Made by a program: the position numbers and the translations under genes
Notes under the pieces: generated by a model
The model's input: only the letters and a program-made list of their open reading frames with translations
The model's database searches: none
What the model was told of the DNA's origin: nothing
Part shown: positions 1 to 64,000 of the stretch, piece by piece
Numbering within the stretch: the stretch's first letter is position 1
Layout: each line of letters begins with the position of its first letter
NCBI GenBank assembly: GCA_021826695.1
Contig: JAKAYS010000001.1
Span: 7,175 to 71,174 of the forward strand
Source of the DNA: Acidobacteriota bacterium
GTDB lineage: Bacteria > Acidobacteriota > Terriglobia > Terriglobales > Acidobacteriaceae
Direction: 5' to 3'
DNA length: 64,000 nt

Positions 1-44
1 TGCTTTATCGACATCACCGGTATGAGGGAACCCCCGAGGCTCTT

Positions 45-2513
45 TTGGAGCGGGCAGATGATCTCTCTTGGAACAACCAGTGGATGGAGGCGGCCCCGAT
101 TTACGCCAGCGCCGAGCGACTCTTCGCGAGAGAGAATCGACCATCGCGGGCGCTCTATGCCCATGTAAGCCAATTCATTCCCCGGGCCGAATCCGAAGAA
201 ATTCCTGTCTTGCTGCTCGATCTTCAACAGGACCTCGCATTGCCTGCGGCGCAGGATTCCGAGACCAGACTCCGCATTCTTGTGATCCAGGGAATGATTG
301 AGACGAACTACGACGCTGCGATGGCACGGAAGACATGGAGGCAGGTTCAGATCCTGGCGTGGCAACAGCATCACTATCTACTGATGACCCGTGCGATTGG
401 CGAGCAAGGAATCGCAGCATTCTTATTGGGAGATATCGCAACTGCGAAAAAGCTTGTCGTAAGAGCATGGATCGTCGCAAAGTATCTCCATGATCCGGCG
501 GCGCAAGTGCGTTACGCGAGTGTCTATGGAGCAGGATTGGTTGAGTTGCACCGATATGACGAGGCGGTTCACGTCCTGGATGGTGCGATCAATACGGCGG
601 CTCGGTCTCCGGGTATTGCCTACCCGAGCATCGCTGTCAATTCCAAGATCGATGCGCTGCGCGGTCTTCATCGCTATCAGGCAGCACTGGCATTGTCCGA
701 CGAAGTCATCCGCCGTCTGCCCAGGGGGAGCCTGGATGCGCACCTCTTCCAGCTGCTGACCTCGAAAGGTCAAATCTACGAGGACATGGGCCGCTGGCAG
801 GATGCCGCTGGACAATACACGCTCGCCCTCGACTATGCACAGCGATTGAGTTACTGGCGTGGAATCACGCAGACTGGCGGCTTGCGTGCCCGCGCCTATG
901 AGCATGAAAATCATCTCGATGAGGCGCTCATAAGCGTCGACGAGGCCATTGCGGCAAATACTCACTTGCCGCACGAACTCTATTTCGCCCCGCAAAACCT
1001 AGCGATCAAGGCGGAGATTCTTGAAAAGCTGGGCCGCACGCAGGAATCGCACGCACTCTACACAAAGAGCGCCATTCTCATCGATTCCTTTCTTGCAACC
1101 GCCCCAACACCCAATGTGGAGCGGGAACTGCTCACCGCATTGAGCCAGGTATATTCAGGAGATTTTGAGTTGCTCTCAAGGGAACGAAAATTCCCCCAGG
1201 CATTTGAAATCGTGGAAAAGGCGCGTGGACGAGTCGAGGCACAGTTCCTGGAGCATCATGAGACACGCGAGCCGCACCAACCTACCCTTCAGGAGCAGCG
1301 AATCGCGGCACTGAATCTAAGGCTCATCAATAGCGATGATTCCTCGGTGCGACGCCAGCTTGCGCAAGCCCTCTACGTTGCCGAGTTGCAGTTGGACGAT
1401 TCATCGCCCGCCGGACAGACCGTCGCACATCCTGTTCCGCTGAACACACTCCAACGGAGTCTTCGCCCGACCGAGTTGGTGATTGAGTATGTCCTCGATA
1501 CGCCTCACTCCTATGCTATGGCGATCACGCGTCATTCGGCCCATGTATACGAACTGCCATCGCAGCCGATGATCGAGGAGCAAGTGTCCGAGTATCGTCG
1601 TCTCCTTCGCAACCGACAGACGAATACCGTCCTGGCACAGTCACTTTTCCATGAATTGCTTTTCCCCATCCCTGAATACCGAAACAATTTTTCGATCATT
1701 GTCGTGCCGGATGGGGACCTACATTTGCTCCCCTTCTCCGCATTGATGGATCAAGGACGTTATACGATCCGGACGCACGCCTTCAGTACGGCTCCATCGG
1801 CGACGGTGTTCTACATTTTGCGGATTCGGAACCATGCAACGATCAGCAGGCAACGTTCTTATCTGGGTGTCGCCGCATGGGCACAGCCTGCGGAACAACC
1901 CAGAAGTCCGATCCTGCGAGTCATGGAAGGTCTGGAACGAGCACAGCTTCAACCTCTGCCGGAAAGCGGGACAGAGGTTGAGACGATCGCGCGCCTTCTA
2001 CCGGCGCCGATCACACTTCTGCTTGGCGCGAACGCCACCGAGACCAACTTCAAAAGCCTGCCTCTCGCCGAGTACCGTGTTGTGCACCTTGCCCTTCACG
2101 GGTATGCCGATCCCGAATATCCCGATCGTTCCGCGCTCGTTTTCGCACCGCAGGACAAGCCAACCGATGACGGCCTGCTTCAGGTGCGGGAGATCCGCAG
2201 GCTGCCCCTGAACGCGCGGCTCGTGACCCTGTCGGCTTGCGATACTGGAATCGGGCCCGTAGGAGAAGAGGGTGTTGCCAACCTCGCCAACGCTTTTATT
2301 GAGGCCGGCGCCGACACGGTTGTGTCGACGCTCTGGGAGCTTGAGGACCAGCCAACCACTCAACTGATGATAGAGTTCTACACCCGGCTGGCTCAACGCC
2401 GTAGCATAGGGCAGGCCTTGCGCGGGGCCCAGCTCCAGTTCCTGCAGGCTGGCTTGGCTCCGTATTATTGGGCGAGCTTTGAAATCGTCGGCAACCCGGA
2501 TGGCACAATCTGA
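45..2513 (+). CDS. TPR-repeat / CHAT-domain (caspase-like protease fold) protein; frame stays open back to base 3, so the true start may lie upstream of the window
   Basis: 822-aa ORF with TTG at 45. N-terminal two thirds is TPR-like helical repeats. C-terminus has CHAT hallmarks (VVHLALHGYADPEYPDRSALVF, LVTLSACDTG, YYWASFEIVG). Confidence 0.8.
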   Translation: MERADDLSWNNQWMEAAPIYASAERLFARENRPSRALYAHVSQFIPRAESEEIPVLLLDLQQDLALPAAQDSETRLRILVIQGMIETNYDAAMARKTWRQVQILAWQQHHYLLMTRAIGEQGIAAFLLGDIATAKKLVVRAWIVAKYLHDPAAQVRYASVYGAGLVELHRYDEAVHVLDGAINTAARSPGIAYPSIAVNSKIDALRGLHRYQAALALSDEVIRRLPRGSLDAHLFQLLTSKGQIYEDMGRWQDAAGQYTLALDYAQRLSYWRGITQTGGLRARAYEHENHLDEALISVDEAIAANTHLPHELYFAPQNLAIKAEILEKLGRTQESHALYTKSAILIDSFLATAPTPNVERELLTALSQVYSGDFELLSRERKFPQAFEIVEKARGRVEAQFLEHHETREPHQPTLQEQRIAALNLRLINSDDSSVRRQLAQALYVAELQLDDSSPAGQTVAHPVPLNTLQRSLRPTELVIEYVLDTPHSYAMAITRHSAHVYELPSQPMIEEQVSEYRRLLRNRQTNTVLAQSLFHELLFPIPEYRNNFSIIVVPDGDLHLLPFSALMDQGRYTIRTHAFSTAPSATVFYILRIRNHATISRQRSYLGVAAWAQPAEQPRSPILRVMEGLERAQLQPLPESGTEVETIARLLPAPITLLLGANATETNFKSLPLAEYRVVHLALHGYADPEYPDRSALVFAPQDKPTDDGLLQVREIRRLPLNARLVTLSACDTGIGPVGEEGVANLANAFIEAGADTVVSTLWELEDQPTTQLMIEFYTRLAQRRSIGQALRGAQLQFLQAGLAPYYWASFEIVGNPDGTI

Positions 2514-2515
2514 AC

Positions 2516-3838
2516 ATGCTGTCCGAGAAGCAAAGGGAGCACTCTCCGATGACTGTCCTGAATGAAAAGCAGCGGGCCGAGATTCTGGATGCAGTTTCGC
2601 GCACAGTCCTGAGGCGTTTCTACGATCCGCACCTCCGCGGTATCGATTGGAATGCAGTCGTTGCAAGCCACAAAAATGACATCGTGACTGCGTCGAGTAC
2701 GGAAGCCTTTGAAAGTGCAATCTCAAAACTGCTCAGTGAGCTCAAGACGTCTCACGTAGGCTTCTATCATCACGCCCTGGAGAGGGCCACGAGCAAAATG
2801 GCGATCAGCGCCACATATGCCTCCTTTCCGTTCGACGGAAGCGAACGCTGGATATTTCAGGATGTTCATTTTGGAGGGGCAGCACACCTGGCGGGTATTC
2901 GTTCAGGAGACATTCTCGTATCCGTGGATGGACGGAGTTTTGCCCCGCCGGAACACCCTGTCTTTCCCATGGGCCAGAAGGTAAAGCTGAAAGTGATCAC
3001 ATCCGGTCCCCAGGAGGAGTCCCGACTTCTCGATGTCCCGCCACCAACCCGGAAGCGCAATCAGCTTCCGTATGCCCAGCCGAAACTCGTTACCGGAAAG
3101 CGGCTCAGCGACGACACGGGCTATATCTGGATCTCGATGTATCCGGGAATGATAGGGATTGAGGTTGCGAAGGAAATTTCCTCCGCCGTGTCGGCCCTTA
3201 GCCCGATCGAACGATTGATCCTCGATTTGCGCGGCAATACCGGCGGTGGAATCGGTGTTCTCCGGGCCATGAGTCTTCTCACCCCTGAACGAGTTCCAGT
3301 TGGTTACTCCCTGAAGCGCGGACACCTTGAGACAGTGCCCAGAGTAGATCGATCCCTGGTATTTGACCGTATCCCCGCAAAGAAACGCGACTTGCTCCCC
3401 ATGGCGTTCAAGTTCCTCGTGTTTCCCTGGCTACTGAAATTCGCAGGACAGAAGAAATTCATCACGGTGGCAACCGAAGGGCTTGGCCATCAGCCATTTC
3501 ACGGCCGCATTGCGCTTTTGGTTAATCGCCACACTGCGAGTGCGAATGAGATGCTGGTAGCCTTCGCAAAAGAGAACCACCTGGCAACGATCGTCGGAGA
3601 ATCCACTCCGGGACGGCTACTCGCCGGCAACAAGTTCAAGCTGCCCTACGGTTACTGGCTTGCGCTGCCAGTGGGCGTTTATCGCACAGCGGCCGGCACA
3701 TTGCTCGAAGGAACGCCGATTGTTCCCGACATTGAGGTCTCATTCGATCCTGTGCAGGCGCGCGAAGGTAGGGACGCGCAGTTGGAGAAGGCCATCGAAA
3801 TAGTCTCTCAACTCAGAGCATTTCTCGATCAGAGATAA
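2516..3838 (+). CDS. S41-family (C-terminal processing / tail-specific-like) peptidase with PDZ-like segment; no obvious signal peptide
   Basis: PDZ-like GIRSGDILVSVDG; LDLRGNTGGG; LLVNRHTASANEMLV (Ser region). Starts 2 nt after the CHAT stop codon. Confidence 0.75.
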   Translation: MLSEKQREHSPMTVLNEKQRAEILDAVSRTVLRRFYDPHLRGIDWNAVVASHKNDIVTASSTEAFESAISKLLSELKTSHVGFYHHALERATSKMAISATYASFPFDGSERWIFQDVHFGGAAHLAGIRSGDILVSVDGRSFAPPEHPVFPMGQKVKLKVITSGPQEESRLLDVPPPTRKRNQLPYAQPKLVTGKRLSDDTGYIWISMYPGMIGIEVAKEISSAVSALSPIERLILDLRGNTGGGIGVLRAMSLLTPERVPVGYSLKRGHLETVPRVDRSLVFDRIPAKKRDLLPMAFKFLVFPWLLKFAGQKKFITVATEGLGHQPFHGRIALLVNRHTASANEMLVAFAKENHLATIVGESTPGRLLAGNKFKLPYGYWLALPVGVYRTAAGTLLEGTPIVPDIEVSFDPVQAREGRDAQLEKAIEIVSQLRAFLDQR

Positions 3839-3897
3839 ACCAGAAAAGCAGAGACGGAACCATGCTTGTGCGTTGGCTGGTGAGATCTCCGAGATCT

Positions 3898-5790
3898 CTA
3901 GCCGAAGAGGCGGGAGAGGCCCTGGTTGGTGGCCAGTGCCGCCAGGTAGGCAAGAACCGTCATGTAGATGAACTGGATCGCCGGCCATTTCCAGCTATTG
4001 GTTTCACGCCGGACGACGGCGAGCGTTGAGGTGCACTGCATGGCGAGCGCGAAGTAGACGACCAGGGCGATCGCGCCGCCGATGTGCATGTCGTGGCGGA
4101 GCGCCGTTTGCAGAGTCAGGTGCTGGGTGGCCGGGTCGGAACCATACAGCGTGCCCAATGTGCCCACGATGACCTCGCGCGCCAGCACCGAGGTGAGCAG
4201 GCCAATGCCAATCTTCCAGTTGAAGCCGAGCGGCCGGATGACCGGCTCGATGAGGAGTCCGACACGTCCGATGAAGCTCTGGGCCAGTGCCGGGAAGGCG
4301 CCGTCGTGGAAAGGCACGTGGCTGAGCAGCCAGAGCACGAGGGTAACGGCAAGGATGACTGTTCCAGCCTGGTGCAGGAAGACGCGCGCGCGGTCGACGA
4401 GGCGCAGCAAGAGCGACCGCAAGGTGGGCAGGCGGTACTGGGGCAGTTCCAGGATGAACGGCGTGGGCGAGGCGCGCAGCAAGGTGGACTTAAGTAAGCG
4501 CGCGGTGACCAGCGCGGCGACGAATCCCAGCACGTAGAGGCCGAGCATGACGCACGCGCGCAGGCCGAAGATGTCCCCTAGCACGGGCCGGTTCGGCACA
4601 AAGGCCGCGATGATGAGAATGTAGATGGGCAGCCGGGCCGAGCAGGTCATGAACGGCGTGACCAGGATGGTGGCCAGGCGGTCGCGCTTGTTCTCAATGG
4701 TGCGCGTGGCCATGATGGCCGGCACTGCGCAGGCATAGGCCGAGAGCAGCGGGATGAAAGCCTTGCCGTTGAGTCCGATGGTGCGCATGACGCGGTCGGC
4801 AATCAGCGCCGCGCGGGCCAGGTAGCCGGAATCCTCCAGCACGCCGATGAAGAGAAACAGCAGCAGTATCTGGGGCAGAAAGACGAGGACCGAAGAGACA
4901 CCCTTCCACACGCCCTCAATCAGCAGGGATTGAATCCAGCCGGCCGGCAGCCAGGCGCTGGCGTGTGCGCCCATTGCGTCGAGCAGCGTCTGGAAGCCGT
5001 CGCTCAGCGGCTGGCCGATAGAGAAGACGACCTGGAAGACCGTGATGACGACGACCAGAAAGAGCAGCGGCCCCCAGACACGGTGCAGCAGGATATTGTC
5101 CAGATTGCGGCTGACAGCCGAAGACAGCGGTGCGCGATAGTTGGTGCGCGTGCTGACGCCGCTGGCCCATTGGCGGTAGGAGGCGGCATTGCCCATGACG
5201 GGCAACTGAAGAGGCGGCTGTAGCTCGGATTTCTGGCCCAGGAAATGGCGAATGGCGTCAAGGCCGGTGCCGCGGGTGGCGCTGATCTTGGCGACCGGCG
5301 CGCCCAGTTCCCCGGCCAGGGCGAGCGAATCCACCTCGCCGCCGCGCGCTTCCATGAGGTCGGACATGTTCAGCAGAATGAGAGTGGGCAGTCCCAGCGC
5401 CAGCACCGGCGCAGCCAGCATGAGCTGACGGCTTAGATGGAGGGAATCCAGGACCAGCAGCACAGCGTCCGGCGCGGGCGTACCGGGCATTTCGCCGTGC
5501 AGCACATCGAGGGCGACGCGTGTGTCTTCTGAGTAGCTGCTGAGACTGTAAATGCCGGGAAGATCGATGACGGTGAGGTCGGAGCGGTCGATGCCGCTGA
5601 GGCGGCCAATGCGCTGTTCGACAGTGACGCCGGGATAGTTGGCGACTTTCTGCCGCAGGCCGGTCAAGCGATTAAAGAGGGTGGATTTGCCGGAGTTGGG
5701 CGGACCCACGAGCGCGACCGTGCGAATGGCGCCCGGAATGCGGGGTTCGATCGGCAGGTCGAGGGTCGGGGTTTCGCAGCAACTACTCAT
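3898..5790 (-). CDS. feoB: Ferrous iron transporter FeoB
   Basis: N-terminal G-domain (GPPNSGKSTLFNRLTG, DLPGIYSL) followed by a long polytopic membrane domain; 630 aa. Confidence 0.93.
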   Translation of the reverse strand: MSSCCETPTLDLPIEPRIPGAIRTVALVGPPNSGKSTLFNRLTGLRQKVANYPGVTVEQRIGRLSGIDRSDLTVIDLPGIYSLSSYSEDTRVALDVLHGEMPGTPAPDAVLLVLDSLHLSRQLMLAAPVLALGLPTLILLNMSDLMEARGGEVDSLALAGELGAPVAKISATRGTGLDAIRHFLGQKSELQPPLQLPVMGNAASYRQWASGVSTRTNYRAPLSSAVSRNLDNILLHRVWGPLLFLVVVITVFQVVFSIGQPLSDGFQTLLDAMGAHASAWLPAGWIQSLLIEGVWKGVSSVLVFLPQILLLFLFIGVLEDSGYLARAALIADRVMRTIGLNGKAFIPLLSAYACAVPAIMATRTIENKRDRLATILVTPFMTCSARLPIYILIIAAFVPNRPVLGDIFGLRACVMLGLYVLGFVAALVTARLLKSTLLRASPTPFILELPQYRLPTLRSLLLRLVDRARVFLHQAGTVILAVTLVLWLLSHVPFHDGAFPALAQSFIGRVGLLIEPVIRPLGFNWKIGIGLLTSVLAREVIVGTLGTLYGSDPATQHLTLQTALRHDMHIGGAIALVVYFALAMQCTSTLAVVRRETNSWKWPAIQFIYMTVLAYLAALATNQGLSRLFG

Positions 5791-5837
5791 GGTTTACCTT
5801 TGTGTCCGGCTGCTGGACGGTGCCGCAGCAGAAAATC

Positions 5838-6155
5838 CTAGCTTCCTTCCTGTTCGTCATCGCCCGGAATGATCCAGACGTGAATGGAGCGCGCGGTCTC
5901 TTGGCGGAGAGCGATTTCCATTCCATCAATGGCATAAACGGTGGGATCGCCGGCCGGCGCCCGGCGCAGCGCCAGTACGCGGGCATCCGGCACAAATCCC
6001 ATATGCATGAGGTGGTGCTGCACTTCCTCAGGCAAATCCAGGCCTTCGACGATTCCGTGTTTCCCGATGCCTAATTCACTCAATGCGATCACGTTCAGCG
6101 ACCAGCTTTCAGGGGTGGGATGAGGCCCCAAGTGGGGCTTGCCAGCCTGGAGCAT
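5838..6155 (-). CDS. feoA: FeoA-family small protein
   Basis: Small SH3-like FeoA pattern (GKHGIVEGL...LMHMGFVPDARVLALRRAPAGDPTVYAIDGMEIALR), directly upstream of feoB on the same strand. Start codon uncertain. Confidence 0.8.
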   Translation of the reverse strand: MLQAGKPHLGPHPTPESWSLNVIALSELGIGKHGIVEGLDLPEEVQHHLMHMGFVPDARVLALRRAPAGDPTVYAIDGMEIALRQETARSIHVWIIPGDDEQEGS

Positions 6156-6201
6156 GATGGTATGATCTTCGGACCTACCCCAATATGCGACTGAATGAAT
6201 C

Positions 6202-8187
6202 CTATTTAAGATGAGTCGATAATCCAGTGATTTGCGTCACATGTGTGAAGTACTGGATGGACCGTGAGCGGCAATCCGATACCAGTGGCTCATCGAATCC
6301 GCGGCTCCGCCCGGTCAGCGCCTCTGCGCGCAACGCGGCATCGAAACAGAGAGACTTCACTTGGCGTATACCGCGCACCGAGTTGCAGAGAAACACGCCA
6401 TCCGCAGATTCCAGGTCTTGAACGGTAAGGACACATTCCTCCGCGGCCGCATTGGTATCGAGAAGATAACGACGGAAGACTCCAGGCAACACGCCGGAGC
6501 GAAGCGGTGGGGTGAAGAGTCTGCCTTCGCGCAGGATGAAGATATTGCTGATGGCTCCCTCTGTCACCTCTTCTCTTTCGTTCAGAAAGAGGATTTCATC
6601 GAACCCGTCGGCGTGGGCCTCGGCATAGAGCCGTTCGTATCGCTCACGGTGTGTCGTTTTGTGCCGAAGGAAGACATCCTCAGAGGAGGTGCGTTCCGAC
6701 GAGAGCCGGACATAGCCAGTCGACCTGTCAGGCGATTGCTTTGTGTCCGTGATCGTTATCTTGCCCGTGGAATCCAGCAGCAATCTCAATCGATACCGGT
6801 TGCCAAGCTGAAACTGGTTCGATTGCTCGATGATCTGCGAGGCGATCAATGTGCGATCGAAGGGAAATTCAAAATACGCCGCAGACGATTCCAGTCGATC
6901 CAAGTGCATGGAGAGATAGGTAAATTCTCCATCCCAGAGCATGGTCTCCAGGAGTTGAAACTTCGGCCGCTGACGGATGAGAAAGTTCGCCTTCAATACG
7001 CACTCTCGGTACTCGTCTTCCGATCGAGAGTCCGCCACAATTCCGCCGCCGACACCCATCCGGGCTTGCCCGTCCTTCAGGATGATCGTTCGAATTGCAA
7101 CGTTGAAGGAGGAGGATCGATCGGGAGAAATGAAACCAATGGCTCCCGTGTAAATGCCGCGAGGCCTCTGTTCCAGCTCGTGGATAATCTGCATCGTTCT
7201 AATTTTTGGAGCACCCGTGATGGAGCCGCTCGGAAACATACTCCTGAAGATGTCGTAATACCCAAGCCCCGGCTGAAGCGTACCCGATATCGTCGAGGTC
7301 ATCTGGAACAGGGTTCTGTACTTCTCGACGGAAAAGATATCCTCGACGATGACGCTTCCCATGGTGCAGATGCGGCCAAGGTCATTGCGGAGCAGATCCA
7401 CGATCATGACATGCTCGGCGCGATTCTTGTCGTCGCTTTGCAGTCGAGCGGCTGCCTCAATATCTTCCGCGGAATCGAGGCCGCGGGGCATCGTACCCTT
7501 CATGGGACGAGTGACGATTCTGCCATTGTCGATCCTGAAGAAAAGCTCAGGCGACAAGGAAAGGATGTGGTGATCGGCGACACGCAGGAAGGCGCTGTAG
7601 GCCACGGGCTGGTGGCGCGACAGGATGGCAAAGGCTTCAGCGGCGGAGACCGATATCTGCAGATCGACGCAATCCGTGAAGTTCACCTGATAAGTATCGC
7701 CAGCGAGAATATAGTCTTTGATCCGTCGAATCTTCTCGCAATACTCCTCCTCGGAGATCGCAAGGGCAACATTGTCGACAAGGCGATCAGGCAGATCTCC
7801 GGATTCGTCAACGGGGATCAGTGAAGCACCGCCTGCGACGCAACTCTTCTCGTGGTCATAGATGAGCGGGCTGCGATAAACACCGAACCATGCCAACGGT
7901 AGATCGGAAGGAGCGGGAGCTACACCTTCAAAGGACTCGAAGTGAAATCCGCATTCATAGCCGACGAACCCAGCGACATAGAGGCCGTGGGCGAGCGCTT
8001 CCTCAATCTGCCGGAAAAGCGCTGGTATTTCATTCAGCTTCCAAGCCGACAGCGTCTGGACTGGCTTGAGGAACAGAAAGCTCCGCCCGTTCGCAGAATC
8101 GAAGCGCGAGGTCTCAAGCAGGACCGAGTCCGGATTGCCGGCAACCATCGAATGCCATTGCCTTGGAAGTTGAGACCACTGAGTCAC
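6202..8187 (-). CDS. pabB: Aminodeoxychorismate synthase component I fused to aminodeoxychorismate lyase-like class IV aminotransferase domain
   Basis: Chorismate-binding motifs (DTYQVNFT, GSITGAPK, RGIYTGAIGF). C-terminal class IV aminotransferase-like region (EVTEGAISNIFI, GVLPGVFRRYLL). Confidence 0.85.
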   Translation of the reverse strand: MTQWSQLPRQWHSMVAGNPDSVLLETSRFDSANGRSFLFLKPVQTLSAWKLNEIPALFRQIEEALAHGLYVAGFVGYECGFHFESFEGVAPAPSDLPLAWFGVYRSPLIYDHEKSCVAGGASLIPVDESGDLPDRLVDNVALAISEEEYCEKIRRIKDYILAGDTYQVNFTDCVDLQISVSAAEAFAILSRHQPVAYSAFLRVADHHILSLSPELFFRIDNGRIVTRPMKGTMPRGLDSAEDIEAAARLQSDDKNRAEHVMIVDLLRNDLGRICTMGSVIVEDIFSVEKYRTLFQMTSTISGTLQPGLGYYDIFRSMFPSGSITGAPKIRTMQIIHELEQRPRGIYTGAIGFISPDRSSSFNVAIRTIILKDGQARMGVGGGIVADSRSEDEYRECVLKANFLIRQRPKFQLLETMLWDGEFTYLSMHLDRLESSAAYFEFPFDRTLIASQIIEQSNQFQLGNRYRLRLLLDSTGKITITDTKQSPDRSTGYVRLSSERTSSEDVFLRHKTTHRERYERLYAEAHADGFDEILFLNEREEVTEGAISNIFILREGRLFTPPLRSGVLPGVFRRYLLDTNAAAEECVLTVQDLESADGVFLCNSVRGIRQVKSLCFDAALRAEALTGRSRGFDEPLVSDCRSRSIQYFTHVTQITGLSTHLK

Positions 8188-8274
8188 ACCGCCTCCATCT
8201 CTCCCGTCTTACAACATCCGACAATTACAAATGCTTCCAATCGACAGTTTGTATCGCCAACGCGACCGCAGGAT

Positions 8275-10566
8275 CTAGGTTTGCGCTTCGATTGCGGTAC
8301 GCAAACCCGCTGCCGTTTCGACCATGTTCGTGAGTGCCAGTTCGACCTCCTTCCAGCCTCTGGTCTTCAGTCCGCAATCGGGATTGACCCAAAGCTGCTG
8401 CGGCGTAAGAACCTCCAGGGCCTTGTTCAACAGGTCTTTTATCTCTCCATCCTCTGGAATGCGCGGCGAGTGGATATCATAGACGCCGGGACCTATTCCG
8501 TTGGGGTAGCGGACGCGGTGGAAGGCGTCGAGCAGCTCCATCCGCGAACGGGAGCACTCGATCGAAATGACATCCGCATCCATCTCGACAATCGAGTCGA
8601 TAATGTCGTTGAACTCCGAATAGCACATGTGGGTATGAATCTGCGTGTTGTCCCGGACCCCGGACGAGGCGAGGCGAAACGCTTGGATGCTCCAATTCAG
8701 GTACTCCGGCCAGTCTGTACGCCGGAGCGGCAATCCCTCGCGAATCGCAGGCTCGTCGATCTGAATGACCTTAATGCCGGCGGCTTCGAGATCGGCAACC
8801 TCATCGCGAATCGCGAGAGCAATCTGCTGGCAAGTCTGCGAACGAGGCTGGTCATCACGCACAAAGGACCATTGCAGGATCGTCACTGGCCCTGTCAGCA
8901 TGCCCTTCACTGGTAACTTACTCAGAGACTGGGCATAGGTCGACCAGCGGACTGTCATGGGATGGGGGCGCGAGACATCACCGTAGATGATGGGCGGTTT
9001 CACACAGCGCGATCCATAGCTCTGCACCCAGCCATTCTCGCTGAAGACAAAACCGTGAAGCTGTTCTCCGAAATATTCGACCATGTCATTGCGTTCAAAC
9101 TCTCCATGCACAAGAACATCGATCCCAATCCTCTCCTGGAATCGAATGCAGCGCTCGGTTTCTTTTTCGACAAAGGTGTCATAGGCCTGCTGATCGATCT
9201 TTCCGTTGCGGAAGGCGGCCCGTGTTTTGCGAACTTCCGCCGTCTGCGGGAATGAGCCGATCGTTGTTGTTGGAAAGAGCGGGAGAGAGAGCTCCCTTGC
9301 CTGTTGCTCACGGCGAACTGGATACGGATTGCGCCTGCGCAACATTGTCCCGTCGATGGCTCGAACCCTGCGCTCCACCTCCTGCTCGTGAATTAGCGGG
9401 GAGGATTTTCGGGACGCGATGAGCAGTGCATTCTCATCGAGTTGATTTTGAATGACAACTCTGCCGTTGATTGCGTGCGCCAGGAGTGCGACTTCTGCAA
9501 GCTTCTGCTTCGCGAAGGCCATCCAACTACGAACGCTCGTGTCGAGCTTCCGTTCCGCATCAAGGTCAAACGGTGCATGGAGCAATGAACAGGAAGGTGC
9601 TACCTGAATCTGATCCACTCCCAGCACCATGGTGGCGGATTCGAGCAGGGCCACCGCCTTTCCGAGATCGGTTCGCCACACATTGCGCCCATCGACCAGC
9701 CCGAGCGAAAGGTAAAGTTCTCGCGGGGCCTTCGCCAGCAACGCAGTAAGCTGCTGTGGCGCCCGAACAAGATCAATGTGGACGCCGGCTGTCCCGAGGG
9801 AGAGGGCTAGATCCAGATTCGCTCCCAATTCGCCGAAATAGGTCGTGAGCATAAGCTTCGGTAATCCCGATCCTCTGTAGAGGGCTTCGTAGGCTTCACG
9901 AAATATCTCTTCCGCATCGTGGTCGAGATCAAGGCAAAGGCAAGGCTCGTCGATTTGAACCCACTCGGCACCTACGACTTGAAGACGTGAGAGCAATTCT
10001 TCATACAAAGGGAGGATTGCCTGGAGCACCTGGCCGCGGGCAACGCTTGCGTCGGTCGGCTTGCCGAGGAGAACGAAGGAAGCAGGTCCGAGCAAGACCG
10101 GCCTTGTCTCGATCCCGAGGGCCTTAGCTTCGAGGTAATCGGCAACAGCTTTCGTGGAGAGTAATTGATAGCGCATCCCCGGCTCGAACTCGGGAACTAC
10201 ATAGTGATAGTTCGTATCGAACCACTTGGTCATCTCCATCGCCTTCGCATTCTGCGCTCCCCGCGCCATGGCGAAGTACGTCTGGTGCGTCACCGGGCCT
10301 CCAGTGTGCATGAACCTTGCGGGGACAGCCCCAAGCGTAGCGGCCATGTCGAGCACATGGTCATAGAGAGAGAAATCGTTTGAAGGCGGGGTCTCAATGC
10401 CGGCATCTCGCTGTAGCCTCCAGTGGTTTGCGCGGAGACCTTGCGCAATGGTGAGGAGAGACGATTCCCCGGATTTTCCCGACCAGTAACTTTCCAGTGC
10501 GAACTTCAACTCACGCTGTCCACCCATACGGGGGAATCCAAGATTGCCTGCCTTCGCGAAACTCAT
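8275..10566 (-). CDS. metE: Cobalamin-independent methionine synthase
   Basis: 763 aa, typical MetE N-terminus (LGFPRMGGQRELKFALESYW) and C-terminal Zn-site region (HTHMCYSEF, NPDCGLKTR). Confidence 0.95.
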   Translation of the reverse strand: MSFAKAGNLGFPRMGGQRELKFALESYWSGKSGESSLLTIAQGLRANHWRLQRDAGIETPPSNDFSLYDHVLDMAATLGAVPARFMHTGGPVTHQTYFAMARGAQNAKAMEMTKWFDTNYHYVVPEFEPGMRYQLLSTKAVADYLEAKALGIETRPVLLGPASFVLLGKPTDASVARGQVLQAILPLYEELLSRLQVVGAEWVQIDEPCLCLDLDHDAEEIFREAYEALYRGSGLPKLMLTTYFGELGANLDLALSLGTAGVHIDLVRAPQQLTALLAKAPRELYLSLGLVDGRNVWRTDLGKAVALLESATMVLGVDQIQVAPSCSLLHAPFDLDAERKLDTSVRSWMAFAKQKLAEVALLAHAINGRVVIQNQLDENALLIASRKSSPLIHEQEVERRVRAIDGTMLRRRNPYPVRREQQARELSLPLFPTTTIGSFPQTAEVRKTRAAFRNGKIDQQAYDTFVEKETERCIRFQERIGIDVLVHGEFERNDMVEYFGEQLHGFVFSENGWVQSYGSRCVKPPIIYGDVSRPHPMTVRWSTYAQSLSKLPVKGMLTGPVTILQWSFVRDDQPRSQTCQQIALAIRDEVADLEAAGIKVIQIDEPAIREGLPLRRTDWPEYLNWSIQAFRLASSGVRDNTQIHTHMCYSEFNDIIDSIVEMDADVISIECSRSRMELLDAFHRVRYPNGIGPGVYDIHSPRIPEDGEIKDLLNKALEVLTPQQLWVNPDCGLKTRGWKEVELALTNMVETAAGLRTAIEAQT

Positions 10567-10973
10567 TCAGATCTCCTTCGATCCATCAGTTGTAAAAGCC
10601 TTCACTATAACGGGTCTTCCTTCTTCATCCTGCACAACCAGCACAAATCTGATTTCAGCGCATAGCCTGCGTTCACCCGGTAAGAGGTTTCCCGCAAAGA
10701 GGGTCACAACCACAGTCATCGAACTTCGCCCGGTCGAGATGACGGTGCGGTCATCTCGATCAGGTTTCCGTGATGGACGGCATTCTTGAAGTCAACCCGC
10801 TCCGAGCAGGCGGTAACGACCGTGCGCCGCGAGTAGCGCCAGGCGGCTGCAACAAACGCGGCTTTGTCCATCAACGGCAGAGCATGGCCACCGAACAGCG
10901 TGCCGTAGTGATTTGTCTGATCGGGAGAGACCATCTCGATCATGGGGACAGCTTGCGGAGAATCATGGCTCAT
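10567..10973 (-). pseudogene. Hotdog-fold acyl-CoA thioesterase interrupted by a 1-nt frameshift near 10744-10745 (or an assembly error)
   Basis: Frame 1 gives MSHDSP...TNHYGTLFGGHALPLMDKAAF...VDFKNAVHHGNLIEMTA, then a premature stop. A shifted frame continues VISTGRSSMTVVVTLFAGNLLPGERRLCAEIRFVLVVQDEEGRPV and ends at a TGA directly abutting the metE ATG. Confidence 0.7.
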
Positions 10974-11044
10974 AAGCCGAGAACCTTTCCGGTCCCGGAG
11001 CGATCGACAGGGAAAAACAGCGGTGGAGAGAAAACGCTGTCATC

Positions 11045-11265
11045 GCCCGGCCTTCCCCTCGGAGGCGTGTGCGTCCTTGCCCGGTATGGGCAGGCTCATC
11101 GGCAGGTCTTCGGACTTGCAGGCTACCTACTTGCTCCGGCTTCCCGGTCCATGGCTGAACCAGTGCTTATCTCGAAGCGTTTGTTCCTGCTTACCGCTGC
11201 GGGGCAGTTCCGGATTCTCACCGGATTCCCTTTTCAGCCCGATCTCGCAATCAGGCACCGTGAAG
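11045..11265 (-). promoter_or_regulatory. Cobalamin (B12) riboswitch, leader of the thioesterase-metE operon
   Basis: Minus-strand reading shows GGTGCCTGATTGC...AAAAGGGAATCCGGTGAGAATCCGGAACTGCCCCGCAGCGGTAAGCAGGAAC and the B12 box AGTCCGAAGACCTGCC. Confidence 0.88.
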
Positions 11266-11323
11266 TGCTTCCAGTATAGCTTGCGGAGAGAGACGGCGGA
11301 ATTGAGTTCTGTCGTCTCTCTGA

Positions 11324-12346
11324 TTAGAAGTCCTCATGGAAGGCGACTTCTCCCGCGACCGCAACCTGATAGGCGGAGACGCGGCGTTCAAAGAAATTGG
11401 TTAGCTCCTGCACATCCTGCAGCTCCATGAATGCAAATGGGTTTTTCGACCCAAAGATGGGCTTCATCCCCAATCGAACAACGCGGGAGTCAGCCACGTA
11501 TTCCAGGTATTGCTGCATTTCGCGAACCGAGAGCCCGGCCACGCCGCCGGAGAGCAGGTCCTCGGCGAACTGCAACTCACAGTCCACGGCTTCGCGCATC
11601 ATCTCGACAATGTCTGCCTCCAGCTGAGCGTCAAAGATCTCCGGATGTTGCTTGCGGACTACATTGACGACTTCAAAGGCGAACTCGAGATGGCAACTCT
11701 CATCGCGGAAGACCCAATTGGTTCCCGCCGCAAGACCATTCAAGAGACCTCGGGAGCGTAGGAAGTAGACATAGGCGAAGGCCGCAAAGAAGAAGAGGCC
11801 TTCGATGCACCCCGCGAAGCAAATAAGATTTAGCAAAAACTGCTTCTGCTCCTCCGGCGTTCGCAGTTCATCGAGCTTTTGAATGGAGTCCATCCACTTC
11901 ATACAGAATTCCGCTTTCTTCGTGATGCTCGGAATATTTTCGACGGCGGCAAATGCTGCTGCTCTCGCATCTGGATCGGGAACGTAGTTGTCCAGCAACG
12001 TCAGATAAAACTGGACATGCACGGCCTCTTCAAAGAGTTGGCGTGAAAGATAGAGCCTGGCTTCCGGAGAATTGATGTGCTTGTAGAGATTGAGCACCAG
12101 ATTATTCGAGACGATCGAATCTCCGGTGGCGAAGAAAGCAATCAGCCGTTGAATCAGATGAATCTCGGCCAACGTGAGTCGCGAGCGCAGATCCACCAAG
12201 TCCGTGGAAAAATCTACTTCTTCCACCGTCCAGGTGTTGCGAATGCCATCCTTGAACATTTCAAAGAAAACGGGGTACTGCATCGGTCTCAGCGTGAGCG
12301 AAAGACCGGGATCGAGAATCGAACTGGGGGCTTGATTCATGGACAT
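11324..12346 (-). CDS. nrdB: Class Ia ribonucleotide reductase beta subunit
   Basis: 340 aa with a ferritin-like di-iron pattern (FFATGDSIV, EEAVHVQFY, FEGLFFFAAFAY, DESCHLEF). Confidence 0.92.
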   Translation of the reverse strand: MSMNQAPSSILDPGLSLTLRPMQYPVFFEMFKDGIRNTWTVEEVDFSTDLVDLRSRLTLAEIHLIQRLIAFFATGDSIVSNNLVLNLYKHINSPEARLYLSRQLFEEAVHVQFYLTLLDNYVPDPDARAAAFAAVENIPSITKKAEFCMKWMDSIQKLDELRTPEEQKQFLLNLICFAGCIEGLFFFAAFAYVYFLRSRGLLNGLAAGTNWVFRDESCHLEFAFEVVNVVRKQHPEIFDAQLEADIVEMMREAVDCELQFAEDLLSGGVAGLSVREMQQYLEYVADSRVVRLGMKPIFGSKNPFAFMELQDVQELTNFFERRVSAYQVAVAGEVAFHEDF

Positions 12347-12358
12347 CGCAATCTCCGT

Positions 12359-14755
12359 TTACTGGCAGGCCTCACAGGCCTCCGGGTTATCGAACGAGCA
12401 GGCCACTGCCGCGCCTGCGGGTGGTAGTGCGGTATCGCGATTCCCAACTGCGACAGTCGTCTTGGCGATCTTTGTGGCGGGGCGGGAACGCAGGTAGTAC
12501 GTCGTCTTGATGCCTTGCTTCCACGCATACATGTACATCGAACTCAACCTGCCGATGTTGGGAGATTCCGCAAAGAGGTTCAATGATTGGCTCTGGTCGA
12601 TGAAGGCGCCACGCTCCGCTGCCATATCAATCAGCGAGCGCATGGGCACCTCCCAAACCGTCCGATAGACGAGCTTCACTTCCTCTGGAATCTCGGCGAT
12701 CTTCTGAACGGAACCCTCCGCAAGCTTGATCCGCGAGCGCATCTCTTCAGACCAGAGGCCAAGCTGCTTTAGTTCCGTTACCAGATACTTGTTGATCTGC
12801 ATGAATTCTCCGGAGAGGGTCTCGCGCTTGAACATATTCGATATCTGTGGCTCGATGCACTCATAGCAGCCGACAATCGACGCAATCGTGGCAGTCGGCG
12901 CGATCGCAATCAACAGAGAATTACGTAGCCCCACCACCTTCATGCGCTCGCGTAGCGAATCCCAACGTTGTGGGTCCTGTGGAGTGATGCCCCACAAGTC
13001 GAATTGAAATTCGCCCTGCGCAGCGCGGGTCTCCTGAAAGGCTGCATGGGGCCCAAGGGCCTGGGCAAGCTCGCACGATGCCGTGAGTGCGTGGAAATAA
13101 ATCTCTTCCTGGATCTTTGCCGACAGTGCGCGGGCTTCCGGCGAGTCGAACGACAGCCGCAACTGAAAGTAGACATCCTGGAGGCCCATCACTCCGAGAC
13201 CGACAGGACGCCAGCGGCGATTGGCCGCTGCCGCCTGCTGCACCGGGTAATAGTTAATGTCGATGACGCGGTCCAGCATCGGAACAGCCTGTCGCACCGT
13301 GGCCGCCAGCTTCTCAAAGTCGAAGGCGCCGCCCGCCACATGTCTCGCCAGATTGATGGAGCCGAGGTTGCAAACGGCTGTCTCGGCCTGAGAGGTCACC
13401 TCCGTGATTTCCGTACAGAGATTGGAGAGATGAACGATGTTGCCGGACTGCCCGGTCTGATTGCACTTCAGATTGCAGGCATCCTTGAAGACCATCCATC
13501 CATTTCCGGTCTCAGCAAGAGTGCGCATCATCCGTGCGTAGAGATCCCGCGCCTTGACTTGCTTGCTATAGAGATGCCTTTCTTCAGCCTCCACATAAGC
13601 CTTGTCGAATGCCTCTCCATAAAGGTCGGTGAGATGCGGAACCATCTTGGGATCGAAGAGCGACCACATGCCGTCTTCGTCAGAGCGGCGCATGAAGAGA
13701 TCGGGAATCCAATTGGCAAGATTCAGGTTGTAGGTGCGGCGTGCCTGATCGCCTGTATTGTCCCGCATCTCGAGAAACGACTCGACGTCCGCATGCCAGG
13801 GTTCGAGGTAGACGCAACAGGCTCCCTTGCGCTTACCGCCCTGATTCACCGCCGCGACCGAAGAGTCGAGCGTTCGCAGCCAAGGCACGATGCCGTTCGA
13901 TAAGCCATTGGTTGCCCGGATCAGCGAACCCTCCGAACGAATACGATGAAAGGCCAGCCCAATACCACCCGAAAACTTGGAGAGCAGAGCGATCTGTTTG
14001 TATGCATCGTAAATAGACTCAAGGGAATCGAGGGGCGAATCCAGTAAATAGCAGGACGACATCTGCGAATGTTTCGTGCCGCTGTTGAATAAGGTTGGTG
14101 AACTCGGTAGATAATCGTGCGAGGCAAGCAGCTTGTAAAACTCGACCGCCTCATTCACCCGCACGGACAATCCGACTGCAACCCGCATGAAAAAATATTG
14201 TGGGGTCTCGATCACCTGACGCGTAATGGGATGACGCAACAGATAGCGGTCATAGACGGTGCGCAGTCCGAAGTATTCAAAGCGATCGGACAACCTGTCG
14301 TCAATGGCGCTGTTCAGCTTGCGAGCATTGGTTGCAGCGAAATTGGCTGCATCCTTGGAAATAACACCTTCGCGATGCCCCGCCTCGATGGACTGCGAGA
14401 AGGAGTAAATGTTCTGTCCGGCAACTTCCTTCGCAATGGTGCCCAGCAACAGGCGCACTGCGAGCCTGGAATACTCCGGCTCCTCGGCAATGAGCGAAGC
14501 TGCAGTCTGGATCGAAATGGCATCGAGTTCGCGCGTCGAGGCTCCATCGAACAAACCGCCAATGGTCTTGCTGGCAACGCGGATCGAATCGACGTGCGAT
14601 AACCCGTGGCAGCAACGCTCGACCGCACGAACAATTTTGTTTACGTCAACGGGTTCCAGAGAGCCATTGCGCTTCCGCACCTGCATCTGGGGCGCGACTT
14701 CGGCTGGAGGGAAGTAGGGATCGAGATCGGCAAGCGTCGTCTGGAGAGTAGCCAT
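12359..14755 (-). CDS. nrdA: Class Ia ribonucleotide reductase alpha subunit. The ORF track starts at GTG 14833; ATG 14755 (MATLQTT) is the more likely start.
   Basis: ATP-cone (VRKRNGSLEPVDVNKIVRAV), catalytic-region motifs (NLCTEI, SCYLLD) and C-terminal CxxC tail (CEACQ). Confidence 0.93.
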   Translation of the reverse strand: MATLQTTLADLDPYFPPAEVAPQMQVRKRNGSLEPVDVNKIVRAVERCCHGLSHVDSIRVASKTIGGLFDGASTRELDAISIQTAASLIAEEPEYSRLAVRLLLGTIAKEVAGQNIYSFSQSIEAGHREGVISKDAANFAATNARKLNSAIDDRLSDRFEYFGLRTVYDRYLLRHPITRQVIETPQYFFMRVAVGLSVRVNEAVEFYKLLASHDYLPSSPTLFNSGTKHSQMSSCYLLDSPLDSLESIYDAYKQIALLSKFSGGIGLAFHRIRSEGSLIRATNGLSNGIVPWLRTLDSSVAAVNQGGKRKGACCVYLEPWHADVESFLEMRDNTGDQARRTYNLNLANWIPDLFMRRSDEDGMWSLFDPKMVPHLTDLYGEAFDKAYVEAEERHLYSKQVKARDLYARMMRTLAETGNGWMVFKDACNLKCNQTGQSGNIVHLSNLCTEITEVTSQAETAVCNLGSINLARHVAGGAFDFEKLAATVRQAVPMLDRVIDINYYPVQQAAAANRRWRPVGLGVMGLQDVYFQLRLSFDSPEARALSAKIQEEIYFHALTASCELAQALGPHAAFQETRAAQGEFQFDLWGITPQDPQRWDSLRERMKVVGLRNSLLIAIAPTATIASIVGCYECIEPQISNMFKRETLSGEFMQINKYLVTELKQLGLWSEEMRSRIKLAEGSVQKIAEIPEEVKLVYRTVWEVPMRSLIDMAAERGAFIDQSQSLNLFAESPNIGRLSSMYMYAWKQGIKTTYYLRSRPATKIAKTTVAVGNRDTALPPAGAAVACSFDNPEACEACQ

Positions 14756-14833
14756 CAGGTAACCTTTCGGCTCCGAAGGCGACAGACGGGAAATAAGTGG
14801 GAGGCCTGATCGTAGACAGCCAACCATCATCAC

Positions 14834-15055
14834 CCGGCCTTCCCCTCGGAGGCGTGTGTGTTCGTGCCTGGTATGGGCACGACTTCTTGGCAGGTCTTCG
14901 GACTTACAGGCTACCTACTTGCTCCGGCTTCCCAGTCCATGGCTGAACCAGTGCTTTCGGTTGGAGCGTTCGTTCCTGCATACCGCTGCGGGGCAGTTCC
15001 GGATTCTCACCGGATTCCCTTTTCAGCCCGATCTTGCAATCGAGCACCATGAAGT
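14834..15055 (-). promoter_or_regulatory. Cobalamin (B12) riboswitch, leader of nrdAB; close paralogue of the 11045-11265 copy
   Basis: Same core (AAAAGGGAATCCGGTGAGAATCCGGAACTGCCCCGCAGCGGTATGCAGGAAC) and B12 box (AGTCCGAAGACCTGCC) read on the minus strand. Also shares the downstream platform CACACGCCTCCGAGGGGAAGGCCGGG. Confidence 0.88.
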
Positions 15056-15753
15056 ATAACCACTATATCAAGGGCCTACGATGTGGTCAAGCCCCACATC
15101 TTGGGATACCTGTGCAAATCTTCTCGATCTATAATATCCAAGCCTGCAAACGGGAACTCAAAGAGCTGTTTGAATCTCAATGAAGGATTGGAAGCAGTTT
15201 GCCATGAACCCGGACAAACTCATCGGCTGCTTCGACCACTACCTCACGCTGGTCGTCAACCCGAATTCCAGCGAAAGGTGGAACAGCGAATGTTGAGAAG
15301 CTGGTTCGCACCCTGACGGAAGACATTCCGCCGCTGCTTTCATCTGCGTTCGCTTGAACGATACGACCCGATGCATGCACTTGAAAAAGTCTGGACTGAT
15401 CTAATCAAATTTAAGAACGATGAGTGGAAGCCTACAGACAACGCTATTGTAGTTCCGAAAAAGACAGCTGCCCGTATGAGACAGGCGATAACTTTTGAAC
15501 TATTTGTTCGTGCGAAGGGACAATCGCACCCTGACCGTGGACGGCTTTCTGAATTCCCTGTGGATCAGGACAGAAACGCGCTGGAATGTGCGCCAGGACA
15601 TGACTAGAAGCTTCTGTGATGCGTTGTCTGATGCGGCCGACCGCGATTTAACGTACTTGCAGGGATACCCCACTTCATTCATGTTTCCCCTTGCTCGTGC
15701 AATGGTCGAACGAAATTTCTCGACGGCACTATCTGCGCAGCCACTCTCAGTTC

Positions 15754-16527
15754 TTAATTGAGCTTCAGCAAGTAAGAATAGGAGACCGAGTCTGCTTCAT
15801 GTGTGGTCACTAAATAGTATGCCCCTGGAGCTAAGGGCCGGAGATCAAGGCGCACAGAAAGACGCGTCTCCGCTCCCTGAGCGTTAGCGACTGCTCTGCC
15901 TTCCGCTTTGACCGATGTCGCTTGCCGGTCTGTAGTTACGGAAACCCGATACGTGCCAGGAGGGCTGTAATAAGGAAGTGTTAAGCGAAGATCAATCAGT
16001 TTCCGTGGCAGTGAGTATTCTCCAGGCGAGGGGGCGCGGGATCCTCGAAGTCCTCCGCTTTGGCTGAGATCGAGCACTTCCGAAACCGCTTGTTCCTCCT
16101 TTCTTGCGCTGCGTAATTGACTTCTCCAGCCAAGCCCAATGACAAGCAGAACACAACCGAATGCCAATGTCCAAGCCCAAATCATCCAACGGCGACCACC
16201 GGAATGGATAACGGGCAAAAGCGCAGAAGGCAACTGAGGTACATCCGTGATTTGGCGGCTCTGACGAAGAGCCATCAGGTCCCGCGTGCATTCCGCACAT
16301 TTGAATACGTGGAGATATTTTGGATCCGCGAGATCCAGATTTTCGGGACCAGAAACAAACTCCTCGAGTGTTTGCCGATCGAGGCATCCGATGCGCAGAG
16401 GATTGGGATAATGTTCCAACACGTAGTCCTGCAGCGTGTCGAAGAGGAGAGTATCGTTCTCGTCGTTATTTGGATAAGACTGACGCTCGTTCACAAAATC
16501 CTTTCCATGATTTCCGATAACGCTCAA
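15754..16527 (-). CDS. Putative single-pass membrane anti-sigma factor
   Basis: Cys/His-containing cytoplasmic N-domain (HVFKCAECTRDL) and one hydrophobic helix (WMIWAWTLAFGCVLLVIGLGW). Lies 7 nt downstream of a sigma-like gene. Confidence 0.45.
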   Translation of the reverse strand: MSVIGNHGKDFVNERQSYPNNDENDTLLFDTLQDYVLEHYPNPLRIGCLDRQTLEEFVSGPENLDLADPKYLHVFKCAECTRDLMALRQSRQITDVPQLPSALLPVIHSGGRRWMIWAWTLAFGCVLLVIGLGWRSQLRSARKEEQAVSEVLDLSQSGGLRGSRAPSPGEYSLPRKLIDLRLTLPYYSPPGTYRVSVTTDRQATSVKAEGRAVANAQGAETRLSVRLDLRPLAPGAYYLVTTHEADSVSYSYLLKLN

Positions 16528-16534
16528 TGTGGGC

Positions 16535-17113
16535 TTATGTCGAGCGATCCGGAATACCGAGTCTTTGACGGATTCGCTTCAACTCGCGTCGACAGCTTTT
16601 GCGAACCGCATCTTCGGTCGTGGCCATTCTATCCGCAACTTCGCTCCAGCGAGCGCAGCTTCCATAGCGCATCAATAGCGCAACGCGCAGTTCAGGACGT
16701 GTATCGCGAAGCATCGCTTCCAGATCAAGCTCTGCTTCAACATGGGCAAAGTCGTTCGCCGCAGTAATATCCGGCGTCGACTCAAGTGCGGAACCGGGAT
16801 AGGAAAGGCGCTTACTGGCATCTCTCCTCCGCCTCACTTCCAAACTATAAAAATGGCTCAGAATCGCGCGAGTATCTTCCACCCCGATGGGGCCGCCATC
16901 GGCGAGACGATTCACGGTCCGGTCAATCGCCTGCTCCATCATTTCCGAAACCAATGCGTCGTCGCCCTGCTGCGCAATCGCTGTCCGCGTGGCCTCCTGC
17001 CAGTTCAGCTCGACGGCAGTTCGTACAACCGGGCCGATCCATGGTTGCTGCGAAGGGATCTTCATAACCCAGCAATGGTCAGAGGGGAAGGGTGCTGCCA
17101 TAACATCTCCCAC
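16535..17113 (-). CDS. Divergent ECF-type sigma-70-like protein (region 4 HTH recognisable)
   Basis: C-terminal RVALLMRYGSCARWSEVADRMATTEDAVRKSCRRELKRIRQRL resembles sigma region 4. Confidence 0.5.
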   Translation of the reverse strand: MGDVMAAPFPSDHCWVMKIPSQQPWIGPVVRTAVELNWQEATRTAIAQQGDDALVSEMMEQAIDRTVNRLADGGPIGVEDTRAILSHFYSLEVRRRRDASKRLSYPGSALESTPDITAANDFAHVEAELDLEAMLRDTRPELRVALLMRYGSCARWSEVADRMATTEDAVRKSCRRELKRIRQRLGIPDRST

Positions 17114-17262
17114 AACAGGGATTGCTCACACCCATGTCCGAAGGCGGGCTGGGCCTATAAGCGTACGAGAAGTCACCACAAAAATCCACACATCTGTCCG
17201 ATTTCTCACTTTTCCACAGGCTTTATATGTAGAGGGGTTTTTGCCCCTCGCTCTCCTCGTAG

Positions 17263-18015
17263 TTGGAGGTGTGCATGGGACTGGATCATCCCCTCACAGA
17301 ACATTCCCGGACATGGGGGCCTGAAGCGCGGGCCCTGGCAGCCCAGGCACAGGTGTTGTCAGGAATCAAGCTCGACCAACTGGTTCGCCGCTTGCAACGC
17401 CAGACAGGGCAGTCGCGCGAAGCATGTTGGCGCTTTGTCATCCAGCATGGATTAAAAGGAAGGGTGGAATACCGCCGGTGGAGCGAAGAGGAGATCGAAG
17501 AAGTTCGTGAAGAACTGGTGAAGCATTCTGTCGAAGAGGTAGCGAAAAAGATGAAGCGCAGCGCCAAGGCCATACGTTGCATGTTGCACAGGAACAATCT
17601 GACCGTACGCGAGATCCGGTGCGATTGCTTCTCAGTCGAGGCCCTCGCGAACGTCCTACGCATTCGCAAGATAGAGATTCTGCATTGGATCGAACAGAAG
17701 TGGTTGCAACCGACGGTTCGCACGATGGGGAAAAAGCAGTTCTATACCATCAGCCCCGAGGCCTTCCTCTTGCTTTACAAACACCATCTGCACGACCTTC
17801 TGGAACAACGACGGGTCCCGAACCTGGCCATGTTTGAGGCGTTTTACCAATACTGCTACACGCCCAAGCACACGGTAGGCGAACAGTTGCTCGATGTGCG
17901 CCGGGACAAGCGAGAGCGCGCGGCTTATGCCGCGCTGCAAATGGGAGAAGAGAACGAGGAAGATGCGAAGGAGGATTTCAATGCGGAAGCAGATAGAGAA
18001 TTCGCGGAAGACTGA
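17263..18015 (+). CDS. Hypothetical protein with probable HTH segments and an acidic tail
   Basis: 250-aa ORF. Segments VEEVAKKMKRSAKAIRCMLHRN and FSVEALANVLRIRKIEILHWIEQKWL look HTH-like. Start uncertain (ATG at 17275 possible). Confidence 0.4.
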   Translation: MEVCMGLDHPLTEHSRTWGPEARALAAQAQVLSGIKLDQLVRRLQRQTGQSREACWRFVIQHGLKGRVEYRRWSEEEIEEVREELVKHSVEEVAKKMKRSAKAIRCMLHRNNLTVREIRCDCFSVEALANVLRIRKIEILHWIEQKWLQPTVRTMGKKQFYTISPEAFLLLYKHHLHDLLEQRRVPNLAMFEAFYQYCYTPKHTVGEQLLDVRRDKRERAAYAALQMGEENEEDAKEDFNAEADREFAED

Positions 18016-18339
18016 AGAGACAACCGTCGGAAACCGGTGCCCACATTGTGGCGCCCAGACAACGCAGCCGGCAGGAACGCGGGACATCGTGATCGATATT
18101 CTTGGTTGTCTACTGCTACTGGCGGTCTTGGTGCCACTAGCATATTTCGGCAGTTGCTGGTTGAATCAGCAACTCCAGGCTCATGCCTCACACTTTCTGT
18201 GGCATGAGCCACTCGACTATTGGAATCTCCGCTGAATCGTTCCTGCAAGATGACTCGTCATACATTCAGTCGTTCAGCTCTACGCGAGAGGTCAAGCCAC
18301 GAGAGAACTACGAGTGATACCCTCGAAATCGGAGGAACT

Positions 18340-18591
18340 ATGAGCCTACAAGGTGCAGTTGCTGAACTCGATAAGACGATTGCTGAACTGAATAAGGAGA
18401 TCGAACGTCTGACAAGGATTCGCAGCTCGCTATTTTCAGGAGTGCCAACTCCTGGAACGCTAAGACCGCAGCCTGTCGTCCAATCCGCTGTTCCGGTTAA
18501 GAAGAAAAGAACGCTCTCCGCGGAAGGCAGGAAGAATATATTGGAAGCGAACAAACGCAGATGGGCTGCGGTCAAGAAAGCGAAAAAATAG
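18340..18591 (+). CDS. Small hypothetical protein (coiled-coil N-terminus, Lys/Arg-rich C-terminus)
   Basis: MSLQGAVAELDKTIAELNKEIERL...KKKRTLSAEGRKNILEANKRRWAAVKKAKK. Internal ATG of the 18220 ORF chosen as start. Confidence 0.35.
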   Translation: MSLQGAVAELDKTIAELNKEIERLTRIRSSLFSGVPTPGTLRPQPVVQSAVPVKKKRTLSAEGRKNILEANKRRWAAVKKAKK

Positions 18592-18726
18592 TTTAATAGG
18601 TTTTCAAAAGCTCGGTTACAGAGCAGCCACGGTTGATTGCACGGCTCCAATGATCCAATGCCGCACCTTGCCTCTCGCCCATTCTCTTAGGTTGAGGTTG
18701 TGTGCTTTGGACACCATCCGCGGGCA

Positions 18727-19185
18727 CTACGCTGCACACCGGAGTGCAAGGAAGCGTTTCTGTGCTTCAGTGTATGCGAGCGCGTCGGCGCGGTCTTGCA
18801 GCCGGTGGCCGCTATGACCACGAACCCACGTCCAGCGTATATCGTTCTCTTTCTCCAGTTGAAGCAGCTCCCGCCACAACCCTTGATGCTGGAGAGGCAG
18901 ACCACGCCGGTTTCGCCATCCCTGGTTTCTCCATCGGGTTGCGAGGTACTTCATCCCGCGAATCAGGTAATCAGAGTCGGAGCACAGGTTTACTTTGGAG
19001 CCTGCGGGAATCGAACGAAGTGCCTGAATCGCCGCCATAAGTTCCATCTCTGAAATCGTGGTCCAGGAACAGGCGCCAGAAATCTCCCACTGCATATGTC
19101 CGCTCGTGAGAACCGCAGCCCAACCACCGGGCCCGGGGTTCCCGATCGCGGAACCGTCCGTAACGATATAAAATTTCTGATTCAT
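18727..19185 (-). CDS. rnhA: Ribonuclease HI
   Basis: IVTDGSAIGNPGPGGWAAVL, EMELMAAIQAL, CSDSDYL, WTWVRGHSGHRLQDRADALA; 152 aa. Confidence 0.9.
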   Translation of the reverse strand: MNQKFYIVTDGSAIGNPGPGGWAAVLTSGHMQWEISGACSWTTISEMELMAAIQALRSIPAGSKVNLCSDSDYLIRGMKYLATRWRNQGWRNRRGLPLQHQGLWRELLQLEKENDIRWTWVRGHSGHRLQDRADALAYTEAQKRFLALRCAA

Positions 19186-19380
19186 GAAAAAACTCTCTGC
19201 CGCAGATAAGGGCTCGCGGCCTCAGATGGTCCTGCATTTTGGTCTTGATTTGAGAAACGGGCGGGAGACTCGCTATCGACAACGGAAGAACATCAGGGGA
19301 ACACCATTACTTAGATTTCATTGAAAAGGGCCGGATCAATAGTGCAAAGGAGCTTTTGCAACATTTGACACTGGTGACGC

Positions 19381-20529
19381 GTGGCACAACGTCCGGATTG
19401 CCGACGTCCAGAAGTGGCGGATTGTCGGTGTCCTCGCTTTGGCCACGATGAGCAATATGGAACATCCTTATCGTCGTACTTGTGCTCGAATGTAAGATCG
19501 CTTGCTTATCCGGCGTGGCGGCGGGTAAACGGCGCGGGGCGCAACAAGCGCAACGGCGTTCGCGAGGTCAGCGACGAGATGGCTCAAGCCTTCGCGGACA
19601 ACGAAGCCAAGCGGCGCACTAAGGTTCAACACACGCTTGGCATTCGGGTTTTGAAGCCGATTGAAGTCAAACCTTCCGAAGAAAGAACGGTTCCCTTTAT
19701 CAGTGATTCCACCATCCGGTTTGAGATGTCCATATTCGGCGCGGTGATGAACTACGCCATCAAGAAGCGTTATGTTCCCGCAAGCCAGCGTTTCGACGAG
19801 CGCCCCAAGCTCAAGACGATGCGGCGCGACGAGTTCACGCTGGAGGAATACCGCAAGCTCCACACTGTAGGCCGCAAGTGGATTGGTGAGGCGGACAAGC
19901 CTTCGAGCGTTTGGTATCGCACCGTCACCTACAACATGATTCTGATTGCCTGCAATACCGGCATGAGGCCAGCGGAGATGAAGAATCTGCGCTGGCGCGA
20001 CATCATGCCTGCCAAAGACCGTGAGGGCCGCGAGATTGTTGTGCTGTTTGTACAGGGCAAGGGCAAGTCACGCAAGCTGGTAGCTCCAAAAAGCGTGGGA
20101 GATTATTTAGAACGCATCCGCGCTATCTCGAAAGCAACGCAACCAGAGGATAGAGTCTTTACCAATGTCACGGGCAAGCCCGCAAAGACTCTCTACAATT
20201 CCCTGATTGCCGATCTTCTAAACGAAGCGAATCTACGCGAAGGAACGCAAGGCGTTCCGCGCTCCACTTATTGCTTCCGGCACACCTATGCCACGCTCCG
20301 CTTGCAGGAAGGCGTGGACGTGTATTTCCTCGCCGAGCAGATGGAAACTTCCATCCACATGATTGAGCAGCACTACGGGCATGTGAACACCATCAAGCAC
20401 GCCGACCGCGTGTTGCAGGGCATGGCGGGATGGGATCTGCCGCAGCCGGACGACGCCAAAGCCAAGGCGTCGAAAGCGGCGGAGATTCACGATAAAGGTA
20501 AGCGAGGTCAGCGCCACAAGCCGCGCTGA
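19381..20529 (+). CDS. Tyrosine site-specific recombinase (phage-integrase family). The N-terminal part of the ORF looks non-coding, so the protein may be shorter or N-terminally truncated (ATG at about 19579).
   Basis: Catalytic domain motifs (TGMRPAEMKNLRWRDI, CFRHTYATLRLQEGVDVYFLAEQMETSIHMIEQHYGH). Confidence 0.8.
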   Translation: MAQRPDCRRPEVADCRCPRFGHDEQYGTSLSSYLCSNVRSLAYPAWRRVNGAGRNKRNGVREVSDEMAQAFADNEAKRRTKVQHTLGIRVLKPIEVKPSEERTVPFISDSTIRFEMSIFGAVMNYAIKKRYVPASQRFDERPKLKTMRRDEFTLEEYRKLHTVGRKWIGEADKPSSVWYRTVTYNMILIACNTGMRPAEMKNLRWRDIMPAKDREGREIVVLFVQGKGKSRKLVAPKSVGDYLERIRAISKATQPEDRVFTNVTGKPAKTLYNSLIADLLNEANLREGTQGVPRSTYCFRHTYATLRLQEGVDVYFLAEQMETSIHMIEQHYGHVNTIKHADRVLQGMAGWDLPQPDDAKAKASKAAEIHDKGKRGQRHKPR

Positions 20530-20879
20530 CCCTGAACCTCCCGAAGCCGTTTTTGGCCGGAGCCGCTGGCCGAGGCTGGCGCAGGGAGTTCAATATCTAA
20601 CTCATCTCTTCGGATATTGGTTTCGATTTGCCGCAGCCCCGCCGGGGCGTTCTTAGCGGCAAATCCCCGCGCACGAGCCGCCGCTGGCGGCTGTTCTTAG
20701 TGCGCTTTGTGTGGGATATATGTCGATGCGAGAAACCCAGAGGTTCCCAGGGACGTGACCGCACGGATGCTGCCTCGCTGTTGAGCCATCTCCCTCAGAT
20801 GCTTGCATTACTATGGATGTCAAGCCAAGTTGCGCCACTTTCAACTACAAATGAACAGCCTTGTGCAGAAGGATGTGAG

Positions 20880-21560
20880 ATGAGCATCGTCAACCTTTTG
20901 AATCAGATCAAACATGAAGAAATCGTATTACCTGCAATCCAAAGGGACTTTGTATGGCCAGAGGAAAGAGTTCTGAGGCTACTCGATTCCATCATGCGGG
21001 GTTATCCCATCGGCATTGCACTTCTTTGGGAGACATACTTCGATCTTCAATACAGAAAGTTTGACGAAGCCTTCCGCGAAGGCCAAGTTCACGACTTTAA
21101 GGAAAACAAGAAAAAACGGAAGCTCAAGCTCGTTCTGGATGGTCAGCAGCGTTTGCAATCGCTTTACATTGCCCTATATGGCACATACGAAGGAAAGTCG
21201 CTGTATTTTGATGTCCTTAGCGGTCGAGAGTCAGACAATCTTGCCGAAGAGAAATATGACTTTCAATTCTTGGATAAGACCGGATTTGACGAATGGGAAA
21301 AGCGGTTGTCGGACAGTAAGGGCGACGCAAGTGAATCACACAACGGTGACGCACAATATCTGGTCAAGGTAGCGGATTTATTTGCGGCAGGTGTTAGGGA
21401 GCGAAAAGCACTCGAAAAGAAAATCGCGGAACGAGTGACATTAAGTGACGATGATGAGACGCGCCTCAGCGAGAATATGGCGCTATTCGATGAGGTTCTA
21501 ACGAAGAATCAGAACATCCTCAAAGTGTCCGTGATCGACGAAGATTTACCGGGTGACATC
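20880..21560 (+). pseudogene. N-terminal fragment of a GmrSD-like type IV restriction enzyme (DUF262 / ParB-like NTPase domain), cut by an IS
   Basis: MSIVNLLNQIKHEEIVLPAIQRDFVWPEERVLRLLDSIMRGYPIG and LVLDGQQRLQSLYIALYG (DGQQR motif). Reading runs into the IS at about 21561. Confidence 0.8.
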
Positions 21561-22909
21561 GATAAGGACGAAGGCGTTGTCAAGGCACAGATCGCCTGTG
21601 CGGTGCGTGAGCACCGCTTGTCTTTCCAGAGAGGTTGAGGACCAGAGCTCCGGTAGATTCACGCTGCATCACCAAACGGCGGGCAATTACGCCCCACCAA
21701 CCATCGATACGGCTACAACATCAACCATGATGCTTCCATGCGGACATCCAGCCTACTGCTGGATGCGAGAGCGCCCAATCAATCCTTCGGTCTGGTTTTC
21801 ACCGACCAGGGGCACCCGCGGGCTGCTCTCGATATGGGCGATCTCTGGATAACCAACGTTCTGCCGCAACATCCAGTAGAGTCGCACTGCCAACTTCCTG
21901 GCCGCCGCCACCTTGGCCACGCCCTTCGGCTTGCGGTGGCAACGAGCCTGATACTGCTTGCGAAATCCCTCATCCAGCCGGGTCACGCTCTGCGCCGCTT
22001 CCACCAGCAACTGGCGAAGAAAGCTGTTGCCCTGCTTGCTGATCGCGCCCAGCCGCTGCTTGCCGCCCGAGCTATGCTCGCGCGGTATCAGTCCCAGGTA
22101 GCTGGCCACCTGCTTGCTGTGCTTGAATCGGCTTACCTCCCCGATCGTCAAGACAAAGGCCAGCGCCGTAATCGGACCCACGCCCGGCTGCGTCATCAAC
22201 AGCCGCGCCTGCGCGTGTTGCTCCGCCGCATCGCCCACCGCTTTGTCCAGTTCGCCGATCTGCCGATCCAACTCCGTCAGCAGCTGCAATAAATCTTCGC
22301 GTCGTCGCGCTGTCCAGCCTTGCAGAGGAAGTCTTTCCAACTCAGCCCTCCCCCGAACGCTCCACAGGGAACTCTTCTTCTGCACCCCGCGGTTCAGCGC
22401 CAGATGCTGCAATCCGTTCTTCACCCGCGTCCGGATCTCCACCAGCTTGTGCCGATGCACCAACAACTGGCGCAGGTCGCGCTGCTCCGCACTCGGCGTC
22501 CACAAGCGCGGAAACCGCCCCTCCAGCAGCAGCTTCAGCATGTGCGATGCGTCGCGCTTGTCGGTCTTCTGCTTGCGCACATAGCTGGCACGGATCTGGG
22601 CCGCATCCCCGACCCACACCTGGTGACCCAGCCGCTCGAGCAAATCGATGAACCACTGGCTGTTGCCGCACGCCTCGACTCCAACCAGCGCCGGCGCCTC
22701 CAGCTCGCGATAGAACCGCTCCGCTTCGCCATCGCCATTGACCAACTTCCGTTCCGTCACTTCGCCGGTCTCCGCATCGAAAACCGCCACCTGTTGCCAA
22801 CTCGGATGAAAATCACATCCTATAATTTTCATTGAAGGCTTCTCCTGATCCAGCAGCTCTGCTCCTCAACCAAAAACTACTGCTTCATCGTAGAAGCCTT
22901 CGTCCTTAT
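21561..22909 (-). mobile_element. IS110-family insertion sequence (IS1111-like layout), about 1.35 kb, inserted in the GmrSD-like gene
   Basis: Contains the transposase. 15-bp inverted repeat GATAAGGACGAAGGC (21561-21575) / GCCTTCGTCCTTATC (22896-22910). Boundaries are good to only a few bp. Confidence 0.75.
21753..22832 (-). CDS. IS110-family (DEDD) transposase
   Basis: MKIIGCDFHPSWQQVAVFDAETGEV N-terminus and C-terminal Transposase_20-like region (LMTQPGVGPITALAFV...VASYLGLIPREHSSGGK). Confidence 0.9.
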   Translation of the reverse strand: MKIIGCDFHPSWQQVAVFDAETGEVTERKLVNGDGEAERFYRELEAPALVGVEACGNSQWFIDLLERLGHQVWVGDAAQIRASYVRKQKTDKRDASHMLKLLLEGRFPRLWTPSAEQRDLRQLLVHRHKLVEIRTRVKNGLQHLALNRGVQKKSSLWSVRGRAELERLPLQGWTARRREDLLQLLTELDRQIGELDKAVGDAAEQHAQARLLMTQPGVGPITALAFVLTIGEVSRFKHSKQVASYLGLIPREHSSGGKQRLGAISKQGNSFLRQLLVEAAQSVTRLDEGFRKQYQARCHRKPKGVAKVAAARKLAVRLYWMLRQNVGYPEIAHIESSPRVPLVGENQTEGLIGRSRIQQ

Positions 22910-23947
22910 CCCATCAATCCTGATAGGAAATCTGAGGCCGATGTGCTTGAGATTTTTGTGCGTGTGAACCGCGAGGGAACACCGCTAAGTCGTTCGGACC
23001 TCATCTTCAGTATGTTGAAGCTCAACTGGCGAGAATCCGCAGAGAATCTGCCTGAGTTCGTTCGTCAGATCAATCAAGGCAATACATTCGCCCTGGACAC
23101 TGACTTTGTTATTCGCTGCCTCTATGCTGTATCGGGGTTAGGCACGAAATTTGATCTTGACCAACTTCGCAGGAAGGATAACGTCGAAAAGCTGCGAGCA
23201 AACTTTCAGGGATGCTGTGACGCTATCCGCTCGGTTGTCGATACTGTATCGCGGGACTGCTGGTGCTCAAGCAGCGGTTTGCTTGGAGGACAGACTACAC
23301 TTGTCCCTTTCGTTTACTACTTGTTCCGCACTCCGAAGCATGAGTTGCCAACAGGCCAAATCGAGGCGTTTCGCAAGAGTCTCTACCTGTTCGCGTTTGC
23401 GCGTCCGTTTTCCAGGTATGCTGACAGTCGATTATGGACATTCATCCGCCGCGAATTGGCTCCGCTGGCTGAAAAAAAGGACTACCACTTTCCATTTGAA
23501 CGTACCGTTTGGTGGGTGAAGTATTGGGAAGCAGTAACAGGTTTCGACGAGCGTTTGTTGGAACACAATATCTCGCTGACATTGCATGTGTTGCAAAATC
23601 TGAGCACAAATAAAGCGCATTATGAACGTAATGCGGGGCAGGTAGATCACATTTTTCCGCGATCTGTTTTGCGAAAAAAGGGATTTGAAGAGTCTGAGAT
23701 CAATCATTTTGGTAATTTTTGGATTCTTGCACAGGGAAAAAACCAGAACAAAAGTGACAAGCATCCAGCCGATTTTTTTAGTGATGTTCCCGATATGGAA
23801 ATGCAGCGCGCAATGATTGATCGTGAAATGCTCGATTACAGGCGTTTCTCCACATTCGCAAAAAATAGAAGTGCGAAGGTGCTGGAGGCTGTGAAGAAGC
23901 GACTGGAGTTCAGTGACAAAGACTTCATAGATCCCGAAGAGTCTTAA
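22910..23947 (+). pseudogene. C-terminal fragment of the GmrSD-like enzyme (rest of DUF262 plus DUF1524 / HNH-like nuclease)
   Basis: EADVLEIFVRVNREGTPLSRSDLIFSML continues the DUF262 domain. C-terminal DHIFPRS...NFWILAQGKNQNKSDK is a DUF1524-type His-Me finger. Confidence 0.8.
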
Positions 23948-24225
23948 CAATTTGCCAAACACACTCACGAATGCGGATTGCATCTTGAATCCAGCACAGT
24001 TCGAGTAGACCTGCTTCAATTCGCACCGGCGAAGACGTAGAACACACTCCCTCAATTTGCCATTTCCACTCTGGTTAAATGCCCACCGCGCGTTAACGGG
24101 AAGGATGCTGCGCCCTTCCCGCGCTGCAACCGCCCATAGTGCCGGGCGTTTTCCGCTTCCCATCCATGCGGGGCCGTTCCTTCTCCGCAACACCCCTTCC
24201 TGAAAAGCCATGCGGAAGTAGACCT

Positions 24226-24409
24226 AAATTTCTTCTTTTATCCAGTGCCCCCGCTTCATGCTGCTTTATGGCAGAGCCGGTCGGAACCCGTCAATGCTCT
24301 CCGCTGGCACTGCGATGAACGCGCAGAAGAACGCGCGGCATTGACTGAACCCGCCTCGCCTCTGCCCGCCGCAAGGACATGAAGCGGGGGCACTCAACAA
24401 AAGAAATTT
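24226..24409. repeat. Long inverted repeat: 17-bp perfect core within about 32-bp imperfect arms, about 117-bp spacer, just upstream of ardC
   Basis: AGTGCCCCCGCTTCATG at 24244-24260 and its exact reverse complement CATGAAGCGGGGGCACT at 24378-24394. The flanking AAATTTCTT... arms also pair. Confidence 0.85.
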
Positions 24410-24482
24410 GGTTGAGAGCCACAGGCGAAATGCCCTCCTTCAGAATCTCGCTCCACGCGGGCAACACAGGAGAGCAAACGTC

Positions 24483-25499
24483 ATGGCATATCGCAACCAT
24501 CGCAACGCAGCCAGCAGGTCGAGCATCTATCAGACCGTCACCGACCGCATTATTTCCAGCCTCAAAGTAGGCGTAATTCCGTGGGAAAAGCCGTGGAAGA
24601 CGCCGCGCTACGCAGGCGGCCCATTCCCACGCAACTTCTATACCGGCAAGCCCTACCGTGGCATCAATGTTCTCTTGCTTTGGTCGAGCGAATACAACTC
24701 CCCATTCTGGCTTACCTTCAAGCAGGTCCAGGCACTCAAAGGCAACGTCCGCAAGGGTGAGCATGGAACGCAGATCATCTTCTACAAGCAGCTTCCCGAA
24801 TATGCAAAGAAAGACGAGGAAGCAACGGGCGAAGATGAGCGCGTTCCTTTTGTTCTCTGCCACTACACGGTTTTCAACGTGGAGCAGTGCGACGGCCTCA
24901 CGCTTCCTGAAATCTCGCAGCCCGCCATCGCGCCGGAGATTGACGAAGACGAAATCTGCGAAAGCATCGTTACCGGATGGGAGAATCGGCCCGCGCTCCA
25001 TCTCAACAACCCCACCGAGTACCGCGCTTACTACCGGCGCTCTACCGATTCCGTCCACATGCCCGCCCGTAGCCGCTTTGTGGATGCGCCGCACTATTAC
25101 AGCACCTTATTCCACGAGCTGATTCATAGCACAGGACACGAAGGCCGCCTGAATCGTACCTTTGGCGATCTTTTCGGAGATGAGCTTTACAGCAAGGAAG
25201 AATTGGTTGCCGAGATGGGCGCAGCTTTCCTTTGCGCTATCGCTGGTATCGCCAACGAGCACACCGACCGGAATACCACCGCATACATTCAGAACTGGAT
25301 TGAAAAGCTGGAAGAGGATAATCGCCTTATCGTTCATGCCGCCGCCAACGCGCAGAGAGCCGTGGGCTTAATTCTCGGCAGCACCTTTGAGGAAGAGAAC
25401 GAGACGAGTGAAAACGCCGGAGATGCCGCTGTCAGCGGCATCCCCGCAGCCGTTGCGGTGAATATCGTTCCAGCAGTCTACGGTCATGCTCATCTCTGA
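24483..25499 (+). CDS. ardC: ArdC-like antirestriction protein (ssDNA-binding N-domain plus zincin-like metalloprotease domain)
   Basis: YQTVTDRIISSLKVGVIPWEKPW, GKPYRGINVLLLW, FWLTFKQVQALKGNVRKGEHG, HELIHSTGH (HExxH). AGGAG upstream of ATG 24483. Confidence 0.85.
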   Translation: MAYRNHRNAASRSSIYQTVTDRIISSLKVGVIPWEKPWKTPRYAGGPFPRNFYTGKPYRGINVLLLWSSEYNSPFWLTFKQVQALKGNVRKGEHGTQIIFYKQLPEYAKKDEEATGEDERVPFVLCHYTVFNVEQCDGLTLPEISQPAIAPEIDEDEICESIVTGWENRPALHLNNPTEYRAYYRRSTDSVHMPARSRFVDAPHYYSTLFHELIHSTGHEGRLNRTFGDLFGDELYSKEELVAEMGAAFLCAIAGIANEHTDRNTTAYIQNWIEKLEEDNRLIVHAAANAQRAVGLILGSTFEEENETSENAGDAAVSGIPAAVAVNIVPAVYGHAHL

Positions 25500-25915
25500 G
25501 CAGTGACCGGATGCTTCTGTCCGGCCCGCAGATATTCCGAGGGTGTGATAATGCGCGTCCCCTTGTACGCGCCGAGAATCAATAAATCCTTGTCGCCTGC
25601 AACCAGCAAATCCGCTTTCGCAAGGGAGGCGCACTCCAGAAACATATCATCGTTAGGATCACGGCAGACCTTTACCGTGCTTCGAATCTTCACACGAATG
25701 CCACGTGCCAAAATCGTTTGCAGCGCCGATGTTGCCCGGTGTTGTTCCCAGGAGAATTTTTCCGTCAGGACGCGCACAATCTCCGCGTCAATCTCATCGC
25801 AGGTAGCAATTACGTCTTCGCTCATCGCTTTTTCAAGCGCCCGCGTCGGTGTGCCGCGACCTTTCGCAAACTGAAGCGCGGAAATCCAGACGTTTGTGTC
25901 TACGACGACGATCAC
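25490..25915 (-). CDS. PIN-domain toxin
   Basis: MIVVVDTNVWISAL..., later acidic residues (CDEIDAE, DPNDDMFLE); 141 aa. 4-nt overlap with the upstream antitoxin. Confidence 0.8.
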   Translation of the reverse strand: MIVVVDTNVWISALQFAKGRGTPTRALEKAMSEDVIATCDEIDAEIVRVLTEKFSWEQHRATSALQTILARGIRVKIRSTVKVCRDPNDDMFLECASLAKADLLVAGDKDLLILGAYKGTRIITPSEYLRAGQKHPVTAQR

Positions 25916-26205
25916 CCGTTAGACCGCAACTTGCGGCGCGGCTTCCCGGCACGCACTTCTTTAATGAGCCGGGGCACATCAGCTTCGGTGTAGCCCTTGG
26001 GGTTGCGGCCCGCCGCGTACTCGCCCAATTCATCCAGTGTCCGCCGCGCCTGCTGTGCGGAGTAGGTGCGGAAGGCTTCACGGAATAGCTCGCTCATGGT
26101 GCGGCTGTCCCGCTGTGCCAGGGCCTCGGCCCTCCGTGCGAGTTCGGGCGGGAGGCTGATCGTGTAGACCTTCGATTTCCTTGCAGTCGCAATAGCCATA
26201 CTCAA
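25912..26205 (-). CDS. Ribbon-helix-helix (CopG-like) antitoxin
   Basis: KVYTISLPPELARRAEALAQRDSRTMSELFREAFRTY; 97 aa. Confidence 0.75.
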   Translation of the reverse strand: MSMAIATARKSKVYTISLPPELARRAEALAQRDSRTMSELFREAFRTYSAQQARRTLDELGEYAAGRNPKGYTEADVPRLIKEVRAGKPRRKLRSNG

Positions 26206-26415
26206 ATATTACGCTGTAATGGGTTCCATTACAATCATTGGAGGAATGCCTTGGGATCAGCAAGATACGTGTGCGATAGTAAAGGTGACTCATAGGAAAA
26301 ACGCAGGCCCCATGCCTCCGGCGACCAAGAACCAGAACCCGGAACAGATTGCCTGCGACCAGATCGACGCGAAGCTGGCCGATGAGCATATTCGTGCCGC
26401 GCACGGGAGCACGAT

Positions 26416-28782
26416 GTGAATACCGAAGCCGATACCTGCCGGAAATACGTCGTCCCCAAACTGCTCGCGCTTGGTTGGGACAGCGACCCCCATTCCATTG
26501 CCGAACAGCGCACAATTACCGACGGTCGCGTGATTCCTGTTGGTAAGGAAGGCTTCATCCGCAAGCCGCCTAAGCGGGTTGATTATTTGTTGCGATATAC
26601 GCGGGATTTTCCGATTGCCGTTGTCGAGGCGAAGGCCAGCTACAAAACAGCGACCGACGCCGTTCAACAGGCGCGCCTGTACGCGGAAATGCTTGATCTG
26701 AAATTCGCCTATGCGACGAACGGCACCGACATCATAGAGATCGACTATTTCACCGGCACAGAAAAGCAGATTCCCGACTTTCCCAAGCCGGATGACTTAT
26801 GGCACCGCTATCAAACGGGAAGCGGAATCACCGCGCCACAACAGGCCGACCAGCTCATAGCCCCTTACAACACGATTGGTGGGAAGCCGCCCAGGTACTA
26901 CCAGCAAATTGCGATCAACCGCACGGTCGAAGCCATCCTTGCCGGAAAGCGCCGCTTGCTTCTCACTATGGCGACCGGCACGGGCAAAACCATCGTCGCC
27001 TTTCAAATCTGCTGGAAACTATGGTCAAGCCGCTGGAATCGGACGGGCGAACATCGCAAGCCGCGCATCCTCTATCTTGCCGACCGTAACATCCTTGTGG
27101 ACGACCCGAAAGACAAGACATTCACACCGTTCGGGGACGCACGGTACAAGATTGAATCCGGCGAAGTCGTCAAGAGCCGCGAAATGTACTTCGCCATCTA
27201 TCAGGCGCTTGCCGAGGACGAGCGCCGCGCCGGATTGTTCCGCGACTATCCGCCCGATTTCTTCGACCTGATTATCGTTGACGAGTGCCACCGTGGAAGC
27301 GCGCGCGACGACAGTTCATGGCGCGTCATTCTTGAGCATTTCAAACCGGCGTTCCAGCTTGGCATGACGGCGACGCCTCTACGTGAGGACAACCGCGATA
27401 CCTATTTGTATTTCGGGAATCCCCTCTACCAATACAGTCTGCGCCAGGGCATCGACGACGGCTTTCTTGCGCCGTACCGCGTCCACCGTGTTGTCACACA
27501 ATGGGACGCGGCGGGCTGGCGTCCGAGCAAGGACGAGGTTGACCGCTTCGGGCGCGCCATCCCTGACGATGAATATGAGACAAAGGATTTTGAGCGCGTT
27601 ATCGCCTTGCGCGCGCGCACCCAGGCGATTGCCCGCCACCTGACGGACTTCCTCAAGAAGACCGACCGCTTTGCCAAAACCATCGTTTTTTGCGTGGATC
27701 AGGAACACGCATCCGAAATGCGTCAGGCATTGGTCAACCTGAATTCAGATATTGTGGCGCAGTACCCGGATTATGTCGCCCGCGTCACCGCCGACGAGGG
27801 AGCCATCGGGCGCGGGCACCTGTCCAAGTTCCAGGACTTAGAAACCAAAACGCCCGCAATCCTGACTTCCTCTCAGCTTCTCACCACCGGCGTTGACGCC
27901 CCGACTTGCAAGAACGTTGTGCTCGCCCGCGTCGTCGGCTCCATGAGCGAGTTCAAGCAGATCATCGGGCGCGGCACGCGCCTGCGTGACGATTACGGTA
28001 AGCTCTGGTTCAACATCATTGACTACACCGGCTCCGCAACGCGAATGTTCGCCGACAAGGAATTTGACGGAGAGCCGACGCGCATCACTGAAGAGGAGAT
28101 GAATGAGTCCGGCGAAACAGGGTCAACGACCGAAATCATCCCCGAAGGGCAGGAGCCGCCGCCGGAGGAAGAATCCGGCCCTATCATCACCGAGCCGCCC
28201 ACGGGCGAGCCTCGAAAGTTCTACTTTGACGGCGGGCAAGTTGAGATCGTGGCTCACCTCGTCCACGAGCTTGACCCCAACGGCAAACAGCTTCGCGTCG
28301 TGAAGTATACGGACTACGCCGCCGAAAGCGTCCGTTCGCTTGCGCCCACATCCGCAGACCTACGCCAGAGATGGGCAGACGCGGATAAGCGAAGCGAGAT
28401 TATCGCCGCGCTTAACGAGCGCGGCATCGACTTCGATCAATTAGCGGAGCAGACAGGGCAGACGGATGCTGACCCGTTCGACTTGCTTTGTCATCTCGCT
28501 TTCAACGCGCCGCTTCGCACACGCCGCGAGCGCGCACAACGGCTCAAATCTGAGCGGAAGGATTACTTCGAGAAATTCTCTCCCGAAGCCCGTCGGGTGC
28601 TTGATGAGCTTCTGGAAAAATACGCGGAACACGGTGACGCACAGTTTGTCTTGCCGGACGTGTTGAAGGTTCCACCCATCTCCAGTCACGGACAGCCCGC
28701 CGAGATCATGAAGCTGTTCGGGGGCCCCATCCCGCTTCGGCAAGCCGTAAACGAACTGCAAGGACTCCTCTATGCCGCGTAG
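26416..28782 (+). CDS. hsdR: Type I restriction enzyme R subunit (EcoEI-like, with EcoEI-R C-terminal-type tail)
   Basis: NTEADTCRKYVVPKL nuclease N-domain, helicase motifs (MATGTGKT, VDECHRG, LTSSQLLTTGVDAP, QIIGRGTR). Confidence 0.9.
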   Translation: MNTEADTCRKYVVPKLLALGWDSDPHSIAEQRTITDGRVIPVGKEGFIRKPPKRVDYLLRYTRDFPIAVVEAKASYKTATDAVQQARLYAEMLDLKFAYATNGTDIIEIDYFTGTEKQIPDFPKPDDLWHRYQTGSGITAPQQADQLIAPYNTIGGKPPRYYQQIAINRTVEAILAGKRRLLLTMATGTGKTIVAFQICWKLWSSRWNRTGEHRKPRILYLADRNILVDDPKDKTFTPFGDARYKIESGEVVKSREMYFAIYQALAEDERRAGLFRDYPPDFFDLIIVDECHRGSARDDSSWRVILEHFKPAFQLGMTATPLREDNRDTYLYFGNPLYQYSLRQGIDDGFLAPYRVHRVVTQWDAAGWRPSKDEVDRFGRAIPDDEYETKDFERVIALRARTQAIARHLTDFLKKTDRFAKTIVFCVDQEHASEMRQALVNLNSDIVAQYPDYVARVTADEGAIGRGHLSKFQDLETKTPAILTSSQLLTTGVDAPTCKNVVLARVVGSMSEFKQIIGRGTRLRDDYGKLWFNIIDYTGSATRMFADKEFDGEPTRITEEEMNESGETGSTTEIIPEGQEPPPEEESGPIITEPPTGEPRKFYFDGGQVEIVAHLVHELDPNGKQLRVVKYTDYAAESVRSLAPTSADLRQRWADADKRSEIIAALNERGIDFDQLAEQTGQTDADPFDLLCHLAFNAPLRTRRERAQRLKSERKDYFEKFSPEARRVLDELLEKYAEHGDAQFVLPDVLKVPPISSHGQPAEIMKLFGGPIPLRQAVNELQGLLYAA

Positions 28783-30370
28783 TAAATCAAACAAGAACGG
28801 CGCAAACAGCGCCGCGCCGATGACCACATCCCAAATGCTCGGAAGCCTTCTCAAATCCGCGCGTGACATCATGCGCAAGGACAAGGGACTGAATGGCGAT
28901 CTTGACCGCTTGCCGTTGCTGACGTGGATTATGTTTTTGAAGTTCCTTGACGATATTGAAATACAGCGCGAGGAAGAAGCCGAGCTTGCCGGAAAGAAAT
29001 TCAAGCCCGCTGTCGAAAAGCCGTATCGCTGGCGCGATTGGGCGGCAAACCCGCAGGGCATCACCGGCGATGAATTGCTCGCCTTTATCAATAACGATGA
29101 AGCTGTGCGCGCCGACGGAAAGAAGGGCGCGGGGCTGTTTGCTTACTTGCGCGCGCTGTCCAGTTCCAACGGCGACAACCGCCGCGACGTTATTGCCACC
29201 GTGTTCAAGGGCGTCGATAACCGTATGAAAAGCGGTTATCTCCTGCGAGACATCATCAACAAAGTCGCCGCCATCCACTTCACATCGTCCGATGAATTGC
29301 ACACTCTGGGCGCGCTTTACGAATCCATGCTCCGTGAAATGCGCGACGCGGCGGGCGACTCCGGCGAGTTTTACACGCCGCGCGCCGTCGTCCGCTTTAT
29401 GGTCGAAGTCACTGACCCGCGACTTGGTGAAACCGTGCTTGACCCCGCGAGCGGCACAGGCGGCTTTTTAGTCGAATCCTATAACCACCTTGAGAAACAG
29501 GTGAAGACCGTCGCCGACCGCAAGCGGCTCCAAACGGAAACCCTCAGTGGGTGCGAGCCGAAATCCCTGCCTTACCTTCTGTGCCAGATGAATCTTTTGT
29601 TGCACGGATTGGATGCGCCGCAGATCGACCCGGAGAATGCGCTTCGCTTCAAACTCTCCGAAATCGGCGAGAAAGAGCGCGTGGACGTGATTCTTACGAA
29701 CCCGCCCTTCGGCGGGGAAGAGGAACGGGGCATCCAGGGTAACTTCCCCGAAGACCGGCAGACCTCCGAAACGGCGCTCTTGTTCCTTCAACTCATCATG
29801 CGCAAGCTCAGGCGCCAGCAAACCGCCGCCAAGCGTCCGGCGCGAGCCGCCGTTGTCGTACCCAACGGCACGCTTTTCGGTGACGGCGTATGCGCGCGCA
29901 TCAAGGAAGAGCTGTTGAAGGACTTCAACCTTCACACCATTGTGCGGCTACCGGAAGGGGTATTCGCTCCCTACGCGGATATACCTACCAACATCCTGTT
30001 TTTTGACAGATCGAAATCAACGGACGACATTTGGTTCTACGAGCACCCACTTCCAGAAGGACGCAAAAAGTACACAAAAACAAAACCACTTCAGTACAGC
30101 GAGTTCGAACCATTGCTGAACTGGTGGGGTGCTCGCGTGGAGAATGAGTGCGCATGGAGGGTCCAGGCCAAGTCTTTCTTCGACGCATCCGAAGGACGCC
30201 AACTTGCTATAAATTTTGATCTTCGCAATCCGAATGCGACCAGGCAGGTCGATCCTCGAACAACGATCGAAATTCTTTCTGATATGGAGGCGAACGAGCA
30301 AGCAATCATTGCACTCGTCCGAGAACTGAAACTTCTCACTTCATCTCAGCTAAAGACGGGGACCGAGTGA
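28772..30370 (+). CDS. hsdM: Type I R-M N6-adenine DNA methyltransferase subunit
   Basis: GEFYTPRAVV, DPASGTGGFL, LTNPPFGG. Overlaps the hsdR stop by 11 nt. Confidence 0.92.
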   Translation: MPRSKSNKNGANSAAPMTTSQMLGSLLKSARDIMRKDKGLNGDLDRLPLLTWIMFLKFLDDIEIQREEEAELAGKKFKPAVEKPYRWRDWAANPQGITGDELLAFINNDEAVRADGKKGAGLFAYLRALSSSNGDNRRDVIATVFKGVDNRMKSGYLLRDIINKVAAIHFTSSDELHTLGALYESMLREMRDAAGDSGEFYTPRAVVRFMVEVTDPRLGETVLDPASGTGGFLVESYNHLEKQVKTVADRKRLQTETLSGCEPKSLPYLLCQMNLLLHGLDAPQIDPENALRFKLSEIGEKERVDVILTNPPFGGEEERGIQGNFPEDRQTSETALLFLQLIMRKLRRQQTAAKRPARAAVVVPNGTLFGDGVCARIKEELLKDFNLHTIVRLPEGVFAPYADIPTNILFFDRSKSTDDIWFYEHPLPEGRKKYTKTKPLQYSEFEPLLNWWGARVENECAWRVQAKSFFDASEGRQLAINFDLRNPNATRQVDPRTTIEILSDMEANEQAIIALVRELKLLTSSQLKTGTE

Positions 30371-31593
30371 TGCTTTCTGAATTTGTCCCTTTAGGTGAAT
30401 ACCTATCAGTGCGCGAAGAGCAGCCAGATGCCACCGCTGTTCTCGAAGGCACGATTCCCATCGTTGCGAAGGTTCGGTTCGCGGATGGTGCCATAGAACT
30501 CCGACCTACCAACACAACTCAAACAAAACTCATTCTTGTTCGTCCCGGAGATATTTTGATCTCTGGCATTAACGCACTCAAAGGTGCCATCGCGCTATAT
30601 CCATCGAATGCATCAACGGATATTGCGGCAACAATTCACTACAGTGCCTATAGCGTGAACGAAGACGCCGTGTTGCCCGTCTTCATACACGAATATCTCC
30701 GAAGCTCAAGTTTCAGGAAGCGCGCAGTTGCCCAACTCCCTTCAGGGATAAAGACAGAGCTGAAATCGAAGAGGCTACTTCAAATTCGCGTCCCGAAACC
30801 ATCTAAGGAAGAACAAGAGGCCCGTATACGAGCCCTTTTCGCTAAGCGCCGACGAATTGCAGAACTGTATGCAAGGCGTAAGCCGGAAGGTGCCATGATC
30901 CTGGGTCGCCGCGTTACCGTTGCTGCGGAAGCTCGTCGAGCCATTGCATCCCGCCTAGCTGAATTCGAGAGAGACATTTTGGTTGAATACAAGGTCGGCC
31001 GGCTAGAAGACTACTTGGTCTGCAACCTTCGTCACGGCATTTCAACGCCATGCAGCGCAGACGCAGACGGCCCGCCAGTCCTAATGCCATCTTCAACAAC
31101 CGGGTTTGTTCTAGACACGTCTAGAGTGATGTTCGCTGTCTCTAACAGCGACATCCGGGATGATGATTATCTTGAGCCGGGAGATATCATATTCGCGCGT
31201 GGGAATAAGCCGGATCAAGTCGGCAACTGCGGCGTTTATGAAGGAGAGAGCGGTTGTACAACTTTTGCCAATCTGTTCATGCGCTTACGCATCGATCAAA
31301 AGCAATATCTCCCTTGGTTTGCACAATACTGGCTAATGACACCTTGTGTCAGAGAGCATGTGCGAAAGTTTACCAAGGGGACAGGGCCGTCCATTCAGAA
31401 AATCAATGGGCAAGGCGTAAAAGCCATCCCGTTTCCCGATGCAGTACCTCTTGACGTGCAGACTTCGTGGATCAAACATTTGACCAGTTTCCGGCGAATT
31501 TCCTCTCGCGTTGAATTGCTCCAAGTGCTGCAAGCTAAAGAGTTGGAGATTCTTGCTGAGCGAGTCACCGATGAAGCGTTTTCTGGCCTTTAA
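30367..31593 (+). CDS. hsdS: Type I R-M specificity subunit (two target-recognition domains)
   Basis: 408 aa, 4-nt overlap with hsdM. Central coiled conserved region (EEQEARIRALFAKRRRIAEL) and C-terminal ...ERVTDEAFSGL. Confidence 0.8.
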   Translation: MMLSEFVPLGEYLSVREEQPDATAVLEGTIPIVAKVRFADGAIELRPTNTTQTKLILVRPGDILISGINALKGAIALYPSNASTDIAATIHYSAYSVNEDAVLPVFIHEYLRSSSFRKRAVAQLPSGIKTELKSKRLLQIRVPKPSKEEQEARIRALFAKRRRIAELYARRKPEGAMILGRRVTVAAEARRAIASRLAEFERDILVEYKVGRLEDYLVCNLRHGISTPCSADADGPPVLMPSSTTGFVLDTSRVMFAVSNSDIRDDDYLEPGDIIFARGNKPDQVGNCGVYEGESGCTTFANLFMRLRIDQKQYLPWFAQYWLMTPCVREHVRKFTKGTGPSIQKINGQGVKAIPFPDAVPLDVQTSWIKHLTSFRRISSRVELLQVLQAKELEILAERVTDEAFSGL

Positions 31594-31606
31594 TCACATG
31601 CGCTAA

Positions 31607-31681
31607 ACCGGATTCACCGCCGAACTGGACGCCATGCTCCCCGCTATTCTCGACAGGGCGTTCAAAGGAGAGTTGGTATGA
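31607..31681 (+). pseudogene. Orphan hsdS 3-prime-end remnant (24 codons) whose stop overlaps the ATG of the GHKL gene
   Basis: Translates TGFTAELDAMLPAILDRAFKGELV*, the typical HsdS C-terminal tail. An in-frame stop lies immediately upstream at 31604. Confidence 0.7.
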
Positions 31682-33681
31682 GCAATGTCAACGTCAAGCG
31701 GTTGGTCGAGAACATCCGTTCCGGCACCAATGTCTACACGCCGCTGGTCGAACTGGTCGTGAACGCGATTCAGGCCATTGACGCTAAGGGTATACAGAAC
31801 GGCTTGGTCGAAATCGAAGTGCTCCGAAGCCGGCAAACCGATATGATCGACCAGCTTGAGGACGTAGACGGTTTCGTGGTCAAGGACAACGGCATAGGCT
31901 TCACCAAAACCAACCGCGATGCTTTCGACACTCTCTACACCGAACAGAAAATCGCGGACGGCGGCAAGGGTTTTGGCCGCTTCACTTGCCTGAAATACTT
32001 TGACAGGGTGAAGGTATCCAGCACCTTTGCCGAAGGTGATACCTTCTGTGACCGTTCTTTCAGAATGGGCTTGGACAAGGACATCATCATTGACGAAAGG
32101 GAAAGCCAATCTCAGGCGCAGGCGACGGGCGCAATCGTCGAGATTTCCGGTATCAAGTCCGTAAGGTTTCCCGACAAGAAGCTGGAAACCATCAGCCGCG
32201 TCGTGGTGGAACGGCTGCTGCCCTATTTTGTGGACAAGGAGCACCGTTGCCCGCGTGTGGTGATCCGGGAGGCCCACAATCCATCTGATACGGTCTCCTT
32301 AAATGACTATTTGGGCAGGGAGAACAGCCAGATTGTCGAAATGAAGGTGGATCAAGGGGCGTTTTCGCTATCAGCGAACGAGGATGAAAAATCCTTTCAG
32401 GTTCGCGTCTTCAAATTATTCGCGCCGCGAGCGTCGAAAAGCAAGGTTAGCCTTGTCGCGCATAGGCGGGAGGTGACGGACAATCCGCTCCAAACATACA
32501 TTCCCGAATTTGCGGAAGAGTTTTTCGAGCCAGGGCCGGATCAGGATTTGGCGAAAGGTCGAAATTTCGTCATCAAAGCCTATGTTTTCGGCGACTACCT
32601 GAACGACAACGTCTCCCTCGAACGAGGCGAGTTTCGCTTTCAGATCGAAACCGACCTGTTGAACGGCATATCCCAGAACGACATCGAACAGAAAGCTGCC
32701 GAGATTGCGCAGTCGGCGTTGGGCACGGAGATCGCCGACAGGAAGACGCGCAAGCAAGTGCGTATAGACAAGTATGTAACCAATGACGCGCCTTGGCATC
32801 GCATCCTTGCAAAAGAAGTGGATTTCAGCGCCCTACCCATGAGGCCATCAAATCAGGACATCGAACTCCACCTCCAAAGGAAAAAATATGAGAAGGAGAT
32901 AGCGACGCGAACACAGGTGACGGCGCTGCTGAACTCAGAAAACCCGGACGAGCTTGGAGAGAAAATCTCGCAGTTGATCGAGAGCATTTCCGATAACAGC
33001 AAGAACGACCTGATTCATTACGTCTCTATGCGCAAATGTGTCCTGGACCTGTTTTCTAAGTCACTCGAAATCGGAGCAGACGGCAAGCACAAGTCTGAAG
33101 GTGAGGTGCATGACATCATCATGCCGCGCAAAAAGGATTCCGAAGAACTGAACTATGATGCGCACAATCTTTGGATTCTGGACGAGCGGCTGAATTTTAC
33201 GTCCTACATTTCGTCGGACAAACCCCTTCAGTCGTTGGGCGACCGCACGGACATAACCGCCTATAACCGCCGCGTGGCATATCGCGGCGACAATGAGGCC
33301 AGCAACCCCATCACGATTTTTGAGTTCAAGAAGCCCCAACGGGATGATTTTGCCGACCCGTCCTCCAGGGAAGATCCGATTCAGCAGATCATCCGCTACG
33401 TCAATCAAATCCGGGAGGGCAAGTTCAAAACTCCGACCAATCGTGACATCCTCGTCAATGACACAACGCCGTTCTACGGCTATGTCGTCTGTGACTTGAC
33501 CAAAAAGGTCAAAGACTGGCTCCAAAAAGAGAAGAACTTTACTCCGATGCCCGATGGACTTGGATGGTTCAACTGGTTCGGCAACATCAGCCTCTACATG
33601 GAGGTGATTAGCTGGACGAAGCTGCTGCGCGACGCAGAAATGCGGAACAAAATATTCTTCAACAAGCTCGGCATTGATTGA
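31678..33681 (+). CDS. GHKL (Bergerat-fold, MORC/paraMORC-like) ATPase fused to a C-terminal PD-(D/E)xK-like nuclease domain
   Basis: ELVVNAIQAID (N box), VKDNGIGF (DxGxG), GGKGFGRF. C-terminal HDII...LWILDERL...ITIFEFKKP fits D...ExK. Confidence 0.7.
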   Translation: MSNVNVKRLVENIRSGTNVYTPLVELVVNAIQAIDAKGIQNGLVEIEVLRSRQTDMIDQLEDVDGFVVKDNGIGFTKTNRDAFDTLYTEQKIADGGKGFGRFTCLKYFDRVKVSSTFAEGDTFCDRSFRMGLDKDIIIDERESQSQAQATGAIVEISGIKSVRFPDKKLETISRVVVERLLPYFVDKEHRCPRVVIREAHNPSDTVSLNDYLGRENSQIVEMKVDQGAFSLSANEDEKSFQVRVFKLFAPRASKSKVSLVAHRREVTDNPLQTYIPEFAEEFFEPGPDQDLAKGRNFVIKAYVFGDYLNDNVSLERGEFRFQIETDLLNGISQNDIEQKAAEIAQSALGTEIADRKTRKQVRIDKYVTNDAPWHRILAKEVDFSALPMRPSNQDIELHLQRKKYEKEIATRTQVTALLNSENPDELGEKISQLIESISDNSKNDLIHYVSMRKCVLDLFSKSLEIGADGKHKSEGEVHDIIMPRKKDSEELNYDAHNLWILDERLNFTSYISSDKPLQSLGDRTDITAYNRRVAYRGDNEASNPITIFEFKKPQRDDFADPSSREDPIQQIIRYVNQIREGKFKTPTNRDILVNDTTPFYGYVVCDLTKKVKDWLQKEKNFTPMPDGLGWFNWFGNISLYMEVISWTKLLRDAEMRNKIFFNKLGID

Positions 33682-33748
33682 ACGGACCAAAGAGCTGGCG
33701 CAATCAGCACATGAAGGCTCTCGTGCCCGGCAAACGATTATTGTCTGA

Positions 33749-33817
33749 ATGTCTCTGTGCCGTGCTCTGGACATCACTGTTCTCGACAAGGTGTTCAAAG
33801 GGGAGTTGTATGGTTGA
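33749..33817 (+). pseudogene. Second orphan hsdS 3-prime-end remnant
   Basis: Translates MSLCRALDITVLDKVFKGELYG*. Its DNA (33780-33813) is closely similar to 31647-31680. Confidence 0.65.
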
Positions 33818-33884
33818 CGTAGAACAATAAGGAAACTGATCGGGTGCTATCCGACAGCCGCGAATACGAAAGACGGTGGAAGCA

Positions 33885-35660
33885 ATGAAAATCGCACGAT
33901 TGCGAATCCAGAATTTTCGGGGCATCAAGGAAACAACACTTTTGTTCAACGGGCATGTTGTTCTTGTTGGCGATAACAACGTCGGCAAATCTACTATCTT
34001 TGAGGCCATCGACTTGGCACTCGGCCCAGACCGCCTCAGCAGGCATCCGAAAATCGACGAACACGACTTTTATCTTGGCGACTACCTTACGCCCGCAGAG
34101 CAACCCCGCAAGGAAGTCAAAGTCGAGGTTGTCGTTACCGGCCTTACCGATGAACAGCAGAACGTATTCGGTGACGAAATCGAGTGGTGGAATACGACCA
34201 CGAAGGCGCTTCAGGAAGCCCCCGTCGAAGGCATAGATCAGCCTGACGTGTTCGCGTCGATTCGTGTTGTATTCATCGGGTACTATGACCCGGACGATGA
34301 CGACTTCACTGGCGATACATATTTCGCCCGCAGTTATGAAGACGACGAATCCCCGGCAGTCTTCACGAAAAAGAATAAGCAGTTTTGCGGTTTTCTCTAT
34401 CTGCGCTCTCTACGCACAGCCACGCGCGCGCTCAGTCTGGAGCATGGAAGCCTTCTCGACATCATTCTGCGGATAAAGGAAATCAGGCCGCAGATGTGGG
34501 AAAAGACGATTGAACAGTTGGATAAAGTCAATGTCGCGGCAGACCCGGAAATCGGCATCTCCGGTGTGCTTGAAAGCATTGATAAATCGTTGAAGAAGTA
34601 TGTCCCGCGCGAATGGGGCGTTTCGCCCCATCTCAAGGTCTCCAACTTAACGCGCGAAAATCTACGGAAGGTCATTACCGCATTCATTGCGACGGGCGAC
34701 GGTGAGCACGCCGCGCCGTTCTACCGTCAAGGAACGGGCACCCTGAATATGCTCGTTCTCGCCATGCTGTCGCAGATCGCGGAGGACAAGCAAAATGTCA
34801 TCTTTGCAATGGAGGAGCCTGAAACGGCGATTCCTCCGTATGCACAGAAGCGCATCGTCCATGAAGTTCGGAAATTGTCCTCGCAGTCGATTTTCAGTTC
34901 CCACTCGCCTTACATCCTTGAAGAATTCGCGACGGAGGAAATCAGTGTGCTTATGCGAGGCACGGATTGCGTCCTTCAACAGGCCAGCATAGAACTCCCC
35001 GCGAGCGTGAAACCGAAGCGGTATCGCCAGGAATTCAGAACGCGCTTCTGCGAAGCATTGTTATCGCGGCGCGTTTTACTCGCAGAGGGCGCGACCGAGG
35101 CGGCGACCTTTCCGGTGGCGGCACGACGCCTCTCCGAGCTTGCCCCCGATACCTACGCCTCGTTCGAGGCTCTTGGAGTCTGCACCGTTGACGCAGGCGG
35201 CGACGGTCAAATTGCCGACCTTGGCAAACTCTACATCAATTTAGGAAAATCGGTGTACGCCGTTTGCGACCAACAGGAGCCAGCGAGTCAGGCGAAAATT
35301 GAAGCCAGTGTCACGAAGCTGTTCATGCACGGCGAGTCAGACATTGAAAAACTCGTTTTGAAGAATACGACACAGGCGGCATTAGACAGGTTTATCGACG
35401 CCATTCAATGGCCTCCGCATCTAGTGACAGCCTTCCCCAATCCCAAGTCCAATCCGGTAGACGCTTTGGGCAAATTCTTCGAGTGGTCAAAAGGCAACTT
35501 GGGGTTGGCTGAATTTATCGCGCAATGCAATGAAGCCGAAATTCCTGACTGGATTCGGCAAATGTGCCGCGACTTGCGTGACCTGTGCCAGCCGCCAGCA
35601 CCAGACTCGTCACCGGAGAATGAAACAGTCGTGGAGGCTGACCTTGCTGGAACTGTGTGA
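33885..35660 (+). CDS. gajA: Gabija GajA: OLD-family ATPase/TOPRIM endonuclease
   Basis: MKIARLRIQNFRGI, Walker A GDNNVGKST, ABC-like MEEPETAIPP, TOPRIM LLAEGATEAATFP...VDAGGDG. Confidence 0.85.
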   Translation: MKIARLRIQNFRGIKETTLLFNGHVVLVGDNNVGKSTIFEAIDLALGPDRLSRHPKIDEHDFYLGDYLTPAEQPRKEVKVEVVVTGLTDEQQNVFGDEIEWWNTTTKALQEAPVEGIDQPDVFASIRVVFIGYYDPDDDDFTGDTYFARSYEDDESPAVFTKKNKQFCGFLYLRSLRTATRALSLEHGSLLDIILRIKEIRPQMWEKTIEQLDKVNVAADPEIGISGVLESIDKSLKKYVPREWGVSPHLKVSNLTRENLRKVITAFIATGDGEHAAPFYRQGTGTLNMLVLAMLSQIAEDKQNVIFAMEEPETAIPPYAQKRIVHEVRKLSSQSIFSSHSPYILEEFATEEISVLMRGTDCVLQQASIELPASVKPKRYRQEFRTRFCEALLSRRVLLAEGATEAATFPVAARRLSELAPDTYASFEALGVCTVDAGGDGQIADLGKLYINLGKSVYAVCDQQEPASQAKIEASVTKLFMHGESDIEKLVLKNTTQAALDRFIDAIQWPPHLVTAFPNPKSNPVDALGKFFEWSKGNLGLAEFIAQCNEAEIPDWIRQMCRDLRDLCQPPAPDSSPENETVVEADLAGTV

Positions 35661-37512
35661 TGAGCGTAAGACCATCGTGTCCCACACGGGTCACTTGCTC
35701 ATCAAGGGAGGCCCCGGCTCTGGGAAAACGACCATCTCCATTGTGAAAGCGGAGAGCCTTGTCGCCACGCTCAAGCCCGGTCAGCAAGTATTGTTTCTCA
35801 GCTTTGCGCGCGCCACGGTCGCCCGCGTCATCGAAGCCCTCGCCGAGCAGACGAAAGACAACAAAGAAGTCAGGCGACGTATTGAGATCGACACGTACCA
35901 CGCTTTCTTTTGGCGATTGCTCAAAACGCACGGCTATCTCATCGGATTGCCGCGCCGTATGACCATCCTGACACCACCCGAACGGGCGATTGCGCTGACA
36001 CCAATTCGTCACACCTACGGAAGCGCACGGAAGCTCACTGACACGCAAAAAGCCGAGAAGCTGGGAAAGGAAGAAGCCGAGCTGAGCCGGTTGGCTTTCC
36101 AGGAAGGCAAGGTTTGCTTCGATTTATTCTCGGAGCTTGTTGTCGAACTCGTCAGCAAGAGCGAAAAACTGCGAAAACTTGTTTCTACCCGCTATCCAAT
36201 CATCATTCTCGACGAATTTCAGGATACGAGCGCCGGTCAGTGGGCCGTTATGGAGAACCTGGGTAGCGGCAGCACACTGATTGCCCTCGCAGATGAAGAG
36301 CAGCGTATCTACGACTTCGCGGGTGCAGACCCGGAACGTCTGAATCACTTCAAGCAGAAGTTCGACCCGAAAGAATTCAACTTCGGGTCGGCAAACTATC
36401 GGAGCAACGGAACCGACATAGCTCGTTTCGGCAACGATGTTCTGGCGGGCAAGTTCAGCATGAATAAATATGCCGGTATTGGGTTGGTGAAATTTGCCGG
36501 GAATCCCAATCAGGCTATGGCGGCGCTCAAAGGACAAACCCTTCAGACAATCGAACGACTGCGAAAAGCCAAAGTCAAAGATTGGGCTCTCGCCATCCTT
36601 GTTCCCACCAAACAGCTTATGCGTGAAGTGTCTGATGCACTCCGCGAGACACAGGGCACAATGCCGCCGGTAGAGCACAATGCCGCCATTGACATGGAAG
36701 GAGCCATTCTCGCAGCGGAATTGATTGCCTTCCTCTTACAACCACACCAGGGGGAGGCAGATTTCGCGCAGTTTGTCGGCCTGCTCAGTAATTTCTTTCG
36801 AGGCAAAGGCGGCGATGATCCCTCCGCGTCTGATATCGGAGAAGCCCTTGCAATCGAGAAGGCGCTACAGAAGGCCGTGGAGTGCTTACAGAAGGGGAAG
36901 CCGTTACCGAACAACAGCATCATTAGGCTAATGAAAGAGGGGTGCAACCAGTGCGTTGCGCTCGCGCTCACTGGCAATCCCGGTGTGGATTGGTTGGCAA
37001 TTAGAAAAGTGCTCGGTGATTGCGGTTGCAAACGATTGGCCCAGGTGGCAGAAGAAGCCAGAAATGTCAGGTTGCTGGATAAGGGAACACAACTGCGAGA
37101 GAACCTCTCTCTGGATTGGCGCACAAACGGCGCATATAAGAACGCTCTCGAAATTGTCAGACAAGCGTTCGTTCAGGAGCATTTTTCAACATCGGTCCGA
37201 AAGCAATCCGGCGTGATTGTGATGAACATGCACAAGGCGAAAGGAAAGCAGTTCGATGAGGTCATCATTTTCGAGGGATGGCCGAGGCGAGTGCGCGGCC
37301 AAATTGTTGGAAATCCTCATCGCATCGTGCGTGGGAATATGGACGGCGATCTAACGCACGCCACATACAATTTCCGGGTCAGCGTGACGCGGGCGCGGTC
37401 AAGGACGACGATAATGACGCCAGAAAACGATCCATGCATCCTCCTTGTACTTGCTTCAAGGGCGACAAAGGCGGTGGCAGCCCAAGCGGAAAATGGAACG
37501 GATACGGCATGA
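35620..37512 (+). CDS. gajB: Gabija GajB: UvrD/PcrA-like superfamily 1 helicase
   Basis: KGGPGSGKTT, ILDEFQDTS, MNMHKAKGKQFDEV, VSVTRARS. ATG 35620 overlaps the gajA end by 41 nt. Confidence 0.85.
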   Translation: MKQSWRLTLLELCDERKTIVSHTGHLLIKGGPGSGKTTISIVKAESLVATLKPGQQVLFLSFARATVARVIEALAEQTKDNKEVRRRIEIDTYHAFFWRLLKTHGYLIGLPRRMTILTPPERAIALTPIRHTYGSARKLTDTQKAEKLGKEEAELSRLAFQEGKVCFDLFSELVVELVSKSEKLRKLVSTRYPIIILDEFQDTSAGQWAVMENLGSGSTLIALADEEQRIYDFAGADPERLNHFKQKFDPKEFNFGSANYRSNGTDIARFGNDVLAGKFSMNKYAGIGLVKFAGNPNQAMAALKGQTLQTIERLRKAKVKDWALAILVPTKQLMREVSDALRETQGTMPPVEHNAAIDMEGAILAAELIAFLLQPHQGEADFAQFVGLLSNFFRGKGGDDPSASDIGEALAIEKALQKAVECLQKGKPLPNNSIIRLMKEGCNQCVALALTGNPGVDWLAIRKVLGDCGCKRLAQVAEEARNVRLLDKGTQLRENLSLDWRTNGAYKNALEIVRQAFVQEHFSTSVRKQSGVIVMNMHKAKGKQFDEVIIFEGWPRRVRGQIVGNPHRIVRGNMDGDLTHATYNFRVSVTRARSRTTIMTPENDPCILLVLASRATKAVAAQAENGTDTA

Positions 37513-37875
37513 TCGGCCGACGTGCGCGGTGCTACGCACCGGATGGAGGCGTGTCGCGGTAGGGATACGGCTTTCGCCGTACCCCCCGCACAGATCCGTA
37601 CGGGCGGATTTCCCGCATACGGCTCTTACCTCAGGTAGTGACGCGCAGACGGCGCGAAGGATAAACCCGCTGACAAACCTAAAGAAGCGTTTGTGTGGGA
37701 TGAGTCCAAAGGAATTGAGTGACGCAAAGCGCGTTTGTGAGGAAGCAATATCCCGACTGAGATTCCGTGCGTCTCCGGTTCACAAATGCGAGGTACAGAG
37801 AGCACCCATCTCAGTTTGGAAGATCGCGGAGGCCGCGACCCACCTACTCTATACTTGACCGCGTATGGAGCCTCT

Positions 37876-39459
37876 ATGAAGAAGATGGACTACACCATTG
37901 GATTCCAAGCCGGACGTGCGGGACAGAAATGGACGGCCACGGCCTTGACGGATCGAGCGAAGGAGCGGACGCCGGAAGCTGTGGCGTTCGCAGACCGTTC
38001 AGAGGCATTGACATTTCTGAAGGAGTCGCAGGCAGAAGGCTACCGATTTTCCGGCGCGGAGTTGGTGGACCCGGAGCAGAAGCTCGTTAAGAATCGCTAC
38101 TTCGTCATTGGCGGCGACGGACAGCTGACACCCGCCGGTGAGGACAATGGCCCGCGCAATACCGTTTGGGAAGTCGGAGACGTGAAGCCCGGATATGGCA
38201 GGAATGCAGGAACCGAGGCGGTCATAGAAAACATTCTGCAAGGACCCGGCGTGCGAGAAAGGTTTGGTTGCGACCTCGCGTTTCTGCTTCGTGTACACCG
38301 GGTCTTGCCGGGGACTCCCACTGTGCCGCCGATACCACCCTTCGACCCGGCGAAACCGTGTCCATGCGGTCTCCACGGGAAGCCCTACGGTGACTGCTGC
38401 CGCGATAAGGGCATCCATGCACTCGGGAACGAGATGCTGCGGGGAACGGCTCCGAGGATGGTGCCCGGGGCTCTAGCGCAAATTCAGTCCAGCATGATCC
38501 AGGGTGATACCCGGCTTCGGTTCGTCTGGAACACAGTCTGGTACTACCCGCAGCACGAGACGTTCCATCAGTTCCTTGATGCCCTTGTGTTCGGGACACT
38601 CGGCAAGGAGTGGTTTGAGGAGCAACTTCTACTTCCACTCAAGAATCAGAACGCGGTTGTCAAATGGCGCAAGGCGATGGTTGAACTGCTTCGCAGGCCG
38701 GGAGACGCGGACGACGATGTGAGCACGGGCCACACTCTCACTGGCCCGGCAAAAGCTTACCAATGTTTTGGCTACGATTTGTATTGGCTACAGTTGGTTC
38801 ACAAGCTGCCTGATTCCGTCATCAAGAGATTGAAGCATTTTCGAGACTTTCAGGGTGCGCGCTATGAGGTTCTCATCGCTGCCATTTTCGCGCGTGCTGG
38901 ATTTGAAATTGAATGGATCGACGACAACAAGGCATCTGGGAAGCACCCAGAATTTATCGCAACCCACAAAGCTACGGGAAAGAAAGTAGGCGTAGAAACG
39001 AAGAGTCGGCAACGCCCTGGAGCAATGAATTACATCGGTACGGTCTCGCCCGAAACCCATCTCAAGGGCGACGTGGATGACCTGTATAACAAGGCGATTC
39101 AACAAGCGCCCGATGGCGACATACCGTTCCTGATTTTCATTGATCCCAATGTTCCCGACAGCCCACAGAAGGGACTTCCGTCGTACTCGCATATTCCTGT
39201 CGATACGGTTCCCTGGATGAAGCAGATTCGTGACCGCCTCGTCGAGATTTGGAACGCTGCTACGGAAGCTACGCCTGACAGTGCAGTGATGGTCACAAAC
39301 TTTGCGTTTTACTATGGCGACAACGACACTCCTTCTCCTACCGGGATGGGGGCGTTCTTTCCATCGACGAAACCAAGAGTGCCGATCCTCGATGAACCGA
39401 TGGTTGCTGACCTCATTTATTGCATTCAGAGTTACGACACGGTTCCACGGCAGATATAA
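37876..39459 (+). CDS. Hypothetical SEC-C-motif protein with a C-terminal PD-(D/E)xK-like nuclease domain
   Basis: CPCGLHGKPYGDCC (SEC-C-type metal-binding motif). C-terminal ARYEVLIAAIF...HPEFIATHKATGKKVGVETKSR fits E...(P)E...ExK. Confidence 0.55.
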   Translation: MKKMDYTIGFQAGRAGQKWTATALTDRAKERTPEAVAFADRSEALTFLKESQAEGYRFSGAELVDPEQKLVKNRYFVIGGDGQLTPAGEDNGPRNTVWEVGDVKPGYGRNAGTEAVIENILQGPGVRERFGCDLAFLLRVHRVLPGTPTVPPIPPFDPAKPCPCGLHGKPYGDCCRDKGIHALGNEMLRGTAPRMVPGALAQIQSSMIQGDTRLRFVWNTVWYYPQHETFHQFLDALVFGTLGKEWFEEQLLLPLKNQNAVVKWRKAMVELLRRPGDADDDVSTGHTLTGPAKAYQCFGYDLYWLQLVHKLPDSVIKRLKHFRDFQGARYEVLIAAIFARAGFEIEWIDDNKASGKHPEFIATHKATGKKVGVETKSRQRPGAMNYIGTVSPETHLKGDVDDLYNKAIQQAPDGDIPFLIFIDPNVPDSPQKGLPSYSHIPVDTVPWMKQIRDRLVEIWNAATEATPDSAVMVTNFAFYYGDNDTPSPTGMGAFFPSTKPRVPILDEPMVADLIYCIQSYDTVPRQI

Positions 39460-39493
39460 GAACGCTGGCGGGCGCGGGCTCGCCACTCCCAGA

Positions 39494-40489
39494 CTACGAC
39501 TTCAGGGGCCAGTGCGCGTCCACTGCGTCTTTGTCTCGGAAGCGATCTCCAAAAATCTCGTCCTGCAAACATCGCAGCACGGTCGAACGCAGGATCATGT
39601 CCAGCTTCTCGTAGAGGTCGGTGTGCTCGTTTGCCGGCAGTACCGTATCCAGCCCGTAGAGAAACGCTTCGGCGTGTGCGAGCTTGGAGCGGAGCTTCCA
39701 TGCTTGCTTTGCCTCTGCCTCCGAGAAAGCGATGCCACTCGCTGTTGCGAGTTGCGGAACGCGGACGTGGAACTGTGTGCCGCTGCCGTGTTCGCTGGTA
39801 TTGATAAGGGACTCCAGTCCCGTTGCTACCAGCGGCAATCTTATATCGAGCACCGACGAGCGCATCACGTACTCGTGATACCAGTAGGCGCGGTGGACGC
39901 GATAGTGCATCGGCTTGTCTTTCGACACCCAGGGCATCAGTCCGCACAGCGTTTGTCCGTCTTCTACCGAAAGCCAGTCGCGCTGATTCGCACTTAGAAA
40001 GATGTCTGGGCTGATGCCTCGATATTGCACTGCGTAGATCGAAGAATCTGGCAGCCCGTAGTGAAATATCTTGGCGCAGTAGCGGTCGCCTACGCTGGTC
40101 GGGTGAATGAGGCGGGACATCGTCAATACCGCGTGAAGCGTTTCTAGCCCTTCATACGGATGGTGTTCGATGTCGGCGACGCGCTGAACAAAGGCGTACA
40201 GGTGCCGGTCATACTCTTGTGTGCCGATGTTGTAATGCGGCGGTTCGCACGCCTTTTGCACCTTCTTTGCGAGTGGTTCCTCCAGCCGTTCGATCCAGAT
40301 GTCATCGTTCAGAAAAAAGCGTTCGCCGTCCTTGACGACGAGCGCCGGTCCACTGGCTTCCTGAAGGTGAGTCGGTCCAGCTCCGATGTGAAGGATGACG
40401 TAACAAGGCTTCGGCAACGGCTCCAAGCAGCACCCCTTTCTCATCTTAGTCTCCGGTAATGACAAGTTGTCTTGTGTTTGCTCAGGCAT
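39494..40489 (-). CDS. Hypothetical protein with a C-terminal HEPN-like Rx4H motif (candidate RNase)
   Basis: 331-aa ORF. AWKLRSKLAHAEAF contains R-x4-H in a helical context. Alternative start at 40444. Confidence 0.4.
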   Translation of the reverse strand: MPEQTQDNLSLPETKMRKGCCLEPLPKPCYVILHIGAGPTHLQEASGPALVVKDGERFFLNDDIWIERLEEPLAKKVQKACEPPHYNIGTQEYDRHLYAFVQRVADIEHHPYEGLETLHAVLTMSRLIHPTSVGDRYCAKIFHYGLPDSSIYAVQYRGISPDIFLSANQRDWLSVEDGQTLCGLMPWVSKDKPMHYRVHRAYWYHEYVMRSSVLDIRLPLVATGLESLINTSEHGSGTQFHVRVPQLATASGIAFSEAEAKQAWKLRSKLAHAEAFLYGLDTVLPANEHTDLYEKLDMILRSTVLRCLQDEIFGDRFRDKDAVDAHWPLKS

Positions 40490-40500
40490 AGAATCTTCCT

Positions 40501-43275
40501 ATGCTGACGATTTCCAAGCCGCTGTCGGCTTCACAGGTGCGAACGTACCATGAGCGGGAGTTTGCCTCTGAGCGGCAGAATTATTGGAGCCGCGATCAGC
40601 AGGGACATAGCGAGTGGCAAGGCAAGCTGGCCGAAAAGTGGGGCTTAGAAGGGCCGGTTGGCAACGAGCATTTTGCCCGGTTGACCGAAGGCCAGCACCC
40701 AGAGACGGAAGCGCAGCTCGTTCGCCATCAAGTCTCAAGAACCTATGAGGGAAAATTCGGTAAGGAAGTGACGAGCGTAGAACATCGCGCCGGTTGGGAT
40801 GCTACGTTCAGCGCACCCAAAAGTGTTTCTCTCACTGCCCTTGTCGGCGGCGATGAGCGCGTGCGAGAGGCGCATCGGGAGAGTGTGCGTGTTGCCTTGG
40901 GAGAGCTGGAACGATACACGCAGGCGCGGATCGGCAACGTCCACGCGCCGGAGACGACAGGCAAATTCGTTGCGGCTACCTTCGAGCACGATACCGCCCG
41001 CCCTGTGGACGGCTACGCAGCACCGCAGCTCCACACCCATGCTGTGATCTTCAACGTCACCGAACGCGATGACGGACAGACGCGGGCCTTGCAGCCGCAG
41101 GAGCTATTCGCGTCGCAGCGTGTTGCTACCAGCCTGTACCGTTCCGAGCTGGCAATGCGGTTGCAGGGCTTGGGGTATGAGCTGGAGCGGGGCAAGCATG
41201 GTCAACCTGAGATCAAGGGCTATACAAAGGAATATCTGGAGGCCAGCAGCCCACGCCGCGAGCAGATCAAAGATCATCTTCGCGAAATGGGTATAAACGG
41301 AGCGGGAACCGCGCAGGTTGCAGCGCACCGGACGCGGGATAGCAAGGAGCTGCTATCGGCGGAACAGGTATTAGAGAGGCATCGGAATCTGGCCGCGCAG
41401 TATGGACATCAGGCCGACCGCGTTGTGGCCGAGGCGCGGGAGCGTGGACAGCGCTACGTTCACAAACCCGCGCTGAATCGGAGCATAGTGGCCGCGCAAC
41501 AGGCCGTCACGTATGCCCGCGATCATTTGTTCGAGCGTTCCGCCGTGCTGGACCGTCGAGACCTGCTGGAAGCTGCGCTCAATCGCGGCATGGGTGAAAC
41601 AACGTATGCCCACGTTCGGCAGGAGTTCGAGCTACGGGCCGCGCGAGGCGAGTTCCGCACAGTCGATCATGCCGGAGCAAGACAGCAGTACACCACTGCT
41701 GCGATGCTCCGCATGGAACGCGAGATCGTCGCACGGATGCAGGAAGGCAATCAGCGCGGGATGAGTGATTCAATGCTGGTGGATGCGCGTATCCGTATGG
41801 CGACGGAGGACCGGCACCCGGAGCTGAATGCCTCGCAGCGTCAAGTCGTTGACCAAGTGTTTCTCTCCCGCGAAAAGATAGTGGGTTTGGATGGTGTCGC
41901 TGGCGCGGGGAAGACAATGACGCTGGCCGTCATCCGTGAAGGCGCCGAGGCGCAAGGGTACACGGTCGAAGGCTTCGCGCCCACGTCCCGCGCGGCGCAA
42001 AAGCTGGCCGATGCAGGCATGGAAACGTCCACGCTGCAAAAACATCTTGCACGCGGCCAGCAGCCGGATACCGGAGAACACCGCCTGTATGTGCTCGATG
42101 AATCCTCGCTCGCATCCACCAAACAGATGCACGAGTTTGTGAATTGCCTACATCCCAACGACCGCGTGTTGCTGGTAGGTGATCGTCGGCAGCATGAGGC
42201 GGTCGAGGCCGGGCGTCCCTTCGCGCAGCTCCAGGACGCGGGCATGAAGACAGTCAAACTCGAAGAGATCGTCCGCCAGAAAAACCCGGAGTTGAAACAG
42301 GTGGTCGAGCAGCTTGCGCGTGGCGACGTGCGCGAGGCCGTGCAAGGGTTGGAGCGGCAGGGCCGCGTACATGAGATTGCAGGCCGCGAGGAACGCATCG
42401 CCGCGATAGCGAAGGAATATGCGAAGTCACCGGAGGGAACGCTCGTCGTCTCGCCCGACAATCGTTCCCGCGTGGAGATCAATGAGCGTATCCATGCAGA
42501 GATGCAGGAGCGAGGCTCAGTAAGTAAAGACGAACATCGCATTCAAACGCTTGTGCCGCGCCAGGACCTCACCGGGCCGGAGCGCACATGGGCCGCGCGC
42601 TATGAGTTCAACGATGTAGTGCGCTACGCGCGCGCGTCGAAAGAGACCAGCATCGAGCGCGGCGAATACGCGCGGGTCAAGAGCGTTGACGCGGAGAAAA
42701 ACCTGTTGACGGTCGTTAGGGCTGACGGCTCAGAGTTGGCCTATGATCCTAGACGGCAGCAGGGCGTTTCTGTGTATCGGGAGGAGCCGCGCAGCTTCGC
42801 CGTGGGCGACCGCATCCAGTTCACCGCACCGGCCAACGATTTGAAGGTTGCCAACCGCGAATTAGGGACGGTCGAGGCCATAGGCCAGGATGGGCAGATA
42901 CGTTTGAAGATGGACGGAGGCCGCAACGTGCAACTCGATCCACGCGAGCATCCGCATCTCGATCATGGCTATGCGGTGACAAGCCATTCCAGTCAGGGAC
43001 AGACTGCCGAGCGCGTATTGATTCACGTCGATACCGAGATGGCCGCGAAAGACCTACTCAACAGCCGCATGGCTTATGTCGCCGTCTCGCGCGGCGCGGA
43101 GGACGCACAGCTTTACACCAATGACCGTGCGAAGCTGCCGGAGGCGTTAGAACATGACGTATCCCACGAGAGCGCCCACATGCCAGCGATAAAGCCGGAG
43201 CAATCCATCAATCCGCCACAACCGGAGATCGCGCCGGTCATCGAACACAGCATGGGCTTAGGACACAGCCTCTAA
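40501..43275 (+). CDS. MobF-family conjugative relaxase (TrwC/TraI-type relaxase plus RecD-like helicase)
   Basis: MLTISKPLSASQVRTYHEREF...YW...GEWQGKLAEKWGL relaxase N-terminus, HDTARPVDGYAAPQLHTHAVIFN His triad, helicase GVAGAGKT, YVLDESS, AVTSHSSQGQTAE. Confidence 0.9.
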   Translation: MLTISKPLSASQVRTYHEREFASERQNYWSRDQQGHSEWQGKLAEKWGLEGPVGNEHFARLTEGQHPETEAQLVRHQVSRTYEGKFGKEVTSVEHRAGWDATFSAPKSVSLTALVGGDERVREAHRESVRVALGELERYTQARIGNVHAPETTGKFVAATFEHDTARPVDGYAAPQLHTHAVIFNVTERDDGQTRALQPQELFASQRVATSLYRSELAMRLQGLGYELERGKHGQPEIKGYTKEYLEASSPRREQIKDHLREMGINGAGTAQVAAHRTRDSKELLSAEQVLERHRNLAAQYGHQADRVVAEARERGQRYVHKPALNRSIVAAQQAVTYARDHLFERSAVLDRRDLLEAALNRGMGETTYAHVRQEFELRAARGEFRTVDHAGARQQYTTAAMLRMEREIVARMQEGNQRGMSDSMLVDARIRMATEDRHPELNASQRQVVDQVFLSREKIVGLDGVAGAGKTMTLAVIREGAEAQGYTVEGFAPTSRAAQKLADAGMETSTLQKHLARGQQPDTGEHRLYVLDESSLASTKQMHEFVNCLHPNDRVLLVGDRRQHEAVEAGRPFAQLQDAGMKTVKLEEIVRQKNPELKQVVEQLARGDVREAVQGLERQGRVHEIAGREERIAAIAKEYAKSPEGTLVVSPDNRSRVEINERIHAEMQERGSVSKDEHRIQTLVPRQDLTGPERTWAARYEFNDVVRYARASKETSIERGEYARVKSVDAEKNLLTVVRADGSELAYDPRRQQGVSVYREEPRSFAVGDRIQFTAPANDLKVANRELGTVEAIGQDGQIRLKMDGGRNVQLDPREHPHLDHGYAVTSHSSQGQTAERVLIHVDTEMAAKDLLNSRMAYVAVSRGAEDAQLYTNDRAKLPEALEHDVSHESAHMPAIKPEQSINPPQPEIAPVIEHSMGLGHSL

Positions 43276-43367
43276 CGTATGAATCGTGCCTGTAGAATAG
43301 GGTCTCGCATTCAAGAAATGCACGGAAATCGCGTGAAATAGTCTGCACAGTTCCTACACAGCCGAAA

Positions 43368-43985
43368 ATGGGCCATCTATCTCTCGACAGATCAGTAATT
43401 TCTGAAAATCAACTCACCTGCTCGGGTGACGCGGCTGACGCGGTGTTTGTCATTCAAACAGGAAGGGTAAGACTCAGCGCAAGGTCCCAGGGCGGGAAGG
43501 AAGCGACGCTCGACATATTGGGCGACGAGGATTTTGTTGGCAAAGACTCGATTGCCGGCCTGCCAGTCCGCACGACGTCTGCCAGCGCACTGACAGACTG
43601 CAAGCTCCTGCGAATTGAAAAGAAGGCCATGATGCTCGCACTTGCCCAAGAAGTGACGTTGTCAAACAGGTTTTGTGCATACGTGTTGGCGCGGAATGTC
43701 CGATACAGGCAGGATTTGGTGGATCAGCGGTGCAATCCCTGCGAGAAGAGACTAGCGCGCATTCTCCTGTTGCTCTCCCATTTTGATGGGCAATCCGCCC
43801 CTGAGACTGTGATTGCTAGGGTAAACCATGAAACGTTGGCAGAAATGGTAGGCACTACGCGGTCGCGGACTTGCTATTTCATGAAGAAGTTTAAAGACGC
43901 AGGCTTCATTGATTACGACCTCAAAAGTCAGCGGATACGGGTCCGTCGTTCACTTCTTGCTTTCTATTGCGAGCCTACGCGGTGA
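43368..43985 (+). CDS. Crp/Fnr-family transcriptional regulator
   Basis: cNMP-binding-like beta-roll (VFVIQTGRVRLS...LGDEDFVG) and C-terminal HTH (ETLAEMVGTTRSRTCYFMKKFKDAGFI). Confidence 0.75.
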   Translation: MGHLSLDRSVISENQLTCSGDAADAVFVIQTGRVRLSARSQGGKEATLDILGDEDFVGKDSIAGLPVRTTSASALTDCKLLRIEKKAMMLALAQEVTLSNRFCAYVLARNVRYRQDLVDQRCNPCEKRLARILLLLSHFDGQSAPETVIARVNHETLAEMVGTTRSRTCYFMKKFKDAGFIDYDLKSQRIRVRRSLLAFYCEPTR

Positions 43986-44123
43986 TCTGGAAAATGTACG
44001 GAACCGTACGACGGTCTTTGCAGGTAACGTTGACTCCAGCAGTGTGGATCAGAATGCTAAGAGCTTTACGTCCGCTGCCGTCATGCTGGGGCAGTGGCAT
44101 GCGGCATGATCAAATTGAGGACT

Positions 44124-44573
44124 TTAGCGCTCAGTTGCCGCTCTGCGTCTCGCACTACGGAGCGGATTGAGAATGTTCACACCAGGAAAGTGCTTCTCGT
44201 TGTCTGTGACAACAACGCAATCGTTCGCCTCGGCGATCGCGGCAATGACCATGTCGAAAGCGCTCCTGGGCCGCCCTGCGGCAGTGCCTTCCGACATGAG
44301 ACGGGCCCAGATAAGTGCTGCCTTCTCGTCGAAAGCCAACACGCGTCCTCGAAACAGCGACTGAGGGCCCTCCGGCCCGTGAAACCATTCTTCAAGCTGC
44401 CTGCGCTTTTTCCCTGCCGACTTCTCCAGAACGCCACGCCGGATTTCGCCCAGGCTCAATGTGGAAATGAACAAATCTTCGTCCATCTGTTCCTCCATCC
44501 ATTCGATGAGCGGCTGCGAAGGGGTTGGCTTCGTGGCATTGCTAATGATGTTGGTGTCGAGGAGATACCTCAT
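44124..44573 (-). CDS. vapC: PIN-domain toxin (VapC/FitB-like)
   Basis: MRYLLDTNIIS..., DMVIAAIAEANDCVVVTDNEKHF. Confidence 0.85.
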   Translation of the reverse strand: MRYLLDTNIISNATKPTPSQPLIEWMEEQMDEDLFISTLSLGEIRRGVLEKSAGKKRRQLEEWFHGPEGPQSLFRGRVLAFDEKAALIWARLMSEGTAAGRPRSAFDMVIAAIAEANDCVVVTDNEKHFPGVNILNPLRSARRRAATER

Positions 44574-44872
44574 AGATCGACTTTCCTGCCAGCGTCAAAG
44601 GGACGGTCAATCTCCAACTCCAGTCCAACCAGCGGTGAGCGACGAAGAGCCGCAAGAATGCCACCCTTTTTTTGAGGTAGACCGGAGACCGTCTGCCTGA
44701 CCTGCAATCGAATATGGTTGGACTCTTCGTCGTTCTGGGCGAGCCTCTTTGCGAGCGAGCGGATCAGGTCGCGATCGGCGTCGAGACCGAGAACTTCAAA
44801 TCGCGCGACTCCCCGTTTGCGGAGGCGGTTCCGGTAGTTCTTAATCGCGCGTTTTTGGGCTGTGTTGTTCAT
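44570..44872 (-). CDS. Cognate antitoxin
   Basis: 100-aa ORF with a 4-nt overlap with the PIN gene and a basic N-terminus (KRAIKNYRNRLRKRG). Confidence 0.6.
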   Translation of the reverse strand: MNNTAQKRAIKNYRNRLRKRGVARFEVLGLDADRDLIRSLAKRLAQNDEESNHIRLQVRQTVSGLPQKKGGILAALRRSPLVGLELEIDRPFDAGRKVDL

Positions 44873-45098
44873 GGCTTACCCTCCCTGCTCTATATCCAGT
44901 AATATATCCGGAATGTGCTATCACCTGCAAGACAACCATGCCCTGACACTACACTTGCAGACATGTCCAAGAGACATAGTCGATCGAGTTGTGGAGATTC
45001 AACGGTTTATTCCGATCCGAGGTTGATCTGCTGTTGCGAAGGAGCGAGACCCCTACTCGAGTGAAGTTGACGCCAGTTGGAAAACTGACAGCGGGTTT

Positions 45099-45704
45099 TC
45101 AGGCGACACGCAGATGAGATCCCCGATGCACCTCCGCGCCAGGCACGGTTTCCCCATGTCCGATGGCTTGCCTGATCGCTTCGTTATTGGGTATTTTCTG
45201 TTGGGTGGAGGCTAACAGAGCAACTTTGATGTCCTCTGGAAGACATTCCAAAACGGATTCCCAGAGGCTGCCCTGAACTCTGACATCCACTTCCTGAAAG
45301 GCCAGTGGAACCTGTGTCTCATCGATAATGCGCACAGAGTCCTGACTGTTCTTCTGCAATCGCAGAGTGAACTCCCTGCCCTCGATCTTCCTGAGATCGC
45401 GGCTCTTGAGGTAGTACAGCACCATGCCCTTGGTCCTCACGATCTTGTTGTCTGCCGCGCGCGAGCGCTCCTGCAAGCGTGCAGCTTCGTTCTTGCAGTA
45501 CAGCATCCGGGCCTCCATCATACGCAGGAAGCGCCCGATCCGGTCCACTTTCTCGCCGTGGGCTTCGCAGAATTTCTGGAAGCGGCCTATGAGATCCGCT
45601 CCAGCCTCTCCCTGATTTTCAATCTCTTCCTGAATCTCATCGAGAAGCGTGTCCAGTTCCGCGTCGATTTCAAACAACGAGTTTTCCTGAGCGACTGAAG
45701 ACAT
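45099..45704 (-). CDS. Phage-type hypothetical protein (Siphovirus Gp157-like by pattern)
   Basis: Acidic N-terminal helix (LFEIDAELDTLLDEIQEEIENQGE), coiled-coil middle; 201 aa. Assignment from memory of the family only. Confidence 0.35.
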   Translation of the reverse strand: MSSVAQENSLFEIDAELDTLLDEIQEEIENQGEAGADLIGRFQKFCEAHGEKVDRIGRFLRMMEARMLYCKNEAARLQERSRAADNKIVRTKGMVLYYLKSRDLRKIEGREFTLRLQKNSQDSVRIIDETQVPLAFQEVDVRVQGSLWESVLECLPEDIKVALLASTQQKIPNNEAIRQAIGHGETVPGAEVHRGSHLRVA

Positions 45705-45728
45705 TCGCCGTCCTCCTTCCTAAACGAC

Positions 45729-45762
45729 AGACTGGCATTCTTCCATAGAAGAATGCCAGTCT
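45729..45762. repeat. Perfect palindrome/hairpin: 15-bp stem, 4-nt loop
   Basis: AGACTGGCATTCTTC-CATA-GAAGAATGCCAGTCT. On the minus strand it sits about 10 nt 5-prime of the GGAAGGAGG ribosome-binding site of the 45704 gene. Confidence 0.9.
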
Positions 45763-46026
45763 TAATTTCAAATGCGCGTGAGAACGTCCTGAATGACTTC
45801 GGGTCGGCGGCATCGGGACTCTTCCTCGCGTACACCGTTCGTGGCAGCCTGTGAGGAGGGCCATAGCCGTGCATTTGCTTTCGATGACTGGGCTGAATGT
45901 AGTTTTTCATACACTTTGAAGTTCGGGGCCTCCGCGTCGACACACAGCACATGCGCTGCGACGGCGCTCACGACGTCTATGGATTCTTCGCACTCTTCTG
46001 GAAGCCAGGAATAAGATGGTTGGCAG

Positions 46027-47094
46027 ATGACCGTCCGCAAAATCGTCCATATCGACATGGACGCGTTTTATGCGTCCGTCGAACAGCGGGATGATCCGCA
46101 ACTCCGCGGCAAACCTGTCATTGTCGCCTGGCGGGGCAACCGTTCGGTGGTCTGTGCCGCTTCATATGAGGCCAGACGTTTCGGGGTACGCTCCGCCATG
46201 CCAGCAACTCGTGCCGCACGCTCGTGTCCCGATGCGGTCTTCGTTCCCCCGGATTTCCCGCGCTATCGTGCGGTCTCGCGCCTGGTGCGCGAGATATTCA
46301 AGCGGCACACGGATTTGGTGGAGCCGCTGTCGCTGGACGAAGCATATCTCGACGTTACCGAGAACAAGATTGGTTTGGCGACCGCTACGCGCGTTGCACG
46401 CGCAATTCGTGACCAAATTCGCCAAGAACTGCATCTGACGGCCTCAGCGGGCGTAGCGCCGAACAAATTTCTGGCAAAGATCGCCTCCGACTGGCGCAAA
46501 CCGGACGGACTCTTCGTCATTCAGCCTGGTGAGGTGGATACGTTCCTGTCGCCACTGCCGGTTGGACGCCTACCTGGTGTAGGCAAAGTGACGGGAGAGA
46601 AGCTGGAGCAGCTTGGCATACGGACGGTGGGAGACTTGCGAGGCTTGGATTTATCGACACTCAAAGGCCGCTTCGGACGTCACGGTCTGCGTCTGTATGA
46701 ACTCGCCCGGGGCCTGGACAATAGCGAAGTCGTCCCAGACAGACCGACACAATCCGTCTCCGTTGAGGACACGTTCGAGCGCGATGTGCCGTTGATAGAA
46801 ATGGAGCCAACGATACGCCGTCTGGCGGAAAAAGCCTGGTCCGCGTCGCGCAAGGAACCGCGCATTGCGCGTACCGTGGTACTCAAACTGAAGACAAGCG
46901 AGTTTCATATTCTCACCCGCAGCCATACCCCCTGTTCTCCTCCCTCTTCTTGCAACGAATTGACCAAAATCGCACTGTCTCTCCGGGAGCGAGTGGACTT
47001 GGGGCCCCAGCAACGCTTTCGTCTGGTTGGCGTTGGTCTCATCAATTTTCGCGAAGCCGAAGATATGCTGATGCAGCCAACCCTTTTCGAGTAA
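46027..47094 (+). CDS. dinB: DNA polymerase IV (Y-family)
   Basis: KIVHIDMDAFYASVEQRDDPQLRGKPVIV, SLDEAYLDVT, ASAGVAPNKFLAKIASD. Confidence 0.93.
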   Translation: MTVRKIVHIDMDAFYASVEQRDDPQLRGKPVIVAWRGNRSVVCAASYEARRFGVRSAMPATRAARSCPDAVFVPPDFPRYRAVSRLVREIFKRHTDLVEPLSLDEAYLDVTENKIGLATATRVARAIRDQIRQELHLTASAGVAPNKFLAKIASDWRKPDGLFVIQPGEVDTFLSPLPVGRLPGVGKVTGEKLEQLGIRTVGDLRGLDLSTLKGRFGRHGLRLYELARGLDNSEVVPDRPTQSVSVEDTFERDVPLIEMEPTIRRLAEKAWSASRKEPRIARTVVLKLKTSEFHILTRSHTPCSPPSSCNELTKIALSLRERVDLGPQQRFRLVGVGLINFREAEDMLMQPTLFE

Positions 47095-47262
47095 CTGCAT
47101 ATTTTGGCAGGAAATCGTCACCATCGGTTACGAACAGCACAGCCGAGGAGGCATGGGAAGATTGAGGCCGCGCCAGAGCCATGTTGGGCCATACCTTAAG
47201 AAAGTCGCGGAGAAAGAAGCACGCAATGCCGGTGCTGGACCCACCTCTTGCAGGAAGGACAA

Positions 47263-47685
47263 CTAGGCGCGTGCAAAAGGGTTTTCAATGCCTATACCAA
47301 CGATCCGTTGACCGGCGTTCAAGTCCTCCGAGAGGATTCGCACTGCGCCGGCCTTTCGTGCGCTCGCAAGAATGAGGGCGTCCCAAAAACTGATTCGGGC
47401 CTCATCCTCAATCTGGAATGCCATGAAAATGTCCTCGGCTACCGTGTCCACACACCAAGTGGCATAGCTGTTCACGACGCAACGAGCCGCCTTCCTGCTC
47501 AAAGGCGAGGAGATTTTCCGGGTCGCATTTACGTAAAATTCCTGGAGCACCTGCATACTGAGGACGCCGGCGCGTCTACTCCAGAGGTCACGGAGGACCT
47601 CCTTCGCGATCTCATGCTTGGCTTTGGCATCGAGATCATGCGCGTAAATCAAAATATTGGTGTCGACGAAGGTCTTATCGCTCAT
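47263..47685 (-). CDS. PIN-domain toxin
   Basis: FVDTNILIYAHD..., SFWDALILASA; 140 aa. Confidence 0.8.
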   Translation of the reverse strand: MSDKTFVDTNILIYAHDLDAKAKHEIAKEVLRDLWSRRAGVLSMQVLQEFYVNATRKISSPLSRKAARCVVNSYATWCVDTVAEDIFMAFQIEDEARISFWDALILASARKAGAVRILSEDLNAGQRIVGIGIENPFARA

Positions 47686-47923
47686 GCAGTTCAGCCCGGC
47701 TGACAGAGATCACCCCGCCCATATGGAAACCCTTTTTCAACAGTGCCAGGGCTGTCCGTTTGGCCTGCTCATACGCTTCTTCCGCACCCACGAGGACGTC
47801 GATTTGTTCGGCGAGAAGCCCGCTGATCGAGGTAGAACGTTTGGCCGCGAGCACTTTCGCCTTCTGAATGGTCTGTGGAGTCAGACTGACCGTGACATTT
47901 TGCTTTTTGCTGGCCTGTGCCAT
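47675..47923 (-). CDS. Small antitoxin (RHH-like)
   Basis: MAQASKKQNVTVSLTPQTIQKAKVLAAKRSTSISGLLAEQI. GGAGG precedes ATG 47923. Overlaps the PIN gene start. Confidence 0.6.
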   Translation of the reverse strand: MAQASKKQNVTVSLTPQTIQKAKVLAAKRSTSISGLLAEQIDVLVGAEEAYEQAKRTALALLKKGFHMGGVISVSRAELHER

Positions 47924-48210
47924 GACAGAGCCACCTCCTTTACTTATTTTACGTGCTGCACGTATTTTACGTGACCTCGTTGTTGAGTACAACTTCAAAG
48001 TCGGCATCAGCGTGAAGGACATTCAGCGTTGGCTTTCGTCCAACGTGGCCAGGACTTCTCCGCGTCCGGTATATGGAGAGCGATGGCATTGAACCGCACT
48101 GACACTGGATCCCCTGACGAGTCCAGCCAAGAGAAGCTCTTTATGGCAAACATATCTTATCGGCTCGCTTGTGGTTACTTGCGGGCTATCGATCGAGTGA
48201 GTGCTGCTAA

Positions 48211-49431
48211 CTAGGCCGATTCCATTGGGACCACCTGACCAAATGGCGCGTGCCTCGACTCAGTCGAAGCCCACAGCACGGGGTAAGCCGGGACCGCGCT
48301 TGGGAAGGTGCCATTGAGATCGGTGAGGAAGACCAGCGTCTGAGGCACAATACCGTTCTCATCGAGCCATTGGAAACAGGGCCGGAAGTCCGTTCCTCCT
48401 CCGCCCTTCGGTTGGAGCTGGATCGGTTGACCAGCCTCATAGGTATCAACCTTGTGGACGAGAGCGTCGAAATAGAGAACATGCGTCCGCTGTGGTCGCT
48501 GCCCTTCAAGGATAGAGCGGATCTCCGCTTCAAAAAGCCCTAACTGGCGAGCGCTGACAGAGCCGGAACAATCGACAGCAATGACGATCTCGCCCACTCC
48601 TTCGCGCACGGTTCCGGGCAAATACAGTCCCGCCCAGATATGGCGTCGATTGGGGCGCATCCAGCTATAATCTGCGGGAGCTGTATCCGACCAAAGCCTG
48701 CGCAACAACTCACGCCAGTCGACCGCAGCTTGTGCGGCTTTCTCGATGCTGCGTTCGAGACCTGCAGGAACTTTCCCAGCCAGCTTCGCAAGACTCTCCG
48801 CTTGTTCGACCGCAATCTGCCAATCCCGAGCCTGTTCGGACAAGTTCTTCCCATCGGCTTCTTCTGCCAAGGGTGCATCGAGAACCTGACCAATCCCGCC
48901 GGGTGTTATGGGGGCACCGGGGCCGTCTTCTGATCCTCGTTGTGAGCTTTCTCCGCAGCCTCCGCTCTCGGATGGATGCTCCGAGTTGTTTGAAGTTTCG
49001 GATTTCTGCTGGCTCTCTTGTTCGTCCTGGCCGAGCAGGTTGTAGATACGCTCCGCGCTCATGCCGCGGAAGCGGTTGTCGAGGAGCACGTCTTTCGGCA
49101 AGGTCAATCCGGCATCGACAAGCAAAGGGTTGATGGCATAATCGCACGCGATGTTCCAGCGATTGAGGGAGCGATCGGCGCGCCGGGTGTGGTGTTGCAG
49201 CGCCGGATGCATGACCTCGTGAGCCAGGACTCCCGCCAGTTCACCTTGAGAAAGTGTCGCGACGAACTCGGGGTTGTAGAACAGCGAGACGCCATCGGTC
49301 GCCATGGTTTGGATCGATGGCCGCTCCTGCCCTTTCAATCGAAACAGGAGCGAACCGAAAAAGGGATGATCGAGCAGAAGCGCGGTGCGCGCCTTCTGGA
49401 TTCTGAGAGCGGTGCTGGATTCCTTGTTCAT
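48211..49431 (-). CDS. VWA-domain protein with N-terminal HExxH metallopeptidase-like domain (DUF2201-type), module A
   Basis: DHPFFGSLLF, HEVMHPALQH, IACDYAIN. MIDAS-like IAVDCSGSV and FLTDLNG. Confidence 0.75.
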   Translation of the reverse strand: MNKESSTALRIQKARTALLLDHPFFGSLLFRLKGQERPSIQTMATDGVSLFYNPEFVATLSQGELAGVLAHEVMHPALQHHTRRADRSLNRWNIACDYAINPLLVDAGLTLPKDVLLDNRFRGMSAERIYNLLGQDEQESQQKSETSNNSEHPSESGGCGESSQRGSEDGPGAPITPGGIGQVLDAPLAEEADGKNLSEQARDWQIAVEQAESLAKLAGKVPAGLERSIEKAAQAAVDWRELLRRLWSDTAPADYSWMRPNRRHIWAGLYLPGTVREGVGEIVIAVDCSGSVSARQLGLFEAEIRSILEGQRPQRTHVLYFDALVHKVDTYEAGQPIQLQPKGGGGTDFRPCFQWLDENGIVPQTLVFLTDLNGTFPSAVPAYPVLWASTESRHAPFGQVVPMESA

Positions 49432-50372
49432 GCCGCAGCGGGCGCCTCCATGTACGCCGACATATGAGAAATGATGTCCTCGGCCGTCGGAGTGTCTGGA
49501 TCCTCTGTCGAGGCTTTGGCCTTTCGGTCATGCAAGACCTCATCCATCGCGGCGACAATCTCCGCCGCCTCCGATGCCGTTGCCACGCGTAGGATTTCGT
49601 TCCTCTTGAGATCGCGGGCCGAGTAGTTGCAGAGACGCTCCTTGATCTGCGCCGCGAAGCGGTTCAACTCGCCGTCCTGATTCACATTGAGACGCGGCAG
49701 GAGGTCGACCAGATCGAAGACGTTGGTGACGAGCGAAGCATGGAAGCGTGAATCTGGCTCGTTCAGCCGGTCGACCATGTGGGAAACCACCTCTCGAAGT
49801 CGCTTCCAGAGATCGTCCGTTCCGCGAGCGAGCGACTCACGGACATTCCGGTCGATCTCACGAGCGACGCGTGTCTGCTCCTCTGCTGAGAGGTTGACGC
49901 GGAAATCTTCGCCCGTTGGAATGGGCAGGACTTCCAGCTTGACAGCAAACTTCTCCCGCAACTTGTCGGCAGCGGGATAGTCTTCTTCGCGAAAGAGGCC
50001 GTTCAGTTCCGGACGCACCTGCTCGATGTAGGACGGGTACACCGCGAGAAAGTCTTCGACGCCCTGGGAGAAGCCCGTCTCGAACTCCCGCATCTGCTCC
50101 GCCAGCTCGAAGTAGAGGTGTGCCGGCAACAGGCGGAACCCCTCGTCCGACCACGGCAGGGTGATCTTGTAGAAGTATTGGCGAATCTGTCCGGCGAGAG
50201 TGCGCAGATGCTCGAGCTTCTCCGCGCCCATCAGGAGTTGCTTGTTGTATCGGCCCGCGCCCGGATGCGCTCCATGTTGGCTGGCGACATCGTGGCTGAC
50301 TTTGCGATCGTGTTTGACCGCCGTCCAGATGCTGATATGGATCACGGCAAGCATGGCCCGTTCGGTAATCAT
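49428..50372 (-). CDS. Helical hypothetical protein (DUF3150-like by pattern), module A
   Basis: 314 aa with ATGA overlaps on both neighbours. N-terminal MLAVIHISIWTAVKHDRKVS. Confidence 0.45.
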   Translation of the reverse strand: MITERAMLAVIHISIWTAVKHDRKVSHDVASQHGAHPGAGRYNKQLLMGAEKLEHLRTLAGQIRQYFYKITLPWSDEGFRLLPAHLYFELAEQMREFETGFSQGVEDFLAVYPSYIEQVRPELNGLFREEDYPAADKLREKFAVKLEVLPIPTGEDFRVNLSAEEQTRVAREIDRNVRESLARGTDDLWKRLREVVSHMVDRLNEPDSRFHASLVTNVFDLVDLLPRLNVNQDGELNRFAAQIKERLCNYSARDLKRNEILRVATASEAAEIVAAMDEVLHDRKAKASTEDPDTPTAEDIISHMSAYMEAPAAA

Positions 50373-51379
50373 TGAATGACCTCCGCATGTTCGACACCGA
50401 AGCGAATGAACTCCGGCGTGAAAGTAATGGCGCGATCCCGCGCCGAGGCGTCGCGCATGGCCAGCACGCGCATCTCTGTGGGCATCCGGTCGAGGTACTT
50501 GATCCCATTGGCCAGGGAGTGATCGGTCATGGCCCGGCCGAGGGCCGTGGCGATGGCAATCTGTGCGGATGGCTCGTTGGGAAGCGGCGCAGTCTCCGGG
50601 TTCAACAGGATCTCGTGAATCGACGGCAACTGACGGAACAGCCGCAGGAACGCGACGAACTCAGTGGCCGCCGCAGGCCCGATCGTCCCTTCGAGGAGTT
50701 GGACTTCGATCTCGTTCGCGCCGGACAGCAGGCCGTTCTTCTGCCGGTACGAGAATCCATTCAGCACATTCGACGCCATCTCCCAGGAGCGGGGAGTGGG
50801 CCATGCGTTTGCATCCGACGTTGCGTCCCCATCCTGCAGCAACGCGGGCTTGAAGCGAAGGAAAGCGATGACTTCCGGCCGCACCTTCGCCCGAACCGCC
50901 CACTTGCACCAGTCTTCGAGATCCGCATCGAGGTTGAGGTGAACGAACCGGTTGCGAAGGGGCCGCGGCATCGAGAAGTGAACGCCGCGCTCCGAGGCTG
51001 GGTTCCCGGCGGCAATCACTACCCACTCTTCGGGCAGGACATATTCACCCAGTCTGCGATCGAGCACGAGCTGATAACAGCCGGCCTGTGTCATTTGCGG
51101 CGCCGAGGTCAGCTCATCGAGAAAAAGAATTCCCTTGCCCGAGGTTGGAAGAAATTTCGGGGGTACCCATTCGGTCCGATCGGAAGCAATGCGGGGCAAT
51201 CCGCGCAGATCGACTGGATCGAGTTGTACGGCGCGAATGTCGAGGAAGTTCAGATCGAGGTCGTTTGCCACCTGGGAGACGATCTGCGACTTACCGACGC
51301 CGCAGGCACCCCAGATGTGCAGAGGCACACGTTCCGCTATCAGCGCATGGAGCGCTTCATACAGCATGCTTGGTTTCAT
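50369..51379 (-). CDS. MoxR-like AAA+ ATPase, module A
   Basis: Walker A WGACGVGKSQ, Walker B ILFLDELTSA, AAGNP, RNRFVHL. Confidence 0.8.
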   Translation of the reverse strand: MKPSMLYEALHALIAERVPLHIWGACGVGKSQIVSQVANDLDLNFLDIRAVQLDPVDLRGLPRIASDRTEWVPPKFLPTSGKGILFLDELTSAPQMTQAGCYQLVLDRRLGEYVLPEEWVVIAAGNPASERGVHFSMPRPLRNRFVHLNLDADLEDWCKWAVRAKVRPEVIAFLRFKPALLQDGDATSDANAWPTPRSWEMASNVLNGFSYRQKNGLLSGANEIEVQLLEGTIGPAAATEFVAFLRLFRQLPSIHEILLNPETAPLPNEPSAQIAIATALGRAMTDHSLANGIKYLDRMPTEMRVLAMRDASARDRAITFTPEFIRFGVEHAEVIQ

Positions 51380-51632
51380 GAATTGTCCTTGTTGGTTTGG
51401 GAGAGATGGTGAAGAGGAGCGAGGATTACGTTTTCCGTTGCAGTGCTCAGACCTCTTTCGGAGAGGAACTCATTCAGGCCGCGACCGGGAGGCGACGCCG
51501 CACAGACAGAGCCGGCAAGTCACGCCACCGCTCCCACCGTACTTTGCGTGCAATGGGAACCTCGTTCAAACTCCGCGTTCAGGAGTCAGGAGTAAGCAAC
51601 AGTGGCACCGGAGGCTACGTCCATCCTTGCGC

Positions 51633-52046
51633 TCATGGCTGGTCTTCGTTGTGGCCCTTCAAATCTTGCGGTCCCTCCACCTCGGGAATTCGAAACGACT
51701 GCACCGCGCGTCTCTGGGAGGCCGTCAATCCATTCATCCAACTGCGGATCGGCATCTCGCGCAAAAAATCCGCTGGCGTAAGGATCGCCTTCATGTCTTC
51801 GAGGATATGGACCTCGGCAATCGTCCGCGTCGCAACCGCGCCTCCGTCAGATGCCCGTTTGTAGAGGTCTCCGAAGAACTGTTCGCAGAGTGCGACACCG
51901 AAGGTCGTGTGCAGCAGCGCCCGGTGACGCCAATCCGCCAGATAGAGCTTCGACTGGTCGAGAAATTTGTGGATCGCCACATAATCTTCCGGTGTTCCTC
52001 CAAACCGGCGCGCTGAAGACTCGCTGTGGAACTGAACGTTACCCAT
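51633..52046 (-). CDS. Hypothetical 137-aa protein, module B
   Basis: FHSESSARRFGGTPEDYVAIHKFLDQSK...WRHRALLH. Starts 3 nt after the upstream stop. Confidence 0.45.
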   Translation of the reverse strand: MGNVQFHSESSARRFGGTPEDYVAIHKFLDQSKLYLADWRHRALLHTTFGVALCEQFFGDLYKRASDGGAVATRTIAEVHILEDMKAILTPADFLREMPIRSWMNGLTASQRRAVQSFRIPEVEGPQDLKGHNEDQP

Positions 52047-52049
52047 GCC

Positions 52050-52799
52050 TCAATCTCCTCTCAGAAGAAGCTGCTTCGCTTCGGCCGCCGTTCCATGCTC
52101 AGTCAGAATCTGGACGAGTTCCTGACGGGCCTCGGCGAGTTCGTGAAAACTAGGCTTCTGGATGGTGTAATCGACCGTGCTGGGCGATTCACAGTACCCG
52201 CTGGCACGGCCCGACGCTCCGTCGTTGTATTCCAGGTGAAAACCGACCGGCCAGTTCCATTGCAGACCGAGATCGATCAATTCTCGAAGGGTATCTTTGG
52301 TCGCATCCGAAATCTCGCCGTCTTCCATCAACTCACAATAGTCATCGACACAGGCGGACTGATTTTCGGTGGCCGCGTTGATGGTTACGCCAACTTCTTC
52401 CCTGGAGCCATCCCAGATGGAAGGGAAGGCATAGAGGACCAGCCGGACAACTCTCTCTAGTTCCTCCTCACTGCCGCTCTCGAAGGAGAGAGATTCGCTG
52501 CCGTAGTCGGCTTCGCGAAGCACCCGGTCCTCATCGAGTTGATCATTGATCTCGTCCCAGAAGATTTCGGTTGCGTGGTCGTGAAGGACCTCATCGCGTT
52601 TTTCCGGATCGAGTCCGTCGAGGATCGATGGTTCCCAGGAAAAGGCAATCTCTTCGTCTCCGTACTCGAGGTCCTTGCAGGTCCCACTTCCGTCCATACG
52701 GTAGGAGAATTGAAATGGTATTTCCTCGTACTCACCGACATCGACCCGGATCGAATAGACGACGGCTTCCGGGGAGCATGACTCAACTTCAGTATTCAT
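52050..52799 (-). CDS. Strongly acidic 249-aa hypothetical protein, module B (the ORF-track N-terminal extension to 53213 is rejected)
   Basis: ATG 52799 overlaps the VWA-2 stop (ATGA). Sequence is rich in D/E (EYGDEEIAF, DEINDQLDEDRVLREADYGSESLSFESGSEEELE). Confidence 0.55.
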   Translation of the reverse strand: MNTEVESCSPEAVVYSIRVDVGEYEEIPFQFSYRMDGSGTCKDLEYGDEEIAFSWEPSILDGLDPEKRDEVLHDHATEIFWDEINDQLDEDRVLREADYGSESLSFESGSEEELERVVRLVLYAFPSIWDGSREEVGVTINAATENQSACVDDYCELMEDGEISDATKDTLRELIDLGLQWNWPVGFHLEYNDGASGRASGYCESPSTVDYTIQKPSFHELAEARQELVQILTEHGTAAEAKQLLLRGD

Positions 52800-53992
52800 A
52801 AGCCTCCTTTGGCAGGCAGCAAGAGTTTGCGTCCGAATGGCACCGCAAGGTCCTGGGTGGCCGCCCACAACAAGGGGAAGGCGGGCTTCTTTTCCGGGAA
52901 GGCGCCTTCCAGATCGGTAAAGTACACGGCAACGTCGAGTGGAACGCGACGCAGTGCTTCGAGGGCGGGTCGGAAATCGGTGCCGCCTCCGCCCCTGGCC
53001 ACATATCCCTGAATCGGCTTCCGATGCATGGACACTTGCTGGACGCGAGCATCGCAATCGACCAGCAGGACCTCGCATCCCGTCCTGGTCATCAGGCTGT
53101 TGATCTCGGAGATAAAAGTATGGAGAAGCTTGTCGCCGATGGAGCCGGAGGTATCGATCACGACACCGGCACGGCGGACTCCCCGACGGCGATCCGTGCC
53201 GGGTTCCATCCAAACGGCATCTTTCCCCAAGGCAAGTGTGCGCCGGCTTGGGCGATTCCAGGATGCTTCGGTCAGAGGCATCAGCCGCGCCGTCAGAAAG
53301 TTCCTCAATACCGCCTCCCAGCGCACAACGGATTTCGGTACATCCGCCGCAAGACGCCGTAACAAGGATGCGGGAGCCGAACCGGCCTGGGCGCGCAGCA
53401 ATCTCTGCCGCCAGATGCCCTGTTCCAGGCTCTGCTCGTGAACTCCAGGCGCCGGAAAAGACGCTTCGCCCGCGCTGTCAAGATCTCCTCCGAGGATTCG
53501 ATCTCCGTTGCTGAGAATCTCGTCGCGCCTCTTCTCATCGCGTTTGACCTCGGCGTAAAGTTCCTCCGCCGTCCAGAGTTCCGCGGGCCATTGCTTCAAC
53601 TGTTCCGAGGCGAGGCAGTCCTCGGGGTACAACGCTCCCGACGGCAGCGCGCACCAGTGGCAGGCGCGGATCGAATGATTGATGACGGCGTCGCACGCGA
53701 TGTTCCAACAGCGGCCATCGAAGGCGCTTCCTTCGCGGTTCGCCAGCGCATCACCCCGTTGCACATGCCGGAGCGCGACATGGAGTGCCTCGTGAATGGC
53801 AATCGCCACCTGCTCTTCGGGCTTGTACTCGAAATAGCGCTCGGCAAAATACATCCTTCTGCCATCGGTCCAGGCAATACGTCCTCGATCGGTGACGGTC
53901 ACGGCGGGAACATACAGCAGAATGCCCGCCAGTCCGACATCTTTGCTGACGGCGCGCCGCAGATTGCGGGAAAGCATCTCCTGGGTCGTCAT
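52796..53992 (-). CDS. VWA-domain protein with N-terminal HExxH metallopeptidase-like domain (DUF2201-type), module B
   Basis: AIHEALHVALRH, IACDAVIN, MIDAS-like VVIDTSGSI, YFTDLEG. Paralogue of 48211-49431. Confidence 0.75.
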   Translation of the reverse strand: MTTQEMLSRNLRRAVSKDVGLAGILLYVPAVTVTDRGRIAWTDGRRMYFAERYFEYKPEEQVAIAIHEALHVALRHVQRGDALANREGSAFDGRCWNIACDAVINHSIRACHWCALPSGALYPEDCLASEQLKQWPAELWTAEELYAEVKRDEKRRDEILSNGDRILGGDLDSAGEASFPAPGVHEQSLEQGIWRQRLLRAQAGSAPASLLRRLAADVPKSVVRWEAVLRNFLTARLMPLTEASWNRPSRRTLALGKDAVWMEPGTDRRRGVRRAGVVIDTSGSIGDKLLHTFISEINSLMTRTGCEVLLVDCDARVQQVSMHRKPIQGYVARGGGGTDFRPALEALRRVPLDVAVYFTDLEGAFPEKKPAFPLLWAATQDLAVPFGRKLLLPAKGGL

Positions 53993-54001
53993 AGGCCGCT
54001 C

Positions 54002-55072
54002 CTAGTGAACCAACTCCTGCGCTTTGCTGCGGTAGACGCGCTGATAGGTCTCGGATCGGGTCAGCGCCTGAAATTGGTTGGTGCGGTGGGCCTTGCCAAG
54101 CAGCAACTCCATGCCCAGCGACTGGATCTCTCTGCGCGGCAGCGCATCGGAGATCTGGCTGACCGCCTCCAGCAGTTCGATGCCCTGCTCATACTGCGCG
54201 AGCTTTGAGGTATATCGAACGAGCGAGTACGTGAGCCCGTAGAGGCCAGGCAGCGTTGCCGGCACCTTTCGTGCGGCTTCTTTCGCAGGCAGGCTGAGCA
54301 GCTTGTCGATCGGGGGCAATTGACCGATCTCTTCGAGGGTGTGAAAAAACTGCACGGCTACAGCCTCTCCCACCAGTCCGTTGACGGCGATTGAGCGCAC
54401 GCGCTTATCCTTGGTCGCCTCCAGCACACGGGATACGCGGGTCCAGGAGCGCGGGGATGGCGTGACCAGTTGCTCGGTCTGCTCCTGGCCGCCGCAACTA
54501 TCGAGCATCTCCGGGCGGACTCGGAGAAAGGTAATCACCTCGGAGGCAATTGAATAATTCATCGCCCACTCCATCCAGTCCTCCGGATTCGCCACAACAT
54601 TGAGGTGCACGAACCGGTCCGCAAGCGCGGTTCCCATCCCATAGCTCACGGCCCCATCCTCGGGAGCATTGCCGGCGCCGACCACCCATGCCTGATCGGG
54701 AAGGCGATGTTTGCCGATGCACCGATCGAGAATGAGCTGATAGGCCGAGGCCTGAATGCGGGGCTCTGCCGCAGTCAACTCGTCCAGGAAGATCGCAACC
54801 GGAGTATCGATCTCGGGAAGGAACTCCGGCCGCATCCACTCTGTCTGTCCGGTTTCGTAGTTGATATGCGGTAGGCCGCGAAGGTCGCAGGATTCCAGCG
54901 TCGTCAGGCGCACGTCGATCAGATCCATTTTGTTGGTCTGCGCATACTGCCGGATGAGGTCCGATTTTCCGATGCCTGGTTTTCCCCAGAGGAACACCGG
55001 CATACGAAGGTCATAAGCCGTCGGCAGAAATCTGGCGACTTCTTTGGGGCTGCTGGGTAGCGTATTCAGCAT
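54002..55072 (-). CDS. MoxR-like AAA+ ATPase, module B (start moved to ATG 55072)
   Basis: Walker A WGKPGIGKSD, Walker B IFLDELTAA, GAGNAP, ADRFVHL. Paralogue of 50369-51379. Confidence 0.8.
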   Translation of the reverse strand: MLNTLPSSPKEVARFLPTAYDLRMPVFLWGKPGIGKSDLIRQYAQTNKMDLIDVRLTTLESCDLRGLPHINYETGQTEWMRPEFLPEIDTPVAIFLDELTAAEPRIQASAYQLILDRCIGKHRLPDQAWVVGAGNAPEDGAVSYGMGTALADRFVHLNVVANPEDWMEWAMNYSIASEVITFLRVRPEMLDSCGGQEQTEQLVTPSPRSWTRVSRVLEATKDKRVRSIAVNGLVGEAVAVQFFHTLEEIGQLPPIDKLLSLPAKEAARKVPATLPGLYGLTYSLVRYTSKLAQYEQGIELLEAVSQISDALPRREIQSLGMELLLGKAHRTNQFQALTRSETYQRVYRSKAQELVH

Positions 55073-55325
55073 GAATGGTCCTTTTTGGGGGGTTTCTGAA
55101 AACGTTGGTCCGTCACTCTCCTCAGAAGCGGTCCTCGAAGGAGTCCAGCCCGGAGACGCGGGCACTCGTGTCAGCGCCACGATCGTTATGCGAGGAGCGG
55201 GCTTCGAGGACGGCGTGAAGATCTCGCGCCGAAGACTCTACATCACATCGCGCGAGACTTTAGAAATTGAGGACTGGAGGACCTTCGATCGGCAAGGAGC
55301 GATCCAGTGTGGCGAGACGAAGATG

Positions 55326-55592
55326 CTATTGCAGCCTTTGGATCACGCCTTTCAGATCGTCGATGGCATGGCTCAGGGCGAGACGGGCTTCCTGAAGCTG
55401 TGCGCTTCGGGAAGCCCTTGCGTCGAAGGTATCTCTGATCTCTGAGACGATGAACTGGGCCAGCGTATCGCCAGAGCCTTGTCTGCGCTCACCCGTCTCC
55501 GGGTCAAAATATTCCGCGAGGTAGCCATCCGCATAGGCTTCGTTGGCCAGGTTCAGTAATTCAACGAGAGAAAGTTTTTCTGGTTCTGCCAT
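55326..55592 (-). CDS. Small hypothetical protein
   Basis: MAEPEKLSLVELLNLANEAYADGYLAEYF... The internal ATG is more plausible than the 55751 start. Confidence 0.3.
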   Translation of the reverse strand: MAEPEKLSLVELLNLANEAYADGYLAEYFDPETGERRQGSGDTLAQFIVSEIRDTFDARASRSAQLQEARLALSHAIDDLKGVIQRLQ

Positions 55593-55894
55593 GATCGGCT
55601 CCATAGAAGAAGTGAGTCTTGCCGAACTTTGTGCCGCCACGGCTTCCTGATGGCTGTCAGGCCTGTTTTTCGGAAGCGGGGCACTCGTATCCGGCTTCGA
55701 TGCGACTGTTCGTTCAGGGACCCATTCGATCAGACCTTGGGCCCAAGACACCGATTTCGCTCCTCCATCCCAGGATGTCGTCTGGATATTGTGGAGGTGT
55801 CATCGGAATGGGTGCTGCAAGGAATAAGGATCTCAGCGATCCGGAGCCGCCAGTGAGGACTCTCCCTCGCATAACTTCCAGGTCGCCGCAAGAT

Positions 55895-56455
55895 TCATTC
55901 CTTCATGAACAGCCGGTACAGGCGGTCGACTCGAGCCGCATTGCGCGCCAGAATCCTGTTCTTTCCGAGCTGCAGGGCCGGGCTCGCAAAGCCGAGCCTG
56001 CGGGCCAACTCCGCCCTACTGAAACCCTCCTCGAGCAGCGTGTGAATCTGCCGCCAGGTCTTGCCAGCGGGCACCAGCGCCGCGTCGCTGACGGCGAGAT
56101 TGGTCACTTCAAGAATTCTGTTCAGGGTCCGTTTCCGAATCTGCGTGCGTCGGCCACACCTTATCTGGGCGATGATCGAGGCGGAAACGTCCGAGGCGTC
56201 TGCAACCGCGCGCCGTCCAACACCCTGTTTGGATAAACGCAAGATGTGTCTCCTCGCGGCGTCCGCAGGAACCAGCCCATTCCAGTTCCCGCTCTTACGC
56301 GCTTTCGCCCGCTCGCACTCGTACCGCGAATTTGCTGCGCGGCAGGGCAGGCATCGGCAGCCCGCCATGTACTTCAAACGGATGCCGTGAGATTTTTGTG
56401 CTGCAAGCTCCGCGACGTCTCGAAGGTGCATTGGTCGCATCTGACAATCCTCCAT
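55895..56455 (-). CDS. Hypothetical protein, Cys-rich N-terminus and probable HTH
   Basis: GCRCLPCRAANSRYECERAK, then QGVGRRAVADASDVSASIIAQIRCGRR and FSRAELARRLG. Start uncertain (56431-56563). Confidence 0.35.
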   Translation of the reverse strand: MEDCQMRPMHLRDVAELAAQKSHGIRLKYMAGCRCLPCRAANSRYECERAKARKSGNWNGLVPADAARRHILRLSKQGVGRRAVADASDVSASIIAQIRCGRRTQIRKRTLNRILEVTNLAVSDAALVPAGKTWRQIHTLLEEGFSRAELARRLGFASPALQLGKNRILARNAARVDRLYRLFMKE

Positions 56456-56601
56456 AACGGCGCACACCTGTGCGCTCAGTGATCTCCAGGCTGGGGATGT
56501 GGGTGAACCTATGTTGATGGCGGAGAGAACGGGTTTCAGGGTGGGCCGCTCCCGTGAATCCACGGATCAGACGGGGTGAGAGATTGACTGAAACTCCGCG
56601 G

Positions 56602-56907
56602 TCAAACGGAACTTTGCGATGGGTTCAGAGCGGTACAGGCGGTGTGCAAGCGGGCTGCGTGACCGACTTTGCCGGAAGATCCTGTATATGGCGTTTCCAC
56701 GCAATGATTTTTCGAGATCAGGTCCGTCCCGGCGGCGAGCTTTGCCAGGGACTCGGAGCGGTCTACGATATGCAGTTGAACAAGCGCGGTATGGTGCACC
56801 AGGCCCTCGCACAACTGAAAGGTCAAATTCTCAATGCTTTGGCGCGTCGTGAGATCTTCCCTGGTGACAACCTCAACGTACACACGACGATAGATAGGCG
56901 CGGCCAT
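56602..56907 (-). CDS. Small hypothetical protein
   Basis: ORF with internal ATG MAAPIYRRVYVEVVTREDL; no recognisable motif. Confidence 0.25.
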   Translation of the reverse strand: MAAPIYRRVYVEVVTREDLTTRQSIENLTFQLCEGLVHHTALVQLHIVDRSESLAKLAAGTDLISKNHCVETPYTGSSGKVGHAARLHTACTALNPSQSSV

Positions 56908-57220
56908 GCAAGACACCTCGTTTGTTTGTTTTTTTGAGTTTCCGAGAAGGAGAGAACCTTCCATCGAGTTCAAGCAGGTGCATTCTGAGACACGAATGAA
57001 CGCAGGCAGCGAGGAGTGGCGCTGCCCAAGCGTACCGAGAGAACTCGCGGCCGTGACAGATTCGGGAGCTTACGCCCGTCGCCTCTCGATGCCCTCGCGC
57101 ACATGTCTCGACCACCGAGCCATGATGCTGCTTCGGGCTGTTGACTGCTGCCCGAATGAGGCTCAGCGGCACTGAGGATTACTAGCTTTTTGTAGCTTCG
57201 CCAATGTTTCGAGAAATGCC

Positions 57221-57727
57221 TTAGGTCGGATATTCCACCTGCCCGGGCAAATCTTGCTGTTGCGTGCCAGATGACTCCAGGCGCGGAGGCTCCGGGAACC
57301 TGCCGACTCCGGCGGCGGCCTTGGCCGCTTGTTTCCGCTGCGAGATCGTTGCAGGCAAATGCGTAATGCGTTCGATCTCTTTCTCCGTCTCGAGCAACAG
57401 GTCAAACCTATGCGCCTCGGCCAGGGCAAAGAGCGTGACGGTGACACCCGCGGCTTCCTGCTTTACTTCACCCGGTGGCCGTGCATAGACATAGGCTGCA
57501 ATTGCTTCCAAATCGGCGATCTCCATGCCCGACGCCTGGGCGAGTTCGCAGGCCTCTTCGACAACCCTTGCGATACGTTCTTGTGCGTCTTCGAGTGCCG
57601 TCTGTCCGAACCTCGTCGAGATCCATTCCCGGACGGCTTCTTGATAGTCGGTTTCGTTGGCTGGTTTTGTTCCCATCGCATTCCTCTCAGCGACTGCTGG
57701 AATCACCGTGGCTGAATACGACTTCAT
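57221..57727 (-). CDS. Possible MazG-like all-alpha NTP pyrophosphohydrolase
   Basis: ERIARVVEEACELAQA (EExxE-like) and a later acidic helix (LLLETEKEIERI). Weak, pattern only. Confidence 0.35.
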   Translation of the reverse strand: MKSYSATVIPAVAERNAMGTKPANETDYQEAVREWISTRFGQTALEDAQERIARVVEEACELAQASGMEIADLEAIAAYVYARPPGEVKQEAAGVTVTLFALAEAHRFDLLLETEKEIERITHLPATISQRKQAAKAAAGVGRFPEPPRLESSGTQQQDLPGQVEYPT

Positions 57728-57772
57728 GGCAACCTCTTCTGTGACGACGGACTTGGCTACCGGCGAGCGGAG

Positions 57773-58435
57773 TCAGGCAGCCATCATCTCGACGTAGACT
57801 CTGTGGTTTCTGCGCCGCTTGTTGAGGCGCCCATCTGCAAACGCTTGATAGACAATCTGTCGCTCGGCGTCTCGTGCGGCACGATACGCCCGCGCGATCT
57901 GGTGGCAGAGATTCCAGATCATCTCCGGTGGGAAGCTCGATGCGATATGTCCCCAGGTATCGCCCGCCACCAGATTGTCGAAGGCATAGCCGAACATGCC
58001 TCCCCCGTGGTGCTCAAGGACCACGATTCCGTTTTTGTAGAGCCCGGAAGGATTGCGGTAGATTCCATAGCGGTAACTATCACCGGTCCATCGGGTCGTG
58101 GAATTCGATCCGCTGGGCCGCGCTTCGCCGAAGATCCCGGCGCCAAGAAACTCGAGCCCGCTCACAGGCGCCTCGCGTGCCTCACCGCTGTTGAGATGGT
58201 CTTGCATGTTGTAGCAGCGGACGGTCTGCGGCGGCTCTGGTCCCGATTCCCCGAACCAGAGCTGTGCTACGTCATCGGTTGTCCAAAAGTGTCCTGGACG
58301 AGATTGTGTTGGTTGCATTGCGCATTCCTTTTCTTGCATGAATGTTTGCCGGACGGCAGGCTGGCTGTGTAGGGAAGTTCTCCCCGGCGAGGTACGCTCA
58401 TCCTTCGTTAACCGCTTCAGTGTCTCGAAGGCCAC
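57773..58435 (-). CDS. Hypothetical protein
   Basis: 220-aa ORF, start uncertain (58318-58435), no recognised motif. Confidence 0.3.
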   Translation of the reverse strand: MAFETLKRLTKDERTSPGRTSLHSQPAVRQTFMQEKECAMQPTQSRPGHFWTTDDVAQLWFGESGPEPPQTVRCYNMQDHLNSGEAREAPVSGLEFLGAGIFGEARPSGSNSTTRWTGDSYRYGIYRNPSGLYKNGIVVLEHHGGGMFGYAFDNLVAGDTWGHIASSFPPEMIWNLCHQIARAYRAARDAERQIVYQAFADGRLNKRRRNHRVYVEMMAA

Positions 58436-58713
58436 ACTCCGACCATGGCGGTATAAAGCGCGTGTCTGCCTCTTTCCGGGAGCTCACCGCATCCGGATAC
58501 GAGGACGAATGGGCGTCCCCAGCAGGCGGCGCAGCCTCCGGGGTTCGGTGACGGATCGAACCGCCTCGCCATCATGCGCGCGATTTCCGCAGAGCAGAAT
58601 TGATCTTGCAGGATGTCCGCCACGCGGCAGGTCTCAAAGGGAGCCTCACATGGATCGAGGAACCGGCGCACGGGATCGCCCTGGCCGAATCGGTAGATCG
58701 CTGGTTTTGACAT
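58417..58713 (-). CDS. Hypothetical Cys-containing small protein
   Basis: 98-aa ORF on the same strand as its neighbours. Confidence 0.3.
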   Translation of the reverse strand: MSKPAIYRFGQGDPVRRFLDPCEAPFETCRVADILQDQFCSAEIARMMARRFDPSPNPGGCAACWGRPFVLVSGCGELPERGRHALYTAMVGVWPSRH

Positions 58714-58890
58714 AGGAATCGAGTAGGAACGGCGTGGACGGCTTAGCGCAGGACCGACGCCGGGTTGAAACTCCCGATGGACATAAAAGGGGAATATCTT
58801 TCGGCGTCTGACTCACAAGATGAAATTGGCCACTGCGTAGTATCCGAGGATTGTGTCGCGTGGACGGACGCCATACGCTGCTCCTCGTTG

Positions 58891-59352
58891 TTACAGCAGA
58901 TCCTTCGGGGGCGAGAGTATCTCGACTTTGGGGAAGTACGTTTGATAGCGCGCAACGTCGCGCGTCAGCAACGCCAGATGTTCAATTGCCGCGTGCGCGC
59001 CAATATAAAAGTCCGGGAGCGGAGTGTTTCGCAGACCTCCGCGCCTGCGATAGGCCAGAAAACACTTGCCAGCCAGGAATCCGGCTTCCCAGGGAAGTGG
59101 ATCTCTTTGGTAAAGGTTGCCGGGCAAAGCAGCATTCAGCGCTTCGATGGTCGTATATCCGATCGACACTTCGGCGTAGATGATGGGATTGACGATCAAT
59201 ATCGCATGTTCGGTACACTCGGCGAGCGCACTCCCCGACCATTCGCTCCACTTCGCGTCATTGGTGGCGATGTCCAGCAGAATATTACTGTCAACCAGGA
59301 CACCGCGGCAGTTGCGCAGACGTGCCGGCAGACTCGTCAAAACCGGTTTCAC
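58891..59352 (-). CDS. vapC: PIN-domain toxin (VapC)
   Basis: VLVDSNILLDIATND..., DFYIGAHAAIEHLALLTRD. Confidence 0.8.
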   Translation of the reverse strand: MKPVLTSLPARLRNCRGVLVDSNILLDIATNDAKWSEWSGSALAECTEHAILIVNPIIYAEVSIGYTTIEALNAALPGNLYQRDPLPWEAGFLAGKCFLAYRRRGGLRNTPLPDFYIGAHAAIEHLALLTRDVARYQTYFPKVEILSPPKDLL

Positions 59353-59609
59353 CTGGCTTTCCTGCCATGGCGGGCCTCTACGCGCGTCAATGCCATGATT
59401 TCGTCGGTGCTCATGCGAGTGTCCGCTGTGCCACGGAGCGCTTCGAGTGCTCTGTTTCCTCGGATGCCCGTGCCGAGCGCGCGTTTGACTTTGCGAATGC
59501 GGGCGTGATCTCCAGCCACCTCGAACTCGACTTCAGTATGAGGCAGGAGGCCCAGCCGGTTACGGACATCTTGCGGAATCGTCACTTGTCCCTTGCTGGT
59601 GATTTGCAT
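59349..59609 (-). CDS. vapB: AbrB/MazE/SpoVT-type antitoxin (VapB)
   Basis: MQITSKGQVTIPQDVRNRLGL. 4-nt overlap with vapC. Confidence 0.8.
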   Translation of the reverse strand: MQITSKGQVTIPQDVRNRLGLLPHTEVEFEVAGDHARIRKVKRALGTGIRGNRALEALRGTADTRMSTDEIMALTRVEARHGRKAR

Positions 59610-59873
59610 AGTAATACTCCTACTGGTAAGTGTAATGTCCGAACCTTGAGAGTGCAAGTTGCCCGTCAACGAGTGCAACTGTCGTTGCAGCTTCGTTCTG
59701 CTCTTGCCTCAGCTATATGTGGACACTGCCTCGTATCGAGGCCTGGTGATCGCTGAATGCCAACTCATGCTTCTTTTTCACGGTTGAAATTTGAATCATA
59801 AGCTGGACACGAGAAGCATGATGTGGTCACTGCAACCTTTTTTCAGCGCTGCGTTTCAGCTGCCGCTCAATAA

Positions 59874-59931
59874 ATGAAGCATAATCTGGCCGAGACTTCG
59901 AATATGAAGCATAAACTGGCCAAGAACTTCG
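59874..59931. repeat. Two tandem copies of a 27-28-bp imperfect direct repeat in an AT-richer spacer
   Basis: ATGAAGCATAATCTGGCCGAGACTTCG / ATGAAGCATAAACTGGCCAAGAACTTCG. Confidence 0.8.
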
Positions 59932-60081
59932 GCCTTTGTTTTTTTAGCGTCCATTTACTGGCATGGGGGTACACGCGCGCCGATTGGCTCACTGAGTGAC
60001 TCGCCAGTTATCGCCTATGGTCATCCCACATGTTTTTTCACGAGACAAGCAGATTCGTCAATACTGGCCGGCATATCGGGA

Positions 60082-60846
60082 CTAATTCCCGTCAATGGAG
60101 CGTATCTCCAAGAGAGTCTTGAAATTCCGAGCAATATCGAGCTCAACCTCTTCAATCGAAGACTTGCGAAGCCCCGCAATTGCCTCAACAGTTCGGCCGA
60201 TGTCTGATGGACGTGCTGCGCGTTCATTTACCTTGGTGAATGGGCCATCTGTTTCCGTCAATATCCGATCGTCAGGCATAGTTGCAATAATCCGGCGCCC
60301 CTTCTCGTTCAACATCATCTCAGAGTTGACTGAGAAATAGCACCCAAGGTCGATGGCGCGATGTGCCTCTGCCACCGATCCAGTAAACCAGTGGAGCACG
60401 ACCATGCCTGCTGTAGGCGGAAGATGATGTTCGATCAAATCGAGCACGACTTTCGCTGATCGGACGCTGTGGACGCTGAGTATCTTGTTTCGGTTGATAG
60501 CACACTTTTGCAGCACATGCTGAAATACTTCCTTTTGGATATCTAGCGAACGGTAGTAACGGGGACCGGCGTCAATGCCTACTTCTCCTATATATCGAGC
60601 TTCCGGAAGATACTGATCCCACAATGGAATCTCGTCGGCACGTTCACCGACCAACTGGGGATGGAGGCCAAGGGCGGCACGAACATAGTGGGTTTTTTCT
60701 GTAACTTCGCGATTCCGCGGCCACGCTTTCGGAGTCGTCGTAACGGTCAGTGTGTAGACTCCGGCACGTTCAGCATCCTGGACTGCAGAAACGAAATCGG
60801 GATACAGATCAAGATGACAGTGAAGATCGACATAGTTTGAACGCAT
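60082..60846 (-). CDS. qatD: QatD: TatD-family metal-dependent hydrolase
   Basis: VDLHCHLDLYPD, typical TatD His/Asp pattern; last gene of the Qat operon. Confidence 0.8.
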   Translation of the reverse strand: MRSNYVDLHCHLDLYPDFVSAVQDAERAGVYTLTVTTTPKAWPRNREVTEKTHYVRAALGLHPQLVGERADEIPLWDQYLPEARYIGEVGIDAGPRYYRSLDIQKEVFQHVLQKCAINRNKILSVHSVRSAKVVLDLIEHHLPPTAGMVVLHWFTGSVAEAHRAIDLGCYFSVNSEMMLNEKGRRIIATMPDDRILTETDGPFTKVNERAARPSDIGRTVEAIAGLRKSSIEEVELDIARNFKTLLEIRSIDGN

Positions 60847-60853
60847 TGAAGTC

Positions 60854-62221
60854 CTAGTTGGGAGTAGTTGTCACATTCGAGAGCAACTGCCCCACCTCGC
60901 TTATGCCGCGCAGATAAACGTCCGCCAACTCGACTTGCCGATCCGCAGACTCATCGGTCAATGGTCCAGATTTATGAATGAGGACGGACGCGAGTCCGGG
61001 TCTGCCTATAAGCCTGCAGATCGCGACCTGGAACGATCTAACCTGAAGACCTTCGGCCTCCGTAGAGGTGAGAGGCTCGGCAGAGAGATCCGCAAGCGTA
61101 TACTTCGTTGGGTCCCTTTCACCAAGACCGCTGTTTAGGGCTGCCCTTCGAATCAGACAAGGCAGACAGAATCCGCAATGTTCCGTTCCATGTCCCTTCC
61201 AACGCCCTTTCGTCGGCGATGCACAGGAAAGACTTTCCGGAACGAGCCGCTTGAGGAGAGCCTGATTGGAACACATAGAAGCCATCTCGCCCTTGGTCTT
61301 GTTCCAGTATGGATTTTCTATCGTTACAGGCATCTCCAAGTGGCGTAAGAGTTCGTTCCATCGTGCGATGTAGAAAGGATGCGTCGTGCGCGTGCTCAGG
61401 GAACCCAACCGAAGTTGGTCGAGTGGAACATTAAGAGCGATGAGTCCATTTTCCGGAGCAAGCAGCTGAGAACTTCGACCGAGACCGCTTCCAGCAAATG
61501 TTCCGGTTGCGAAGAATAGAAACGATCGTCCCCGCATGGAATTTTCAGAAGGAACATCCTTTACGAGTTCTTTTGGAAAGTTCATCCACATGCGCAGGCG
61601 TCGGAAAGGGCGCTTAGGGTATTGGGTCTCTAGCCTCCGGAACAGCACTTCCTGGGCGGCGCTTGTCGCCCCCTCGCCAGCGTGGCTGATGAAGAGCGGA
61701 TTACGACCCTGCTCCAGAGCATCGATGGCCCCGATAAGGCTATCCAGGCCACCGGAGAATAGAGATAGACCATCAAATGGCGGCTTCGCAAACACAAGCG
61801 GTTGGGGCGCGACAAATCTCTCAAAACCCTGAGGTCGAACCCTAAAATCAAAGGTCCATCGGTCCCCAGTCAGAAAATTCAGCATCCGCCGCAGAAGATT
61901 GGCAGAACCCCTCCAGCGATCTACATCGCTCACGGGAACCACTAGCCGAATCTCTCTCGTCCAGTTATCTTGTGATTCCGTATCTCGTGAGATTCGGGTG
62001 TCTGCGGCGTGAATATGCGCGGCAAGAACCAACAGATCCACACCTATCTCGGACGGGTAAACACCCATCGCGGCCAGTTCGTCGAGCGCGTTACCAATCC
62101 CGTGATCCAGCCGCTTCGTAGCCTGAACAAATTGCAGCGGAGTCGCAACTTCATCTTCACCGCTCGGTATGGCAACTTTGTCCTTCAGTCCGAATTTTCC
62201 AAAAATCAGGTGGCGACTCAT
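60854..62221 (-). CDS. qatC: QatC: QueC-like PP-loop ATPase
   Basis: SLFSGGLDSLIGAIDAL PP-loop. C-terminal Cys cluster (CASPTKGRW...HCGFCLPCLIRR). Confidence 0.8.
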   Translation of the reverse strand: MSRHLIFGKFGLKDKVAIPSGEDEVATPLQFVQATKRLDHGIGNALDELAAMGVYPSEIGVDLLVLAAHIHAADTRISRDTESQDNWTREIRLVVPVSDVDRWRGSANLLRRMLNFLTGDRWTFDFRVRPQGFERFVAPQPLVFAKPPFDGLSLFSGGLDSLIGAIDALEQGRNPLFISHAGEGATSAAQEVLFRRLETQYPKRPFRRLRMWMNFPKELVKDVPSENSMRGRSFLFFATGTFAGSGLGRSSQLLAPENGLIALNVPLDQLRLGSLSTRTTHPFYIARWNELLRHLEMPVTIENPYWNKTKGEMASMCSNQALLKRLVPESLSCASPTKGRWKGHGTEHCGFCLPCLIRRAALNSGLGERDPTKYTLADLSAEPLTSTEAEGLQVRSFQVAICRLIGRPGLASVLIHKSGPLTDESADRQVELADVYLRGISEVGQLLSNVTTTPN

Positions 62222-63177
62222 GGTTTATCCGCCTCCGCTTCTGCCATGCTTTGGAGTATGGAATACGCTTGTTCATAGATAGTATCGATGGTGCGTGTAA
62301 CTTGTTCTTGAGTCATCGTTGTTCCGACCTGGTTTGCTGCGAAGGCATCCGAGACGCTGCGTTCGACGAATTCGAACAGTTGCGTCTGGATATCGGCAGC
62401 GTCGGTCACGTTCTGTGGCAACGATATCGCGTTCGATCCAATGTCATTACAGATGCGCGCTTCAATCGCATGTGCAATATTCAGCTCAAGGATCGTTTGC
62501 ACTTGTTCTACAGTGAGAGAGTCGAAATCGGTGATTCCGTTTTCTGCGAGATCTACGATGGTTTCAACGAATGCTTCGCGGGCGATGCTGTCATCGATCG
62601 CTCCGCCGGCAGGACAAACGATCTCGAGCATGCCGAGAAATATCTCTTCAATCGGTCGACCGACAAGGCGTTCCAACCCTATGGAACGGAGCGCCGCGCG
62701 GGCATTTCCGCCGACGGCTGAAGAGAGGACGCCCGCAAGCTGCGCCGTCGCTCGCCGCGAGACTCCCATTCTTCGTGCCGCATTGCGACTTCCGCCTGAG
62801 GAAGTCGCAACGTACTGAGAGAGTGCCCGTCCGAGACTTCGGCGGTCCCCACCGCCCGACGAAACAAAGCGTGTGAAATTGTTGCGCGCCAATGCAAATC
62901 TTTGCGGATCGCTTGCAGGTGGTATCGGAGGCCGATCTGGAGGTGCCGGTACTGCACCTCCGCCGTTGGCATTTACTAAGGGTAAAACGGCAGGTATAGG
63001 GATCGCGCTTTCACCGTTCGCAGGTGTCGGAATTGGCGTCGGCTGTGCAGGCCCAATGCTTCCGTCGTCCGCCGGTGCTGATTGAGAACCATCTGACCCA
63101 CCACCCTCCTCCAGCCATGTGGGTATTAGAGGTTTTGCGCCACCTGAGCCACCATAGGAATTCGATGTACCCATCAC
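62218..63177 (-). CDS. qatB: QatB
   Basis: MGTSNSYGGSGGAKPLIPTWL N-terminus followed by a low-complexity Pro/Gly region. 4-nt overlaps with both neighbours. Confidence 0.65.
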   Translation of the reverse strand: MMGTSNSYGGSGGAKPLIPTWLEEGGGSDGSQSAPADDGSIGPAQPTPIPTPANGESAIPIPAVLPLVNANGGGAVPAPPDRPPIPPASDPQRFALARNNFTRFVSSGGGDRRSLGRALSQYVATSSGGSRNAARRMGVSRRATAQLAGVLSSAVGGNARAALRSIGLERLVGRPIEEIFLGMLEIVCPAGGAIDDSIAREAFVETIVDLAENGITDFDSLTVEQVQTILELNIAHAIEARICNDIGSNAISLPQNVTDAADIQTQLFEFVERSVSDAFAANQVGTTMTQEQVTRTIDTIYEQAYSILQSMAEAEADKP

Positions 63178-64000
63178 CGACCTCCTTGTGTCCGAGTGCG
63201 GAGAGTATTCGTAGCGGCGGCTTTGAGAAGCTGGCCACCGTGCTTACTCCAAACTTCCAGCATTTGCTCAAAACGCTTAACCGCGGATGGGTCTTTGAGG
63301 GCGTTTGCCCAACCACTGCACACCCAAGGACCGAGGCGATTAGCAGGCAGAGCTTCCAGGAAGTCGAGGAGGTTGCTCTGTAAGGATGGTTGCGCGCGCA
63401 CGAGAACTTCAACCCCGGCGACACCATCAGGGGCTCTTTCGAAAGAATCGGAGGCAATGATTCGAGTACGGAGCATTTCAAACACCTGTGCAGCTTCCGG
63501 CGGAGCAAGGCCGCGCAGGTTCACTTCTTCAGCTTGTACAGCCAACCTCACGCCGAGGAGTCGTTCTGCAATTGCCGCAACCTGTCCGAATGCGGTGGCA
63601 GCTCCGAAGAAGTCCTTGCGGTCCTTGGTTACGAATAGATAGGGGCGGAGATCAATCTTGGCGAGAGGCGGCTTCAGCCGTGCCCAATCCAAGGTGCTCG
63701 GCGACGCAAGCCATTCAGCGAGTACCGCGCTGGTCTCGCTATCTGTAGTAAGCGCCTCAGCCTTTGTGGGAGACTTTTTGACCGATGGTCCTTCTTTAGC
63801 TGGCTGCGACGCCGATTCGCTAGTTTTCTTTTCCGCTGTGGCTTCCAGCGCGGCGAGATCTGCGCACACTCCATCGGGTGCTGAGGCCGCTGCGATCGCG
63901 ATCTGGTCGAACACACGGTTATTGAATCGCTCTGCCAGCATCAGTTTAGCCAATACCGGGAGTTTCACATCATCGCCGAACCCGCGGGCTTCGGCTGACG
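63174..64000 (-). CDS. qatA: QatA (KAP-type P-loop NTPase), C-terminal part only; the ORF is open to the window edge
   Basis: Frame continues without a stop to base 64000. Position is upstream of qatBCD. The NTPase motifs lie outside the window. Confidence 0.55.
   Translation of the reverse strand, partial: SAEARGFGDDVKLPVLAKLMLAERFNNRVFDQIAIAAASAPDGVCADLAALEATAEKKTSESASQPAKEGPSVKKSPTKAEALTTDSETSAVLAEWLASPSTLDWARLKPPLAKIDLRPYLFVTKDRKDFFGAATAFGQVAAIAERLLGVRLAVQAEEVNLRGLAPPEAAQVFEMLRTRIIASDSFERAPDGVAGVEVLVRAQPSLQSNLLDFLEALPANRLGPWVCSGWANALKDPSAVKRFEQMLEVWSKHGGQLLKAAATNTLRTRTQGGR

Follow-up and report, generated by a model that had tools for sequence, protein, structure and literature searches.

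The window, a 64,000-nucleotide stretch of DNA from an Acidobacteriota bacterium, carries a type I restriction–modification (R-M) operon, hsdRMS, followed on the same strand by a gene for a predicted GHKL ATPase–nuclease. The genes and signals around this junction are:

26416 to 28782, + strand: hsdR, type I restriction subunit, 788 aa, first gene of the operon (Pfam ResIII, EcoEI_R_C and HSDR_N; PADLOC REase_I, E = 1.4e-217)
28772 to 30370, + strand: hsdM, type I methyltransferase, 532 aa (Pfam N6_Mtase, E = 3e-58; PADLOC MTase_I, E = 4e-194)
30367 to 31593, + strand: hsdS, type I specificity subunit, 408 aa (PADLOC Specificity_I, E = 2.3e-25; no Pfam match to this ORF)
31607 to 31681, + strand: orphan 3′ end of a former hsdS, TGFTAELDAMLPAILDRAFKGELV followed by a stop codon (translation; identical tail in the homologous locus L009)
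31665 to 31670, + strand: Shine-Dalgarno-like AAGGAG, 7 nt 5′ of the ATG, within the orphan hsdS tail (inferred from sequence)
31678 to 33681, + strand: GHKL-ATPase Shedu nuclease (VcSduA family/paraMORC3, an assignment discussed below), 667 aa (intact ORF, translation)

An earlier sequence-only reading of the window placed the last of these genes 84 nt after hsdS, behind a type I operon, and noted that its ATG overlaps the stop of an orphan hsdS tail. Both observations hold: 84 nt separate the hsdS stop from the GHKL-Shedu ATG, the preceding gene is hsdS by its Specificity_I match, and the tail, a typical HsdS C-terminus, ends in a TGA that forms part of the ATGA at the GHKL start. The overlap had been taken to mean that the gene was once translationally coupled to an hsdS gene. 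This arrangement was found at L009, a locus encoding a protein 97% identical to that of the window, where a complete hsdS of 399 aa ends on the same tail and overlaps the ATG. The inferred ancestral hsdS–GHKL coupling therefore occurs in nature.

Homology between the window and L009 DNA ends at position 30127, is absent over 30128–31625, and restarts at 31626; against two further loci it restarts at 31618 (L041) and 31619 (L019). The 3′ part of hsdM, from about 30128, is thus part of the swapped cassette, and the hsdS alleles of the window and L009 differ. The orphan tail is the scar left by an hsdM/hsdS allele swap. A promoter and terminator scan found none in the hsdS–GHKL spacer, and the number of sites it returned did not exceed that for shuffled sequence. 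The gene would be a cassette with no promoter of its own, placed last in the hsdRMS operon of a conjugative element, probably co-transcribed with hsdRMS and retaining its own ribosome-binding site. The element also bears the anti-restriction gene ardC.

Domain architecture and conserved residues

The 667-aa protein divides into four regions:

31678 to 32157, + strand: GHKL (Bergerat-fold) ATPase domain, residues ~1–160 (Pfam HATPase_c, invariant columns, Foldseek)
32170 to 32637, + strand: transducer (S5-like middle) domain, residues ~165–320 (model pLDDT 85–96, Foldseek)
32674 to 33066, + strand: long helical arm, residues ~333–463 (DSSP of the AlphaFold model)
33085 to 33678, + strand: PD-(D/E)xK (Shedu/RecB-like) nuclease domain, residues ~470–667 (invariant columns, model)

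The three Bergerat motifs recognised in the sequence-only reading are borne out by the intact ORF and by an alignment of 135 homologues. E25 and N29 (ELVVNAIQAI) are unchanged in these sequences at identities down to ~27%, D70, G72 and G74 (DNGIGF) and G95, G98 and G100 (GGKGFGRF) are the same residues in all of them, and T152 is nearly invariant. Pfam HATPase_c matches the protein at E = 1e-4, under the curated cut-off, and matches 25 of 48 family members weakly and consistently. The top Foldseek matches are HtpG/Hsp90, TopoVI-B, GyrB, MLH1 and MORC4 (E ~1e-10), with alignments of 400–520 columns that span the GHKL and transducer domains of GyrB 43K, TopoVI-B, Hsp90/TRAP1, MLH1 and MORC4. MORC4 is just one among many GHKL fold matches. 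R264 and R316 are invariant in the transducer domain, and the transducer region of MLH1 is a second, weak match of the family profile.

An AlphaFold model built on a 52-sequence alignment left the nuclease core below pLDDT 50, whereas the 135-sequence alignment, which includes relatives at 27–33% identity, modelled this core well. The mean pLDDT of the 667-aa model is 87.6, and DSSP places the helices of the arm at residues 333–369, 372–378, 392–419 and 426–463. The nuclease domain is modelled as helix-strand-strand-strand-helix-strand, an order consistent with the PD-(D/E)xK fold, with pLDDT of ~80–94 except in the loop 532–541. Its key residues are E474, H478, D502/E503, D525, E549-x-K551 and Q570-xxx-Y574, and the motif E474...D525...E549xK551...Q570xxxY574 is invariant in the family alignment. 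The proposed fusion of a GHKL ATPase, here of the MutL/MORC/TopoVI-B/Hsp90 type, to a PD-(D/E)xK-like nuclease is thus upheld.

The sequence-only reading was half right about the catalytic motif. IFEFKKP does contain the invariant E549 and K551 of the ExK element, but D502 in LWILDERL, its choice of aspartate, is probably wrong: D502 is likewise invariant, yet D525, also invariant, heads the strand that precedes the ExK strand in the model (consensus RPD, RTD in the window) and therefore occupies the canonical "PD" position. The model makes D525 the more likely catalytic aspartate.

Profile databases recover little of this protein. Whole-protein scans with Pfam, NCBIfam and PADLOC returned the sub-threshold HATPase_c match and no defence family; neither PADLOC v2.0.0 nor NCBIfam matched the protein. 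It is because of the missing PADLOC match that the protein appears unassigned. Neither a sequence search nor a whole-protein profile search of solved structures yielded anything useful (MLH1 at E = 0.1 with the profile), GHKL proteins fill every Foldseek list (PDB, BFVD) for the whole protein, and the C-terminal profile matched no Shedu chain or any other solved structure. On the C-terminal domains of family members, the commonest Pfam match is SduA_C (PF14082; 5 of 14, weak, best E = 0.0013), alongside HSDR_N and PDDEXK_9; SduA_C has no match in the window's own domain.

Relationship to VcSduA and the Shedu systems

BLASTP aligned residues 22–407 of the window protein with residues 1–399 of RefSeq VcSduA (29% identity, E = 2e-35), placing E25 opposite the glutamate numbered E27 by Adams et al., and hhalign matched VcSduA to the 135-sequence family profile with a probability of 100% (E = 4e-68). 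The motif I glutamate and the ExK lysine lie 521–545 residues apart across the family, and 530 apart in VcSduA. Adams et al. give 543 VcSduA matches (bioRxiv version, Supplementary Table 5). Among them are Aminobacter sp. MSH1 DCS14_RS03930, which shares 80% identity with the window protein across the 399 aa compared, and a Burkholderia C-terminal fragment that aligns with window residues 355–666 (30% identity, E = 6e-52). By these sequence comparisons the window protein is homologous to the published VcSduA family over its full length. At E <= 1e-30 the family comprises 885 clusters (50% identity).

VcSduA (A1552VC_00276, Vibrio cholerae WASA lineage; Adams et al. 2025, Nat Microbiol) is of the same length class as the window protein and shares its domain order of GHKL, middle domain, helical region and PD-(D/E)xK. 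It is a single-gene phage defence of V. cholerae that was dead in the E27A and K557A mutants (PMC12137116); E25 and K551 occupy the equivalent places in the window protein, in which every residue of the ATP-binding and nuclease motifs is preserved. Both genes lie in defence islands on mobile elements, VcSduA after a GmrSD-like type IV system (GrwAB) and the window gene after a type I operon. VcSduA is functional by itself in E. coli and does not depend genetically on the adjoining type IV system. It is protective at every multiplicity of infection, and the culture does not collapse (PMC12137116), which points to direct restriction and not to abortive infection. Its dimer model is confident, whereas a tetramer model is poorly supported (PMC12137116).

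The same family had been described earlier from computation as paraMORC3, a GHKL and S5 module with a C-terminal RecB-like RE-fold domain bearing E-D-ExK, sporadically distributed with a centre on Proteobacteria and Bacteroidetes, and found partly in R-M neighbourhoods and partly standalone (Iyer, Abhiman & Aravind 2008, Biol Direct 3:8, PMC2292703). The window family corresponds to this description in architecture, motif and distribution, and shows the same split between R-M neighbourhoods and standalone loci. The equation of paraMORC3 with VcSduA rests on Adams et al. (PMC12137116). Gu et al. (2025, bioRxiv 10.1101/2023.08.10.552793) reclassified paraMORC3 as Shedu type I-D and named the transducer-related middle domain "N24". 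The window gene is thus very probably a VcSduA-type Shedu (type I-D, formerly paraMORC3), a single-polypeptide anti-phage system.

Canonical Shedu SduA of Bacillus cereus and E. coli (DUF4263/SduA_C) is likewise a single-protein PD-(D/E)xK nuclease regulated by its N-terminal domain, but that N-terminus is entirely different, with small sensor domains in place of the ATPase, and the similarity between the two kinds of nuclease domain is marginal in the family and undetected for the window protein. With MutL, MORC, TopoVI-B and Hsp90 the window protein has the Bergerat fold and transducer in common. It lacks the C-terminal endonuclease/dimerisation domain of MutL and probably also MORC-specific features (paraMORCs are without the MORC signature; PMC2292703), and carries a PD-(D/E)xK domain instead, in a genomic context of defence rather than repair.

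In the mechanism that we propose, the GHKL ATPase, transducer and long helical arm control the C-terminal PD-(D/E)xK DNA nuclease. MutL and the topoisomerases couple an ATP-driven N-terminal dimerisation clamp to a nuclease, and by analogy with MutL, Hsp90 and GyrB two subunits would dimerise through their ATPase heads upon ATP binding. The dimerised heads would form a clamp round a DNA feature that arises during infection, and the accompanying conformational change would license the nuclease to cut phage DNA.

The sequence-only reading had considered such GHKL ATPases essentially uncharacterised and left undecided whether the architecture matched a named single-gene system. One exists, VcSduA/Shedu type I-D, on record since 2008 as paraMORC3 and validated experimentally in VcSduA (PMC12137116), and with this assignment to a characterised family the case for novelty falls. 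The result serves mainly to correct annotation: database entries for these proteins read "ATP-binding protein", "sensor histidine kinase" or "hypothetical", and PADLOC v2.0.0 overlooks members even though the family is large. The window offers a clean natural example of a single-gene defence cassette moving between R-M operons on conjugative elements, and illustrates the scar that an hsdM/hsdS allele swap leaves behind.

Genomic contexts and relation to restriction–modification

Homologues were recovered from Alpha-, Beta- and Gammaproteobacteria, Bacteroidota, Acidobacteriota, Cyanobacteria and others, including 61 viral or prophage contigs; a megablast search of the region against plasmids gave nothing relevant. 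Their neighbours are defence genes, comprising R-M, Gabija, SIR2-HerA and reverse transcriptase genes. Homologues frequently follow R-M genes, a point that the sequence-only reading had marked for testing with respect to hsdS: R-M genes are immediately upstream on the same strand in ~28 of 80 species-level loci. These belong to type I, MmeI/Eco57I-like type IIG (the MmeI-like context including a helicase and T5orf172), type ISP and type III systems and to HsdM-S fusions. The R-M link of the family is real, yet it has already been published. R-M genes are absent nearby in ~40 of the 80 loci.

The ATG shares nucleotides with the stop codon of the preceding gene in 20 of 77 loci, and such frequent overlap with R-M genes leaves room for functional coupling. 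The same gene is found at 88–97% DNA identity behind unrelated operons, and between the window and a locus with an MmeI operon (L002) DNA homology is confined to 31667–33685, the ORF alone. Among close homologues the partners vary or are absent, with no constant hsdR, hsdM or hsdS of one type. A role as a type I R-M subunit or obligate accessory was rejected, the partners being of type I, IIG, ISP or III or missing altogether. Given the unrelated operons and the roughly half of loci without R-M genes, the gene is best read as encoding a defence nuclease that is autonomous and shares the operons of R-M systems, and GHKL-Shedu would act beside the R-M system and not as one of its subunits.

A closer tie to restriction is conceivable in two forms, neither of them probable. 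In the first, which we regard as unlikely, the lineage evolved as a promoterless "tail cassette", a second-stage effector working with R-M operons: its conserved start, ATGAGC, may furnish the stop codon of the preceding R-M gene, so that it may slot in at the 3′ end of five or more kinds of R-M operon and be produced in fixed proportion to them, and it may, for example, load on restriction-created DNA ends and destroy the fragments. If true, the protein would serve R-M systems generally as such an effector and would not be an independent system.

In the second, which is about as unlikely, the protein is a functional partner whose full activity depends on the upstream R-M genes. It might act on restriction-made DNA ends or stalled complexes and finish cleaved phage DNA, or it might form a DNA loop joining recognition to cleavage sites, the role that Iyer et al., on purely computational grounds, suggested for paraMORCs as an R-M component (PMC2292703). 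The upstream R-M genes, the start/stop overlaps and the hsdS–GHKL coupling at L009 speak for such a partnership, as do the 602 of 5,499 Shedu genes that lie inside R-M loci, for which Gu et al. suggested complementation (bioRxiv 10.1101/2023.08.10.552793), and the sensing of DNA ends that the Loeff et al. preprint reports for other Shedu proteins. Against it, the same gene (88–97% DNA identity) stands behind operons that are unrelated, so that specific contacts between subunits are unlikely; R-M genes are missing from the vicinity of about half of the loci; VcSduA functions without its adjoining type IV system; and in the window the coupling has already given way to the 84-nt spacer while the ORF remains intact. 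New biology would come only from synergy with restriction, an idea already suggested in the literature.

Far less probable is a guard of the PrrC kind, in which the R-M complex keeps the nuclease latent until a phage anti-restriction protein frees it as a toxin and causes abortive infection. Like prrC, the gene sits within or after R-M operons, ardC lies on the same element, and in three loci an AAA_13 protein (PADLOC candidate PDC-S06) overlaps the GHKL start, AAA_13 being the Pfam family of PrrC/RloC. This reading was nevertheless rejected, since VcSduA needs no R-M partner and is protective at every multiplicity of infection, with no collapse of the culture, since the partners found upstream belong to unrelated types, and since many loci are standalone.

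Least probable of all is a role outside defence, as a sensor histidine kinase or as a MutL-like factor serving the conjugative element in repair or maintenance, which the names of some homologues ("sensor histidine kinase", "serine/threonine protein kinase") and the fold similarity to MutL/MLH1 would favour: the kinase was rejected because Pfam finds HATPase_c and HATPase_c_3 only, with no HisKA/DHp, receiver or transmembrane domain in the window protein or 48 family members, and against both roles stand the conserved nuclease motifs, the defence-gene neighbours and the defence phenotype shown experimentally for VcSduA.

Predicted fold and catalytic residues of the GHKL ATPase-nuclease

The finding of the sequence-only reading is real, and its description of the protein's anatomy was largely correct. 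The ORF at 31678..33681 (+) encodes 667 aa, and all the Bergerat-fold and C-terminal stretches quoted from it were found, with key residues invariant in an alignment of 135 sequences that includes members down to ~27% identity to the window protein. Invariant positions are E25 and N29 in motif I, D70, G72, and G74 in DNGIGF, G95, G98, and G100 in GGKGFGRF, and E474, L498, W499, D502, S513, D525, E549, K551, P567, and Q570 in the C-terminal region. Pfam returned only HATPase_c matches to the window protein, all sub-threshold, and NCBIfam and PADLOC v2.0.0 scans returned no match. The label "sensor histidine kinase" carried by some homologues is unsupported, because no HisKA domain was found.

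In a first AlphaFold model, based on 52 rather close sequences, residues 474–563 stayed unmodelled; model 2, built from 135 sequences including 27–33% relatives, has a mean pLDDT of 87.6 and a pTM of 0.77. Foldseek matches in the PDB (HtpG/Hsp90/TRAP1, topoisomerase VI-B, GyrB/ParE 43K fragments, MLH1, and MORC4; E ~1e-10 to 1e-8) span 400–520 columns, corresponding to the Bergerat fold and transducer domain.

Predicted structural elements of the window protein (AlphaFold model 2, residue numbers)
333–463, long helical arm
474–481, helix bearing E474 and H478
503–507, helix with D502 just before it and E503 at its start
510–513, strand
526–529, strand with D525 at its head
545–550, strand with E549 at its end and K551 just after it
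567–579, helix bearing Q570 and Y574
599–604, strand

The predicted order of the C-terminal elements is that of a PD-(D/E)xK core with a RecB-like QxxxY helix, and this order would place D525 (consensus RPD) at the canonical "PD" position. Of the D...ExK motif proposed earlier, E549 and K551 stand; D502, taken then as the catalytic Asp, is invariant yet precedes the first core strand. In a Pfam scan of 14 diverse C-terminal domains on their own, the Shedu nuclease domain SduA_C (PF14082; 5/14, best E 0.0013) was matched most often, ahead of HSDR_N and PDDEXK_9; the window protein's own C-terminal domain was not matched by SduA_C. A sequence-based search of solved structures with the C-terminal domain profile found none.

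Membership of the VcSduA family

The family was described as essentially uncharacterised in the sequence-only reading, a statement that does not hold, since it was predicted in 2008, classified in 2023–2025, and experimentally validated in 2025. Iyer, Abhiman and Aravind (2008, PMC2292703) defined paraMORC3 as proteins in which a GHKL+S5 module is joined to a C-terminal, RecB-like RE-fold domain bearing E-D-ExK; they are common among Proteobacteria and Bacteroidetes, some in R-M neighbourhoods and some standalone. Gu et al. (10.1101/2023.08.10.552793) placed homologues with a GHKL fold and Hsp90/MORC-like middle domain in type 1D Shedu, and found 602 of 5,499 Shedu genes within type I–IV R-M loci; the family's tendency toward such loci is thus already published. 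V. cholerae VcSduA, in which a PD-(D/E)xK (DUF4263) domain is fused to a GHKL ATPase, suffices as a single gene against Drexlerviridae in E. coli and is active against phage X29 in V. cholerae; protection holds at every multiplicity of infection, and E27A or K557A abolishes its activity (Adams et al. 2025, PMC12137116). The same authors identify VcSduA-like proteins as the former paraMORC3 and members of Shedu type I-D. What our analysis adds is modest: cassette-like movement of the gene, its built-in ATGA coupling, and the scar of an hsdM/hsdS swap.

The first 399 residues of VcSduA (RefSeq entry) align with window residues 22–407 at 29% identity (E 2e-35), pairing window E25 with the VcSduA motif I Glu, and match the 135-sequence family profile with an hhalign probability of 100% (E 4e-68). 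Supplementary Table 5 of the bioRxiv version of Adams et al. gives partial sequences for 543 MacSyFinder hits. Over all 399 residues tabulated for it, hit 124 (Aminobacter sp. MSH1 DCS14_RS03930) shares 80% identity with the window protein, and a short Burkholderia entry aligns with window residues 355–666 (E 6e-52), taking in the PD, EFK, and QxxxY motifs. The Glu-to-Lys spacing is 521–545 residues in the family and 530 in VcSduA. By these alignments and this spacing, the window protein belongs to the published VcSduA family. Exhaustive HMMER searching of representatives clustered at 50% identity recovered 2,692 clusters at E <= 0.001 (885 at E <= 1e-30), a large and uniform family in which nearly all members are 650–700 aa and match end to end.

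The defence island and the hsdM/hsdS swap

The gene lies in a defence island on a conjugative element.

Features of the defence island, in order
21753–22832 (-), IS110-family transposase, abutting the next ORF
22832–23947, truncated GmrSD/HEC-05-like ORF
24408–25499, ArdC anti-restriction protein (ardC)
25490–26205 (-), PIN/RHH toxin-antitoxin pair
5′ of 30367, hsdR and hsdM
30367..31593, hsdS, type I specificity subunit (PADLOC E 2e-25; no Pfam match)
31678..33681 (+), GHKL gene
~33885–35660, gajA (PADLOC GajA E 1.5e-256)
~35644–37512, gajB (PADLOC GajB E 5.5e-220)
37786–39459, 557-aa ORF flanked by Gabija and relaxase genes, conserved in loci L010–L012 (no Pfam or PADLOC match)
40501–43275, TrwC-type relaxase

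The ORF at 22832–23947 aligned with no more than the C-terminal portion of GmrSD_C and PADLOC HEC-05 (profile positions 245–594 of 600); it is probably the remnant of a type IV-like restriction gene that the insertion sequence truncated. A complete Gabija system (33885–37512) lies directly 3′ of the GHKL gene.

The arrangement noted earlier, with the GHKL gene behind hsdRMS, 84 nt past hsdS, and its ATG overlapping the stop of an orphan hsdS tail, is all visible in the sequence. The tail, a 25-codon frame at 31607..31681 (+) closing on the TGA within ATGA, reads TGFTAELDAMLPAILDRAFKGELV, a typical HsdS C-terminus. At the DNA level, a related locus (L009) encoding a 97% identical protein shares 90% identity with the window over 26248–30127 (hsdR and the 5′ part of hsdM), no homology over 30128–31625 (the 3′ part of hsdM and the entire hsdS), and 96% identity over 31626–37542 (the hsdS tail, GHKL gene, and Gabija), so that the GHKL-Shedu gene and Gabija travel together. 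In L009, an intact 399-aa hsdS closes on this tail, with a stop that overlaps the GHKL ATG, which bears out the proposed former coupling to an hsdS. Sequence comparison thus identifies 30128–31625 as an hsdM/hsdS allele replacement relative to L009, with the orphan tail as its scar. The 84-nt spacer showed no promoter- or terminator-like site, in a scan whose overall yield did not exceed that of shuffled sequence; AAGGAG can be read 7 nt 5′ of the GHKL ATG.

Genomic contexts and probable mode of action

Homologues 89–92% identical in Bradyrhizobium, Afipia, Acidibrevibacterium, and others are the last gene of a different operon (L002:2816–10004) encoding an HTH protein, an MmeI-like type IIG enzyme (917 aa), a 258-aa protein, a DEAD/ResIII helicase (686 aa), and a T5orf172/MUG113 protein (408 aa). 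All its stops and starts overlap, and it recurs in L005, L020–L024, L036, and L063. The 258-aa and T5orf172 proteins had no PADLOC match, and the operon may be an undescribed multi-gene R-M-like system. DNA homology between L002 and the window is confined to 31667–33685, the GHKL ORF itself. Homologues of ~55% identity follow hsdM-hsdS-hsdR (L015) or a SNF2/DUF4391/methylase/GmrSD/Res cluster (L017, L018).

In a census of 80 species-level loci from GTDB genomes, R-M genes of MmeI/Eco57I-like, type ISP, type I, type III, or HsdM-S fusion types lie directly upstream on the same strand in ~28, hsdMSR lies just downstream in two, and an AAA_13 protein (PADLOC candidate PDC-S06) is upstream in three. 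About 40 have no R-M gene nearby; their surroundings are heterogeneous and include housekeeping and conjugation genes, transposases, and Gabija-like ATPases. In nearly all loci the gene opens with ATGAGCAAYGTCAAC (MSNVN; window 31678–31692, same position in L001–L098), and in 20 of 77 assessable species-level loci the TGA inside it terminates the preceding ORF, regardless of that ORF's product.

The best-supported reading of the GHKL gene is an autonomous Shedu-type defence nuclease. Our analysis shows that the protein belongs to the family and that its catalytic residues are intact; for VcSduA, others have shown a single-gene defence that requires both its ATPase Glu and its nuclease Lys (PMC12137116). 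Synergy with an R-M partner is kept alive by the frequent stop/start overlap with upstream genes, but has a low probability given that the same gene follows unrelated operons, that about half of the loci stand alone, and that VcSduA acts independently of its neighbours. A PrrC-like guard fits poorly with the non-abortive VcSduA phenotype. In the autonomous nuclease, the GHKL heads may dimerise in an ATP-driven step and so form a clamp whose closure would control the nuclease, by analogy with MutL, Hsp90, and GyrB and with the VcSduA dimer modelled by Adams et al.

Other neighbours include a reverse transcriptase (RVT_1; L015:12248–13990) and a SIR2 and DUF87 (HerA-like) pair (L017:12090–15454, also L018), each directly 3′ of the homologue. 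The 872-aa AAA_13 ATPase of L056 (7386–10004; PDC-S06, E 1.7e-230) and its counterparts in L058 and L080, from gamma- and betaproteobacterial genomes, end in the GHKL gene's ATGA. In IMG/VR, 61 viral or prophage contigs (L099–L159) carry homologues at 24–79% identity.

Follow-up and report, generated by a model that had tools for sequence, protein, structure and literature searches.

The window, a stretch of 64,000 nucleotides from an acidobacterium, carries on its minus strand two gene modules, A and B, the core of each of which is predicted to consist of a MoxR-like AAA+ ATPase (phrog_1297) and an HExxH metallopeptidase-VWA fusion (DUF2201_N and DUF2201, phrog_1314). Both modules are carried by an integrated mobile element and, as judged by homology, their core pair corresponds to gp24/gp25 of phage N4. 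With about even confidence, each module is taken to be a protease machine like N4 gp24/gp25 which is encoded by the element, runs on ATP and serves counter-defence or establishment against the host.

Gene content of the two modules

The seven minus-strand ORFs, with the coordinates, motifs and overlaps listed in the first-pass annotation, are all borne out, and profile matches show them to be genuine genes instead of ORFs that arose by chance. Module B opens with B1 (54002-55072, 356 aa), a putative MoxR-like AAA+ ATPase which matches Pfam AAA_5 (6.4e-07, 29.9 bits against a cut-off of 22) and, over its full length, phrog_1297 (1.6e-77), and which contains Walker A (GKPGIGKS) and Walker B (AIFLDE) motifs. 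B2 (52796-53992, 398 aa) is a predicted zinc metallopeptidase-VWA fusion with matches to DUF2201_N (2.5e-35), DUF2201 (6.9e-25) and phrog_1314 (8.9e-52), an HExxH at residue 67 (HEALHVALRH) and a MIDAS motif (DTSGS…T…D). B3 (52050-52799, 249 aa) is acidic, as had been claimed, with a pI of 4.08, a net charge of about -42 and 59 D+E against 17 K+R. It has 69 homologues only and no match in Pfam, PHROG, PADLOC or NCBIfam, and its fold is unassigned, the confident AF2 model (pLDDT 89.6, pTM 0.75) having no fold match in PDB (best E 0.12) or BFVD (best E 0.03). B4 (51633-52046, 137 aa) is a DUF6915 protein (PF21866, 5.4e-35; phrog_8143, 2.3e-35). The order AAA–VWA–acidic protein–DUF6915 is conserved in distant elements (loci L099-L101), where the DUF6915 gene likewise comes after that of the acidic protein. 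DUF6915 is also found on its own in 127 phage records, mostly from phages of Streptomyces, Bacillus and Gordonia, which lie outside the main genera that have the pair.

Module A opens with A1 (50369-51379, 336 aa), a second putative MoxR-like ATPase which matches AAA_5 (1.1e-06, 29.2 bits against the Pfam cut-off of 22) and phrog_1297 (7.9e-96), contains Walker A (GACGVGKS) and Walker B (ILFLDE) motifs and has the Midasin AAA domain as its nearest solved sequence (E 8e-06). In the suggested profile search against DUF3150, the match of A2 (49428-50372, 314 aa) itself is sub-threshold (E 0.027, 14.2 bits against a Pfam cut-off of 24.9); since 18 of its 39 relatives match PF11348, however, A2 is a remote member of the family. 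The A2 family comprises 6817 clusters at 50% identity, and in 68 of 80 related loci the ATPase and VWA genes flank an A2-type gene; the AF2 model of A2 (pLDDT 81.7, pTM 0.46) has no fold match in PDB. A3 (48211-49431, 406 aa) is the second predicted zinc metallopeptidase-VWA fusion, with matches to DUF2201_N (1.2e-56), DUF2201 (3.1e-26) and phrog_1314 (2.6e-99), an HExxH at residue 71 (HEVMHPALQH) and a MIDAS motif (DCSGS…T…D). Its nearest solved sequences are the M48 peptidase 3c37 (E 2e-4) and the minigluzincin MJ1213. The Walker motifs, the two HExxH motifs (HEVMH and HEALH) and the DxSGS MIDAS-like motifs are thus present as first described.

The junctions in gene order are +9, -4 (ATGA), +3, 253 nt between the modules, -4 and -4. 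ATGA overlaps are retained in close acidobacterial relatives, whereas in triads further removed the genes are spaced some 10-130 nt apart; the fixed stoichiometry of the products that was first read from such overlaps is tentative. The intermodule gap (51380-51632, minus strand) contains at 51477-51569 a relic of 31 aa which by tblastn is 48-52% identical to the C-terminal residues 235-265 of a Mom-like protein. This protein precedes the A-type ATPase in loci L045 and L048, where Pfam Mom matches it at 3.2e-05. Since this remnant is the 3' part of a Mom-like gene, the modules were joined by a deletion. Their designation as paralogous stands with the qualification that the relationship is distant, the ATPases being 35% and the VWA proteins 29% identical.

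Relatives in phages and on plasmids

Relatives of the VWA-protease occur in at least 695 phage records and on 124 plasmids (31 conjugative, 31 mobilizable), those of the ATPase in 863 phage records, and at least 578 genome contigs contain relatives. The family is hosted by phages, conjugative plasmids, ICEs, Tn7-like transposons and the non-mobilizable plasmid pSYSA, and HExxHxxxxH, NxAxDxxIN and the complete MIDAS motif do not vary among ICE, plasmid and phage homologues. Around them, the following recur: the PRTRC cassette, RNase H, Sipho_Gp157, Mom-like and Dam-like+GNAT modification genes, AEP-TOTE primase, RES toxin, Tn7-like transposition genes, integrases and HsdM. Housekeeping operons are not seen around the homologues, and the surroundings of about 90 homologous loci contain no target-enzyme or cofactor-insertion operon; this restriction to mobile elements makes the proposed conflict role plausible.

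Among the closest known systems is the N4 gp24/gp25 pair of the Schitoviridae, also present in V5-like, jumbo and other phages, in which both families give full-length matches (E 1e-52 to 1e-99), the two genes lie next or close to each other, and HExxHxxxxH and MIDAS are invariant as in the modules. Identity is 24-35% only, the third gene is different or absent in the phages, and the window differs in having two divergent copies with accessory genes integrated in an acidobacterium. In N4-like phages gp24 and gp25 are middle genes and two of the 14 core genes (PMC4193335), and the same pair was noted computationally in jumbo phages (Iyer et al. 2021; PMC7824862). Module A is in turn matched in families and order by a plasmid/ICE triad annotated as ATP-binding protein – DUF3150 – VWA-like protein. 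This order is stable across phyla, and on conjugative elements a PRTRC cassette often precedes the triad, for example on Cupriavidus pRK1-1 and Burkholderia pBcp895-1 in RefSeq plasmid annotation. Acidobacterial relatives share with the plasmid triad the upstream PRTRC_E, ThiF and Prok-E2_D genes; the window element, in contrast, lacks the PRTRC cassette, and module B lies upstream of module A instead. A literature search finds DUF3150 named in a single paper and no function for the triad. These precedents, together with the phage genetics described below, mean that the modules can no longer be called undescribed.

The mobile element and its cargo

The first-pass annotation placed MoxR-type AAA+/VWA-metallopeptidase sets on a mobile island, and both profile matches and context agree; dinB, toxin-antitoxin pairs, Qat, ArdC and the relaxase have all been located. 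DinB (46027-47094) and PIN toxin-antitoxin pairs lie near the modules, a TrwC relaxase is encoded at 40501-43275, ArdC at 24408-25499, and QatDCBA runs from 60082 up to where the window ends (PADLOC, E 1e-80 to 1e-198). The island that holds the modules also has Qat, Gabija, type I restriction-modification, a GmrSD-like gene and toxin-antitoxin pairs. The modules sit amid defence cargo (Qat, toxin-antitoxin pairs), at 5-12 kb past the relaxase gene and some 23 kb away from ArdC, and this placement is counted against a counter-defence function. An oriT, and hence the leading region, could not be located on the window element.

A candidate role in counter-defence or establishment

Genetic evidence comes from the coliphage Bas54 (MaxBurger), studied in the HIDEN-SEQ preprint (bioRxiv 10.1101/2025.11.20.689424). 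Its gene 0063 is homologous to A1 and B1 (35% identity to A1 over 250 aa, E 1e-39), and 0055, a 'putative metallopeptidase' homologous to A3 and B2, is a full-length homologue of A3 (E 3e-28, compared via the Bas52 orthologue); unlike in the modules, the two genes are 8 genes apart on opposite strands. Both are non-essential in E. coli K-12, where insertions occupy 60 of 64 and 81 of 86 TA sites of these two genes. In strain CFE311, which carries the predicted system DS-28, insertions in 0063 are depleted (log2FC -7.23, adjusted p ~0), and deletion of 0063 renders the phage sensitive to cloned DS-28, so that an anti-defence phenotype is already on record for a MoxR orthologue. Insertions in 0055 are depleted too (log2FC -2.20, adjusted p 0.009; all bioRxiv 10.1101/2025.11.20.689424), but much more weakly, which suggests that the ATPase may act without its protease partner.

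The earlier proposal left open whether the modules serve defence or establishment and anti-defence. The latter is favoured because the pair belongs to the core of strictly lytic phages and the sole genetic phenotype is one of counter-defence; ArdC and the TrwC relaxase on the same element are counted in its favour. What has been observed is the domain composition, the invariant catalytic and MIDAS residues, the conserved gene order, the mobile-element restriction and the phage genetics. On the other side, all functional evidence comes from a single preprint and concerns a 24-35% identical homologue in another host phylum. Anti-defence genes are normally variable accessory genes, and the universal core status of the pair in N4-like phages is unusual for them and therefore counts against this function.

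In the proposed mechanism, entry of the element into a cell, or its induction, would switch the operon on. The MoxR-type AAA+ ring, with its Walker A/B motifs intact, would dock its VWA partner in the manner of other MoxR–VWA pairs, and the MIDAS site of the VWA domain would grip an acidic residue of a host target. ATP-driven remodelling would then deliver this target for cleavage to the M48/minigluzincin-like HExxHxxxxH zinc protease fused to the VWA domain. The coupling of the proteins, the proteolysis and the nature of the target are inferred, as are the roles of the accessory proteins (DUF3150-like in A; the acidic orphan and DUF6915 in B), which may be adaptors or regulators that confer target specificity or restrain the protease; fold searches with the AF2 models of A2 and B3 give no structural clue. 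Two modules of about 30% identity with unlike accessory genes might address two different targets.

Alternative functions

A less likely possibility is a chaperone or maturation machine for the element's own proteins, be it replisome, ribonucleotide reductase, relaxosome or T4SS, or phage virion, whose precursor the peptidase would process. Where MoxR–VWA pairs have been characterised, they act as chaperones for assembly or activation (PMC7159879), and virion assembly with proteolytic processing was proposed by Iyer et al., with the ATV tail-assembly precedent (PMC7824862). Core status in N4-like phages suits a basic function, the LUZ7 pair adjoins helicase and DNA polymerase genes, and B-type modules lie near AEP primase, TSCPD, RNR, RecA and PolB genes. 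However, both Bas54 genes are dispensable for plaques on K-12, which makes it doubtful that they take part in virion assembly or replication in that phage, the diverse host elements are without common structural or replication machinery, and the observed phenotype is specific to one host defence system. RavA–ViaA, CbbQ–CbbO, NorQ–NorD, CoxD–CoxE, CobS–CobT and the ATV pair share the AAA+ plus VWA/MIDAS logic but have no fused protease and have genes beside client enzymes, whereas the modules have a fused protease and no client operon.

Defence or exclusion cargo, in which a MoxR–vWA–peptidase system would detect an invader and set off proteolysis for the host or against rival elements, is rather improbable. 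IetAS and ArdC offer a parallel, since each links a protease to an ATPase or a DNA-binding module in element-host conflict. IetAS is a defence pair of an ATPase and a protease, the serine protease IetS, but its homology to the modules is limited to the P-loop (IetA, 40 residues, E 0.002); ArdC is an anti-restriction protein that joins ssDNA-binding to a metalloprotease of the MPTase-PolyVal family, unlike the module protease. The island is shared with the defence systems listed above, and the set of MoxR, vWA-peptidase fusion and third protein resembles the MoxR–vWA ternary systems (Kaur, Burroughs, Iyer and Aravind 2020) and the MoxR–vWA–iSTAND systems, for which a conflict role is predicted as cellular counter-invader mechanisms, mainly in multicellular prokaryotes. 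B1 reaches 25.8 bits with bpMoxR, barely below the Pfam cut-off of 27. Against this, profile and fold searches of the module proteins find no VMAP, beta-propeller or iSTAND-like third component, the family resides on phages and plasmids, and the check for a named defence system yields no match of the module proteins to a PADLOC or NCBIfam defence model. Core genes of strictly lytic N4-like and V5-like phages are hard to square with anti-phage defence, and the single genetic result is counter-defence. Housekeeping cofactor insertion of the CobS/CobT, CbbQ/O, NorQ/D or CoxD/E type, present in the island by chance, is already disfavoured and highly improbable: MoxR/VWA pairs often serve metal-centre insertion and both ATPases weakly match phrog_249 'porphyrin biosynthesis' (CobS-like, E ~1e-8), but target-enzyme operons are absent near the homologous loci, the VWA partner has a conserved protease domain missing in those systems, and the family is concentrated on mobile elements.

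With counter-defence or establishment as the favoured function, the modules are a good lead and not a new category of system.

Two gene modules on an integrated mobile island

The two modules consist of seven genes which all lie on the minus strand. Module B begins with the AAA+ ATPase B1 (54002-55072; Walker A GKPGIGKS, Walker B AIFLDE), followed by the VWA-protease B2 (52796-53992) with the motifs HEALH and DTSGS and matches to DUF2201_N (2.5e-35) and DUF2201 (6.9e-25), an acidic 249-aa protein with a pI of 4.08 (52050-52799) and a 137-aa protein matching DUF6915 at 5.4e-35 (51633-52046). Module A is composed of the ATPase A1 (50369-51379; Walker A GACGVGKS, Walker B ILFLDE), a 314-aa protein that is a remote DUF3150 relative (49428-50372) and the VWA-protease A3 (48211-49431; HEVMH and DCSGS; DUF2201_N 1.2e-56, DUF2201 3.1e-26). 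The seven ORFs with their ATG starts were verified by script, which also located every Walker A/B, HExxH and DxSGS motif that the first-pass annotation had claimed for both modules. Their matches to the Pfam families DUF2201_N, DUF2201, AAA_5 and DUF6915 indicate that the ORFs are real genes. The tight coupling that had been described is borne out by junctions of +9, -4, +3, 253, -4 and -4 nt in gene order, 253 nt being the intermodule gap. Promoter and terminator scans of the locus returned sites no commoner than in shuffled sequence.

Profile searches recovered AAA_5, DUF2201_N and DUF2201 above threshold and DUF3150 below it. A1 and B1 are MoxR-type AAA+ proteins with AAA_5 scores of 29.2 and 29.9 bits (cut-off 22) and intact GxxGxGKS and hhhhDE motifs, and both score under the cut-off of the AAA_3 profile. 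The VWA-proteases carry DUF2201_N (cut-off 23.2 bits) and DUF2201 (cut-off 26.4 bits) in the expected order, scoring 192.7 and 92.3 bits in A3 and 122.9 and 88 bits in B2. The modules had been called paralogous, which holds for the ATPases (35% identity) and the VWA proteins (29%) as a distant relationship and fails for the middle proteins, which are unrelated.

To judge by the organisms from which near-identical proteins come, the host belongs to the Acidobacteriaceae. Core genes including FeoB, a PabB-like chorismate-binding/aminotransferase protein, MetE and ribonucleotide reductase occupy the window from base 1 to about 15 kb. This part also encodes an 822-aa TPR-CHAT protein and, directly after it, an S41 peptidase that has PDZ and Tricorn_C1 domains (45-3838, plus strand); the two may be a protease-based conflict or signalling pair. 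The integrated mobile island starts at about 18.8 kb, and no tRNA was found at its edge. Its first part carries RNase H, an integrase, a GmrSD_N-like gene, ArdC and a PIN/RHH pair. Behind the GmrSD_N-like gene (20880-21635), the region 20880-23944 holds an IS110-family transposase (21753-22832, minus strand) and a 334-aa ORF; IS110 may have split a type IV restriction gene here. The middle of the island holds a type I restriction-modification system (26416-31593) and a 667-aa HATPase_c protein (31678-33681), both upstream of an intact Gabija system (33885-37512, plus strand) in which GajA (33885-35657) is 100% identical to the copy in the homologous locus L018 and GajB ends at 37512, together with a TrwC relaxase and a Crp-like regulator. 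PIN toxin-antitoxin pairs, Sipho_Gp157, DinB, the modules, small unknown genes and QatDCBA make up the later part, where the modules lie 5-12 kb past the 3' end of the trwC-like relaxase gene.

The gap between the modules contains the relic of a Mom-like gene (51477-51569, minus strand), of which the last 31 codons remain with 48-52% identity. Intact Mom-like genes are found directly upstream of the A-type ATPase in the homologous loci L045 and L048. The relic is a deletion scar and shows that the tandem of B and A arose by deletion and that the modules are separate units. The block of B and A is also present on several MAG contigs, and module B adjoins module A in only 2 of 80 related genome loci. 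In one relative (L001) a 436-aa gene without a Pfam match (6421-7731) separates the two modules, and inserts of 2.5-8 kb are present between triad genes, those of the module A type, in others (L023, L033, L061 and L080-L090).

The ATPase and VWA-protease form a known pair

At the family level, both ATPases match phrog_1297 over their full length (A1 8e-96, B1 2e-77) and both VWA proteins match phrog_1314 with near-complete profile coverage (A3 3e-99, B2 9e-52). With both profiles matched and both genes in one operon, each module contains an N4 gp24/gp25-like pair. Homologues in phage LUZ7 records are named 'N4 gp24-like' and 'N4 gp25-like' and lie beside helicase and DNA polymerase genes. In N4-like phages, gp24 (of unknown function) and gp25 (vWFA) are middle genes and belong to the 14 core genes (Chan et al., PMC4193335). 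A jumbo-phage 'MoxR AAA+ ATPase–vWA pair', in which the vWA domain is fused to an N-terminal metallopeptidase, has been proposed to act in virion assembly with proteolytic processing (Iyer et al. 2021, PMC7824862).

An alignment of A3 and B2 with a Burkholderia plasmid protein, Roseobacter phage CRP-7 gp15 and gene 0055 of phage Bas52 thus spans ICE, plasmid and phage proteins. The motifs HExxHxxxxH and NxAxDxxIN and a complete MIDAS (DxSxS…T…D) are invariant, and the invariant residues include H71, E72, H75, H80, D287, S289, S291, T347 and D371. Among solved structures, those nearest in sequence to the protease part are an M48 peptidase and the minigluzincin MJ1213; the VWA part is nearest to Ro60 and integrin I-domains, and the ATPase to Midasin. 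None of them comes from the pair's own families.

The label 'HNH endonuclease' or 'homing endonuclease' is widespread on the metallopeptidase-VWA protein, both for phrog_1314 and in phage records (NC_023719.1 gp576, NC_071039.1, OR805292-5 and the OZ19xxxx Vibrio phages). The alignment has no HNH-like features, with HExxHxxxxH and MIDAS invariant instead, and the label is probably a propagated misannotation.

The first-pass annotation had presented the modules as a candidate undescribed conflict system. This does not apply to the core pair, which Pfam, PHROGs and RefSeq annotation already cover, which two comparative papers have noted and for which one preprint gives a phenotype. The pair is of a known kind yet uncharacterised, and the modules are not a categorically new system. 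Little or nothing was found in the literature on DUF2201, DUF3150 and DUF6915, on TOTE with MoxR or on von Willebrand with anti-defense, and these families are absent from the polyvalent-protein paper.

Accessory proteins

The 314-aa protein of module A misses the gathering score of PF11348 (DUF3150) with 14.2 bits and an E-value of 0.027 against a cut-off of 24.9, while the alignment is co-linear (residues 52-184 to profile positions 50-180). PF11348 is found in 18 of 39 diverse relatives of the protein (33-58% identity, best E 3.7e-10), and several relatives retrieved by profile search carry a precomputed PF11348 assignment. Membership in DUF3150 is therefore transitive, through these relatives and the same operon position. 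The family is very large (6817 clusters at 50% identity). The AlphaFold2 model of the 314-aa protein consists of a small sheet and long helices (pLDDT 81.7, pTM 0.46) and matched nothing in the PDB by Foldseek, and the sequence profile returned only weak apolipoprotein-like noise from PDB sequences. An iSTAND-like reading of the protein was dropped as there was no match of any kind.

For the acidic 249-aa protein of module B, no more than 69 homologues were detectable. The structure model has high confidence (pLDDT 89.6, pTM 0.75) and matches no fold in either the PDB or BFVD; the idea of a DNA mimic, which had come from the charge of the protein, therefore finds no structural support in the model. 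The order of AAA+, VWA-protease, acidic protein and DUF6915 persists in distant elements at 36-40% identity, which also encode AEP-TOTE primase, TSCPD, RecA, PolB and Prok_Ub.

DUF6915 occurs in 127 phage records, chiefly of Streptomyces, Bacillus and Gordonia. It is common in large phages of Streptomyces, Bacillus (Tsamsa-like), Gordonia and Sinorhizobium (matches H221-H250). A role as the fixed phage partner of the pair was rejected, its dominant genera not being among the main genera of the pair. DUF6915 does not look like an obligate partner, but like a small, independently mobile gene.

Distribution and gene neighbourhood

Relatives of the pair are concentrated on mobile elements of widely differing kinds. 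By tblastn, 695 phage records (Escherichia, Pseudomonas, Vibrio, Klebsiella and others) and 124 plasmids encode relatives of the VWA-protease, and 863 phage records encode relatives of the ATPase. At least 578 contigs encode relatives according to a pattern scan that covered one genome per species. Megablast found no near-identical DNA among the plasmids. On the Synechocystis plasmid pSYSA the pair is present amid toxin-antitoxin genes.

The triad order of AAA+, DUF3150-like protein and VWA-protease on one strand is kept across the 80 related genome loci, which come from Acidobacteriota and from Alpha-, Beta-, Gamma- and Deltaproteobacteria. The VWA gene is present in 80 of the 80, the DUF3150-like gene in 68 and the ATPase in about 62, many of the missing genes reflecting short or truncated contigs. 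The Cupriavidus plasmid pRK1-1 carries the same kind of triad with its genes in the same positions, annotated as ATP-binding, DUF3150 and VWA-like.

For a census of the neighbourhood, the ORFs of the 80 loci were clustered and recurrent clusters were annotated. On the 5' side of the triad these include PRTRC_E, ThiF and Prok-E2_D, which constitute the PRTRC cassette, and the same arrangement of PRTRC followed by the triad exists on the conjugative plasmids pBcp895-1 and pRK1-1. No description of this conserved linkage was found in the literature, and the cassette is absent from the window. PRTRC lies a few kb upstream of the triad at L022, L028, L030, L036, L043, L047, L049, L058, L072 and L094 and on the plasmids NZ_CP015038.1 and NZ_CP062805.1, cases that come from Acidobacteriota and, for the plasmids, from Burkholderiaceae.

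On the 3' side, acidobacterial relatives (L019-L058 and others) encode RNase H and then Sipho_Gp157. Of the 80 loci, 33 have Sipho_Gp157 by tblastn and 23 have the RNase H cluster. The window departs from this order: its VWA gene and Sipho_Gp157 (45099-45704, minus strand) are separated by an inserted PIN/RHH pair and DinB, and the RNase H homologue (18790-19185, minus strand) is found 29 kb away beside the integrase. Other recurrent clusters are a RES toxin, Mom-like, phage Dam-like+GNAT, AEP-TOTE primase, a sigma-70 factor, Tn7-like TniQ/TniB/transposase, integrases and HsdM. Such marker clusters are present in at least 44 of the 61 loci of at least 12 kb; a pooled Pfam scan of the remaining loci of this size found integrases, P22 portal, transposase, AbiJ, SLT and flanking host regulators.

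Phage genetics of a homologous pair

The one phenotype on record comes from coliphage Bas54, which was identified as MaxBurger (MZ501093.1). E. coli CFE311 carries DS-28, a predicted defence system of two genes, and Bas54 needs two genes to overcome it, among them bas54_0063, described as 'a MoxR ATPase' (10.1101/2025.11.20.689424). Gene 0063 is 35% identical to A1 (E 1e-39) and thus as close to A1 as B1 is. Gene 0055, a 'putative metallopeptidase', is homologous to the VWA-protease over the full length (E 3e-28, compared on the Bas52 orthologue). In Extended Data Table 8 of the preprint, 0063 and 0055 are both non-essential in K-12, with insertions in 60/64 and 81/86 TA sites respectively (10.1101/2025.11.20.689424). 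Resampling of K-12 versus CFE311 gave 27 significant genes including both, with a log2FC of -7.23 and an adjusted p of about 0 for 0063, and a log2FC of -2.20, a p of 0.0009 and an adjusted p of 0.009 for 0055; the depletion of 0055 drew no comment from the preprint authors (10.1101/2025.11.20.689424). The other reported gene, bas54_0140, was considered as a partner of the Bas54 ATPase and rejected as an unrelated 99-aa early gene. The anti-defence phenotype belongs to the Bas54 orthologue only.

Possible function

The most economical reading is that of an ATP-driven protease that would serve the element in counter-defence or establishment by acting against host proteins, and we give it about an even chance. 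It follows from the residence on mobile elements, the kept catalytic and MIDAS residues, the dispensability in a permissive host and the need against one defence system. The third proteins may act as adaptors or regulators, and two divergent modules would imply two targets. Complex formation, proteolysis, the target and the adaptor roles are all biochemical steps that we infer. A bolder version of the proposal is that phages, plasmids, ICEs and transposons share a machine that destroys host immune proteins by ATP-driven proteolysis through interchangeable target adaptors (DUF3150-like, acidic orphan, DUF6915), that the tandem is a two-target counter-defence battery and that on conjugative elements it works with the PRTRC ubiquitin-like cassette. 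This version is tentative, and we would sooner doubt than adopt it as a whole.

The pair could instead serve in the assembly or maturation of the element's own machinery, as suggested by the precedent of MoxR proteins and by its core status in N4-like phages. However, the Bas54 genes are non-essential and the family is spread over elements which have no common machinery, so that this role appears unlikely.

It is still less probable that the modules are themselves a defence system. Their island setting and their resemblance to the MoxR–vWA ternary conflict systems of the Aravind type (Kaur et al. 2020) speak in favour, but the defining components of these systems are missing. The bpMoxR profile scores 25.8 bits with B1 against a cut-off of 27 and does not match A1, and the signature third component (VMAP, beta-propeller, FtsH-type or iSTAND) was not found in the modules, where the 314-aa and 249-aa proteins have no Pfam match above cut-off and no Foldseek match. 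Nor was any defence model matched: a scan of the seven proteins with PADLOC-DB 2.0 and NCBIfam returned as its sole match the IetA/IteA P-loop, over 40 residues with an E-value of 0.002-0.004 and 16 bits against an NCBIfam cut-off of 510. The pair is moreover made up of core genes in lytic phages.

Housekeeping cofactor insertion, the context that the first-pass annotation had set against its own proposal, has no contextual support and is very improbable indeed, since no CobST, CbbQO, NorQD or CoxDE client enzyme operon was found at any locus in the window, among the 80 genome loci or in the examined plasmid and phage loci.

Significance for the family

Several points are new here. The DUF3150 triad of ICEs and plasmids, the B-type tetrad and N4 gp24/gp25 are recognised as one family, and the triad is linked to the PRTRC cassette. 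An acidic component is an orphan for which no fold match was detectable, two divergent modules stand in a tandem that is rare, and the depletion of the protease partner of Bas54 had gone unremarked. The invariant catalytic, MIDAS and Walker residues make clean point mutants obvious and the family directly testable, and one phage–defence pair, Bas54 versus DS-28, is already available. Through its conserved linkage to PRTRC, the DUF3150 triad also provides an entry to this long-unexplained cassette. The modules are thus a good, testable lead on a very widespread family. If the counter-defence reading is true, two of the 14 core genes in N4-like phages would gain a function, as would a gene set that hundreds of phages and plasmids carry and that comprises thousands of protein clusters. 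Anti-defence by an ATP-driven protease with adaptors would then form a new mechanistic class, distinct from small stoichiometric inhibitors, and would connect the strategies of phages with those of conjugative elements.
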